64,000 bases of DNA from Mobula hypostoma (lineage: Eukaryota): positions 124,186,001 through 124,250,000 of the forward strand of contig NC_086098.1 of the NCBI RefSeq assembly GCF_963921235.1. Reading direction: 5' to 3'. Position numbers and translations under genes: made by a program. The notes under the pieces were generated by a model. The model had not been told where the DNA came from. It was given only the letters and a program-made list of their open reading frames with translations, and ran no database searches. Positions 1 through 64,000 of this stretch are shown piece after piece (position 1 is the stretch's first letter; every line of letters begins with the position of its first letter).

Positions 1-797
1 GTGGCTCAAGATATAGACGGCCCCACTCATCTCTGAGGGGACCTATGTTCTTGCTACCTACCCTCTTACTCTTAACTTAGCTATAGAGATGGGGCTTTCA
101 TTAACCTTGCCTGCCAGATCCATCTATTTGTTGTCCTCTTTTCCCTCTGAGGAGTATTCTTAATCTTTTTATAGTCTTCACTGGACCCAGTGTATGTTTG
201 TTTCGGTTTCTATACTAGACCCTCAATATCTGTCATTGGTCAAGGTTTCCTCAGCTTGCCAGTTTACCCTTCACCCTAAAGGAGCATGCTGTCCTGGACC
301 TTTGCTATCACAGACTTAAAGGTCACACACTTGCCTGTTGAAGAGTCTTGGCCTGAATCATGGACTCTTTATTTTCCTGCATAGGTGCTGCATGCTGTAA
401 CTTGATGAGTTTCATCAGCATTTTCTGTGCATTGCTCAAGAGTTCCAGCGTCTGTAAAATTTCTAATGCTTACCACTTGCCATTTGTTCTTTTCCTTTCA
501 AACACGGTCACCAAATCGACCTTTGCTAAACTCTAATTCCCTCAGAATTGCTTTGTTCTGGTTTAGGTCCCTAATCTATGGACCTGACTTATCCTTTTTC
601 CATCAGTACTGTAAAACCAATTGAATTATGGTCACTGGAGCAAAGTGCTCCCTACACTGCCACTTCATTTACTTACCCTCCCGCATCCCCCCCCCCCCCA
701 CCCCCAAGGAGGTCCAGTAATGCTCATTGCTGAGCAGGGCCCTTTATATATAGACTCAGAAACTTTCCTAGTACATTGCACAAATGCTACTCCATCC

Positions 798-1449
798 CAG
801 ACATCCCACCTCTCCTGGAAGTTCCGGGAGTCTCCCGCATATTGATAGTGGCTCCCTGATGCCCGGAAATTATATAACAATGTCCCGCAAATTAATTTTT
901 TTGAGAGGGAGAGCGAGCATCCTGATTGGTCTCTCTTCGTGCTAAGTAGACCTATCAGTTTTCTCTGTGGGCGGGCTTTACAGTCGACCTCAAAAATAAT
1001 GAAAGTGTTGCCCGCTGCACTGTTTGCAACAGAGACTTTTCTGTTGCCCAAAAATGTAAAAGACACGTTGAGGTGAGTTTAACAGGTGTCATTCGTTCAT
1101 TAGCGTAGCTAGCATTATTTAAACTATCTGGCTAGCTGCTAAGTAGCTGCTCTATTGATGTCCTACGTGATGAAGCCAAACTCCCTGTAGACTTGCTTAA
1201 AGTTGTAATAGAATAAACATGATAATATAATATATGTACATACTTTAATGTCACATTTTCTGCATATACCCAACTTGGTTTACAGATTAGACAAAATCAC
1301 TAAACGAAGTATTACATACACCCTTGGAGATTCCCCGGTGTGGGGAGGGGGTGGAGATATGGGGTTGCGGGGGGGGGCGCGGGGCTGCTACCTCCATGAA
1401 ATGATGGTGCTACCTCCCTGAAATGAGTTTTTGCAGGGTGGGATGTCTG
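798..1449. mobile_element. Non-autonomous hAT-like DNA transposon (MITE) in the last ACBD3 intron
   Basis: 13-bp TIRs CAGACATCCCACC (798-810) / GGTGGGATGTCTG (1437-1449); flanking direct repeat CCATCC (792-797, 1450-1455); no transposase ORF. Confidence 0.8.
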
Positions 1450-1819
1450 CCATCCAGTCCCTTAACATTTTGGGTGGCCCAGCCAGTACTGGGGAAATTC
1501 ATATTTCCCACTAATACAGCAGTATTGCTGCAACTATGAGCAATTTCTCTACACAACTGCTCAAGTTCTTACTGACTATTTAGGGGTCTACAACACAGCC
1601 CCACTAGAGTGACACCTCCCCCTTCTTGTTTCTGTTCTACCCACATGGTCTCAGAGATGACTCTAGTGGCATTGTTCACTAAATACTGCTGTTACTTATC
1701 CCTCAATCAAAAAGACCACACTCCCTTATCGCTTGTCTGTACCTCTGTCATGCATGTAGCATCTGTACCCTGGAATAAATGTTCACAAGTCCTGAAAATC
1801 ACTTGCGTTTTTTTTCCAG

Positions 1820-2031
1820 GGAGCCCCAGTGAAACAGAAAAGGCCAAGAAGGGGGCCATCAAAGTTCAGGTAGATGAGGTGGTGCCTGTCTACCGACGAG
1901 ATTGCCACGAAGAAGTCTATGCTGGATCCCATCAGTACCCGGGCCGAGGTGTCTATCTTCTGAAATTTGACAACTCCTACTCACTGTGGAGGTCAAAAAC
2001 GGTTTACTACAGAGTATATTATACCAGATAA
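1820..2031 (+). CDS. ACBD3: ACBD3 (GCP60) terminal coding exon, C-terminal GOLD domain; upstream exons lie outside the window
   Basis: Acceptor tttttccAG ends 1819 (phase 1). Translation ..[64 protein letters not shown] matches the ACBD3 C-terminus; TAA at 2029-2031; next to H3F3A as in mammals. Confidence 0.96.
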
Positions 2032-5000
2032 AACCAAGCTTCACCATGCTTGGCATCTGCTTTTGTTCTTGCTTTCTTTTGTAAACTTTAATTTGCACAT
2101 TGTGCATTGAAATAATTATCTAAATCATTCTATATAATAATAAATTGGGTGAAGGATCTGCTATTGCAGTAATGAGAATCACTGCCAGGAATTGGTTTCA
2201 ATAGATATATTTAGTGTCATTATTACACCAGGTTAATGTTTTTTGGTTAATTAAAATGATAAATTGGTTTGTTATTGTCACATGTACTGAGGACAGTGAG
2301 AAATTTGTCTTGAATACTGTTCACCCATAAATTTATTGTAACAGTGCATCAAGGTAGTACAAGGTAAAACAAAAACCAAATGCAGAATAAAGTGTTACAG
2401 TTACAGAGAAAGTGCAGTTCAAGGCCATAGCAAGGTAAATTGTGAGGTCAAGTGCATCCTATCGTATCAGGGAATTATTCAGAAGTCTCTTAATAGCAGA
2501 GTAGAAGTTACTTCTGAGCTTGGTGATACATGATTCAGGCTTTTGTACCTTCCTGAATTGGAGAGGAGAAGAGAAGGGAGAGTGTTCAGAGTGGATGGGG
2601 TCTTTGATTATGCTGGCTGCTTTACTGAAGTGATGAGAAGGAATGTCTGTGTTTTATTACGAGGTGCGGTGTGGGTTTTGCACCCCCCCCCCGCCCCGTA
2701 GGCTGTAGAGCCTGGGATCGCCTCTTAAAACCTGGATGTAGTGTGTGGGGCTGGGGAGGAGTTTAAGAAAGAAATACTCGGGGATCTGTGTGTTGCTGAG
2801 ATACCTGAATGAGGAACCTTGTACATGCTGTACATTGCCCCCTCCAGCTTTTCCTGTTTTAAATTTTTTGTCAAGCTCTCGTATTTAAAATTTCCATCTG
2901 GTTTTGCTGTTTAAAAGGAGCTACTTTCTGGTAGGTCTGTGTCAGATATTTTTCTGGCAATTGTTAAGCCACCTGTCCCACAGACTAGACGTCTAAGATT
3001 TGGGTGAGTGGGGAGGGAAATTAGAAGAATGAAGGTGAGTGATTGTTCATTAGGAGCATCCTGCAGTTGGGAACAAAATTCAGTAGATGGTCTGTTGGAG
3101 TAGCTTGATCCAGTTATTCAATGCTCAGAGCCTCTCCATCTAAATTCAAATTTACTTTGAAAAAACACTTGATGGAATCCCATTGGTCAGCAATTGTGCT
3201 GTTTATTTTCTATCTGTTCAACCTTTTCAGTCAGAATAGCACATACCTATTGCCCTGGTAGGTTTCTGGTACCTGTGTATTCTGGCAGCAAGTATCTCCT
3301 TTACACAGCGCCGTTTCCTTCAGTGGCAACACTGATGTCTTTGAATCAAAATTTAAGCTTGAAGAAAGCCTCAAAGCTTGTGTGGCTTTTGCCTGAGTTC
3401 TTCAACTTGTTTCTCATTCTAGAGAACAGCCAATGCCATTGACAGCAAGCCACTGGAAGTAGGGGCAAGCATTGGCAGGTGGAACACTTGCAGACTGTCA
3501 CCTGTTTTGCTGTTTTTCACCTTGTTGCAGACAACACCCCTATCCAAATTATTCCCCATGGGACAGATTGATGTTCAACTGTACAAATCAAATTAACCCT
3601 GAGATGGATACGCTAGAAGTATAGATGGTGCGTCTCCACTCTCTGGGGTACTTGCTCTCAGCAACTGTGAGGCTGTCTTTTCTTATGAGTATCTCTGACA
3701 GAGGTAAAACCGACAGAATTTGTGTTCCTGATTGCTTTCGTGTGATCCCAACTGCAGAATAATGTGGGTGTAATTACAATTGGACTGGTCTATGATCACC
3801 CTCCTAGTGCGGCATGTACTGCCACATTGTATGAACTGACTAGAAAGGCAAAAATATATTGTATGGCATGAACATCTAGAGATAAAGATGTGTTTTAGGT
3901 CAATTTGGACACCTTAACCTGGTAACCAAGTTTAGCTCAGAAATGGGGCTGGCTAGAGATTTCAGAAAAATTAATGTTGGCCTTGACCTAAACCCATCAT
4001 GATAGAGTAAATCCCAATCAAATTTCCTTGGCATTATATTCACTGTAGACAGTAAATGGCTTCTCCAGCTTGGGATGCCTTTTGAAATTTTAGAAATTCA
4101 TGCTTTAAACTTCCCTCAACATTTTTTGCCTATCAATAAGGCAGTGAAGATAGCAAGCCAGAGACAAACAGAATGATTGTGGGTGGTGCGGAAAATGGAT
4201 CTCATTTAGAAAAGACCAGGAAAGTGGTTGGTTCTGTATGTTCCTCCAATGACCTTGATGTCACCTTGGGATATGGTGTCCTGAAATATTATGCTTCTGA
4301 TGCAACGGAAGAAGTTCATGTCCTGATAAATGTGTCATTCTGGAGTCAAAGGTTGTTTCATTTAAGATGCCTTTCGGGTGGATTGCCATTTTGACAGTGG
4401 ACATTTCCATTTGAATAGGCACAGTGGAGAGTCAAGGCCTGACCTTTTCATCCCCACTCTCAATCCTTTCTGTGAGCAACACATGGATATTCCCCATTGT
4501 ACTTTTGTAATCTTGCCAGCAAGTCCTAGTAACAAGAATGTTACAGTGGGTCAACAATTATCACCATGGATGGGGCCAGCTATAATGTGAACAGTACATC
4601 ACTTAGTTAAAGACTGGGTGGGACTCCACTTCATTTTAGGCTAAAGTGTACTAAATTGCCTCTTAGATGAGGCAGTGCATACTGGGAGCCACCCATCCAA
4701 TTACAGGCTCACCCCAAATTAGTATCTGCATAAATATCATGGGAATTGAAGTACTGAGCAGCTTGGTCCCCCTACCTCAATGAACTGGGCTCCCCTTAGG
4801 CAGTAACCAAGTAGGCATGAAGACAGCTCCGTTTCCCGAGACAGGAAAGCCACAATTTACTATACTTAATCTCAGAGGTTAACACTCAAAACCTTTCTTC
4901 TCCCCTTTTTATTTTTAAAGCAATATATTTTTGTGACTGTACAGGTTGAATGGTGATTTCTAATTATGTATATTTAAAGTGTATGTTTATAATGTAGAGG

Positions 5001-6012
5001 GATCTTTCATGGGCTTGTTGGTCTGGAATCAAGATGTTCAGCTGCTATCCTGGCCTGTCCCTTTTGTTTTGGTCTCTCCCTGTGAGCAGCGAAGAAGGAA
5101 CAAAACTGCAAAATTTGTAATATTAGTGAATTGCTCTGGACTTTGGGTCAGCAATGCCCAGCCCAATGCTTTTCTTTAAACATATTAAAAAAAATAAGTT
5201 TTGCATCAATAACAGGAGTGTGACAGACTTGCATTAAGTACAGATTTATTTTTCCGTTATAATTTAATGCTTTTTCTCTTACTGATATGCCTTGTTTTTG
5301 CAGCTGTTTTGTCACCAAAGAGCCTTCATTCACGTCATTAACTTGAGATTTCCTTCACAAGTGATGCTTTCATTTCCAGTGGTGTGGTCACCTGATATGC
5401 CCAAACAACATGGCTGTGATCTGTACAGTTCTAAGAGTGGAGTTTATTCTACAGGTGGTGATTCTGTGTGGTTCTTTTTTGTTTTCTCTCTTATTCTCTT
5501 TTATAAATAATTTTTAACCCTTGTTTTGTACATAATGATTTTCTCTGTCCCCTTTCCTTTTTGTGTGTACTTACAGCTATTTTCTTAATTAGACAGCTCT
5601 GGCTGTTTTATATGGTTTTCATTATTCCAGTTTTCAGAGAAATAGAAATATAATGGGGCTCCTACTTTACAGAGATTGTTACTGGAAATGTGGTCTGATT
5701 TTCCCAGGATATTAAACGTGGGAAGGTTTTATTGCTGTGAGTTTTTAAAACAAAATGACCAGTGCAATTTCAAAAACTGTTTCTTTCCAATAATATATTT
5801 AATCTCAATTAAAATGTGTATCGGCAGTCTTTATTTTCCCTTCCTTTTTTGTGAGATTTGCATTAGTTTGAAGTTTTAAGGAAGTTATTAAATGCATATG
5901 TCAATAGAACTATCTTCCTTCTGAATTAACAGAATCAGGGCAACACTGATAGCTGTGTAAAGTTTAACAAACTGCTTTTTTTCCATCTATATTTGTGCTC
6001 TTTGGATCTGAT

Positions 6013-6316
6013 GTGTGGGCACGTGGCCAAGTGGTTAAGGCATTGGACTAGCGACCTGAAGGTCGTGAGTTCGAGCCCCAGCCAAGGGAATGTGTTGTGT
6101 CCTTGAGCAAGGCACTTAATCACACAGTGCTGTGCGATGACACTGGTGCCAAGCTGTATGGGTCCTAATGCCCTTCCCTTGGATAACATTGGTGTCGTGG
6201 AGAGGGGAGACTTGCAGCATGGGCAACTGCTGGTCTTCCATACAACCTTGCCCAGGCCTGCACCCTGGAGAGTGAAGACCTTCCAGGCGCAGATCGCGGA
6301 TGCCTCAATTAATTAA
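6013..6316 (+). mobile_element. tRNA-derived SINE with CORE-like central domain
   Basis: A box TGGCCAAGTGG, B box GAGTTCGAGCC, CORE-like GTGTCCTTGAGCAAGGCACTTAA; 11-bp TSD TTGGATCTGAT at 6002-6012 and 6317-6327. Confidence 0.88.
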
Positions 6317-8104
6317 TTGGATCTGATACTTGAGAGTATGGATATTTAGCCATTTTCTTGACAAGCTTCTGTCAGTGTGGTGAGGGTGTTCTACAGTGGC
6401 ATAGTGCAGTACTATCAACTAACTTGCTAGGTAGATCCCTTTAGAGGCCAGATTAGGATGGACAGCAAAGTTGCACATATCTAGTTAAGCAGACAGGCTT
6501 CCTTCATTAATTTTAAGTTCTGTGCTTGCTAAGTATATAAGTAACCAGTGATTATCTAGTATGGAGACATAACAGACTGCAAATGTTGATATCTGGAACA
6601 ACACATAAACCAATGGAGGAATTTTAGGTCAGGTAGTATTAATGTTGGGGAAATGTCAGTTGACATTTCAGGTCAAGACCCTTCGTGCAGTTACCTCTCT
6701 AGATGCTGCCTGATTAAGAGTACCTCTAGCGTTTTGTGTTGCAGGTTATCTACTATTTTTCAGTTCTTTGCAGCACACATCGTTTTTTGTTCTGGGGATG
6801 TATGTGTGGATGGAAAAGGTTGCATTTATTGGCCTCTGCTGATTGTCCTCAGAGGTGATGTTAACCCACCATCTTGCACTGGATTTTAGTTTGCATGGTA
6901 GTTAAATATTTTCTTTATTCACAATGTGGAGGTCACTGTCAAGACCAGCATTGTTGCTTATCCATAATTATCCCCAGAGATGATGGTGAATGGGCAGACC
7001 TGCTGCAGGAAAAGTGGTGAAAATGACATCTTATAGTCATTGGGTGGGAGTCTCAGGATTTGGATGCAGCAACAGTAAAGGAATAGGCTTTGGGGGGTGA
7101 TGTCTGTGCAGCCTTGTCACTTAACAGCAGTGTATTTTGTAGATGGCACACATGCTGATAGCATCTCCCAAACCATTGCCCCTTACCACCGGAGAGGACA
7201 TAAAGAAGCATGGCAAGGCCACTAATTGCAGGTTCTCCATATTGACTTGTAAGTACATTGCTGTTCTGTAAGTGCAGAAGTTTGCACTGTGTCAGTGCTG
7301 GATGGGCTGTCAACTGCTTTGCCCCTCCTATGCTGCTTTAGAGACGTTGGCTCCTTGCAAGCATGAGGGGCACAGTGGAACAGCTGAAGGAGTCTGAGCC
7401 AAAGACACTGCCTGATTGTAATTCAATCATTGTCTCCCTTTGTGTGCGATAGGAACTCTTGAGCGTCATCCCATTAATACCTATTGACTTCAGTTTTACC
7501 GGGATTCCCTGATGCTCTACTTAGTCAAATGCTTGTAATATGATAAAGCATGTCATCTGAATGGTAAATGATTGCAGATGTTTGAAAGGCAGATATCTTG
7601 GGTATTCTTGTTTATCTTCTCCCAGGCTAGCATCTCCAATATTAATCATGGGAAGAGGGTCAAACAGGGAAAAAGATTGAAGAATGTAGTCAGAAACTGC
7701 TTTATGAAATGTAACATCTTCATTGATTCTGGAAATCTCTGGCCCCTGATTCAAAGTGGTGTGAGGAGCAGTTGAGAACCTTGAGACGTGCATTTTGTAC
7801 ACAATAACCCCATGTAAGCAGTTAATGATCTTATTAAATGATGGAGAAGGCTTGAGAGGTTGTGATGTCTCCCGGGTTAATGTCAAGGAATTCTGCGCAC
7901 AATTCCATGTTTGGAATACTGCTGTGATGAAGCCTGTAAGCCAAATTGTCCTGGTTCAAATTCCAATTGGGTAACAATGGCTGGTGATTGAACGTAGTTA
8001 GATAAGGGATTGACTTGCTGATTTGTTTGTTTATTGTAAAGAGGGCATACCTGATTGATTGTCCCCACTTATCCACTGGATACCAAGAAACCAAGTGGCT
8101 GAAT

Positions 8105-8940
8105 CATAAACATAAGAGATTCTGCAGGTGCTCGGAATTGAGAGCAACACAAAATGTGAGAGGAACTGTGCACGTCAGGCAGTGTCTATAGAAATAAAGA
8201 ATTGATGTTTCAGGCCAAGACTCTTCATTAGACAGCAAAGGGGGAAGACCCCAGGATGAGGTTTGGGGAGGGGAAGGAGTATAAGCTAGAAGGTTGTGGG
8301 TGGAGAAGGTGGTGGGATGAAATAAGAAGCAGAGGTGATGGGTGAAAAAGGTAAAGGGTTGGAACAGAAGGAAACTTGTAGGAGAGTGGACCATGGAGAA
8401 AAGGAACGAGGGGCACCAGGGCAAGTCATAAGCCCATGAGAAGAGAGAGAGAGAGAGAGGCCAGAGTAGGGAATTGAAGAGGGAAGGGGGAGGAAAAATT
8501 ACCAGAAGTTGGAGAAATTGATGCTCATACCATCAGGTTGGAGGCCACCCAGATGGAATATAAGGTATTGCTCCTCTAACTTGAGTGGCTTTATCCTATT
8601 AGTAAAAGAAGCCATGGATCAACTTGTCAGAATGGAGGTTGGACAAAATGGTTGGCCACCAGGAAATCCTGCTTTTTATGGATGGAGCAAAGATGCTCGA
8701 CGAAGCAGTCCCCCAGTCTATGTTGCCTCTCAGCAATGAAGAGGAGGCCACATCGGGGAGCACTGGATGCAGTAACTCGCTGGTGAAGTGTTACCGGGAA
8801 GGACTGGAGCCCTGAATGGAGGTGAATGTGCAGATGTGGCACTTGTTTAACTTGCCAGGGATAACTATCAGGAGAAAGATTAGTTGGAGAGACGAAAGGA
8901 CAAGGGAATCACTAAGGGAGTGATCCCTGTGGAATGTGGG
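8105..8940 (-). mobile_element. Decayed Penelope-like retroelement 3' fragment
   Basis: Similar to the 15.1 and 28.9 kb copies; minus-strand remnant LGDCFVEHLCSIHKKQDFLVANHF (GIY-YIG C-terminal region); degenerate hammerhead motif near 8200-8235. Confidence 0.8.
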
Positions 8941-9289
8941 CGGATACTAGCTTTGGTGAGGGTAGGAAATCTCAAGAGGAAGCTAAGATGCCCAACGATA
9001 GTTGCAGGTGCTTGTTTTGTATTCCTAGCTTGATTCCTATCGTTCTGTCAGGGATGTTCTTGGCATCTGCTTCCCAATGCAGAATTTAAACTAATCTTTG
9101 AGTGGTGCGATCATATTGTTTACTGTTTTGCATACATGAACCAAGGGTGGTCTGGTGAGTCGTGGGGCATTACAGTGCGCACAGAGAACTTTTGGCCCAG
9201 TGATGTAGTCTCAATTTCCTGTGTTCAACTCTATTCCCTCCAAGCCCCCACCCCCTCCAAGTGCATCTTAAATACTCGTCCCATATACA

Positions 9290-9950
9290 CGTCACTCTCT
9301 GCATGGATAAAAGTTGCCCCTCAGATCCCTTTTTAAATTTTCCAATCTCGCTCTAATCCTATGCTTCCTTAGTTTTGGACCCCTTACTCCAAGATTTGAC
9401 ATCCACCTTATCTTTGTGTCTCATAATTTTCATCATTCTTATAAGATGATCCTTCATTCTTGTACACTCCAAGGAATAAGGCCTGGTCATCTGTTCAATA
9501 CTCAGACCCTGTGGTTCTGGCAATGTCCTCATAAACCTTTTCTGCACTCTTTCCAGTTTAACCACATCTTTTCTACAACATAGTATTGAACTGCAAGGCT
9601 ACACAGCATAAAAACATTGACCCAAATGAATCTTCCATGGTTGCTCCTACCACTGCAGTTTTGGACGAATGAATGCTCGAGTTGCATAAGGAAAGTGGGT
9701 AGATCATTGGAGGTGTGTAGTCAACTTGATTTTGCAGAAAGTGTTGGGTGCCTGGATAAGCTCCCAAGGGTGGTAGTGGAGGCAAATATAATAGAGGCAC
9801 TTAAGAGGTTCTTAGTTTGTGAATATGCAGAGAATGGAGGGATTATGGACTTGTGCAGGCAGAAGAGACTAGTTAGATGTTTAATGACTAGTTGAATTAC
9901 CTTGGCACAACATCATGGGCTGACAGAGCTGGTCCTGTGATGTGTTGTGA
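9290..9950. mobile_element. CR1 LINE 3' fragments (minus ~9290-9600, plus ~9690-9950)
   Basis: Minus remnant KLERVQKRFMRTLPE typical of the CR1 ORF2 end; plus fragment ends in the CR1 tail catgggctga..cctgtgatgtg. Confidence 0.65.
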
Positions 9951-11147
9951 GGCAGAGATATAGATGCCACAGGGATTGTGGTACTTACTGCTGGTGGTGG
10001 ATATCAACCACTGTCAGTGTGGAGTCATACATTCACTAGACCAAGTAAGGGTGAAAGATTTCTTGCCTTTGCATTAACAAATGTTTTTATTGTACCAGTC
10101 TAACCATTTCATAAAAGCACCAGTTAATGAGTTCTGCACTGCATGAAAATCTGCTTCTATTTCTAAAGCCCCACTGTTTCACTCAAAAACAGCTTTGCTT
10201 GTTCTCTGCTCATCCTTTTTGCTCTACAGGCCTTCAGCACATATGTAAGGTCATGCAGGCAAATAGTGATTTATTTTCTTTACTGTGAAGTTGGTCACTA
10301 ATATCTGGGATTCTTAGTAAGGAACCACTTGGGGGTGCTAAGAATACTGAAGTGTCACACTGTTCACCAACTGTACTGATTTTATACAGATATGCTACAC
10401 ACTCTTTCAAATACTTTAATAGGAAAACCTTACCAGAAACAGAAAGGTACACACAAATATTTAAAAAGTTACTAAATACACCAAAAACATTTCTTATAAA
10501 AAGTAAAGCAAACAATGGGATCTACTTTATGAAAAATATTAAATTTTATATTTCAGATCTGATAAGAAATTTGTTTGTCCTATATATAAAAAAAATGCTG
10601 GCGCTGTTCAAAAGTCATTTTAAAGTATTTTCAAAGCTGCACTGCTGGAAACTGGGAAGGGGAGAAAAAAATCAAATTCATAAATCCACTTTAATTTCAT
10701 CCTTCCAGAGAAATAAAAAAAATTATGTACGCTTAAAACTAAGAATATCCACCAGGTGCCTGTGAGATTCTAGCACCTGCTCCCCAGCGCATTTAAAGTC
10801 TCTAGAATTACAGTATCCCACCCCACTGATTAATGCTCCAAGGTTCAACACACACTTCTCCCCATGTCTCAACCTCTTTCTTCCCCTATTCTCCACAGCC
10901 CTTCATCCCCAGATTCCACACTCTTGTCCTCTCCAATGGTTACACTCTACCCCCCCCCCCCCCGAAAGAATAAAATAAGCAGCCACCGACTACTACCAGA
11001 CAGGAAGATTATACCAATTTAAGTTAAACTTTCAAGATATTTTGAGGGTGGTTGAAAGTTATGACAATTTTTTTTTTCAAACCAGGGAAAGTTAAATGGC
11101 AGCTCTCTCCTCATTCACTTCCCCCCACCCCAATGACAAGTGGGTGT

Positions 11148-11276
<129 letters not shown>

Positions 11277-12085
11277 CTAGAAGGGAAGGAGGAATTGTTT
11301 AGTACATAGATCCATCCAAACCACTAACAGTTTTGTAATTGTTGGAAGCAGGGGCCAAGAATTTTATCTACCATGGACACAATCCAAATCCTTAACACCT
11401 AAATCTCTCAATGAATGGATTCCAATGGGCAATTAACTACCACTTCCATTTCTCCTATCTACTACTCCTTACTCAAGTGCAGCTTTTTCCTTACTGCTAT
11501 CAGACTCTGAACTGATCACCCCTTTCACACTCCCTTCCTGGTGGTGCTGTCATGTTCTCAAACCCTTAACTCCGAATCTCTCAGTTCTGTTACTGTTACT
11601 TTAGCATTTCTTCTTTCCACTATTAAACTTACCACCATCCCATTGTTTGTGCTCATCATGTTCATGCGCAAGGAACCACTACACCCTGCTGTACAATAAA
11701 CTTGAAAAGGAACTGCCTGTCAAGCAGAAAAGGCAACAGCTGGATGAGTCCAGAAACAAACAACACCTCATGAAACCAAATGATTCAGGACCTCAAGTGG
11801 CCATGGCAATAAGGAGAACTCTGGTTTGTCAACGTGATATGTTCTCGGTTATAACCTTGTTCAGAAGATAGCACTTCTGACATACAACTTTCCTGGAAAA
11901 GCCCTCACATCTGATATTATAAGGAAGGACAACCTAGACTTGCATGTCCTGGACTGAGGCTTGAACTCACTACCTCTGTGTCAAACGAGGGCACTTCTGG
12001 CCCTGGGAATAATGTCAAGACAGAGAAGATGAAGAAGAAAGCCCTTAACTCTGAGTGGAATCATCGGGACACTGTCATGACGGCG

Positions 12086-12244
12086 TTTTTTTTTAAGCAG
12101 GCTTTCTTATTTTCATGAGGCCGAGTTGCTAGCTTGACATTCAACCCAGCACAGGTGGAAAGCGTGTAAGGGAGCCAGCTGGATTCAAACTCGGGAGCCT
12201 TTGCTCTGAAGTCCGGCGCTGATGCCACTATGCCACCAGCTGGC
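12086..12244 (-). mobile_element. tRNA-derived SINE with poly(A) tail in the last H3F3A intron
   Basis: Minus strand: A box TGGCATAGTGG, B-box-like GAGTTTGAATCC, terminal A-run (T-run at 12086 on plus). Confidence 0.75.
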
Positions 12245-12774
12245 TAAATGTCAGACATACTGTGTTTAAATACAAACCGTCTTGACATATTTGCCTTTCT
12301 TAACCATGGCCATAAAACCTTTAGAGGAGCAGATTCAGGCCAGTCATGACTAATGTTTTATATCCCACAAACCCATTCTCCTACTTTGTCCCTGTAACCT
12401 TTGATTTCCTTACCAAACAAGGCCTATCAATCTCTGCCTTAAATACACTTAATGACTTGGCCTCCACAGCCCTGTGTTCCAACAAATCCCACAGCTGCAC
12501 CTTAAAGGATGTCCCTTTATTCTGAGGCTGTAGGTAGTAACTGGCTCATCCATTACCCAAAGCATCTTCACTACATCCCCTCTCTCCAGGCATTTCACTA
12601 TCAGGTAGGTTACTGTGAGATTGCTCCCACCCCCAATGCCCATCCTTCTGAGCTCCATTGAGTACAGAGCTAGAGCCATCAACTATTTCTCATAAAAATG
12701 AACCTCCTCTGGACCCTCTCCAGGGCTAGCACATCCCTCCCTCGCTACAAAGCCCAAGATTGCTCACAATATTA

Positions 12775-13071
<297 letters not shown>

Positions 13072-14593
13072 TCATGCACTTTTTGGCAAAAATTAATTGA
13101 AGGAATTCAATGAAGAGCCCAGTTGTGAATTGATGGTAGATGGGCCTGGTGCAGTGGCACAGCTGGGAAAGTCTCATGGCTCCAGTGACCTCTTTTGATC
13201 CTGATCTCCAGTGCTGCCTGCAAGTTCTCTCTGACACTGTGGGTTCTCCCAGTTCCCACACTCCTGTTCAAATTGGTGCAATAGAACATTTATTATAAAT
13301 TTTTTAAAGTGCTGAGGGAAAAGGTAGTTAGACTGAGGGCTAATACAGGTAAATGGGCCAGAATTTGGTGCAGAATATAGAACAGTACAACATAGGAAAA
13401 GACTTTTGGCCCACAATGTCTGTGTCAAGCCAAGATACCAAACTAGTCTTACCTGCCTGCACCTGATCCATATCCTCGGATTCTCTGCCCGTCCAAATGC
13501 CCCGTAAATGTCACTCTCCTGTCTTTTCCCCTGGCAGTATGTTCTGGGTACCTACTACTCTTTAAAAACCCTTCCCCTTCCCATGCTGAAGTTATGTCCT
13601 CTAATATTAGACAGTTCTGCTCGGGGTGGGGGAGAAGAGGAGGGAAAGGCTCTATTCTATCTATTGCTTCTCACTTTTATACACTTCCATCAGGTTGCCC
13701 CTTTAGCCTCTACTGCTGCAGAGAAAAACTTTGCCCAACCTCCTCATAGCTGATAACCCTCTAATCAGGCAGCATTTTGGTGAACCTCTTCTGCACATAG
13801 ACAACAGAGTCAGTTTCTCTGCTGTAGAACTCTATATGACTCCATAGAAATTAAATCCTATAATGCAAAACTATCTGGCACAAAAATATTGGAAATTTCA
13901 CAGTACTTTCTACCCCACTGCAGCTTAGATCTTAAAACAAGATCCAGCAAGCAGTACTATGCTGATTAATATAAGCTTAATGCAGCGGGGGAAGCTTTCA
14001 GCCTCATCTGTCCCCATCTACTTCAGGCAGTTCAGCAACTCAAAGCACATTGCATTGAAGTCTGCTGGAAATGAGAGTCATAGAGTTAATATGACTGAGT
14101 ATCTCTTAAACAGGAGTAGATGATCTGGCCCCCAAGAGCCCACTCTCCCATTCATCAAAATCATGGCACCTGTTTCCTACAATATCCCCACATCTCTTGA
14201 GGCTCACCCTTCTTTCCTGAATTATCCAATGAGGGAAACTGAAACTGACATATCTGTACTAGACCATCCCCACCAGAGATCTGGATGAGAGGAAGCAAGT
14301 ATATATCCAAGTTCATTGATGGTATTTGCCCAAGTGTCAGTGTGTGTGGTGAAGTGGTCAGGGAGAGGCTTTGGTGACTGGATAAGTGAACTGTAAGGAT
14401 GTGGCAGATGGCATAATATTAAGCCTGCCCAGATAAAATAGAAAGCAGGGTATTCTTTTTAAATAATGACAGCCTAAAAGGTATTCAAAGAGGGTCAAGT
14501 CCCTTTGGAGGTACACCAAGCACATAGTACACTGCACAAGAGGTTGGTGAGGCTGTATATGGAATACTGTATTTGGTTTTGGTCACTCTGCTA

Positions 14594-14986
<393 letters not shown>

Positions 14987-15093
14987 TCAATCCTAGCAAC
15001 TGAAGCACAAACAGAGTAGGTAAGACATTAGACAGCAGAGAGCACTGCAGGACTGACACGGCAGCAGGGTTGTTCCAACATCTTCACTACCTT

Positions 15094-15979
15094 AAAAGTT
15101 GCTGGTGAACATAGCAGGTCAGGCAGCATCTCTAAGAAGAGGTACAGTCGACGTTTTGGGCCGAGACCCTTCGTCAGGACTAACTGAAAGAAGAGCTAGT
15201 AAGAGATTTGAAAGTGGGAGGGGGAGGGGGAGATCCGAAATGACAGGAGAAGACAGGAGGGGGAGGGATGGAGCCAAGAGCTGGACAGGTGATTGGCAAA
15301 AGGGATACGAGAGGATCATGGGACATGAGGCCTAGGGAGAAAGGGGGGGGGAGCCCAGAGGATGGGCAAGGGGTATAGTGAGAGGGACAGAGGGAGAAAA
15401 AGGAGAGAGAGAGAGAGAGAACGAATGTGTGTATATAAATAAATAATGGATGGGGTACGAGGGGGAGGTGGGGCATTAGTGGAAGTTAGAGAAGTCAATG
15501 TTCATGCCATCAGGTTGGAGGCTACCCAGAGGGAATATAAGGTGTTGTTCCTCCAACCTGAGTGTGGCTTCATCTTTACAGTAGAGGAGGCCGTGGATAG
15601 ACATGTCAGAATGGGAATGGGATGTGGAATTAAAATGCGTGGCCACTGGGAGATCCTGCTTTCTCTGGCAGACAGAACATAGGTGTTCAGCAAAACGATC
15701 TCCCAGTCTGCATCGGGTCTCGCCAATATATAGAAGGCCGCATCGGGAGCAGCGGACGCAGTATATCACCCCAGCTGACTCACAGGTGAAGTGTCGCCTC
15801 ACCTGGAAGGACTGTCTGGGGAGGATCTCCTAGTGGCCACACATTTTAATTCCACATCCCATTCTGATATGTCTATCCACAGCCTCCTCTACTGTAAAGA
15901 TGAAGCCACACTCAGTCACCAGCAACTTTTATGTGTGTTGCTTGAAATTCCAGCATCTGCAGATTTCCTCGTGTTTGCG
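15094..15979 (-). mobile_element. Penelope-like element 3' end (GIY-YIG remnant, hammerhead motif) with internal inversion
   Basis: ORF 15476-15802(-) VIYCVRCSRCGLLYIGETRCRLGDRFAEH..MNIDFSNF is a PLE GIY-YIG endonuclease; flanked by TCTTCACTACCTT (15081-15093) / TCTTCACTATCTT (15980-15992). Confidence 0.92.
15145..15182 (-). ncRNA. Minimal PLE-type hammerhead ribozyme motif, core mutated (GAAA>AAAA)
   Basis: Minus: tagtc CTGACGA agggtctcggccc AAAA cGTC gactg. Confidence 0.7.
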
Positions 15980-16699
15980 TCTTCACTATCTTGTCCACAC
16001 AGATCTCTCCCAAAATGTAACATTCCTGGAGTTGATTGCCCTTTCCCCAAACCGGTAGTCACAAATCCAAGCAATTTAAGTACTTAGTACTCAACCATCA
16101 TTAACAAGTCATAACATCAAGACAAGAAACTGCAGTTGCAGGAATAGAACAGGCCCTCCAATCTATGATATTGTGCCAGACTTAATTAAACGTCTAACTA
16201 ATCTAATCCATTCTACCCACATAATGACCATTTCCCCGAATTAAAAAGCCTCCTAGACATCTCTATTGTATTTGCCTCCACTACTGCCCCTGGCAGTATA
16301 GTCCAGGCACCCAACACCCTCTGTATAACTCTGAATGGAGAGGTGCTATCTGAACTGGGTCGCAGAGGGGGAGCAGCGAGAGAGGGTCTCGCACAGCTCC
16401 TGCAGAGAGGTGGGAAACTTCTTCAAAGTGGGCACACATGGAAGAGGCTTTGCAGTGGAGTAATAAAATTGAGACAATTGCTGACACTGGGACAGGGAGC
16501 AACAAAATAGATCTGCAGGAGGACCTCAGTGTGTCAGGCAGCTCGAATGGACAGTATTCGCAGTCCCTGTCTCTCCATTAGCACTGATCTCCACGGATCC
16601 TCTTTCCACATGCGGCAGGCGGCAGTCAGGGAGAAACACACCGCAGGGCCAAGGAATCGGAGATTTCTTCCAAAGGACACCAATGACCTGAAAGGGGAT

Positions 16700-17110
16700 A
16701 CAAGGCACCAACTGTCTCCAGGCTCTGGAAAGCTAGAGGGGGTGCAGAAAAGATGATCAACTGTTATACGGAGAGACTGGATAGGCTGAGAGTGAAGGAG
16801 AGTAGGAGCTGGCCTTCTGGAGATTCGTGGACGGAATAGGTTTAAGGTGAGAGAGAAAAGATTTAAAGGGGACCTAAGAGGCAACTTTACACACAGATGG
16901 TGTGCCTATGTAGAATGAGCTGCCAGAGGACACAGTAACAACATTTTAAAGACACTTGGACAGGTACAATAAATGGAAAATTTGAAAGGACACTCGAAAG
17001 ATTCAGAGATACGGGCTAGTGTAGCCAAATGGGATTAGCTCAGAGGGAAATATCAGCCAACACAGACAAGTTGGGCCAAACAGCCTGTTTCCATGCTGCC
17101 TAACTCATTA
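16700..17110 (+). mobile_element. CR1 LINE 3' fragment
   Basis: KLEGVQKR remnant followed by CR1-type 3' region ending gttgggccaaacagcctgtttccatgctg. Confidence 0.65.
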
Positions 17111-18001
17111 ATCCACTGATGGGACAAGTTCAGTTCAAATCCATAGATGACTTCGCCCAATTACTTGGCCTTTAGCCAACCGTACATACCAAACTCTGAT
17201 CATCGTTTGCTCAGAGTTAGTATGGCAGAAGTGGCAGATTGGTAGGTTTCCTGGGTTACTAGATGCTAATCCTTTTAATAACACATGCTTTTAATTCATT
17301 TTTTAAAATGTTACTCAATAATACAGTATCTTGATCAATGAACCTATGTGTAGGAGAGCACAGCAAGTTTACAAAGAATCATCTTGCAGGCCAGGTGCCA
17401 AAGCTTTGGGATTTCCAATCAGAGAGTGGGTTATCTGAGTTTTATTATAACTTGACTCAGTAATCTATGACACCTCTCTCCATCGTGAGGGAAGTGAAGC
17501 AACTTACATTTTTAGAGCCATTACACAAACAGAGGCTGCTGTGATGAAGACGGGGGGAATTCCTCAACTAGAAGCAGTCATCTAGTTCTTGCTGCTCCCC
17601 ATGCTGCTTTGGGAGCAAGTACTACAAGCACAGGAACAGCCCACATCTACAAAAATTAAACTGATCCCTTCCACTTACACAAAGTCCCCATCTTTACATT
17701 TCCTCCAGATTCATGTCCCTATCTAATAGCCCATTGGATTTGCCTTCACCACCACACCTGGAAGCACATTCCAGGCACCCACCACTGTGTAAAAAAAATA
17801 CACAGTGCCCTGCACATCTCCACTGAACTTACCCACCTCAACTTAAATGCATGCTCTCTGGTATTAAACATTTCAACCTTAGCAACGCAGGGAAGAAAGG
17901 GTTTGCTGAGAGAGGGACATAGGGTGATGACGGTGATGCAGTTCACAGAGATGATGAAAGATTGTTGGGTGATGGAGGCAGCCGTCACAGAGAGTTCCTG
18001 G

Positions 18002-20270
18002 GTGACAGGTGACACACACACACACAGGTTACAGGGGTGTGACAGACGGGCAACACACACACACACACGTTACAGGGACGTGACAGACAGGCGACACACA
18101 CACACAGGTTACAGGGACGTGATGGACGGGCGACACACACACACAGGTTACAGGGGCGTGACGGACGGGCGACACACACACACACACAGGTTACAGGGAC
18201 GTGACGGACGGGCGACACACACACACACACAGGTTACAGGGGCGTGACGGACGGGCGACACACACACAGGTTACAGGGGCGTGACGGACGGGCGACACAC
18301 ACAGGTTACAGGGGCGTGACGGACGGGCGACACACACACAGGTTACAGGGGCGTGACGGACGGGCGACACACACACAGGTTACAGGGGCGTGACGGACGG
18401 GCGACACACACACACAGGTTACAGGGGCGTGACGGACGGGCGACACACACACAGGTTACAGGGGCGTGACGGACGGGCGACACACACACAGGTTACAGGG
18501 GCGTGATGGACGGGCGACACACACACACAGGTTACAGGGACGTGACGGACGGGCGACACACACACAGGTTACAGGGGCGTGACGGACGGGCGACACACAC
18601 ACAGGTTACAGGGGCGTGACGGACGGGCGACACACACACAGGTTACAGGGGCGTGACAGACGGGCGACACACACACAGGTTACAGGGGCGTGACAGACGG
18701 GCGACACACACACACAGGTTACAGGGACGTGACGGACGGGCGACACACACACACACAGGTTACAGGGGCGTGACGGACGGGCGACACACACACAGGTTAC
18801 AGGGGCGTGACAGACGGGCGACACACACACAGGTTACAGGGGCGTGACGGACGGGCGACACACACACACACACAGGTTACAGGGGCGTGACAGACGGGCG
18901 ACACACACACAGGTTACAGGGGCGTGACGGACGGGCGACACACACACACACAGGTTACAGGGGCGTGACGGACGGGCGACACACACACACACAGGTTACA
19001 GGGACGTGATGGACGGGCGACACACACACAGGTTACAGGGGCGTGACAGACGGGCGACACACACACAGGTTACAGGGGCGTGACGGACGGGCGACACACA
19101 CACACACAGGTTACAGGGGCGTGACGGACGGGCGACACACACACAGGTTACAGGGACGTGACGGACGGGCGACACACACACACAGGTTACAGGGGCGTGA
19201 CGGACGGGCGACACACACACACAGGTTACAGGGGCGTGACGGACGGGCGACACACACACACAGGTTACAGGGGCGTGACGGACGGGCGACACACACACAG
19301 GTTACAGGGACGTGACGGACGGGCGACACACACACACACACACACACAGGTTACAGGGACGTGACGGACGGGCGACACACACACACACACACAGGTTACA
19401 GGGACGTGACGGACGGGCGACACACACACACACAGGTTACAGGGGCGTGACGGACGGGCGACACACACACAGGTTACAGGGGCGTGACGGACGGGCAACA
19501 CACACACACACAGGTTACAGGGACGTGACGGACGGGCGACACACACACACACAGGTTACAGGGGCGTGACGAACGGGCGACACACACACACACAGGTTAC
19601 AGGGACGTGACGGACGGGCAACACACACACACACACGTTACAGGGACGTGACGGACGGGCAACACACACACACACAGGTTACAGGGACGTGACGGACGGG
19701 CAACACACACACACACAGGTTACAGGGACGTGACGGACGGGCAACACACACACACACACGTTACAGGGACGTGACAGACAGGCGACACACACACAGGTTA
19801 CAGGGGCGTGACAGACGGGCGACACACACACACACACAGGTTACAGGGGCGTGACAGACAGGCGACACACACACACACAGGTTACAGGGACGTGATGGAC
19901 GGGCGACACACACACAGGTTACAGGGGCGTGACGGACGGGCGACACACACACAGGTTACAGGGACGTGACAGACAGGCGACACACACACACACAGGTTAC
20001 AGGGACGTGATGGACGGGCGACACACACACAGGTTACAGGGGCGTGACGGACGGGCGACACACACACAGGTTACAGGTACGTGACGGACGGGCGACACAC
20101 ACAGGTTACAGGTACGTGACGGACAGGCGACACACACACAGGTTACAGGGACGTGACGGACAGGCGACACACACACAGGTTACAGGGACGTGACAGACAG
20201 GCAACACACACAGGTTACAGGGACGTGACGGATGGGACACACACACACACGTGTTACAGGGACATGACAG
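18002..20270 (+). repeat. Compound minisatellite: AGGTTACAGGGGCGTGACGGACGGGCG + variable (AC)n, roughly 50-55 units, in H3F3A intron 1
   Basis: Directly visible tandem array; unit length varies mainly through the AC run; degenerate units at both ends. Confidence 0.97.
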
Positions 20271-20454
20271 ACTGTGTTGGATGACTGAAGTGACACTGAT
20301 AGGAAGGGAGGGAAGGAACTGAAAACTTAAAGTACTTTAAAATGAGGATGTAAACCAGGAGCCAAGACCTCTCACTACTGACCAAATGCACTCTGTACAA
20401 CTACTCCACTGTGATCTGCACCAGGGTCACCACCCCGTCCTTTTCCTGGGGATA

Positions 20455-20745
20455 GCCCAGTGGCAGATTTGGTAGAGCCACTGCTTCATAGCACCAGAGA
20501 CTGGGGTTCAATCCTGACCTTGGGTGCATGTCGCTGTGACCATGTGGGTTTCTCACCTGTGCCCCGTTTCCCTCTCACATCTCAATCAGTAGGTAGATTA
20601 ACTGGCCACCGGAATTGTTAGTGTGCGGATAAGTGGTGGTTTCTTGTGAGGGGGTGGGCAGAGAGCTGATGGGAGTGTGGAAAGAATAGGATTGTTCTGA
20701 CCCAGCATTGACTTGATGGGCCCAATCCCTTCCTCTGATATCATG
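20455..20745 (+). mobile_element. V-SINE/HE1-like tRNA SINE remnant (similar copies near 41695-42000 and 58110-58340)
   Basis: tRNA-like head (GGTTCAATCC B box), GTGACCATGTGGGTTTC V-domain-like segment, CR1-like tail gatgggcc. Confidence 0.65.
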
Positions 20746-20989
20746 AGAAAGCATTTCATCTAATTTCTCAGCATTCAATTTCATCTGATCTACCTAACGT
20801 TCACCCAAGAGCTGTCTGAACAACTCAGCTAAAAGGCAGGCTCCCCAGTTGATGGGAAAGGGTGACCAAAGGCACACGCTGTCAGGGAAGTCTTGTGGTC
20901 TATCACCTGATGCCTGACACACAAATACAGAATCCAAGTGCCAATAGGAACCAGTCGGGCCCAATGCAATCTGAGCCACGGACCAGGAA

Positions 20990-22095
20990 GTGGAGTAGAG
21001 TTTCCCTGGCATGGTGTCAACAACCTCTCCCTCGGTGTCAGCAAAACAAAGGAAATGATTCTGACTTCAGGAGGGAGGGCAGAGTCCATGCCTCGGGATG
21101 TATCCAGGGTGCTGAGGTATAGATGGTTGACAGCTTCAAGTTCCTGGGTGCAAACATTGCCAATAGCCTGACCTCATCCAACCACACAGATGCCAAGGCC
21201 AAAGGAGTGCATCAGTGTCTCTCATTCCTCACAAGACAAAGGAAATTTGCACGTCTCTGTTGACTCTCATGAGGCCCTCTGTTGGGTCAGGGCTGACCAC
21301 GAGGACGTAATGTGATACACAAGTCAGGGCAGTACCATATGGAGAACAAGCTATTACCCATGGAGCAGACTCCCCCTCTCCACGCACCTGATCAATCCAA
21401 AGAATAGAGAGGCCGATACAGGGACATTGTAAGACTGCCAGTCAGCACTGAACTCAACGTAGGGCTGTCAGTAGAAATAATTCTTCCAGGCTCAGTAGCT
21501 CAGCCACACATGAAGGCTTGGTTCTCAGAGGCCACTGGAGATGCACACCACTGGGAGCATTTCATAGGTGGTGGGAGCTTGTTCCCACTACCTCCTCCGG
21601 TTATGACAACCTTAAGAACCCTCACCAATTACTACAGACACACCACAGAAAGCACCCTAACGAGACATATCACGGCTTGGTATGGGAACCGGTTTGCCAA
21701 GAACAGAAGAAACTGCAGAGTTGTGCACACAGCTCGGCACATCACAGAAACCACCCCCCCCCCCCCCACGGACTCTGTCTATAACTTCCTGCTGCCTCGG
21801 TAAAGCAGCCGAGAGAATTAAAGACCTCTCCCACCCTGGGCATTCTTTCCTCACCCCTCTCTTAACGGGCAGAAGATAGAAAAGCCTGGAAGGACAGCTT
21901 CTATTCCACTGTTATAACTACTGAACAGCCCAGCAGTATGATGAAATGAGCTACTACAATCCGGCCTCACACCTTGTTGTCTACCTGTACTGCACTCTCT
22001 CTGAACCTGTAATAGTTCAGCACTTTTTTTTTACTTTTCTGAAAGGATAGCATGCTAAACAAAGTTTTTCACCGAACCTGTGACATTAATAAACC
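20990..22095 (+). mobile_element. Rex1/Babar-type LINE 3' fragment interrupted by a minus-strand SINE piece (~21273-21470); related fragments at ~26725-27060 and ~41150-41580
   Basis: Remnant peptides NNLSLGVSKTKEMI and TNYYRHTTESTLTRHITAWYGN typical of the Rex1/Babar RT C-terminus. Confidence 0.7.
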
Positions 22096-22111
22096 AATAA
22101 TTAAGAGGGAC

Positions 22112-22255
22112 ACAAACACAAGAAAATCTGCAGATGCTGGAAATGCAAGTATCACACACAAAATGCTGGTGAACGCAGCAGGCCAGGCAGGATCTATAGG
22201 AAGAGGTACAGTTGACGTTTTGGGCTGAGACCCTTCGTCAGGACTAACTGGGAGG
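22112..22255 (-). mobile_element. Short (~145 bp) PLE-terminus element with hammerhead motif (22209-22246, GAAA>AAAA)
   Basis: Same terminal sequence as longer PLE copies; direct repeat TTAAGAGGGAC at 22101-22111 and 22256-22266. Confidence 0.8.
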
Positions 22256-23386
22256 TTAAGAGGGACTCAGCCCTTCTAACCAGGTTACCCATCTAACCTA
22301 GCCCCATTTGCTTTCAACTTATTCTTTGTTCGAATTTCCCAATGCACTTTTAATTAGAACTTTTTGATGTCAGATAAAATTCCCAGTAATTTTGCCAAGT
22401 TACAGCTGGAACTGGGGCCCTGGTGAGTTGCACTGGAGAGTGTGAAGTGTTAACCCTGAACGACTGGAGAGCACCAATTAGAAGTAGCAACAGCGGCAAA
22501 AACTACAGGCGGGAGGGGAGAGCATGAAAATAATGGATAAATTACAATGCTCAATTCACAAGCCTACACAATCTAACTTGGTCACACCATGTGTAGAATG
22601 CTGCTGGAATTGGCCTTGTGCCAATCCCTCCTGATACAATTACATTTTGTATCGGTTTCATCATCCTCCTGTGTATCAAGATAAAGTGAAACGCCTTTGT
22701 TTGCATACTATTCAGACAGATCAATCCAGACACATGTACGCTGAAGTAGTGAAAAAGGAACAAAATAATACAGTTACAGAGAAAGTGCGGTGGAATTAAG
22801 CAAAGTTCAAGGGCAATGACAAGACAGACTGAACAATCAAGAGTGTCGGAGAGGTCCACGTCAGAGTCTCAGAACAGCAGGACAGACGCTGTCCTTGTGC
22901 CTGGTGGTACCAACTCTCAGAGCTGCTGTGTCTTTGCCCAACAGGAGAAAGAAGCATGGTCAGGGTGGGTCAACCCAATGTTATCTGTCCATTTCCCTCC
23001 AACCAGCATATGCAGTCTCCGATATCAACAAAGGGCAACTCCTCCTGCCCCCACCCCAGAAAGAGACGCCTCCCACGGCCAAATAGGCATTCATAATGGT
23101 GAATGTGTCAGTTGGCAAGTGTTCCCTCTCGGTATGTAGGCTGGGCCGTTTCAAGAGGCCAGTCTGGCATATAGGGTGTCACCTTCAGCTCAATACAAGG
23201 TTACCAAGGCTGGTCTTCCCCCACCCCTCGCCTCTCCAGTGGTAACCACCACAGAATCTGAACAATCTTCACTTGACAGTATCTTCCACCCCCCAACTCA
23301 ACAGTTGACACGTCAGCAAATTCACCATTGACAACAGGAAAGCAAGTAGTCGACACTACCAGCACAATGTATGGGGTCCAATGTTA

Positions 23387-23809
23387 CGGCAGAACTCCGA
23401 TAATCCACTATCTGATAATCCAGAATTCCTGGTGGTTTACAATCCAGACCACCAGGGAACATTTGCCAAGCTCTCTGCAGGCTCAGCTCACGCACGCAGT
23501 ATCCTTAAAAACTTGAGCAACACACAAAGTTGCTGGTGAACGCAGCAGGCAAGGCAGCATCTCTAGGAAGAGCTACAGTCAACGTTTCAGGCCGAGACCC
23601 TTCGTGAGTTTGATGTGTGTTGCTTGAATTTCCAGCATCTGCAGAATTCCTGTCGTTTACCCTTAAAAACTTGTCTGGTTCACTGGGCAATTATACCGCA
23701 GTGTAACATTTTCAATTAAACTGCAGGGGAGGTTGTGGATAAACATCCAATACTCAGAGATCTCCCAGTCCCAACATCCCACGTGTGCTGGATTACTGGA
23801 GTTTTACTG
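23387..23809. mobile_element. Old Tigger/pogo-like MITE containing a nested PLE-derived insertion
   Basis: Imperfect TIRs CGGCAGAACTCCGATAATCCA / TGGATTACTGGAGTTTTACTG. Confidence 0.5.
23516..23660. mobile_element. Short fold-back PLE-terminus element with truncated hammerhead
   Basis: Perfect 13-bp direct repeat CCTTAAAAACTTG at 23503-23515 and 23661-23673; inverted ends agcaacacaca / tgtgtgttgct. Confidence 0.82.
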
Positions 23810-24699
23810 CCAGGAGGGTGTTAAAGAGAGGTCACTGTCTTACAACTGAATTAGGTGACAACACGTTAATGCAGAAATTAGGTTTCAAATATAACCTCTA
23901 CCTGGGTGAGAAGTTCTCAGATATTTTGAGAAAGTTTTCCCAATTTCTGTTTATTGGATGAAAGGCATCTCCGTTAAGCCGAAAAGGCATTGAATCATTA
24001 TCGAACATTTTGGGGAACGGTGCTGAACCAACCAAAATTCCGCCTCCCTGTTTAGAACTATTCACTATTTTTGTTCTTGAAACTTTTGGCCATTTTTCCA
24101 TTCCAACTCCCACGCAATCCGTTCCTGTTATCTGCAATAGAAAACACGGGCTACCAGTGTTGGTAATCGATAGGTGCAGGAAGTGGAGGGGACGCATCGA
24201 ATGTGAACTGCATTTTTTGCACCAATCATTGAAATGGATACGAAAAAAAAACTACACCAAATACAAGTAAATACAACACATTCTCAGCCTGGTGTAGAGA
24301 TGAGTGCTCTGGGAAGCGAATAGCTTGTTTAAGCCTACACGAGCAGCCCAGTTTGAAACAGCAACTGATCCAACTCCCGCCTTACAATTTACATTCTTTA
24401 AGTCTGGTCGAGTATTACAAAATATAAAACAGATCAATTTTAATATTTGCTCACTCACCCCCCCCCCAAAAAAAACAAACTTAAAAACAAGAACAGAGTT
24501 GTGTTGAATGAGAACTCGGAGCTCCTGTTTAGCATAGAGGGACACCCGTGGTTAAAATGGGCGATGCAACAAAGGAGAGAGAGCAAAGATGGTGAAGGTG
24601 ACGAGGAAAACAAAGCGAAATTAAATATTCCTCTTTCGCCTCTCTGTTTTGCAACTAATGCTAAAAGTAAGCCCATATACCCTCAAGCAACACGCTTAT

Positions 24700-26100
24700 A
24701 AACACCAATTACGGAAGTCCTTGTAAATTGACGAAACGAAATCGAAACACTTTCTGGGGTTGGAGTTGAAAACAATAATAAAAGAAAAGAGAAATAAACT
24801 AACAATAACATTAAGAGCGATCTAAATACGGCGCAGAGCGCAGAGAGGGGGTGTTTCACAGAGAGAGAGAGCGAAGATACAAGTGAGAAGAAACTGGAAC
24901 GTTGACCCAGGAACGCGCGAGTTTTGTTACAATGTTGCTGGCACAAAATGGATACCTTAAAGTTTGTTAAAGCAGCGTTAGCCCTCACAAAGAGCAGCTA
25001 CAACGTAAATACAAGGGGGCGGTAAACTGTGGAGAAAGACTGCATTGACGTGCCTGTGAAAGTTGTCGTCTGTCGAATTAATACAACACACACTGATACT
25101 CACCTATTCGCTCTTGGTTCCCCTCCGTCCGAGCCTCTTTCCGAGCAAAAACAGCAGATATTCCTCTCTCGCTGGAAAACACAATTGCAGAAAATGGCTG
25201 TCGAGGGCTTCCCAGAAGCTCCTGCGAACAACCCTCCCTCCCTCCCTCCTCTGTGCCCAGGGCACACACCCACGGGGCTGGGTGCGTTCGCAGCCCGAGT
25301 CCGCCCCGGCGGGGAGAGCGGTCAGCCCCTGCTCTCTTTCCCTCGTCCCCACACTGCTGGGCTGATGCACCTTCCAGCAGCGCGGCCCCGAGAAACGTCC
25401 CGGCAGCTTTGCTTTTGGTGGCGTTTTAAAGAGCACGCAAAGCTCGGTTTCTTTTCACCTCTCCCCGCCATCGCCGAAGACTGTTCCGTGTTTCCACGGG
25501 CACGGGAAGCTCGTTAACCGAAAAGTGGGGATTTGACCTTCCAGGGCGATTCTAAAAGTACTCTCGGAACTGAGGAGATCCCATAGCACTATTTCACGAT
25601 GCCGTGCCGTCTCTGCGGTCCTGAGGTCAACATTTATCTCTAAATTCTGGAGATAAAAGAGATTATGGATAACTATTAGAATGTGTGTGTAAATTTCTGT
25701 GTACAGAGCGGCTACCACATTTCCGGCATTGGTTTCAGATAGGATTCCAACTGTGCAGCACAGAGACGGGCCATTCGGCCCGTCTTATCGATGCTGCTTG
25801 TTTGCCAATCTGCATTGGTGCTTAGGGTAGAGCTGTGAACAGCCATTCAGCGGAGCCCTGTGTCCTGGGCCGGTCTTTCTTCGGGCTATCACAGGGCGTG
25901 GCCCATCCCATCTCCCTCTCCCAGGGAATGAGGTCTTTGGAGCTATCTTACAGCAGCCACTTTAGCTGGGACGTTGGGGGAGGCTGGAGCACTCGGGAGA
26001 CCTGTGGTAGCGAGGAGGTGCGGACAGCGCCGGAGGTCAGGGTTGATTCCGGGTCGCCGGCGCTGTGAGGCAGCGGCTGCACCATTGTTTAGTTTTGGAC
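24700..26100 (-). promoter_or_regulatory. CpG-rich promoter region of H3F3A
   Basis: High CpG density against a depleted background; YY1 motif AAAATGGCTG 25191-25200; GC box CCGCCCC near 25301. Confidence 0.7.
25104..25203 (-). other. H3F3A: Probable non-coding exon 1 / TSS of H3F3A
   Basis: Inside a CpG island; begins GACAGCCATTTTCTGCAATTGTGTT (YY1-type CAGCCATTTT; resembles the mammalian H3F3A 5' end as recalled); ends at strong donor AG|GTGAGT (25103-25098). Confidence 0.75.
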
Positions 26101-28049
26101 CTTTGTTAAATCTGATGGAAAAGCTCTCTCATTACTCCCCCCTCCCGTCTGCTCAGCCTCACTCCCTGGAAATGGAGTGCTAGGCTGTCCCCCCTCTGTT
26201 TGAGCTGCACACTGTTACATTTACTCTTCAAGGTGGGAATGTTTATAGCCCATTCCTGACTGTCCTCAGACCCAGTTGATTTCTAAAAACCCGTCATCTC
26301 ACCTCTTTCTTCGGTGCTGACCCTTTGCTCCCCCCCCCCACCCAGAGGTCTTGTTCTATATCTCCCCACAAAAGGAAACATCTCCCCCCTCCCCCCCCCG
26401 TCATATATTCCCTCACAACTAGGAGACCACTCTACCCAGTTCTCTTAATGAAGTCTCCTCGGGAATTTATAACTTTCCTTTACATAGGCCCAGGAGACAG
26501 GCTGGGGCACAGCGACGGGAACTGAAATGGGAAATGAATAAGGAGGGTCTTGGAATAAGATATTTAAGTTCAATATGCAGGAAGACCAAAGTTAAACTAC
26601 CTGTCAGCTGGTGGTTAGGGAGGTTTGTTTATTTATGCACAAGATTATCATTTGGAAAAGACATTAAGGCTTCGGTCAATGCAATATATCCCATAAAGCT
26701 TTTATAGAAAGCTTTTGTGGGCAAGAAGCTACAGAGAGTTCTGGACACAGCTCAGCATATCATGAAAACCAGCCTCCTCTCCATGGAATATGTCTACAAT
26801 GTTCATCGCTTCTGTAAAGCAGCCAAAATAATCAAGGACCCCTCCCAGCCCAGTTACTCCCTCATCTCCCTCCCTCCCATTGGGCAGAAATAACCAAATC
26901 TGATTGCGCATACCACCAGGCACTGGGACAGCTTCTACCCCGCTGTGCTAAGACTCACGGGGTAACTCAGTCAGGTCATGGCCCTTGTGCCTCATTTGCC
27001 AGCCTGCACTGCCCTTTCCCCTTCCCCTGTGACTGCATCACCACCTCAACACACTGATTGCGGTGGAATGAACGCAAACCGTATCTTGGTAGGTGTCACA
27101 ATTGTAACGCCCTAGTAGAGGTTTCACTGCTGATGTTTCACAATAATAAAACCAACTTCTCGTTAGAATCATTGTACTGAAGGCAGTTGTTCAGCCCAAT
27201 GTGTCTACATTGTTCTAAAGTGCCACTTCCCAGTTTTCAGTCTACAACCCACATCGTCACGGCTCATCCAAGGAAATTCCTAGAAAACAATTTTCCAGAA
27301 AGCAAATCTACTCTGTCAAAGTACATTTTACATTTGCTTACATTTTACCCCACGTAAATTCTGTAAGAGTGAATTTTATTCTGTATTTCAAATTATTGGG
27401 TAGTGATTTGTGAATTTTGTAAGGGCAAATTTTCATAACCTGAACAGCCATACTCCACTTTGCTCAGCTTTCTACTCTGGGACAGTATGGTGGTGCATCT
27501 GGTAGACTGCTGCCTCACACCTCCAGACACCTGGGTCTAATCTTTTATTCCATCCAGGCATCCTTTCCCTTTCTCTGAAGCTTAAAGTCTCTTTTACAGT
27601 TCCGTCAAGTTACCTTTCTCTCTCCATGCATGTTGCTTTTTTCCAGCACTTGCTGTTATTTTGTTTTTTTCCCCCTTTCTCCCTGTTCCTTACCTTATTC
27701 CTCTAAATTGCATAAACTATGTATTTATCTTCAACCTCTACTGTTTGTAGAACATTAACCCTCGTCATAGATGCTGGCTAAGATCATTTTCCAATTCCTT
27801 TTTATTTCATTCATCTTTACAGCATTGAAAGATGTTGGTATATTTCGTATGAATGTAAAACAAACCATATTTACTAACTTTGCTTCATACAGTATCAGAC
27901 TAGCAATATGTCTAAAATGCAGAAAGCATCTACTGCTGAATACAACATTTCCTTGCTTTTATTTCATTTTTCCAGTACTAGCTTTGTGTTACTGTGTAAG
28001 TTTGGAACAAGTTCCCACTCCCTTTGCAACAAATCAAGCTCATCTCCCC

Positions 28050-28310
28050 ACCGCGCGGGAAATAAAGCTTTTCCCGCGCAATGTCACCCGTGTCACGTGA
28101 CGCGTTATTCCGCGACGTCATGTGAACGACGTCAGCGGTGCGCGTCAATGTCCGATCAGACCCTGCACAGTTCCACGCCAGTTGCCGTGTGTACACATGC
28201 GCATTCGATTTCCCAGCCGCCGCCTTGCGCTGTCGGCTCTCGAACGTCACTGTGCAGGTGCACCGTCATCGCGCGGGTGCGCCTGCGCTTGCGCGTCGAT
28301 CAGGCCTGTC
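28050..28310 (+). promoter_or_regulatory. SDE2 CpG-island promoter with E2F, E-box, CRE-like and NRF1-like sites
   Basis: GCGCGGGAAA (28053-62) / TTTCCCGCGC (28070-79); GTCACGTGAC (28092-101); GACGTCA (28114-20, 28128-34); TGCGCCTGCGC (28278-88). Confidence 0.8.
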
Positions 28311-28409
28311 ATGGAGGTGTGGGTACGCGGCTGGGGGACCGGCCTGGTGGCTCTAACGCTGCCGCCTGGCTCTTCCAGCCTGGAGCTGAAGCTGCGCTTC
28401 CACCAACAA
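28311..28409 (+). CDS. SDE2: SDE2 exon 1 (UBL N-terminus MEVWVRGWGTGLVALTLPPGSSSLELKLRFHQQ)
   Basis: ATG at 28311 in the CpG island, donor GTGAGT at 28410, 99 nt phase 0, joins exon 2 in frame. Confidence 0.88.
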
Positions 28410-28872
28410 GTGAGTGAGCAGCGGGGGACGGGGCCCAGAATTCGAGCTTGAAATGTCCAGAGTGTCAGCGCCTGGAACGGGGAGGGGCAGCGGGTGTTGG
28501 GATGAATTTTGGTTCGGGGACAACCGGGGAGCAACAGCTGTCTGCACAGGGTGGTGGTTGGTTAAATCAGAGTTTAATATGATAGAGCGTACAGTATGTA
28601 AAATCTTTCTGCGCCGGTAGGGGTATCAGGAGCAAGAGGGTTTAGGGTGAGATCAAAGAGTTTTAAAACTATCTGAGGAGTAAGTTTTTTTCCAAATACA
28701 GAGAGAGGTTATTATCTGGAATTCGTTGCTAGAGGAGATCCAGGTACAATCACTATGATTAAAAGCCATTTAGGTACCTAAATGTACAAGCTGCAGACTA
28801 AAGTGCCTCACAAGTATTTGTTTATGTCGTAGTAGGTACCCGGGATGGGTTATTATGGGTAGTAGTGGAAGC

Positions 28873-30000
28873 CACACACATCAAAGTTGCTGGTGAACGC
28901 AGCAGGCCAGGCAGCATCTCTAGGAAGAGGTATAGTCGACGTTTCAGGCTGAGACCCTTCGTCAGGACTAACTGAAGGAAGAGCTAGTAAGAGAGTTGAA
29001 AGTGGGAGGGGGAGGGGAGATCCAAAATGATAGGAGAAGACAGGAGGGGGAGGGATGGAGCCAAGAACTGGACAGGTGATAGGCAAAAGGGATACGAGAG
29101 GATCATGGGACAGGAGGCCTAGGGAGAAAGACGGGGGGGGGGTGACCCAGAGGATGGGCAAGGGGTATAGTCAGAGGGACAGAGGGAGAAAAAGGAGAGA
29201 GAGAGAAAGAATGTGTGTATAAAAATAAATAACAGATGGGGTACGAGGGGGAGGTGGGGCATTAGCGGAAGTTAGAGAAGTCGATGTTCATGCCATCATC
29301 TGCAGAATTCCTGTTGTTTGCGGAATATAAGGTGTTGTTCCTCCAACCTGAGTGTGGCTTCATCTTTACAGTAGAGGAGGCCGTGGATAGACATGTCAGA
29401 ATGGGAATGGGATGTGGAATTAAAATGTGTGGCCACTGGGAGATCCTGCTTTCTCTAGCGGACAGAGAGTAGGTGTTCAGCAAAGCGGTCTCCCAGTCTG
29501 CATCGGGTCTCGCCAATATATAGAAGGCCACATCGGGAGCACCGGATGCAGTATATTACCCCAGCCGACTCACAGGTGAAGTGTCGTCTCACCTGGAAGG
29601 ACTGTTTGGGGCCCTGAATGGTGGTAAGGGAGGAAGTGTAAGGGCATGTGTAGCACTTGTTCTGCTTACAAGGATAAGTGCCAGGAGGGAGATCAGTGGG
29701 GAGGGATGGGGGGGGGGGAACGAATGGACAAGGGAGTCGCGTAGGGAGCGATCCCTGCAGAAAGCGGAGAGAGGGGGGAGGGAAAGATGTGCTTAGTGGT
29801 GGGATCCCATTGGAGGTGGCGGAAGTTACGGAGAATAATATGTTGGACCCGGAGGTTGGTGGGGTGGTAGGTGAGGACCAGGGGAACCCTATTCCTAGTG
29901 GGGTGGCGGGAGGATGGAGTGAGAGCAGATGTACGTGAAATGGGGGAGATGCGTTTGAGAGCAGATACGTGAAATGGGGGAGATGCGTTTGAGAGCAGAG
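28873..30000 (-). mobile_element. Young Penelope-like element 3' fragment in SDE2 intron 1
   Basis: Near-identical to the 15.1 kb copy over several hundred bp; extends further into the ORF; ~35-bp tandem duplication at its truncated end (29923-30000). Confidence 0.92.
28933..28970 (-). ncRNA. Minimal type I hammerhead ribozyme (PLE-type) with intact catalytic core
   Basis: Minus: UAGUC CUGACGA agggucucagccu GAAA C GUC GACUA; 5-bp stem I, both core boxes, GUC triplet, palindromic ACGU mini stem III. Confidence 0.78.
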
Positions 30001-31299
30001 GTTTGGAGTTTGAGGCTTTCAGATGGACACATGGAGGGATGTGAATGATGCACTGGAAGAGGGCATTTAGTGTAAATTAGCATTAAGATCAGTACAGCAT
30101 TGTGGGCTGAGTGGACTTCGGGGCTGTACAGTTCCATTGTGGGAAAACAAGATTGGGCTTAGGTGGGGAAAAAGGGAGGACACGGATGTGGCCGCCTTCT
30201 GTGTGGTTCTATGCGGTAATACCGAGGAAAGAAAAGTCAAGTTTGACTGATCTCTTGGAGTTTGAAGCAACAAACCATTCTGCTGGAGGAACTCAGCAGG
30301 TTGAGCAACTCCTGTGGGAGAAAATGATTTGTTAATATTTCGGGTTGAAGACCTCGCACCAAGGGCAAATCTGCGTTACTCCCATTTGGTTGCTGTATCC
30401 TTCAAAATCTTTCCCACCCATCCATGAACCTGCCCAAATTTCTTTCAAGTATTGTATTTCTGCCCAGCTCCGCCACTTTCTCTGGTTGCTCAGTCACACC
30501 TACCATCTTACCGATGCCCTTGTGATATGTAAACCTATGGAAGTCACCCTTCGGCCTCCTGTGCTCCTGGCAAAGCTGTTGCAGCCTACCACTCTTTCCT
30601 CAGCTGAAGACTCCAGTCCCATTGTACGTGACAATTGACTGGTTTCCCCAGAAGGGGATTGCCATCATGAATACACTGAGAAAGTGGCAGAGGCAGCCAT
30701 TCTGACAGTATTTAACAAGTATTTGGACGAGCATTTGCATTGCCAAGAGACCTGGCAGGCTACATTTTTAATGCTAGCTAATGGGGTTAGTACAGTTAAG
30801 TGGAAAATGGTCAGCATAAACTTCGTGAGCCGAAGGGACTATTTCACTGGAGAATGATTCTGTGACTTGTTGATATGTAAAATATTCTTGGGTAGTTTAA
30901 CCTGTATACAGGGTGATTGGAGGAGTTCTCCAAATATGGGATAGGCTGTTCACAATGCATTCAATCTTCAAATTCTCAGTCGCAGATCATTCAAATATGA
31001 GATCAACAGGTTTTTGAATACCAAGGAATTAATGGTGCAGGAAAATGGCACTAATGTTGGGTGACTCCAGCTCCCTGCTTCGAATGTTCTGGGTTAGGAG
31101 TGAAGGGAGGAGAGCCAATCCCTGCATCATGAATCTCGGTCCGTGGGAACATGGTGTCTAGGAGCAGGTCGGTGACCTGTGGGAAGGGAGAGTATCAAGG
31201 CCCTGAGAGACACAGAGACCAAAGGAGAGGTGAGCATAGTCCAGGAGACAGATTAGTGGAGTCAAAAGACTTGTTTGTAAAGGATGTTCCCTCTGACTG

Positions 31300-31395
31300 T
31301 TCCACAGCTTTACAGCCAGTGAATTATTTTAACTCCTGTGTTTCAAGTGGCTGTATGTATCTATTTATGTACAGCAAGTTTCTGTAAACAGCAAA
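31300..31395 (-). mobile_element. Old Deu-domain SINE remnant (another on + near 35800-36000)
   Basis: Minus reads ttgctgtttacagaaacttgctgt..ttcactggctgtaaagc, resembling the DeuSINE core from memory. Confidence 0.45.
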
Positions 31396-32236
31396 ATACT
31401 CAGCACGCCAGACAGCATCTGTGGAGCAAGAAGCAGTGTCATTTCAGATTGATGCTTTCCATTTGCAAGCCCGGTGTGTTGGTAGCCAGGGCTGTTATTT
31501 GTCTCAGCATGCAGTTGTGCATACAGATGTTTCTCAGATGCTTCAGGCAGCATTAGAGGTTCAGTTTAGTATCTATTCCAAGCCACAGTAATGGAACAGT
31601 GGCCCACAGTTTTAATGTCCAAATATTTGCGGTGCAATGCAATATGTCCCTTTCCTTTTATAGCAAAGGGTTTTCCAATTAAAACAGCTTGAGTATGCAA
31701 GCCTTATGCATACTATCTTGTGGGAAATGAACTTTCCCAGTGAAGTGTAGCCCTGACACGGGATGTCTCCAAGGATATGTAGCCTGACAATAATTGTAAG
31801 TTTTGGGTCCAAACACTGCAACAGGACTGTGGAGTCCTGTGTGGGGTTTCAACCTGAAACTTTGACAATTCCTTTCCTCCCACAGGTGCTGTTTGACCTG
31901 CTGAATTCCTCCTGCAGAATGTTTGTTATTAACCAAGGAATCCAATGAGAGATTTCTCATTCAAATGTTTTAACAACATCCTCACAGTTTGACATCCTAC
32001 CTGACCCACAGTATGTTCCTCGATCATTCTTTTGTTTAATCTTGTGCCCTCATTCTGTCTCCCCTCCCAGTGTGCCTGATCCATATTCTCTGAACACCCC
32101 CCCCCCCCCCGGCATCTCCCCATCCCTATTGGATTTGTGTCCTCTGCAGTAAATGTGTGTATGTTATAAGCAATGTGAAGGGTATGTATGGGCTCAGCCA
32201 AATGTGATTTATTCCACCTATACTCTCTGAATATAG

Positions 32237-32354
32237 GGCTTCCCTGCTGCCGATATTTACCTAAAATGTAATGGAAAGCTGGTTGCTGAAGATGCAGACC
32301 TTCATGATGGGGCGGTTTACAGTGTGGAACCGAGACTGGTCGGAGGAAAAGGAG
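32237..32354 (+). CDS. SDE2: SDE2 exon 2 (UBL end with GG|KGG cleavage site)
   Basis: TAG acceptor, GT donor; 118 nt; GFPAADIYLKCNGKLVAEDADLHDGAVYSVEPRLVGGKG. Confidence 0.94.
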
Positions 32355-32829
32355 GTAAAATAGGAGAGTCTGCTGTTTGCATTAGTGTCACTGTTCTTGT
32401 GAGTGGTGAGGTCTTGTGACTCCATAGAAATTATTGTATTAAAGTGATGGGGTGGGGGAGGATGCAATAATAATACCCTCTCCTGTCTAAACTTGATACT
32501 CATCCTTTGGAATTTCATCTGATTCAATCTCTGAACTGCGTGAGTGTTTGGTCTGGCTATGCCAGGTATGGAGCACGAGCTGCTCTTATAAGACTACAAG
32601 TATCTTGTGTGATTTGTAAGGTCATTGTATTATTTCTTGTGTAACAGCACCCAATTCTATTGCCTTATTGCTTAAACAGAGCAATGGCAAAAACAGAGGA
32701 GGCTCTGGCCACCATTTTCTAAATGCCTTTTGCTGCAGATTTTGTCAGAGCACACACTGCTGATGAGGAGCAGTTATGCAAAAAGTGAGGGGAGCAATAA
32801 ATTGAGTAAATCTCATCATGTCTTCAACA

Positions 32830-33260
32830 TGTTGTCTTCTAGTTGCAGGACTCAAAGGCCTGAATAAGAGGGAGATGTTAAGCAGGCTAGAATTCAATTC
32901 CTTGGAGCGTAGGGGATTAAGTGGTGTCCTTGTAGAGGTGTATAAAATCATGAGAGGTATAGATAGGATGAATGCAGACAGACTTTCTGCCAGGGGAAGG
33001 GAACCCAGACCTTGAGGGAATATGTTTAAAGTGGCATGGGAAAGATTTAAAAGGGCCAACATTTTCCCACAAAGGGTTGTGTGTGGGTCAATGGAATGAG
33101 CTGCCAGCGATTGTGGCTGAGGCAGGTACAATAACGACATTTGGAAAGGGAAGATTTAGAGGCACATGGGCCAAACGAATGTAGGCAAATGGGACTAGCT
33201 TGGTTGGCATGGATGAGTTGGGCTGAAGGGCCTGTTTTGCTATGGTATTACTCTGTGACT
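32830..33260 (+). mobile_element. CR1 LINE 3' end
   Basis: SLERRGLSGVLVEVYKIMRGIDRMNA peptide and CR1 tail ttgggctgaagggcctgttt. Confidence 0.8.
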
Positions 33261-34261
33261 CATTTGTGGGCATGAATGCCTTCTAGTTAAAGCATAACTC
33301 ACCATTTAAAGAATCGATGTTGATAAAGGACAGTCAGCCAAAGGACCATCATAGCTTGACAATAGATTATTTTAAAGTTAATAAGGATACACATTTTGGT
33401 GAGTATATTTTAGTTTTTTCAAGGTTTTGCATATCACATTGATCAGTAAAGTAAAAACCCAAAGGGTAAGACCCATTTGGGTTAAAAAAAAATCGTCTCA
33501 GTGACAGAAAGCAGAGAAGTAAAGTTGACAGACCGCCAGTCAAAGAAACAGTTTCAGTGTCAGTTAGTTATTATGGTCAGCACGGACCTCATGGGCCAGA
33601 AGGCCTGATCCTGTGCTGTCCTATGTTCTATTACGTTCCACATTACGAGTTACAATTGGCTGTGGGAGCTATGAGAAAGGAGTTTATAGATGATCCCAAA
33701 ATTGGCTATATGGTTGATAATTAAAGGGAACGTGGGAGATTGCAGGAAGATATCAGTGGCTAGGTAGACAAGTGGCAACTGGAGTTCAGTGTGAATGTAT
33801 TTGTCGGATGCAAGCAAGGCTAGAGAATACACAGGCAGAGAAGTCCTGGAGTTCATTTGCCCCTGATGATAATACAAATGGTAAATGGGGTCATTAAAGT
33901 AAGAGATGTTTCTCTTTCTAGCCAAGGCAAAGAGTACAAGAACCGTGAGATCATGCTGGATTACTGGAAGCATGAGAGACAGGGCAGAAGGGGGTTGTAG
34001 GAATGTTCCCAGGAGCTGAGGATCTTTGGTTATGAACAGAAAGACATTCCTCACATTTCCCTTGACGTAGCAGTCAATTAACAAGTCCAGATTTAAGGTA
34101 ATTGAAAGACATAATGAGGAATGCTAATGGAAATGATTTCACAAGAAGGTGGTGATCTAGAACTCTCTGCTTGAAAGCTAGGTAGAGGCAGAAATGCACA
34201 TCTGGAAGAGGAGTGAAACTATCGGGTTATCAGCTCAGTTCAGAAATGCGATTGGGCTGCA

Positions 34262-34480
34262 TAACACATTCATTATGCTGGAGGAACTCAGCAGCCAGGC
34301 AGCATCTGTGGAAAAGGGTAAACAATTGACGGTTTGGGCCAAGCCAGTTCATTAATGAAGGGTCTCAGTCCAAAACATCGACTGTACTCTTTTCCATTGG
34401 TGCTGCCTGGCCTAAGTTTCTCCAGCATTTTGTGTGTGTTGCTTGGATTTCCAGCATCTGCAGCTTTTCTGTTGTTTATG
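34262..34480. mobile_element. Fold-back element made of two opposed PLE termini (similar at ~6570-6745 and ~49085-49290)
   Basis: Left arm atgctggaggaactcagc..gcagcatctgtggaaaag is the reverse complement of right arm cttttccattggtgctgc..tccagcat; degenerate hammerheads at the centre. Confidence 0.72.
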
Positions 34481-34614
34481 AGTAGTTCTTTTTTTGACTG
34501 TAATGGACTAGATCATCTCCAGCAGTGATGTAAATCTTTAACTGATTGAATAGCAGTGTGAGTACTAGTAGGACCTTCAGCTTTTATAACATTTTCGGCC
34601 TTTGCATTCTGCAG

Positions 34615-34726
34615 GTTTCGGGTCAATGCTTCGTGCACTGGGAGCACAGATCGAGAAAACTACAAATCGAGAGGCATGCCGAGATTTGAGTGGAAGGAGG
34701 CTGCGGGATGTAAACCATGAAAAAGC
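34615..34726 (+). CDS. SDE2: SDE2 exon 3 (SDE2 domain)
   Basis: CAG acceptor, GTAAGG donor; 112 nt; [38 protein letters not shown], the SDE2 signature. Confidence 0.97.
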
Positions 34727-36377
34727 GTAAGGCTTTCTGTTGAGAGCTTGCTCTCGGTCTTAGTCTCAGACGCAGATTAGTTTATTGTCATTTATACGCA
34801 CAGTGTGATGAATTTGCTTGCTTACATGTTCAGAGACTAAATGTTATACATGATAACAAATATGACAATGCATTGTAGTACATAAGAAATGCTGAAGTGA
34901 CAACAGATTAGCTGAGAGAGAGAAGCCAGAGAGTGGTAGCACCCCCAGGGAGGGGATGTGATAGAGATGATTGGTTCAGGAGTCTGCAGTGGGAAAGAAG
35001 CTGTTCTTGAATCTGGTAGTCCAGATTTCCTCTGTGACAGTTTTGCCAGACATGAAAGAGCCATCTTAGACTCCACTGATGATACCGTGACAGGTGGGTG
35101 AGATCAGCTTGCCATTTCCTGTCCATTCATGTGAACTGACTGGCCTTGAAGTGGCACCTTGCTGGTTGATTTTACAGGACTTGACTCAGTTCTCACAGCT
35201 GAAGATACTTGGGTGGAGGAGAAAGCACCTCCACTTGGCTCATTGCGATGACATCTTGTGTCACTGAGCAGTGAACAATTGTTGAGAAGGTTTGGGCAGG
35301 AGTACAAGTGGAGTTCATCTGGTGAACTGATTAACTGCTTTTTGTGAACTAATCAAGATGAATATCCATGAATTGAACTGATGTACTTGCCTCTGTTCAG
35401 TGAAGAGCTTGTTGCCTGTTAGTCCTCATTATCTACTGGCTAGGAAGAAATTGGGTTTTGACTTAAGAAACTTACCAAGATGAAGTAAAAACAAAAATTC
35501 TGGAAGTACTCCGCACTTGTAGAACAAGAAACCGATGCTTCGGATCAAAAACCTTGATTTCCAACATCTATGGGTCTTTGGGCAACACTGACTGGTATGA
35601 GTTGACTAAGGTCAGTCATTGTTGCCCCTAGAAGCACTCTTTGAGTCAGAGTCGCAAGAGATTCTGCGGATGCTGACAATGTAGAGCAACACACACAAAA
35701 TGAAGGGTCTTGGCCCGAAACATCGACTGTTTATTCCCTTCCATAGATGCTGCCTGACTTGCCAAGTTCCTCCAGCATTTTGTGTTGAAGTCATAACCTC
35801 TCACTCTGCACTTGACATATCTCAGGTTCCATGCCAGTACAATGCTGTGGAATGACTGTTTTTAATAGGTCATAAAACCAATGCCTTTCTTTGAAGATTC
35901 CTTGGTCACCTGGACATCAGTATAAATGTTATTTAGTCATTACTTCACTGCTGTTTGCAGGAGCTTGCTGCATGATAATTAGTTTCATGTTTGCTATGGT
36001 GAAGAAATAATTGAGTTGACACTTCAGGTTGCTATGAAGTGCTGTTGGTTATCCAAGTACCGAAAAAACATGATGGGCTTTCTTCTGAAGTTTACAGCGT
36101 TTATTGCTTGTTGTTAAGCAGCTTTGCTACATTACTTGTCTACCTGACCAAGGAAGAAGCAGGAGAGGTGATAGTTGATAAGATAGCTGATAGGTTTATA
36201 GTCATGTATAGCTTGTCCCTGGGTTCTGAGACACCATACATATGAATGCATTCACATAATATTGTTAAATTCAAAAGTCCAACTAAGCTGAGTGATACTT
36301 GTGTATATTTCCAACTTGTGGGCAAAATGAACTTGACCATGGACAGCCTATTACGGACTGCGTCTGCTTTTGTGCAG

Positions 36378-36547
36378 AATGGCTGAATGGATAAAGAAGC
36401 AGGCAGAGCGGGAGACAGAGAAAGAGCAGAGGCGTCTGGAACGATTGCAACGCAGGCTCGCCGAGCCCAAGCACTACTTCACTGACCCACAGTACGAGCA
36501 GCAGCTGGACGAGATGTCAGAGCGACTAGAGGACTCTGTGCTTAAAG
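36378..36547 (+). CDS. SDE2: SDE2 exon 4 (coiled coil)
   Basis: 170 nt; [56 protein letters not shown]. Confidence 0.96.
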
Positions 36548-37132
36548 GTATAGTTGTGTTCGCCTAATCTTGATCTGGAATATTTGCTGTTTGCAAATCA
36601 GCTGCGCTATTTCCCGTGTCACAGCTGTAGCCAGAGAACTCCTCGCCTGTAGTGTGCCAGGTCATAAGGTTGTGAAAGGCAGTATCAAAATGACTATCGT
36701 GGGCAATGTTCAGTTTATGGTACCAAAACATTGAAGATTGATTTGACAACCTGGCTGTGTTTTTGGGGACTGAAGCTTCCCTTTCTGCCAGCGGAGCTCC
36801 CTAAAAGTGCTCCAGATCAGCCTGCCATTACTTCAGCCCTGGCCATCGTGGGTTGAAATGCGTGAGCAGTGATCTAGGAGTTGCGTTGTCTTGCAGCCAT
36901 ATGATTCTGAGCTGCTGTGCAATACAGACTAGTTAATCAGCAGTATTTAATGCTTTCAGGGACAGTAATTTAGCTTCACCAAATGTTCATAAACCCTAAG
37001 GAACTTTTCTAATAGGTTGTCTACCACTTAAAAAGCGAGGCTATTTTTTTCCTGCATTACCCACGTAGATAATTCTTGGAAAGTCAAACTGGCATTGTGT
37101 GAGGTATCTTTAAATTCTGTATTTCTCTTGAG

Positions 37133-37241
37133 GTTTGCAAGCATCATCAAGTGATGTGGTGGCAGTGGAGAGTGGAAGTCAAAAACGTGCATATCCAGGC
37201 GCACACAAGGTGGCCACAGAAGGAAAGAAAAAATGTCTCTG
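37133..37241 (+). CDS. SDE2: SDE2 exon 5
   Basis: 109 nt, phases 1/2 match neighbours; GLQASSSDVVAVESGSQKRAYPGAHKVATEGKKKCLW; acceptor is tttctcttGAG. Confidence 0.88.
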
Positions 37242-38656
37242 GTAAAGAAAGACTTATTCTGAGCTTCGTTTTGTCATTTTGTGTTCAAAACTTGTTTGCT
37301 GATATTATTTGACAATTTTCTCCTTGATATCGATGGTACTGTGAATGCCCTCAACTTTGGATCCAATTTTTTTCCAGTTTTGGAGGGCGAGGGGGCATGG
37401 TGAGCATCTTGATCCCAGCCTTTGTGTTGTGTTATATGTACAGAGATTTATTTGCCACACGCCTCTGTGCTGTTTAGCATAGTAAGCTGAAGCAGCAGGA
37501 TGCTGCTATGATATTTTACAGGGTCGTGGAGGGTTATAGAGAAAAAACAGGTCATTCATCTCAACTAATCTATGCCATTCAAGTATTCTTCCTTAACTAG
37601 TCCTATCTGCCTGTGTTTGGCTCATATCCCTCATTTTGATCCGGCTACCCGTGTAAATGTCCTTTGAACTTTGTACTTGTGTCCATATCTACCACTTTCT
37701 CTAGCAGCTTAGTGAATCTTGTAGCAACAAAGACTGCCATTCATTCTATTATATTTGTAGAGTCGTTTTGACAGATTTGTCGTATTTATTCTGAAATCAG
37801 CTTTTTACCCCATAAGTCTGTGTTAGTCTTAAATTTATAGTTGTCTTTTGGACATCCTATTGGACTTAATTCTTCCTCAATCTCGGTATTATATTCCAGA
37901 ACTAAATTCGCATCCTTTTTGAACAAATTTCTCCTCACTTCCCTCTGGTTTTTGTAACTATCTTAAACCTGTGCTTACAAGAGTGTTTTCTTGTGTTTTC
38001 TCTAACAAAGGCATCGTAACTTGGAAAAACTCTGTAAATCTCCTCTTAACCTTCCACTGTTGAAGGAAAAACTCCCAGTTGCTTTGTTCTTTCCACTTAA
38101 CCACCAGGCCCTCACCTTTGGTATCGTTCTGGTAAACTCACACCAGAACAATGTTGTTCTCCCTGCAGTACAATGGCGGAAGATTTCTGTTACGCCATAT
38201 TGAAAGAGGTAACTGTGAGACTACATTTGAGAAAATCCTTTCACGTTTTCTGCTTCTCTTGTTTCTGATTTAGTATTTGTATATTATTCAAGCCCCACAA
38301 TTGGCAGGAAACAAACTTTGCTAGATTCTTGCTCCTTTGGCCCTGCCCTGTTAAGGATGCAGTCAACCTGGGCAAAGATGCTTTGTGGTCCTATATTAGA
38401 ATGCCCATGGTGCATTGAACCAGGTAGGAGCAATGCATGGGAAGATATTGGTATCCACAAACTACACTGAACAAGGCCAGAAAATCAGGAAGGTTAAAAC
38501 TGAACCTAATTTATATTGATTGACTGTTTCTAAAATTGTGTCAGTAAACAAACAGTGACTAACATTCAAGTAATGAATGCATAGTTGAAACAGCACACAA
38601 AAAATCAGGGAAATGGTTCAACAATAGCTAATAGAAGATACAGGGATGTACTAAGT

Positions 38657-38736
38657 CAGGGGTTCCCAACCTTTCTTTATGCCATGGTCCGTACCATTAA
38701 GCAAGAGGTCCATGGACCCCAGGTTGGCAACCCCTG
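38657..38736. mobile_element. 80-bp hAT/Charlie-like MITE
   Basis: TIRs CAGGGGTTCCCAACCT / AGGTTGGCAACCCCTG (1 mismatch); no TSD recognisable. Confidence 0.7.
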
Positions 38737-38999
38737 AAGGATAACTTGTTTTGCCAATGTGGTCAACTAGCCTGAATATTCAAAATGATTCTGATTATGG
38801 CCAAAGTAGTCAAAGCTTCCAAAGGTACATTTAATGTCAGAGAACCATATATAATATACATTCTGAAATGCTCTTTCTTGGTCCCAAGACATTTCATAAG
38901 GGAAAATAAATTATGAACTTTAATCTGGTGAGAAACTTAAAAATAGATTGGAAAAAGCCTCTAAGCTGTGCAAGAATGGGAAGGTTAGAGAAAGTCTTG

Positions 39000-40078
39000 G
39001 TTTGCTATCATCTCTCAGACATCTCCACTCAGCCCATCTTCCCGCCACCATAACAGGGATAGAGTTCCCCTTGTTCTTACCTACCAACCCATGAGTCTTG
39101 TCATCCAGCACATGATTCTCTGGAACTTCCACCATCTTCAATGGGATCCTGACATTAAACACATCTTTACCTCCACCCCACTGTCCATTTTCCGCAGGGA
39201 TCGCTCTGTCCATGACACTCTTGTCCATTTGTCCCTCGCCACTGATTTCCCTCCTGGCACTTAACCCTGCAAGTGTGACAATTGCTACAGCTGCCCGTAC
39301 ACTTACTGTCTCACCGCCATTCAGGGCCTCAAACAGACCTTCCAGCTGAGGCACCAATTCACCTGCAAGTTTGTCATGATTATCTACTATACTCAGTGCT
39401 CCTGTTGTGACCTCCTCAACATCGGAGAGACCTGCAGTAGGTTGGGGGGCTGTTTTGTCAAGCAGTTTTGCTCCTACCATCACAATAGGTGAGATTTCTC
39501 TGTGGCCACTTATTTTAATCCTGCTTCCCATGCTGACATGTCGATTCATGGCCTCCTCTACTGCCATGGATAAGGCCACTTGAGGGTTGGAGGAGCAACA
39601 ACTGCTATTTCACCTGGGTAGCCTGATGACATGTACATTGAATTCTCCAACTTGCAGTAATTTCTCTTTCCACCCCTCCCCCCTTTTTTTCCAAACCCAT
39701 TCTGGCTCCTCTTACCCCTTGTCACCTGTCATCACCTCCCTCTAATGCCCATGCTCCTTTTCTCCCATGATTCATTCTCCTTTGCTATCAGCTTTCTTCT
39801 TCAGCCCATTACCTTCTCTACCTATCACATCCCAACTTTGTACTTCATTCTTTCCCTCCCCACCCACACACCTTCCCTTTCACCTGGCTTAACCTATCAC
39901 CTACCAGTTTCCCCTCCCCGCCACCACCTTATTCTGGCTTTCCCTGTCCTGATGAAGAGTCTTAGCCCAAAATGTTGAGTAGTATTCCTTTCCATAGATG
40001 CTGCCTGACCTGCTGAGTTACCCCAGCATTTTGTGTATGTTGCTGTGGGTTTCCAGCATCTGCATAATCTCGTGTTTA
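39000..40078 (+). mobile_element. Decayed Penelope-like element 3' part in SDE2 intron 5
   Basis: Reverse-complement homology to the 15.1/28.9 kb copies; mutated hammerhead motif 39945-39980; PLE terminal ccagcatctgc. Confidence 0.85.
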
Positions 40079-42212
40079 AAGAGAAGTAAATATTTTGTCT
40101 GTCTTCTGAAAGACAGAAATTCCTCTTGGAAAGAATGGAGATCTGAAGAGAATGGGTTTGAAAACAAAGCGTTTTGAGGGGAAAATAATCAAAAAGTTAA
40201 TGGGTCTGGAAGTCAGCAGGACATGATTTGCAACCAGGGATGGAGACGGTGAATGCCTAAGTTTTCATTTTGAAAATTATATAAATTCTCTAAAAGTTCC
40301 CATAGAATGGAAGATACAAAATTGTAATGCCAATATTTACCAAGAAGGGAAGGTGATCAGTTAGATATCAGTAGTCGAGAAAATGCAGTTAAATGTCCTG
40401 TTTCATTTCCACAGCTACCTCGGTGATTGGAATAATAATTGTGGACCAAGCCACACCATCATGTTGTCAGGAACACAAAAACAGGAATATTGGAGCAAGA
40501 GCAGGCCATTTGTCCCCTGAAGCCTGCTCTGCCATTCAATATGATCATGGCTGATTTATGTTAGTCCTCTCTGTGCCAGTTCCCCATAACCGTTAATTCT
40601 GAGATTTTACGAATATTTCTCTATCTCAAACTTATGATCCAGCATCCACTGCTTCAGGAGAGAACTTTAGAGATCTGCCTGCCCCTTATTTTATAACTAT
40701 GCCCCTTGTTCATGATTCTCCTATGAGAAGAGCACTGTGTCTATCTTGTCAAGTCCCATTACGTCTTCTGTGTTTGAATAAGGTCACTGCTCACTCTTCT
40801 GAGCTCCAGAGAATACAGGCCCAAGTCCAGCCTCTATTGGTAGGACAGCCCTCTCATTCCAGGAATTAGCCTGGTGAACCTTAGTGTGTTCATGTGGCTT
40901 TAGGCTAACATATAAAGTTGTTGACATTAGAAATAGTGCCTCTATTTTACTTGTATTGTTGTTTTTGATTGTAGCTAGCCTTCTCCCTTGTACTCATTTA
41001 TCAGTGACTGTTCCATTTTCTTGTTAACATTGCTTTTTGGACGTATAGTCTCTTGACATGTTGCTTCTAATTAAATTCAGGAAGTTGCAAATAGACATTA
41101 TTTTTCTGCTTATTGCTGTATCAGATCTTGCATTGCATTGAAATTATGGAGAACAGCCTTGTTGCCCAGAAAGTGCAACAGTGCTTCTACTTCCTCAGGA
41201 GTTAAAGAAATTTGACCTTTTTATCGATACACCGTAAAAAACATTTCATCTGGTTGCATCACAACTTGGTACGGCAATTCTTCTATGCCAGTGACTGCAA
41301 GAAACATAGTCAAAGACCTCATTTACCCCAGACATCTCTCTTCTCTCCCCCCACCTCCCCAATCTGGCATTTATAAGACTTGGGACAGTTCCCTTGTACA
41401 ATAAGATGGACGTGTGACCTCACATTCTACCTTGTTATGGCTTTGCGCCTTGTTGTCTACCTGCACTGCAGTGTCTCTGTGACTCTAATACTTCATTCTG
41501 CTTTCTGTTAATTACTTTTCCCTTGTACTACCTCAGCATACTAACGTGATGAACTGACCTGTAAGGTTTTTCCACTATATCTGTGAAAATAATATACCAA
41601 GGTACAGGGCAGGTTGGTTTATATGACAAGAATAAATCAATTTTCGCCTGTGTACCTCCTATCTTACCGCGTCTCATTGTGTGGAAAGAGTCTTTGAGGT
41701 AGAGTGGTGCAACCTCGAAGAGCCAGATTCCGGTGTTCAATCCTCGCGATTGGTGAGGTCTCCATGGAGTTTGCACTGTGACCACATGGGTTTCCCCAGC
41801 TGCCCTCATCTCCTCCCACATCCCAGCCATGTGCAGGCTGGCAGGTGAAATTTCCCCTAATCTATTTGTGATTGGTTGAACTCGGGGAGTAGTGAGGAAA
41901 TGGGGGAATTAAAAAAAGACTAATTGTAAGATTAATGTAAATAAGTGATTGATGGTTGGCACTGACTTGCTGGGTTGAAGGACCTGTTTTCATGTTGAAA
42001 CCCTCTATTCGTACCTATTGTGTGTGTCTTTTAATGTATGATCTTTTCCTGAACTATTGTCAGTCTCAATCACATTCTCACCCCTTTGGTTTGTATCTGT
42101 TGAAATTATGGTGACCGTCTAGTGTTTAGAGCCTCTATTATTGGTTAAGCTTCACAGAACAGAACAACTTGAAGCTGTTGACTTAAAGTTCATGGTTCTT
42201 GTTTCCTTGCAG

Positions 42213-42579
42213 GATGGGAGTGGAGGATTTGGAAGAATCTGGGAGTTCTGATGAGGAGTATGTGGCAGAGTGTAGCTCCTCCAAGTCTTTGTCTTGCCCT
42301 GAGAGTTCTGTGGGGCAGGTGAGTGTTGAAAGCAGTGGTGTTGATGGTGTGAGAGACTGTGCTCCTGCACCCAGTATTGAAGCTTGTGTGCCTGAGCCAA
42401 TCTGCAAACCTCAGAGTGAACCCGGACAAGTGGATCCAGGACCCAGTAACGAAGTGGAAGCAGAGAGTTTGGTCTCGCAAGAAAATGAACAACCTGAAAC
42501 GGAAGAGGGCACTGAAAATAGTCCTAAAGAAATGGAGAAGCCGGCAGATAAAGGAAACGATGTGAATCTACCAGCAACA
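42213..42579 (+). CDS. SDE2: SDE2 exon 6 (acidic low-complexity region)
   Basis: ttccttgcAG acceptor, GTAAGT donor at 42580; 367 nt; (W)MGVEDLEESGSSDEEY..NLPAT. Exons 1-6 total 975 nt (325 codons) with no stop. Confidence 0.88.
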
Positions 42580-43519
42580 GTAAGTACTGATTACATAGAT
42601 CCATTTGAGTACAGAACTCAGGCCCTTTACCTCATTAGTCCATGCCAACCAAGATGCCCATTGAGCCAAACCCATTTGCCCGTATCCCTCTAAACCTTTC
42701 CTATCTATGTTCCTATGTCAATCATTTCCTCTGACAACCCATTCCACATACTGACCATGACCACCCTTTGAGTGAAAAGATTGCCCATCGGGTTCCAATG
42801 AAATCTCTCCCCCTCATCTTGAATCCATAGCTTCTAGTTCCCCAATCCTGGGAACCATTTATGCCAATCACAGTCTCCCCACATTCCCGTCAACTCTCCC
42901 CATCCCAGATTTCTACTGCTCACCTAGACAGAGAGCACCTGACGTCAGGATTGAACTCTGGCAACTGGAGTTGTGATGCATCTGCTCCACCGGCTGTGTC
43001 ACAGAGGCACCTTCAAGATATTGCACGTTTCCTCAACTCATATATCAATAAAGTGATTGTCAACCCCAGAGGAACATTAGAACCTTTGTCCTCTTCAGCA
43101 AGTTCCACTTTCAACAAGGTCCTTATTAATCACCCACCTCTTACATGATTTTCTTGCCCTATTTCTGTGTTGCCTGGTTCCTCAAGTATCTTGTAGTCTC
43201 TGCTTTGAATGAACCTGCTGTCAACTCTCCGGAACAGAAAATATGAATGGTTCATTTCCTCTGGGTGAAGAAAATTCTTAATTTAGTGTTAAATGGATTA
43301 CTCCTGACTCTTAAGATTGTGTATGACAAACAATTAGAAGTAGCACTAGGCTACTGGGCCCTTCAAACCTGTACTGTCATTAGTATGATCATGGCTGATC
43401 TAACTTAGCCCTCAGATGTCCCTAATCTTTCAAAAATTTAGCTACCTCTACTTTAAATACATTTAACAATGTAGTTTCCCAAGTCACAGCACATTGGATC
43501 AGAAAATTCCTTCTCTTAG

Positions 43520-44170
43520 AAGAATTGGGAAGGCAAATCAAGACAGTAGGTCTCTGGGACCTAGGAGTACAAGTATATGGTGACACAAAAGTGGCATTGC
43601 AGCTAGAAAGGGTGGTGAAGAAGGCTTTTAGCATGTTGCCCTTCATCAGTCAAGGCATTCACTATAGAAGTTGGAATGTTATGTTGCAGTTACTACAAGA
43701 CGTTGATGAGGCTGTACCTGGAATATCATGTTCAATTTTGGCCATCCTACTAGAGAAAAGATGCCGTTAAGTTAGAAAGAGTGCAGAAAATATTTATGAA
43801 GATATTGGCAAGGACTCAAAGGATTGAATTATAGGCAACAGTTGACAGGCTGGCACTTTATTTATTGGAGCATTAGAGAATTGGGGGTGGTTTTCATGGA
43901 GGTGTATAAAATCATGAGGGGCCTAGGAAGGGTGATTACATGCAGTTTTATTTTTTTCCCAGCGTTGAAGAATTAAGGACTAGGAGTCATAAGTTTGAAG
44001 TGAGAGGGGAGAGATTAATGGGGTGGTTTGTGTACAGAGTGAGATGTCTGAGGAAGTGATTGAGACAGGTACATTAACAACATTTAGAATGGTCAAGTGT
44101 GGGCAAATAGGCATCTTGGTCAGCATAGACTGGTTGGGCTGAAGGACCTGCTTGCATACTGTAATACTAT
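43520..44170 (+). mobile_element. CR1 LINE 3' fragment
   Basis: DLGVQVYGDTKVALQLERVVKKAFSMLPFISQGIHYRSWNVMLQL peptide; CR1 tail at ~44135-44165. Confidence 0.8.
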
Positions 44171-45951
44171 GAGAAATTTCTAGGTAGATTGGCTTTAAAT
44201 GACTGGCCCTGATCTTGAAACTCGTTTGATTTGAGATTCTTCCACTTGTGGACACTGTCATGCCCCCTTGGGATTTTGTATATTTCATTAAGATTATTTT
44301 CTAAACAGTGATCTCTAGTTTTCAGATATGGAAAACTGCCTTACTATATATTATAGTTTGTGTATTTTCACAATATGACCTCCATCTCTGAAACTCTAAA
44401 GAATAGAGATCTCATCTACTCAGTCCCTCATGACGCGAAAGACCCACCACCCCAGGAATTCGTTTGATAAATCTTTATGTCACTCTCGTGGCAAGTACAA
44501 ATGCAATGAGCTGGTTAAAGCCTAGTCTCCTCTTCTGATGATACCACCTCTGTCCAACCTTGGGAGCCTGTGGTGTATTGTTGCAGGTGAACCAGACGTG
44601 TACACCATTGCAGCAATTCCTTGGCACTCCCACAGAACGTCACTCTAACCTGTTTCCTAGGAATTTGGACTGTGGATAACTGATCTCAGTTAACACATGA
44701 TAATTGTCTGATGCAGGGGTGTGAATGGGATGGGCCAGCTATGATCCTTAAGGTTATGTTATACCATTGTGGGAACCTTCAGGAGAGGGAAAAGCACCAC
44801 TGACCAAGAAACTCTGAATCTGAGGTATCTGTCTATTTTTATTGTGATTTCTGTTTCAGTTACAGCTAGGAGCTCAGACCGAGATAAAACTATCAATTTG
44901 AGGTGGGGCAGGGACCTATATTATCCCGATGGGGTTCAGAAAACACTTTTCAAAGAAGGAAACCTGTTTAGTGATAGTTTATTGACATCTAGCAGGTATA
45001 GTCAGATCCCACCTGAGTCTGGATCTCTGACCCTTACCTGATAGGATCTGACTGATACCTGTTGGGTACCACTAAAACTATAAGCCCTTGGGCTAGGACT
45101 AGATGTGGCCTGATTTGTATTTTGTTTTGAGCAGATCTCCAGCCTTGTGTGTAATGGTTATAAGCCACTTTTTTGGGGATGGAGTTAAATAGCCAAGCTG
45201 GTCGATGTGGTTTGCCCCACATGCTTTGAAGGACAAACCTGGAGCCCTGGTGATGCAGAAGCTGACCTCGCTGTGTCTGGTTAAGTGGTAGTAATGTAGA
45301 AGTTGTGTCTGTTACTGCTCTCCTCCAGCCTAGAACATGAGAACAGCACAGAAACTGGCCCTTCAGCCCACAATCAGTGTCGGACATGATGCCAAATTAA
45401 ACTCAATCTCTTCTGCCTGTTAGTGATCCATATCCCTCTATTCCCTCTATTTTCACGTGCTTGTCCAAAAGCCTCTTATATGCCACTATCGTATCTGCTT
45501 CCACCACTACCTCTGACAGCTCATACCGGGCACCTACCACTTTCTGAAGTTAAAAAAATTATTGCCTCGCCCATCTCCCTCAGACTCTCCCTCTCTCACC
45601 TTGTATGCACGCCCTCTAGTTCATCCCCTCACCCAAAATTCTCCACGCACTGTACTTCCTCATTTTGTCCATCTGTCAACTCTTGTCATTGTCATGTTAA
45701 TACAAGTTCTGCCTATTTGCATTCAGACTGATTCTGTAGCCTCTCTCTCAATTGCTGATTCTATTGTATATGTAAGACTGTAGTCTGGACAATAGCATGA
45801 GAAATACTGCTTAAAATTTTTACCTGGCCCACCTGCCCTTCCATTAACTTTGTAAGGAATTGACTCTAGCCAATAGGTGTCATTGATATTAAATTTAGTT
45901 ACCAAAGAAAATAGAAAGAAAATAGTAAAAATATACATTTTCAAATTCCAC

Positions 45952-45968
45952 TATTTACATAAAGTGCT
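45952..45968 (-). promoter_or_regulatory. miR-430/427/302 (and miR-17 family) seed site abutting a Pumilio element in the LEFTY 3'UTR
   Basis: Minus strand AGCACTTTA+TGTAAATA, 80 nt after the stop codon. Confidence 0.65.
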
Positions 45969-46047
45969 TTCTGAATTGCATTTCTGCTTTCACAGGAGAT
46001 TTAAGGGAAATAGGTGTCATGTGTTGCATAGTCCTTTGAAGTTGCTG

Positions 46048-46369
46048 CTATATGACCGAGACATTGTTGGTGGTACAGCCACACTTCTCGGTTATCATGT
46101 TGGGGAACTCAGCCACTTCGATCTCTGTGTAATTGCCCGTCTTCACCAGGTACATCACGGGCAGCGAGGCGCTCTCCACCGCCACACAGCTCCTCTCTCC
46201 GTAGTCAAAGGGCCGTTGTGGCTGCTTGCAACCCCCAAGGCAGCGGAAGGCCTGGTAGCCAGGGGGCTCAATGATCCAGTACTGGGTCCAGGGCAGGTCC
46301 CGGAAGCTAATGAAGTGCTCCTGCCTGCAGCATGTCCTGCCTTTCTCTGCACCACAGTCGCCAGTGCTC
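46048..46369 (-). CDS. LEFTY: LEFTY exon 4 (TGF-beta cystine-knot domain)
   Basis: CAG acceptor; 322 nt; STGDCGAEKGRTCCRQEHFISFRDLPWTQYWIIEPPGYQAFRCLGGC..EVAEFPNMITEKCGCTTNNVSVI*; no interchain Cys and shortened helix region, typical of Lefty. Confidence 0.97.
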
Positions 46370-47440
46370 CTGGACGTGATAAAACACAAATATTAGTTAC
46401 CAAGTAAAAGCTAAATGGGGTAAATTGTTTCGATACAACAAATTAGTTTGGCTAGATAACATTGCATACTGAATCAAAATCAGCTTTTCATGCTCTTTTC
46501 TGACATGAAAAAATGTCCTTTTAATACCAATACACAAATGTCATAGGATCATGTAAATGTCCTGAGAGAGAGGCTCTCTCACAAATGGCAGGAGGGCAGA
46601 TTAAGCAACTTTTAATTAGATTCCAGTCAGCAGTTAGCTGTCTACTGATGATTTGAAAAGAGTGCAGTCTAAATTTTCTGTAGGGTGTCAGGATGAAGGC
46701 CGAGTTTTTGTTCATGAAACTTGATTGAACTAGTCAGAAAAAAAGGTGTCAAGAATTGTGTACTATTGTGGTTCCATGCAGTTAATTGAAATTGTGACCA
46801 ATACGAATACTCCTGATCTCTTAAACTCAGTTTCACTGTTTGAGGTTCAAAAGATAAATGTTAATCAATTGTGTTATCAGTCAACTGATAGAAGCAAACT
46901 CCACGCATTTTTATAAGAACTGCAAGACTTTTAATTCATCTTCTAGCTGAGATGAGGTAACACTGTACTTCCAAATATAACTTGCAGCCATGTGTTTCAG
47001 TGTGTAGACCCCTGGTTATATGACGGGTTGCATAATTCCTGTCTCAATAATTAACTTTGAAGCAACTTGGCGGAAGTAGAGCTTATTGTGAGTCCGTAGT
47101 AATTGTTTTTGTCTTGCTCTCTACCAGCTGCCAGAAAACAAATTTCAGGACGTATGTCAGTGATAATAAAACTGATTCTACTTTGATTGTGGTAACAAAC
47201 AAGAGTTTCTACAACGTAAATGAATGCGGCAGCTTTGTTAATACTGTGCGTCATATCTATTAGATTTTAATTATTTTGTGGCAATGACTGTATAGCTTAA
47301 CATAGGATGTAAAGTTAGACTATGCCTGTTTAATTTCAATGCAGTAAAGTTAATGATTAATTTTGATTATCAGAATAAGCTGTGTGGGGAGAGGGACAAA
47401 ATTGGTTGTTGCCCCAAAAAGTTCCTTAACAAAGACGTAC

Positions 47441-47677
47441 CCATATTCTTCAAGGTTGAGAGTATAGAGGACTAATTCTGGTTTGCCCAGTACTTGGTCA
47501 GCAGCGCTTTGAGTGGTGAAGTGCACCAGTTTGGCTAATTCAGCTGCGTAGCTGCCCGTTCGCTCTGCCTCAACCCAGATTTCCAGGTGCATGGGTGTGT
47601 CTGCACTCTTCATCCAGTAGTACACGGCCTGTGTGATGTCCAAGCTTTCCCATCCGGAGTTGAGGATAGGAACCAAC
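47441..47677 (-). CDS. LEFTY: LEFTY exon 3
   Basis: 237 nt; LVPILNSGWESLDITQAVYYW..GKPELVLYTLNLEEYG; AG/GT boundaries. Confidence 0.97.
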
Positions 47678-49334
47678 CTGGCAAGGCAGAAAGTTTATTA
47701 GTCGATTAATTTGCCTCTTCCTTTTGCACAGTTAAAGGTATTGTGCTGAACCAATGCTAATTGGAATGGTTGCTAGGAACGATGTTTGATGTACATTGTT
47801 ATAAAGTTGAGTTGTACAGCACAGAAACAGTCCCTTTGACCATGTCTTTCCAAGTCCCTTCTGGAGTCTGCTCCATTTGCCTTAAGAACCTGAGAAACAA
47901 AGGATCATTCGAATGTCTGATTTACTGTTGCTTCCCCCCCTCCCCCCCAACTGTAATAGTCAATTATTTCTCTCAATTTTTCATGGAAAATTGCCAAGGA
48001 TGTTGCAAATGGGTAATTAAACTTAAGCAATAGGATAAGAAGCTGAGTGGTTCGCTCGTTCAAAATCTGAAACCACCATTCAGTTTAAGCGCTGTCTTTT
48101 CACTGCAGGCTTGCACATTTTTTCCTTCTGCATGTCCAAGAGCTGTTATTTTAGCTGGTCCCACTATTCATTTGGGATTGGATTCCATGTCATAAGTTTG
48201 CCAAATGAATAAGGTTCTCCCATTTTCTCACATTTTCTTCAAAGGATGTCTTTTTCGAGTTTATAAATGTTTCACGGCAATGGCATTTTAAAATAATGTC
48301 CCCCGAACTTGCTGTGTGCAAACTGTGTTTAAGTGCCATCAAGATTCAGTTTTAATACTGATTTCATTTAAAAGCCATGGTAATTGATTGTGGGTGCCAC
48401 TGTAAGTATCCTTTACTGATTCCATTGTGGACAGAGGCGAATAAACCATTTGCTGCTGTTTGCAACCCTAATCTATTAGAACTTGAGGGCTGCTATGCCC
48501 TGCAGCTCAAATAGATCTTTGCTTGTAAGGCAGCTGTGAAGAATATACATAGTGTGGAGCTGCTGTTTCAAAAGCAGATTGGAAATTTAATTTTAAAAAT
48601 TAGTTTCTACATGAAATTTTACTTTTGAATATTTTGTTCTAGTGTATTAACATTTATACATTTCCAGGCATGCATGTGCAGATGGGTACAATTGACAGGA
48701 TGTTATTATGTGCATCCCACGACATGCAACAGAAGTAAGGAAGTGGGTGATGGTGGGTTGGAGAGAACAGCAGAAATTAGAGAGAAACATCTGGACTCCA
48801 CAACACCAGATTGTTGGTTTGCTGTGGTGTGTAGCCTCCCCTGTGAGGAGAGTACATGTGGTGAGGCCTGTGTGGTTTGGAACTGAAACAAGAAGTGATC
48901 TCATTGAAATGTATAAAATGTTGTGATGAGATCTCATCTGGGAGACCAGGAATAACCATCACAGTGATAAACTGCTCTTTGGAAGAGGGACTAAAGCTGA
49001 AAAATACACTTAGCACTTGGAAGTTTAATCTAAAGTAAATTAAGTAGTCTAGTGGTGTTACAGTAGGTTGTGGTTGTCTAGAGTGACTACAGGTGCTGGA
49101 AGCTGAAGCAACACAAAAAGTGCTGGAAGAACTCAGCAGGTCAAGTAACGTCTATGCATGGAAGTAGGCAATCAACATTTCAGTTCCAGATGCTCCCAGA
49201 AAGTTATCTTTTCGGGTCATCTCTACCCTAAATGTCAACTGTCCATTTCCCTCCATTAATGCTGCCTGACCCACTGAGTTCCTCCAGCTCTTGTATTGGA
49301 GTTAAAATCCCACCCTGAGTTATTTTAGAATTTA

Positions 49335-49740
49335 ACATAAGAAGATAAGAAATAAGAGCAGGAGTAAGCCATCCGGCCCATCGAGCCTGCCCCGCCATTC
49401 AATAAGATCATGGCTGATCTGTCCGTAAACTCAGCTCCACCTACTTGCTCCATAACCCTTACTTCCCTTTTTATGTAAAAACCTATCTAACTGTATCTTA
49501 AATATGTTTAGTGAAGAAGCCTCAACTGCTTCCCTGGGCAGAGAATTCCACAGATTTACCACTATTTGGGAAAAACAGTTTCTCCTCATCTCCGTCCTAA
49601 ATCTTCTCCCCTGAATCTTGAGGCAATGTCCCCTAGTTCTAGTCTCACCTACCAATGGAAACAACTTTCAAAATTTTTGTATGTTTCTATAAGATCCCCT
49701 CTCATTCTTCTGAATTCCAGAGCGTATAGTCCCATTTTTT
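49335..49740 (-). mobile_element. Well-preserved CR1 LINE 3' end in LEFTY intron 2
   Basis: ORF 49431-49664(-) FPLVGETRTRGHCLKIQGRRFRTEMRRNCFSQIVVNLWNSLP; short tandem tail (cataaga-like) at 49336-49356. Confidence 0.88.
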
Positions 49741-50080
49741 TAAAATCTAGTTTTATTTGGAATGGAAATCTCTTGTCACCATGATTGCCCACAGAAGTTG
49801 AAGATTGTTGTAAAAACACTATCAATTAGAATCTGAGTTGTGTAGAGTGGGAACAAAGTCTTCAGCCCGCTGTGTCCATGCCTACCCCTACTAATCACAT
49901 TTGTGTTAATCCCATGACGTTTTGACCTGCTTATTCAAGTGCCCATCTAGGTACCTACTGAATGTTGTTACTGTCCTTACTTCCACCGCCACCTCTGGCA
50001 GCTTACTTCGCTCTTTTATCTAGTGTCCACCAGAGAGAAAACTCAAGGAGTTTGTCCTACACTGATGTGTTTCCTTCCTA

Positions 50081-53040
50081 CGCACACAAAATGCTGACGG
50101 AACTCAGCAAGTCAGTCAGTGTCTATGGATAGGGAATAAACAGTTGCTGTTTTATCTTGGAAAGGAAGGGGCCAGAAGCCAGAATAAGGTAGGAGGGTGG
50201 GGGAAGCAATTCAAGCCGACAGGTGATAGGTGAGATCAGGTAAGGGGGAAGGAGGGTGGGTGGGGGAGGGGTGAAGTAAGAAGATGGAAGATAAGTAGAA
50301 GAGGTAAAGGCTGAAGGAAGGAGGAATCTGATAGGAGAGGAGAGTGGACTATGGAAGAAAGAGGAGGAGGATGGAAACCAGAGTGGGATTGGGCAGGTGA
50401 GAAGAGAAGGGGTGAGAGGGTAACCAGAATGAGGACTGGTAAAGGAGAGGGGTGAAACTGCTGGAAGTTGGAGAAATCAATGTTCATGCCATCAGAACAT
50501 GAATGGAATGTGAAGTGCTGCTCTCCAACCCGTTTAGCCTCATCATGCCAGTCCAGGAGGCTCTGGATAGACATTTCAGAATGGGAAGTCAAACTCAAAT
50601 GTGTTGCCAATGGAAGATGGTGGAAGTTACAGAGAATGATGTGCCGGATATGGATGCTTGTGGGGTGGTAGGTAAGGACAAGGGAAATCCTATCCCTGTT
50701 ATGATGGCGGGGAAATAGGTGAGGGTAAATGTGCAGGAAATGCAGGCAAGGGCAGCATCACTGATAGTGGAAGGGAAACGCCATCCTTTGGGAGGAGAAA
50801 AGGACATCTCAGATGTTCTGGAATGGAAGGCCTCCTCCTGAGAAAAGACACGATAGAGACAGAGGAACTGAGAAAGGAAATAGCATTTTTACAAGTAACA
50901 GGGCGGGAAGGGGTATAGTCAAGATAACTGAGTAAATAGGTTTGTAAAAGATGTCAATAGATAATCTGTCGCCAGAGATTGCAGAAAGGGAGAGAAGTGT
51001 CAGAGATGGGCAGGTAAATTTGAGGGCAGGGTGGAAGTTGGGGGCAAAGTTGATGAAATTGATGAGCTCAGCATGGACACAGGAAGCAGCACTAATGCAG
51101 TCATCAGTGTAACAGAAAAAGTTGGAGAGCATGGACTGTTCCACACGATGAAAAAGTGGGCACAGCAGGGGCCAATGCGTTTGGAGAAAGTGGGAGGAGT
51201 TGAAAGAGTTGAGGGTAAGAACCAGGTTAGCCAGGTGAATGGGGTGATGGTGGAGGGGAACTGGTTAGGTTCTCTTGTTGAGACAGAAGCAGAGTGCTTT
51301 GAGGCCTTTCTGATGGGGACTATATTTCTAAAGTGAAAATGAGGTGATCCAGGCTGGAGAACTGAAGTGATGAAGTGACATGGATATAGGTAGGAAGGGA
51401 CTGAGCAAAGAGGGTTAAAAGGGAGCTGAGGTATGCAGACACAAGCTCAGTGGGGCGGGAACAGGCTGAAACAATAGGCTTACTGGGCAGTCAGGTTTGT
51501 GGATCTTGGGTAGGAGGCAAAAGTAAGCAGTCTGAAAGTAAGGGAATTGTGAGCTTGGCAGTTGATGGGAGATCTTCAGAGTTGATGAGGTGGAGACGGT
51601 GTGGGAGACAATGGCCTGATGCTCCTTTGTCGGGTCCAGTGCAGGGAGTAAGTAAGAGGAGATATCTGAGAGCTGCTGTCCGACCTCAGCAAGGTAGAGG
51701 TCACTCTCCAGACGAAAACAACCACCCCCCCTTCCTGTCAGCAAGCTTGAGTGAAGTTGGTATGGCGAGAGTGGAAGGCAGGTGTGTTCAGAGAGGGTTA
51801 AGTTAGCTTTTTTCTTCATTCTTCTCCCCCCCCCACCCACTTCTCCATCCACCCACCTTCCCCTCACTTTATCACCGATCACCTGCCTGTACTCCTGTAC
51901 TCCTTCCCCTCCCTGCAGATGCCGGACGAGAGCAGCATACAAAGTAAATAGTCGACATTTGGGGCTGAGAGCCTTCGTCAGGGCTGGAAAGGAAGGGGGA
52001 AGAAGCTGGAATATGGAGGTGAGGGGTGGAGAATGAATATAAGCTGGAAGATGATAGGTGAAACCAGGTGGGTGGGGGAGACAGCATGAAGTAAGAAGCT
52101 GGGAGGTGGAAAAGGTAAAGCTCTGGAAAAGAAAGAATTTGATAGGAGAGGAGTGTGGCCATTGGAAAAAGGGAAGTGAAGGAGCACCAGGGGAAAATGA
52201 TAGGCAGGTGAGGAGAAGTAAGAGGGGGCCAGAGTTGGAACTTGAAGAAGAGGGAAGGGGGAGGGGGCAAATTATCAGAAGTTGGAGAGATTGATGTTCA
52301 TGCCATCAGCTTGGAGGCTACCCAGACAGAATATAAGGTGTTGCTCCTCAAACGTGATAGTGGCCTCATTGTGGCAATAGGGGAGGCCTTGGACTGACAT
52401 GTTGGAATGGGAATAGGGATAGGAATTAAAATGGTTGGCCACTGTGAAATCCAGCTCTTTGTAATTGGAGCGAAGGTGTTTGACAAAGCAGTTCCCCGTT
52501 GTACCTTAGGTCCCACCAGTGTAGAGGAGGCTGCATTGGGAGCATTGGATACAGTAGATAACCCCAAAAGATTCACAGGTGAAGTGTTGCCTCACCTGAA
52601 AGGATCGCTTGGGGCCCTGAATGGAGGTGAATGAGCAGGTGTAGCTCTTGTGCTCGCAGTTAGGTGCCAGGAGGGAGTTTAGTGGGTAGGGATGAATAGA
52701 CAAGGAAACCAGGAAGGGAGTGATCTTTCCATAGAGTGGGGAGTGAGGGGGAGGTAGATATGTGTTTGGTGGTCAGGTCCCATTGAAGATGGTGGAAGTT
52801 GCAGGGAATGATGTGCTGGATGTGGAGGCTCACAGGGTGGACGGTGAGGACAAGAAGAACTCTATTCCCATTAAGGTGGGGTGAGGATGGAGGTTCAGGA
52901 AAAGCAGGGGATGCAGGTGAGGGCAGCGTAAATGGTGGGGAAAGGAAAACCCCATTCTTTGAAGGAGGAGGACATCTCTGATGTCCTGGAAAGGAAAGCC
53001 CCATCCTGGGAATAAATGTGGCGGAGTCGAAGGAACTGAG
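50081..53040 (-). mobile_element. Two tandem decayed Penelope-like copies (~50081-51800 with RT remnants; ~51910-53040) separated by a short inverted piece
   Basis: RT remnants LLPKIHKPDCP and CYTDDC..NFHPALKFT; GIY-YIG remnant FTCESFGVIYCIQCSQCSLLY; hammerhead motif 51949-51986 (GAAA>CAAA). Confidence 0.85.
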
Positions 53041-53396
53041 GCTGGGCGTGAAGATAATCATAGGAGTCAGTGTGTTTATACCAGATATCAGTAAAACAAT
53101 ATGTTTTACCATAACCTTATTATGATAATTGTAGCTTTGCACTTTTGTCTATCTGCACTGCATCTAGAAATGCTAGCTTTGCGAATGAAGCTCACTGCCT
53201 TGAGAACAAATGTGTATTTATCAGTTTAAAGAATATGATGATTATTTATTGAATATTTAATTGTTATTGATTAACAATCGGGGAGGAAAAAGCTAATAAC
53301 CCCGTGGGGGAAAGATCAGCTTTAACATTTCTTAAATTGTCTTAACTCAGCTGGGCAAATCCCTGGAACGTATTCCAACATTAGTCTTGCCCTTAC

Positions 53397-53640
53397 CTAG
53401 AGTCGATGAGTGAGGTGCTGTTGGTGCCATCGGCCAGGATCTTGACCCAGTACACACTGACCCTGGCGTTGTTGACAGGCCGGCTGTGTTTCCTGGGAGG
53501 GAGCTCCCCCTTGTGGACGCCCCTCTTGAAGAGCTTGAGCTCTGCCATGGTCACCTCGCTGTTGTCAGGGATCAACCCCTTCATGTCGAAAACCAGCCTC
53601 TGCCTGGTGGGGTCTGAGTACAGCACTTCTCCGGTTGTGC
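53397..53640 (-). CDS. LEFTY: LEFTY exon 2
   Basis: 244 nt; GTTGEVLYSDPTRQRLVFDMKGLIPDNSEVTMAELKLFK..RPVNNARVSVYWV..SLIDSR; donor GTAAGG. Confidence 0.97.
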
Positions 53641-54534
53641 CTGGGGACACAGAACTGGTTACTTGGAAGGTTTTAAACTCCCATATCCATCTTGAGTACA
53701 TTGGTTACTTGTATCGGAGAAAAAAATACTAAATTGTCTGTACTTCACACAGTGTGAACCTACGGCCTTTGTCATCAGTGGTGTTGTGAATTCCCCCAAT
53801 CTTTAAAGAAGCTGGGGTGTTCTTGAGTTGATCAGTTGTCAGCAATAAGTGTACAGGTTACAGAAACTGGAAGTGCACTTTGTTAAGTTCATGCAGAATA
53901 ACTTGGGGATCGTAGTTCAGCTTTGCACTTTGTTTGTCCACCTGCACTGACTGTACCACTGTAATCTGTATTCTCTTTTGCTTGTGTATTACATAGTTTG
54001 CCTGGGTGATGGGTAAACGGTCTATTATTATCACCACACCTACAGAGATACAGTGAAAGGCCATTTTGTGCATCAGAATATAGAGATAGTACGAAGGAAA
54101 AAAGATAGAATATGATAAACCGATATCACCACAATAAACCTCAGTTCACACATGATGATGATTCGGGAACTCTGGCTGCGTGCTTTCCATGTAGGAATTC
54201 CCCAACCCTGGTGTGTAAAATCACGAGGGGCATTTTCACCCTATCAATGCCCGTCCTGATTTTATACACCTACAAGGTGCTCCCCTCAGTCTCCAACACT
54301 CCAGGGGAAAGAAATCCCTGTCTATCCGTATAACTCAAAAGGACATTGAGTCTGTGACAATAGGGAGAAGTGAGCATCTCCCTTCATTACCTGTACTGCA
54401 ACATCCCAGCCCAGTGCAACGCTTGGAGAGATTGAGGCAAGGGGTAGGAGGGAGAGATTACAAGCCAGCACTAGGAAGGTGACATAATTGTATTTCTGGT
54501 TTCAAAGTCAAAAGCAGATCAAAGCCCGGTTTAC

Positions 54535-54829
54535 CTGCATTACCTGTAATTCCTCGCAAAATGCTGGCCAGGCTGGGCAGGGCTCTCCGCCTCCTCTCCT
54601 TCTCCTTGTGCAGCTTCAGCATGGACATGTACTTGTTCCGGAGGTGTGTTGGCACCACCACCCTCTCCAGGTCCCTCTTCTCCATCTGTGGCACTTCACT
54701 TAGGCCTAGCTTACGAAGCATAGCGTTCTTAATGCTGTCGTGGGAGACTCCACTCACTGGGGCTGTCTGCAGCACCAACAGAACAAAGACAGGCAGCATA
54801 GTGGTCAGGCTGTTGTTGATTCTGGTCAT
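54535..54829 (-). CDS. LEFTY: LEFTY exon 1 (signal peptide, prodomain, RRRR furin site); alternative ATG at 54799
   Basis: 295 nt; hydrophobic LPVFVLLVLQ signal; RRRRALPSLASILRGI. Total CDS 295+244+237+322=1098 nt (365 aa). Confidence 0.95.
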
Positions 54830-54973
54830 CTCCTTGAAGCAGCCCCCTGGTGGTTGAGGAGTTTTGCCTCTTGTTGCTGGTAAAATCACTTTTTTCCTTT
54901 ATTTCTGTTTCCTTTCAATCTTCTGTGCTCTTTCTCTCCTCTGTGCTCTCTCTGTATATGATTGCTGTTGATC

Positions 54974-55130
54974 TTTTATAGCAGCAGCTGCCATCCAGAC
55001 TAAGCAGATTATATACAGACTGCAGACATCAAACACTGCTGGCTCAGTCACACCATTCAGTTTGATTGACACCTTCCAGGTTATGTGCAAATTGCAAACT
55101 AACCAGGGGGATGGGCTAATTTGCAAAAAA
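54974..55130 (-). promoter_or_regulatory. LEFTY proximal promoter: TATA box with adjacent SMAD-binding elements
   Basis: TATAAAA on minus at 54980-54974; CAGAC at 54996-55000, 55016-55020, 55023-55027. Confidence 0.7.
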
Positions 55131-58100
55131 TATAACGAATATTTCCAGCGTCCAAACTAGTCTTTGTGCAGTTTATTATAACTACAAATTATGTGCACAT
55201 GTTTCCTTTATTCTGGCCATCTCTCATCTTTGCCCTGACTGCTTATTTGCTTTAAGACTGGTGACCAATGCTCTTTAAGAGGTATAGTGCTGCAGAACAA
55301 CTCTTACAGGGCACACGTAGCTCTCCCAGATGCTTCGAGTGTTACCAAAATGGGTAAAGTACAAGGCAAAGAAAACTGTGGGCACTCGGAACGAATCAGT
55401 TTTCCCCATTTTGATAATGCAGGATTGTGTAGTGGGTATTTGTGCAGGTTTGTGACTTTCCAACAGAGTGTATTATAGTTCTGTTGTGCTGTGAGGGGGA
55501 CAGCTGAGAGTGTTCTTAGTAATGACTCAGCAGAGAGTTTGCTTTAGTCTAATTCAGTTGTAGGTGCCACAGCATAAAATATGGTGTGAGCTGCATCCTG
55601 TGGACAGCCAAGTGAAAGATTTCAAACTGAAGAATTGCAAACACATCCACCTCAGTATCTGTGAAATGAACACTGACAGGAGTTGGTGTAAAATCAAAGC
55701 TGCTCAGGCTGTTCCTTGGAGTTGCTGACACTTTCAATCCATAAAGTTGTAGCTGTCCATGTGTGACCCACAAGCAGTTAAATCAGGGCATTTGACTTGA
55801 CTATTCAGATTTCTCTTCAAGATGCAACAATGTTGTTGCTAGTCATGTTCCCACTTGGTAGAAAGTGGCAGCAGCCAGCACATCCATCCCACCAGTCTCC
55901 CAAACGGTCGTCCGTATGTACTGGATGTCCGTAATTCAGGCATTTGTAACCTGGCGAGGATCTGTACAGATAAACATAAATGTTGCTGCCCATAACTCCC
56001 TTATCTCCTTGCCCTCAACAGCCCGAGGCTGGAGTAGCCTGACAGGCCTCTCATTATTCTGGTGTTTATAGCAGCAGCACCTCTTTCTGGTGCTTTACAG
56101 CAACAGCTCTTCTCAATGGGAATAGCAGTCACAATTGGCATAGCAAGGCTTTATGACAGCAATCTGCATCAAGACCAAGATCAGTACGTAAGTATCTGAC
56201 ATTGATAGGGCCTTGTTATTGTAACAGGCGTTTGTGGAGCATTAAAACGTTCTCATTGATAAAATAATCGGATATCAACTGTTTTGTGCATTGTAAACCT
56301 ATCATTGAAAGTACATTTCCAGGTTAACTGGCTTTGGTGGTTGACTTATTATTCTTACTGAGATATAGTGAAAATCTTATGGTATGCCATCCAGAAAGAT
56401 CTTTGTGTGCATAAGTACATTGAAGTAGAACCGAAGGAAATACAATAGCGTGGAGACAGTGTTATATCACAGAGTGCAGGGCGGTGACATGGTAAAATGA
56501 AAGATCAAGAATGTGTTCTGTCCAAGGGTCTTATAACAGCAGGATAGAAGCTGTCCATGAGCCTGGTGGAAGGTGTTGTGTTCTCAAATTTTGTATCTTC
56601 TGCCTGACTGGGGGGGAGGGGATTTGGTGGCGGGCGTTTAACAGGGGAGAGAGTGACCATGATGGCAGTTCCTCGATTATGTTGGCTGCTTTTCTGATTC
56701 AGCAGGAAATGTTGGCACAGTCTGTGGAAGTAAGGCTGGTGATTGTATAGACTGGACTAGTATATTTGTATTGTCAGGTTCCTGTGGTCTAAAGCAATGG
56801 AGAATCATTTCTTCTGCAGGGCTGGGGAGAAAGGTAAAGGAGCCAGAATGAGGAATTACAGGTTAGTGTGCGTTGAGTCTAGAACCGCGAGGCAGACCAT
56901 TCGGCCCATCTCTGAGTGTATTCTTACTTCAGCTGAAATCCATGTGTTAGTCACCTCTTCTACCCCTTGTGTTAAACGATTTGAATGCTTCAAATGGTTT
57001 CAGTGTGTGTCTGACCCAGGAAAGAGTGGAATATACAGTTACAAACTCATTCCATTCCTCTGCCGAATGTGGTGCTAATGTTGTCAGACTTAATTCTTCA
57101 TTAAAGTAATTAAGTGCAGAGAAATAGATGACTGGCAGCGAGTTAGGAAGTTGCAAATCAATGTACTGAATGAAAATTACTGATTTAGTATTGCTCAAAT
57201 ATACACTGTTACAAGGGCTAATGACATCTAATGACAGTCAGTTTCAAATCAAGTTTTTAAAACTGTGGGTAATAAAGATCTGCTTAATGCTTTGCCAGTG
57301 GCATACTTGAATATATTCAATTAATGTTCACACTGTACAGAGCCACAGACTGGTTGACTGGGACACCAGCCGTTGTCCATTCCCCCGTTGGCCCGTAGAC
57401 TTCATCAAGGAGAAAATCCATCTTTGTGACGCACATTTCTGTATTACTTTGCATCTTTCATTTAAAATCCTTCCCTGACCTTTCCCTTTCATCTTCATGG
57501 ACTCTCTCTATCCTTTTTCCTTGGAGATATCTGCAGTCTAAGTTTAGTTGCTATGTTATTGATGGGACTGCCTTCATACTGCCAAGGGGCAAAGCTTTCA
57601 AACTCAGTTAAACTGTTAATGCTGATTTCTTTAATCAGAGTTTCTGTCCCTGTAAGGCCTAGTGGTGGCCTTTGTTTGATAATGGCTCTATGAACTACTT
57701 CTGGGTGTTCTGCTCTGTGACAGGTTCTACATTAGTGTACATTGTTAATGACCCAAAGTGATCATACAGTCGGTTCTCTTCAAAATTCCTGAAAAGTTTT
57801 GAGTGACTCAATCATCACAATCTGCATTTCCTTTTTTGGGTGGGGGACGGGGGATTAGAGAATGGGCAGTGAAAAATAACCAGATACTTCCTATGAGGTA
57901 TCCATGGACTTGTGTCTCTGCCAGGCGTCTTAGTACGGAGATGAGAGCACAGGAAAAAAAGTTGAGTTTAAAAAATAATGTAGCCTTGGAAGAGGGAGAC
58001 TGGTTAGGAATTGTTCAGCAGCTTTGGGCTTGTCACTGAGTAGCTCATCACAGTGTTAAGTGACAAACTACATACGAATTGATTAATTTTCCTCGGCACC

Positions 58101-58484
58101 AGAGGAAGATACACACAGTGAAATGCTAATGCACAGCTATTACCTCCCAACAGTAGAGACGCTGGTTCTTTGTGTGGAGTTTGCACTGTCTCCCTGTGCT
58201 TACGTGGGATTCCCCTGGCTGAGATATGAGCAGTATCTGTTTCCCCTGGCAGACATATGCACAGTTCCAGAGACTCTAATTTGATCTGTGGAGTTTACAC
58301 CTTCTACCTGTGCTTACGTGGGATTCCCCTGGCTGAGATAGGTGCAATATTTGTTTTTTCCCCGGCTGGGATACGTATGGTATGCTTCCACCCAGTTGAG
58401 CTACCTGAAGATAAAGTCGTACAAAAAGGGGGTAAATCTGCACATGCTGGAAACCTGACATAGAATATAGAGCAATACATCACC

Positions 58485-61400
58485 CATAGTGTACATCACG
58501 GGAGAAGGTCCATCAGTCCAGGGTGTACATCACTGGAGTAGGTCCATCAGTCCATAGTGTACATCACTGGAGTAGGTCCATCAGTCCATGGTGTACATCA
58601 CTGGAGAAGGTCCATCAGTCCATGGTGTTCATCACGGGAGAAGGTCCATCAGTCCATGGAGTACATCACTGGAGAAGGTCCATCAGTCCATGGTGTACAT
58701 CACGGGAGTAGGTCCATCAGTCCATAGTGTACATCACTGGAGTAGGTCCATCAGTCCATGGTGTACATCACTGGAGAAGGTCCATCAGTCCATGGTGTAC
58801 ATCACGGGAGAAGGTCCATCAGTCCATGGTGTACATCACTGGAGTAGGTCCATCAGTCCATAGTGTACATCACGGGAGTAGGTCCATCAGTCAATGGTGT
58901 ACATCACTGGAGAAGGTCCATCAGTCCATGGTGTACATCACTGGAGTAGGTCCATCAGTCCATGGTGTACATCACTGGAGTAGGTCCATCAGTCCATAGT
59001 GTACATCACGGGAGTAGGTCCATCAGTCAATGGTGTACATCACGGGAGTAGGTCCATCAGTCCATGGTGTACATCACTGGAGTAGGTCCATCAGTCCATG
59101 GTGTACATCACTGGAGAAGGTCCATCAGTCCATGGTGTACATCACTGGAGTAGGTCCATCAGTCCATGGTGTACATCACTGGAGAAGGTCCATCAGTCCA
59201 TGGTGTACATCACTGGAGAAGGTCCATCAGTCCATGGTGTACATCACTGGAGTAGGTCCATCAGTCCATGGTGTACATCACGGGAGTAGGTCCATCAGTC
59301 CATGGTGTACATCACGGGAGTAGGTCCATCAGTCCATGGTGTACATCACTGGAGTAGGTCCATCAGTCCATGGTGTACATCACTGGAGAAGGTCCATCAG
59401 TCCATGGTGTACATCACTGGAGTAGGTCCATCAGTCCATGGTGTACATCACTGGAGAAGGTCCATCAGTCCATGGTGTACATCACTGGAGTAGGTCCATC
59501 AGTCCATGGTGTACATCACTGGAGAAGGTCCATCAGTCCATGGTGTACATCACGGGAGAAGGTCCATCAGTCCATGGTGTACATCACTGGAGTAGGTCCA
59601 TCAGTCCATGGTGTACATCACTGGAGAAGGTCCATCAGTCCATGGTGTACATCACTGGAGTAGGTCCATCAGTCCATGGTGTACATCACTGGAGTAGGTC
59701 CATCAGTCCATGGTGTACAACACTGGAGAAGGTCCATCAGTCCATGGTGTACAACACTGGAGTAGGTCCATCAGTCCATGGTGTACATCACTGGAGTAGG
59801 TCCATCAGTCCATGGTGTACAACACTGGAGTAGGTCCATCAGTCCATGGTGTACAACACTGGAGAAGGTCCATCAGTCCACGGTGTACATCACTGGAGAA
59901 GTTCCATCAGTCCATGGTGTACAACACTGGAGTAGGTCCATCAGTCCATGGTGTATATCACTGGAGTAGGTCCATCAGTCCATAGTGTACATCACGGGAG
60001 TAGGTCCATCAGTCAATGGTGTACATCACTGGAGTAGGTCCATCAGTCCATGGTGTACATCACTGGAGTAGGTCCATCAGTCCATGGTGTACATCACTGG
60101 AGAAGGTCCATCAGTCCATGGTGTACATCACTGGAGTAGGTCCATCAGTCCATGGTGTACATCACTGGAGTAGGTCCATCAGTCCATAGTGTACATCACG
60201 GGAGTAGGTCCATCAGTCAATGGTGTACATCACGGGAGTAGGTCCATCAGTCCATGGTGTACATCACAGGAGAAGGTCCATCAGTCCATGGTGTACATCA
60301 CTGGAGTAGGTCCATCAGTCCATGGTGTACATCACTGGAGTAGGTCCATCAGTCCATGGTGTACATCACTGGAGTAGGTCCATCAGTCCATGGTGTACAA
60401 CACTGGAGTAGGTCCATCAGTCCATGGTGTACATCACTGGAGAAGGTCCATCAGTCCATGGTGTATATCACTGGAGTAGGTCCATCAGTCCATAGTGTAC
60501 ATCACGGGAGTAGGTCCATCAGTCAATGGTGTACATCACTGGAGTAGGTCCATCAGTCCATGGTGTACATCACTGGAGTAGGTCCATCAGTCCATGGTGT
60601 ACATCACTGGAGAAGGTCCATCAGTCCATGGTGTACATCACTGGAGTAGGTCCATCAGTCCATGGTGTACATCACTGGAGTAAGTCCATGGTGCATATCA
60701 CGGGAGTATGTCCATCAGTCCATGGTGTACATCACTGGAGTAGGTCCATCAGTCCATGGTGTACATCACGGCTGTAGGTCGATCAGTTCGTGGTGTACAT
60801 CACGGGAGAAGGTCCATCAGTCCATAGTGTACATCACGGCTGTAGGTCCATCAGTTCATGGTGTACATCACTGGAGTAGGTCCATCAGTCCATGGTGTAC
60901 GTCACTGGAGTAGATCCATCAGTCCATGGTGTACATCACTGGAGAAGGTCCATCAGTCCATGGTGTACATCACGGGAGAAGGTCCATCAGTCCATGGTGT
61001 TCATCACGGGAGAAGGTCCATCAGTCCATGGTGTACATCACAGGAGTAGGTCCATCAGTCCATGGTGTACATCACTGGAGTAGGTCTATCAGTCCATGGT
61101 GTACATCACTGGATAAGGTCCAGCAGTCCAAGATGTACATCACTGGAGTAGGTCCAGTAGTCCATGGTGTACATCACTGGAGTAGGTCCATCAGTCCATG
61201 GTGTACATCACTGGAGAAGGTCCATCAGTCCATGGTGTACATCACTGGAGTAGGTCCATCAGTCCATGGTGTACATCACGGGAGAAGGTCCATCAGTCCA
61301 TGGTGTACATCACGGGAGTAGTTCCATCAGTCCATGGTGTACATCACTGGAGTAGGTCCATCAGTCCATGGTGTACATCACTGGAGTAGGTCCATCAGTC

Positions 61401-64000
61401 CATGGTGTACATCACTGGAGAAGGTCCATCAGTCCATGGTGTACATCACTGGAGAAGGTCCATCAGTCCATGATGTACATCACTGGAGTAGGTCCATCAG
61501 TCCATGGTGTACATCACTGGAGTAGGTCTATCAGTCCATGGTGTACATCACTGGAGTAGGTCCATCAGTCCACGGTGTACATCACTGGAGAAGGTCCATC
61601 AGTCCACGGTGTACATCACTGGAGAAGGTCCATCAGTCCACGGTGTACATCACTGGAGAAGGTCCATCAGTCCATGGTGTACATCACGGGAGAAGGTCCA
61701 TCAGTCCATGGTGTTCATCACAGGAGAAGGTCCATCAGTCCATGGTGTACATCACAGGAGTAGGTCCATCAGTCCATGGTGTACATCACTGGAGTAGGTC
61801 CATCAGTCCATGGTGTACATCACTGGAGAAGGTCCAGCAGTCCAAGATGTACATCACTGGAGTAGGTCCATCAGTCCATGGTGTACATCACTGGAGTAGG
61901 TCCATCAGTCCATGGTGTACATCACTGGAGTAGATCCATCAGTCCATGGTGTACATCACTGGAGAAGGTCCATCAGTCCATGGTGTACATTACGGGAGAA
62001 GGTCCATCAGTCCATGGTGTTCATCACGGGAGAAGGTCCAGCAGTCCAAGATGTACATCACTGGAGTAGGTCCATCAGTCCATGGTGTACATCACTGGAG
62101 AAGGTCCAGCAGTCCAAGATGTACATCACTGGAGTAGGTCCATCAGTCCATGGTGTACATCACTGGAGTAGGTCCATCAGTCCATGGTGTACATCACTGG
62201 AGAAGGTCCATCAGTCCATGGTGTACATCACGGGAGAAGGTCCATCAGTCCATGGTGTACATCACTGGAGAAGGTCCATCAGTCCATGGTGTACATCACG
62301 GGAGAAGGTCCATCAGTCCATGGTGTTCATCACGGGAGAAGGTCCATCAGTCCATGGTGTACATCACAGGAGTAGGTCCATCAGTCCATGGTGTACATCA
62401 CTGGAGTAGGTCCATCAGTCCATGGTGTACATCACTGGAGAAGCTCCAGCAGTCCAAGATGTACATCACTGGAGTAGGTCCATCAGTCCATGGTGTACAT
62501 CACTGGAGTAGGTCCATCAGTCCATGGTGTACATCACTGGAGAAGGTCCATCAGTCCATGGTGTACATCACTGGAGAAGGTCCATCAGTCCATGGTGTAC
62601 ATCACGGGAGAAGGTCCATCAGTCCATGGTGTACATCACGGGAGAAGGTCCATCAGTCCATGGTGTACATCACGGGAGTAGGTCCATCAGTCCGTGGTGT
62701 ACATCACTGGAGTAGGTCCATCAGTCCATGGTGTACATCACTGGAGTAAGTCCATGGTGTATATCACGGGAGTAGGTCCATCAGTCCATGGTGTACATCA
62801 CAGGAGAAGGTCCATCAGTCCATAGTGTACATCACGGCTGTAGGTTCATCAGTTCATGGTGTACATCACTGGAGTAGGTCCATCAGTCTATGGTGTACAT
62901 CACTGGAGAAGGTCCATCAATCCATGGTGTATATCACTGGAGAAGGTCCATCAGTCCATAGTGTACATCACGGCTGTAGGTTCATCAGTTCATGGTGTAC
63001 ATCACTGGAGTAGGTCCATCAGTCTATGGTGTACATCACTGGAGAAGGTCCATCAATCCATGGTGTATATCACTGGAGAAGGTCCATCAATCCATGGTGT
63101 ATATGACTGGAGAAGGTCCATCAGTCCATGGTGTACATCACGGGAGTAGGTCCATCAGTCCATGGTGTACATCACTGGAGTAGGTCCATCAGTCCATGGT
63201 GTACATCACTGGAGTAGGTCCATCAGTCCATAGTGTACATCACTAGAGAAGGTCCATCAGTCCATGGTGTACATCACTGGAGAAGGTCCATCAGTCCATG
63301 GTGTACATTACTTGAGAAGGTCCCCATCAGTCCATGGTGTATATCACAGGAGTAGGTCCATCAGTCCATGGTGTATATCACAGGAGAAGGTCCATCAGTC
63401 CATGGTGTACATCACAGGAGTAGGTCCATCAATCCATAGTGTATATCACGGCTGTAGGTCCATTAGTCCATGGTGTATATCACGGGAGAAGGTCCATCAG
63501 TCCATGGTGTACATCACTGGAGTAGGTCCATCAGTCCATGGTGTACATCACAGGAGCAGGTCCATCAGTCCATGGTGTACATCACTGGAGAAGGTCCAGC
63601 AGTCCCTGGTGTACATCACAGGAGAAGGTCCAGCAGTCCATGGTGTACATCACTGGAGTAGGTCCATCAGTCCATGGTGTACATCACAGGAGCAGGTCCA
63701 TCAGTCCATGGTGTACATCACTGGAGAAGGTCCATCAGTCCATGGTGTACATCACGGGAGAAGGTCCATCAGTCCATGGTGTACATCACGGGAGAAGGTC
63801 CATCAGTCCATGGTGTACATCACTGGAGTAGGTCCATCAGTCCATAGTGTACATCACTAGAGAAGGTCCATCAGTCCATGGTGTACATCACTGGAGAAGG
63901 TCCATCAGTCCATGGTGTACATCACAGGAGTAGGTCCATCAATCCATAGTGTATATCACGGCTGTAGGTCCATTAGTCCATGGTGTATATCACGGGAGAA
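58485..64000 (+). repeat. 34-bp tandem satellite CCATGGTGTACATCACTGGAG(T/A)AGGTCCATCAGT, about 160 units, running off the window end
   Basis: Directly visible head-to-tail array with no unique spacers. Confidence 0.98.

Follow-up and report, generated by a model that had tools for sequence, protein, structure and literature searches.

The window analysed here, a stretch of 64,000 nucleotides from the devil ray Mobula hypostoma, contains no N runs or gaps. It holds H3-3A on the minus strand, the first six exons of SDE2 on the plus strand, a complete gene of the TGF-beta family on the minus strand that we putatively call LEFTY, and a 34-bp satellite that runs off the window end. H3-3A lies upstream of SDE2 and is divergent from it, which we take to be the arrangement in mammals as well.

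SDE2 and LEFTY in the window

Exons 1-6 of SDE2 extend on the plus strand from 28197 or 28311 to 42579 and are intact, with GT-AG at every border. The two starting positions correspond to two ATG codons, the one at 28197 being the choice of the M. hypostoma annotation and the one at 28311 opening the conserved MEVWVRG start. The RefSeq SDE2 protein of this species (XP_062925109.1) has 434 amino acids, and its residues 1-363 are 100% identical to the translation of the six exons. Coding exon 1 (28197..28409) encodes residues 1-71 and is followed by a GTGAGT donor, whereas exon 2 (32237..32354, with an AG acceptor, a GTAAAA donor and a tblastn match of 100% to the RefSeq protein) encodes the remainder of the ubiquitin-like domain, up to the GGKGG cleavage motif. 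The N-terminal ubiquitin-like domain with its GG cleavage motif (Pfam PF22781) is thus present in exons 1-2 as MEVWVRG...LVGGKGG, since XP_062925109.1, to which these exons are 100% identical, carries PF22781; the exon 1 fragment searched alone against Pfam gave no match. The SDE2 domain (PF22782) is divided between exon 3 (34615..34726, first half, E = 1.1e-14), which matches the SDE2 proteins of many vertebrates at 100% identity, and exon 4 (36378..36547, second half, E = 7.8e-7), which also has tblastn matches; both exceed the gathering score. Exon 5 (37133..37241) is 100% identical to the RefSeq protein and has its splice sites. Exon 6 (42213..42579) encodes an acidic, weakly conserved linker, 100% identical to residues 242-363, and terminates in ...CCAGCAACA (protein ...DVNLPAT), directly followed by GTAAGT, a phase-0 consensus donor at the same junction position as in relatives.

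The TGF-beta gene reads on the minus strand from an ATG at 54829 to a stop codon ending at 46048. Its open four-exon model of 365 amino acids has canonical splice sites, and the coding blocks, placed from Pfam matches and the open model, lie at approximately 54829-54535, 53640-53397, 47677-47441 and 46369-46048. The TGF-beta propeptide (TGFb_propeptide, PF00688) falls on exons 1-3 and the C-terminal cystine-knot domain (TGF_beta, PF00019) on exon 4. The putative assignment to LEFTY, and by position to LeftyB, is based on the place of the gene beside or inside SDE2 and on the literature (PMC12344233). No second LEFTY copy (LeftyA) was found in the window. The satellite occupies 58484..64000, 3.7 kb upstream of the LEFTY ATG, and comprises about 163 copies (Tandem Repeats Finder, 92% matches, score 9199).

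Position of the SAP-encoding exon

Vertebrate SDE2 proteins end in a SAP-type DNA-binding domain, which we sought in the window by three methods. Regular expressions for the SAP core motif (KCGGT, GGTxxER, ERAxRL) had no match in the six frames of the whole 64 kb. Full-length SDE2 queries from about 45 vertebrate proteins, searched with tblastn with a word size of 2 and an E cut-off of 10, gave no C-terminal match on either strand, and everything reported outside exons 2-6 was noise. A profile HMM was made from the C-termini of 28 SDE2 proteins and searched against the six frames with --max, so that all filters were off; its best E value was 3.7, for an unrelated location. This result rules out that the window, including the minus strand beyond LEFTY, contains a SAP exon in divergent or inverted form. 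The first-pass annotation had described exons 1-6 as intact with a strong phase-0 GTAAGT donor, a LEFTY gene converging on them, and a conserved last SDE2 exon that was undetectable at 42.6-58.5 kb. The splice borders and protein identity, the LEFTY start and stop codons, and the concordant regex, tblastn and HMM results bear out these observations, the last of them for the whole window. The interval at 42.6-46 kb, where it had held that a SAP exon would refute it, is part of the region searched here, and no such exon was found.

The missing tail is present in the annotated protein. Residues 364-434 of XP_062925109.1 form a canonical 71-residue SAP tail (...GLKCGGTLQERAARLF...) with no counterpart in the window, and the SAP exon begins directly after residue 363 with EPRLEDW. 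The C-terminal SAP-type domain (Pfam PF13297, SDE2_2C) is found in this protein and lies outside the window, its exon being placed from the annotation. In the gene table of GCA_963921235.1 the SDE2 coding range measures 60,452 bp and encloses a TGF-beta gene of 365 amino acids on the opposite strand. When the table was mapped to the window with an offset of 18196, anchored on the SDE2 ATG (28197), this nested gene fell on 46048-54829, to the base the stop and ATG of the LEFTY gene described above. Because of this exact match, the SDE2 stop codon can be placed at window-equivalent 88648, so that the annotated coding sequence extends 24.6 kb past the window and LEFTY is wholly enclosed, on the opposite strand, by the last SDE2 intron, which also contains the satellite. 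Exon 7 is predicted at window-equivalent 88433-88648 on the plus strand, a position that combines a computational RefSeq model with the coordinate match of the nested gene. The remainder of the window downstream of exon 6 (42580..64000), which has no SAP-coding sequence, would then be the first 21.4 kb of an intron of about 45.9 kb.

According to this gene model, devil-ray SDE2 keeps its SAP exon about 24.4 kb beyond the window end, and the apparent loss is a window-edge artefact, the exon seeming lost because the window stops inside a last intron of about 46 kb. The window would accordingly consist of H3-3A, the first six SDE2 exons and the initial 21 kb of that intron, with a complete LEFTY gene (LeftyB in the naming of Kuraku) inside it on the opposite strand and the seventh exon, encoding the SAP DNA-binding domain, some 24.4 kb out, beyond the satellite. 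Splicing of the SDE2 pre-mRNA would skip over LEFTY and join exon 6, at the GTAAGT donor (42579/42580), to exon 7, and the product would be a normal SDE2 protein of full length (396 to 434 amino acids). We regard this explanation as a whole, with LEFTY nested antisense in a long last intron and no loss of the domain, as almost certainly correct, and we infer from the annotated model that transcripts in vivo mainly use the exon 6-exon 7 junction.

The first-pass annotation had offered two alternatives, of which the second, antisense nesting with exon 7 past the satellite, is the one upheld by the annotated protein, the coding range and the relatives (skate, stingray and chimaera share the layout). 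Its first alternative was a true loss of the SAP domain in the ray lineage, possibly at the breakpoint of an inversion in which LEFTY was turned around as well, leaving a short unrelated tail or read-through to a TAA at 42693. The 21 kb downstream of exon 6 that lack a SAP exon speak for such a loss, as do SAP-less "isoform X2" models in Pristis, Narcine, Pristiophorus and Mustelus. However, this proposal is contradicted by XP_062925109.1, which has a full SAP tail and whose coding range reaches 24.6 kb beyond the window. The donor of exon 6 is undamaged, every close relative retains a SAP exon on the far side of a nested LEFTY, the convergent orientation dates far back and implies no recent breakpoint, and the X2 species checked (Pristis, Narcine and Mustelus) also have a full-length X1 with the SAP domain. 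Loss is so improbable on these grounds that we consider it effectively refuted. Beyond the correct annotation, namely that devil-ray SDE2 retains its SAP domain, the result has little significance.

Gene order and orientation in other vertebrates

The same layout was identified in other cartilaginous fishes. In the little skate (Leucoraja erinacea), SDE2 exon 6 ends at 20706, LEFTY occupies 29504-41106 on the minus strand and the SAP exon lies at 56700-56924; the nested skate gene is 68-81% identical to the window LEFTY per exon. The elephant fish (Callorhinchus milii) has exon 6 ending at 18973, LEFTY (minus strand) at 22982-27155 and exon 7 at 37302-37517, with H3.3 upstream of SDE2 and divergent from it, as in the window. 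In the gene table of the Atlantic stingray (Hypanus sabinus), SDE2 extends over 48.3 kb and encloses LEFTY on the minus strand, and in that of Carcharodon, the gene table alone being considered, SDE2 spans 35 kb and no nested gene is listed. The nested antisense arrangement is old and common to rays, skates and chimaeras. It is also already known: in every chondrichthyan genome scanned, the last intron of Sde2 has been reported to contain LeftyB in antiparallel orientation (Kuraku 2024, Dev Dyn 254:887, PMC12344233). The genes, the host intron between the last two coding exons and the antiparallel orientation are the same in that study and in Mobula, Leucoraja, Hypanus and Callorhinchus, so the finding is ordinary and Mobula is one more species. 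The two accounts agree in all essentials; PMC12344233 places the host intron between exons three and four, the fourth being the last, and by our count it separates coding exons 6 and 7 in all the species that were aligned.

These comparisons also bear on a possible assembly error, in which LEFTY or the satellite would have been misplaced between SDE2 exons 6 and 7. Long satellites, such as the one that starts here at 58484 and continues to the window end, are prone to cause breaks in assemblies. Yet the order and orientation recur in four independently assembled cartilaginous-fish genomes and are reported for all the chondrichthyans scanned in PMC12344233, and the window itself is without gaps, which leaves only an extremely remote chance of a misassembly.

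Outside the cartilaginous fishes, SDE2 (plus strand) and LEFTY (minus strand) converge tail to tail in the swift Apus apus (GCA_020740795.1). The bird differs from the ray in that LEFTY is not nested; it lies 5.9 kb downstream of the SAP exon, and the last SDE2 intron measures 4.9 kb. SDE2 is compact in Amia, Xenopus laevis and Chelonia, and no LEFTY lies within 10 kb of it, so these species are uninformative on orientation. In human and mouse, LEFTY2 presumably has the same orientation as SDE2 and a position outside it, and PYCR2 separates the two LEFTY genes. The convergent orientation is shared by the bird and the Chondrichthyes and is therefore not a lineage-specific inversion, contrary to what had been suggested for this locus from the sequence of the window; the first-pass annotation had itself named such sharing as the refuting outcome. 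The small comparative gain from the bird is that the cartilaginous-fish orientation needs no special inversion. The mammalian order is Lefty1-Pycr2-Lefty2-Sde2 (PMC12344233), and SDE2 thus adjoins a LEFTY gene both there and in the window.

Alternative transcripts and origin of the nesting

Full-length SDE2 might be made while a sizeable share of transcripts ends in the LEFTY-bearing intron, by intronic polyadenylation or at a cryptic terminal exon, and yields a functional SAP-less protein. In the SAP-less X2 models that NCBI gives for the four elasmobranchs, exon 6 is followed by a short tail; these models are consistent with this, as is the great length of an intron that is also transcribed from the other strand. 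However, the X2 tails of Pristis, Narcine and Pristiophorus are mutually unrelated, which suggests noise and not a conserved product, and only the full-length Mobula model turned up in our searches and in the one cluster inspected. We consider functional SAP-less SDE2 unlikely.

With antisense nesting and a retained exon 7 as the preferred reading, further proposals can be made. Transcription of SDE2 in elasmobranchs may often terminate early because the last intron is so long and is transcribed antisense; if so, the X2 form of sawfish, electric ray, sawshark and smooth-hound would be a regulated product, and transcription of LeftyB would lower the level of full-length SDE2 and raise that of the form without the DNA-binding domain. 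Separately, convergent SDE2 and LEFTY in both a bird and cartilaginous fishes may point to convergence as the ancestral jawed-vertebrate state. The nesting could then have arisen by tandem duplication of a unit comprising the SAP exon and LEFTY, after which the proximal SAP exon was lost. Taken jointly, regulated termination, ancestral convergence and nesting by duplication strike us as distinctly improbable. Such a tandem duplication would also account for the LeftyA/LeftyB pair.

SDE2 exons 1-6 and the search for a SAP exon

The window has no N runs, and six SDE2 coding exons were located on its forward strand: exon 1 (28311-28409, canonical borders), exon 2 (32237-32354), exon 3 (34615-34726), exon 4 (36378-36547), exon 5 (37133-37241), and exon 6 (42213-42579). 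Exons 2-6 have canonical AG/GT borders, and exons 3 and 4 match the SDE2 domain (Pfam PF22782) above the gathering score. The phase-0 GTAAGT donor reported in the first-pass annotation at the end of exon 6 was confirmed in the window (...GCA ACA|GTAAGT). There are two in-frame start codons, at 28197, upstream of exon 1, and at 28311. The former begins the M. hypostoma RefSeq SDE2 model (434 aa), and the latter, the conserved MEVWVRG start (396 aa), is used by the M. birostris SDE2 model and by most other vertebrate models.

Full-length SDE2 proteins were collected by an exhaustive HMMER search seeded with SDE2 exon 3, and nearly all of those recovered end in the conserved SAP tail ...LGLxxLKxELxxxGLKCGGTLQERAARLF.... 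A SAP motif search in all six frames of the window gave no match, and tblastn of the recovered proteins against the window matched SDE2 exons 2-6 only. With a profile HMM of 28 SDE2 tails, the lowest E was 3.7 when all open pieces of at least 12 aa from the two strands of the entire window were searched with every filter disabled. These searches bear out the earlier observation that no SAP exon is detectable in the window.

The TGF-beta family gene LEFTY occupies four exon blocks on the reverse strand, from its ATG at 54829 to the end of its stop codon at 46048, with TGFb_propeptide and TGF_beta matches; the exons join at canonical splice sites into an open model of 365 aa. Since SDE2 lies on the forward strand and LEFTY on the reverse strand, the two genes converge, in the tail-to-tail layout first described.

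Location of exon 7

By exon identity, the closest relatives of the window SDE2 are rays. SDE2 of Hypanus sabinus is 84% identical to it in the fast-evolving exon 6, which ends in ...NQPAT and is directly followed by the SAP exon (EPRLEDW...), and the 90% identity cluster of this protein includes SDE2 of Mobula birostris, Mobula hypostoma, and Hemitrygon akajei. Residues 1-363 of the M. hypostoma SDE2 protein (P0286, XP_062925109.1) are 100% identical to window exons 1-6 read from the ATG at 28197, and its last 71 residues are a canonical SAP tail that matches nothing in the window. The proposed loss of the SAP domain in this lineage is therefore refuted.

In the gene table of GCA_963921235.1, the SDE2 coding range is 60,452 bp and contains an antisense 365-aa TGFb_propeptide/TGF_beta gene, whose limits are +17,851 and +26,632 relative to the SDE2 ATG. 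When the table was anchored by placing this ATG at 28197, the TGF-beta gene fell at window positions 46048-54829, the exact LEFTY stop and ATG, and the window is therefore collinear with the assembly. According to the gene table, the SDE2 stop is predicted at window-equivalent position 88648 and exon 7 at approximately 88433-88648, 24.4 kb past the window end, and the last SDE2 intron is about 45.9 kb long. Thus the other explanation offered initially, LEFTY nested antisense in a long last SDE2 intron with exon 7 beyond the satellite, is the correct one.

SDE2 pre-mRNA transcription would run through LEFTY and the satellite, and the donor at 42579/42580 would be spliced to the distant SAP exon, yielding a normal SDE2 with ubiquitin-like domain, SDE2 domain, acidic linker, and SAP domain. 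The exon structure, the coordinates of the nested gene, and the identity of exons 1-6 to the annotated protein are established here; we infer that the annotated exon 6-exon 7 junction is the main one in vivo. NCBI holds SAP-less SDE2 'isoform X2' models, which stop shortly after exon 6, for Pristis (P0160), Narcine (P0028), Pristiophorus (P0204), and Mustelus (P0268); full-length X1 models with SAP are also present in Pristis, Narcine, and Mustelus. Of the X2 tails, those of Pristis, Narcine, and Pristiophorus were inspected; all three are short, and they are mutually unrelated. The X2 models hint that the long, antisense-transcribed SDE2 intron is leaky for premature termination; such termination might be regulated but is unlikely to be more than noise.

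Gene order in other vertebrates

Antisense LEFTY nested in SDE2 was found in three other cartilaginous fishes, and the layout is not peculiar to the Mobula lineage. In the Leucoraja erinacea locus (L001), SDE2 exon 6 ends at 20706, LEFTY (reverse strand) spans 29504-41106, and SAP exon 7 spans 56700-56924. The corresponding positions in Callorhinchus milii (L002) are 18973, 22982-27155 (reverse strand), and 37302-37517. In Hypanus sabinus, by its gene table, a 48.3-kb SDE2 range contains reverse-strand LEFTY at +19.5 to +28.5 kb, and SAP exon 7 is placed at the end of the range, 19.8 kb beyond the start codon of LEFTY. Across these relatives, 10-20 kb separate the LEFTY ATG from the SAP exon; in the window just 9.1 kb remain beyond the LEFTY ATG, 5.5 kb of them satellite. 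Callorhinchus also shares the upstream neighbour, an H3.3 histone gene divergent from SDE2 (L002 2066-4982). In the window, the coding exons of this gene (H3-3A-like) run from 14968 to 11195 on the reverse strand, with protein fragments including ...QRLVREI... and ...LVGLFEDT..., and are likewise divergent from SDE2 on its upstream side.

The nested arrangement was already known: in every chondrichthyan genome scanned by Kuraku (2024, Dev Dyn 254:887, PMC12344233), LeftyB is described as antiparallel within the last Sde2 intron, and LeftyA as lying about 60 kb from it. The Mobula window is one more instance of it. Section 3.5 of that paper names the 'third and fourth (last)' exons of Sde2 as those flanking LeftyB, whereas in our alignments of Mobula, Leucoraja, and Callorhinchus LEFTY lies between coding exons 6 and 7.

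Among bony vertebrates, the bird Apus apus (L005) has its SDE2 SAP exon at 20096-20308 and LEFTY on the opposite strand at 26253-29288, convergent as in the window but 5.9 kb apart and not nested. Convergence therefore occurs both in cartilaginous fishes and in at least one bony vertebrate, the outcome that the first-pass annotation had specified as refuting an inversion particular to this lineage. No evidence on orientation comes from Amia, Xenopus, and Chelonia, whose compact SDE2 genes lack a LEFTY gene within 10 kb. In human and mouse, SDE2 and LEFTY2 are presumably co-oriented. Given the convergent, non-nested genes of Apus apus, convergence may be the older state and the mammalian orientation derived.

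Repeats in the window

A satellite with a 34-bp unit (CCATGGTGTACATCACTGGAGTAGGTCCATCAGT; some 163 copies, 92% matches) extends from 58484 to the window end at 64000 and continues past it; it is open in several frames and lies inside the SDE2 intron, 3.7 kb upstream of the LEFTY ATG. Between H3.3 and SDE2, about 58 copies (89% matches) of a 37/78-bp satellite, made up of a CA run and GGTTACAGGGGCGTGACGGACGGGC, occupy 18013-20272 and produce the GC peak (0.62) at 18-20 kb. One dispersed repeat family has several copies on both strands (about 15.4-16.1, 29.0-29.8, 38.9-39.6, and 50.2-53.1 kb), with similar open-frame fragments such as ...WKLEKSMFMPS..., ...EAVDRHVRMGMGCGIKM..., and ...LEGLFGALNGG...; some copies fall within the long third LEFTY intron.
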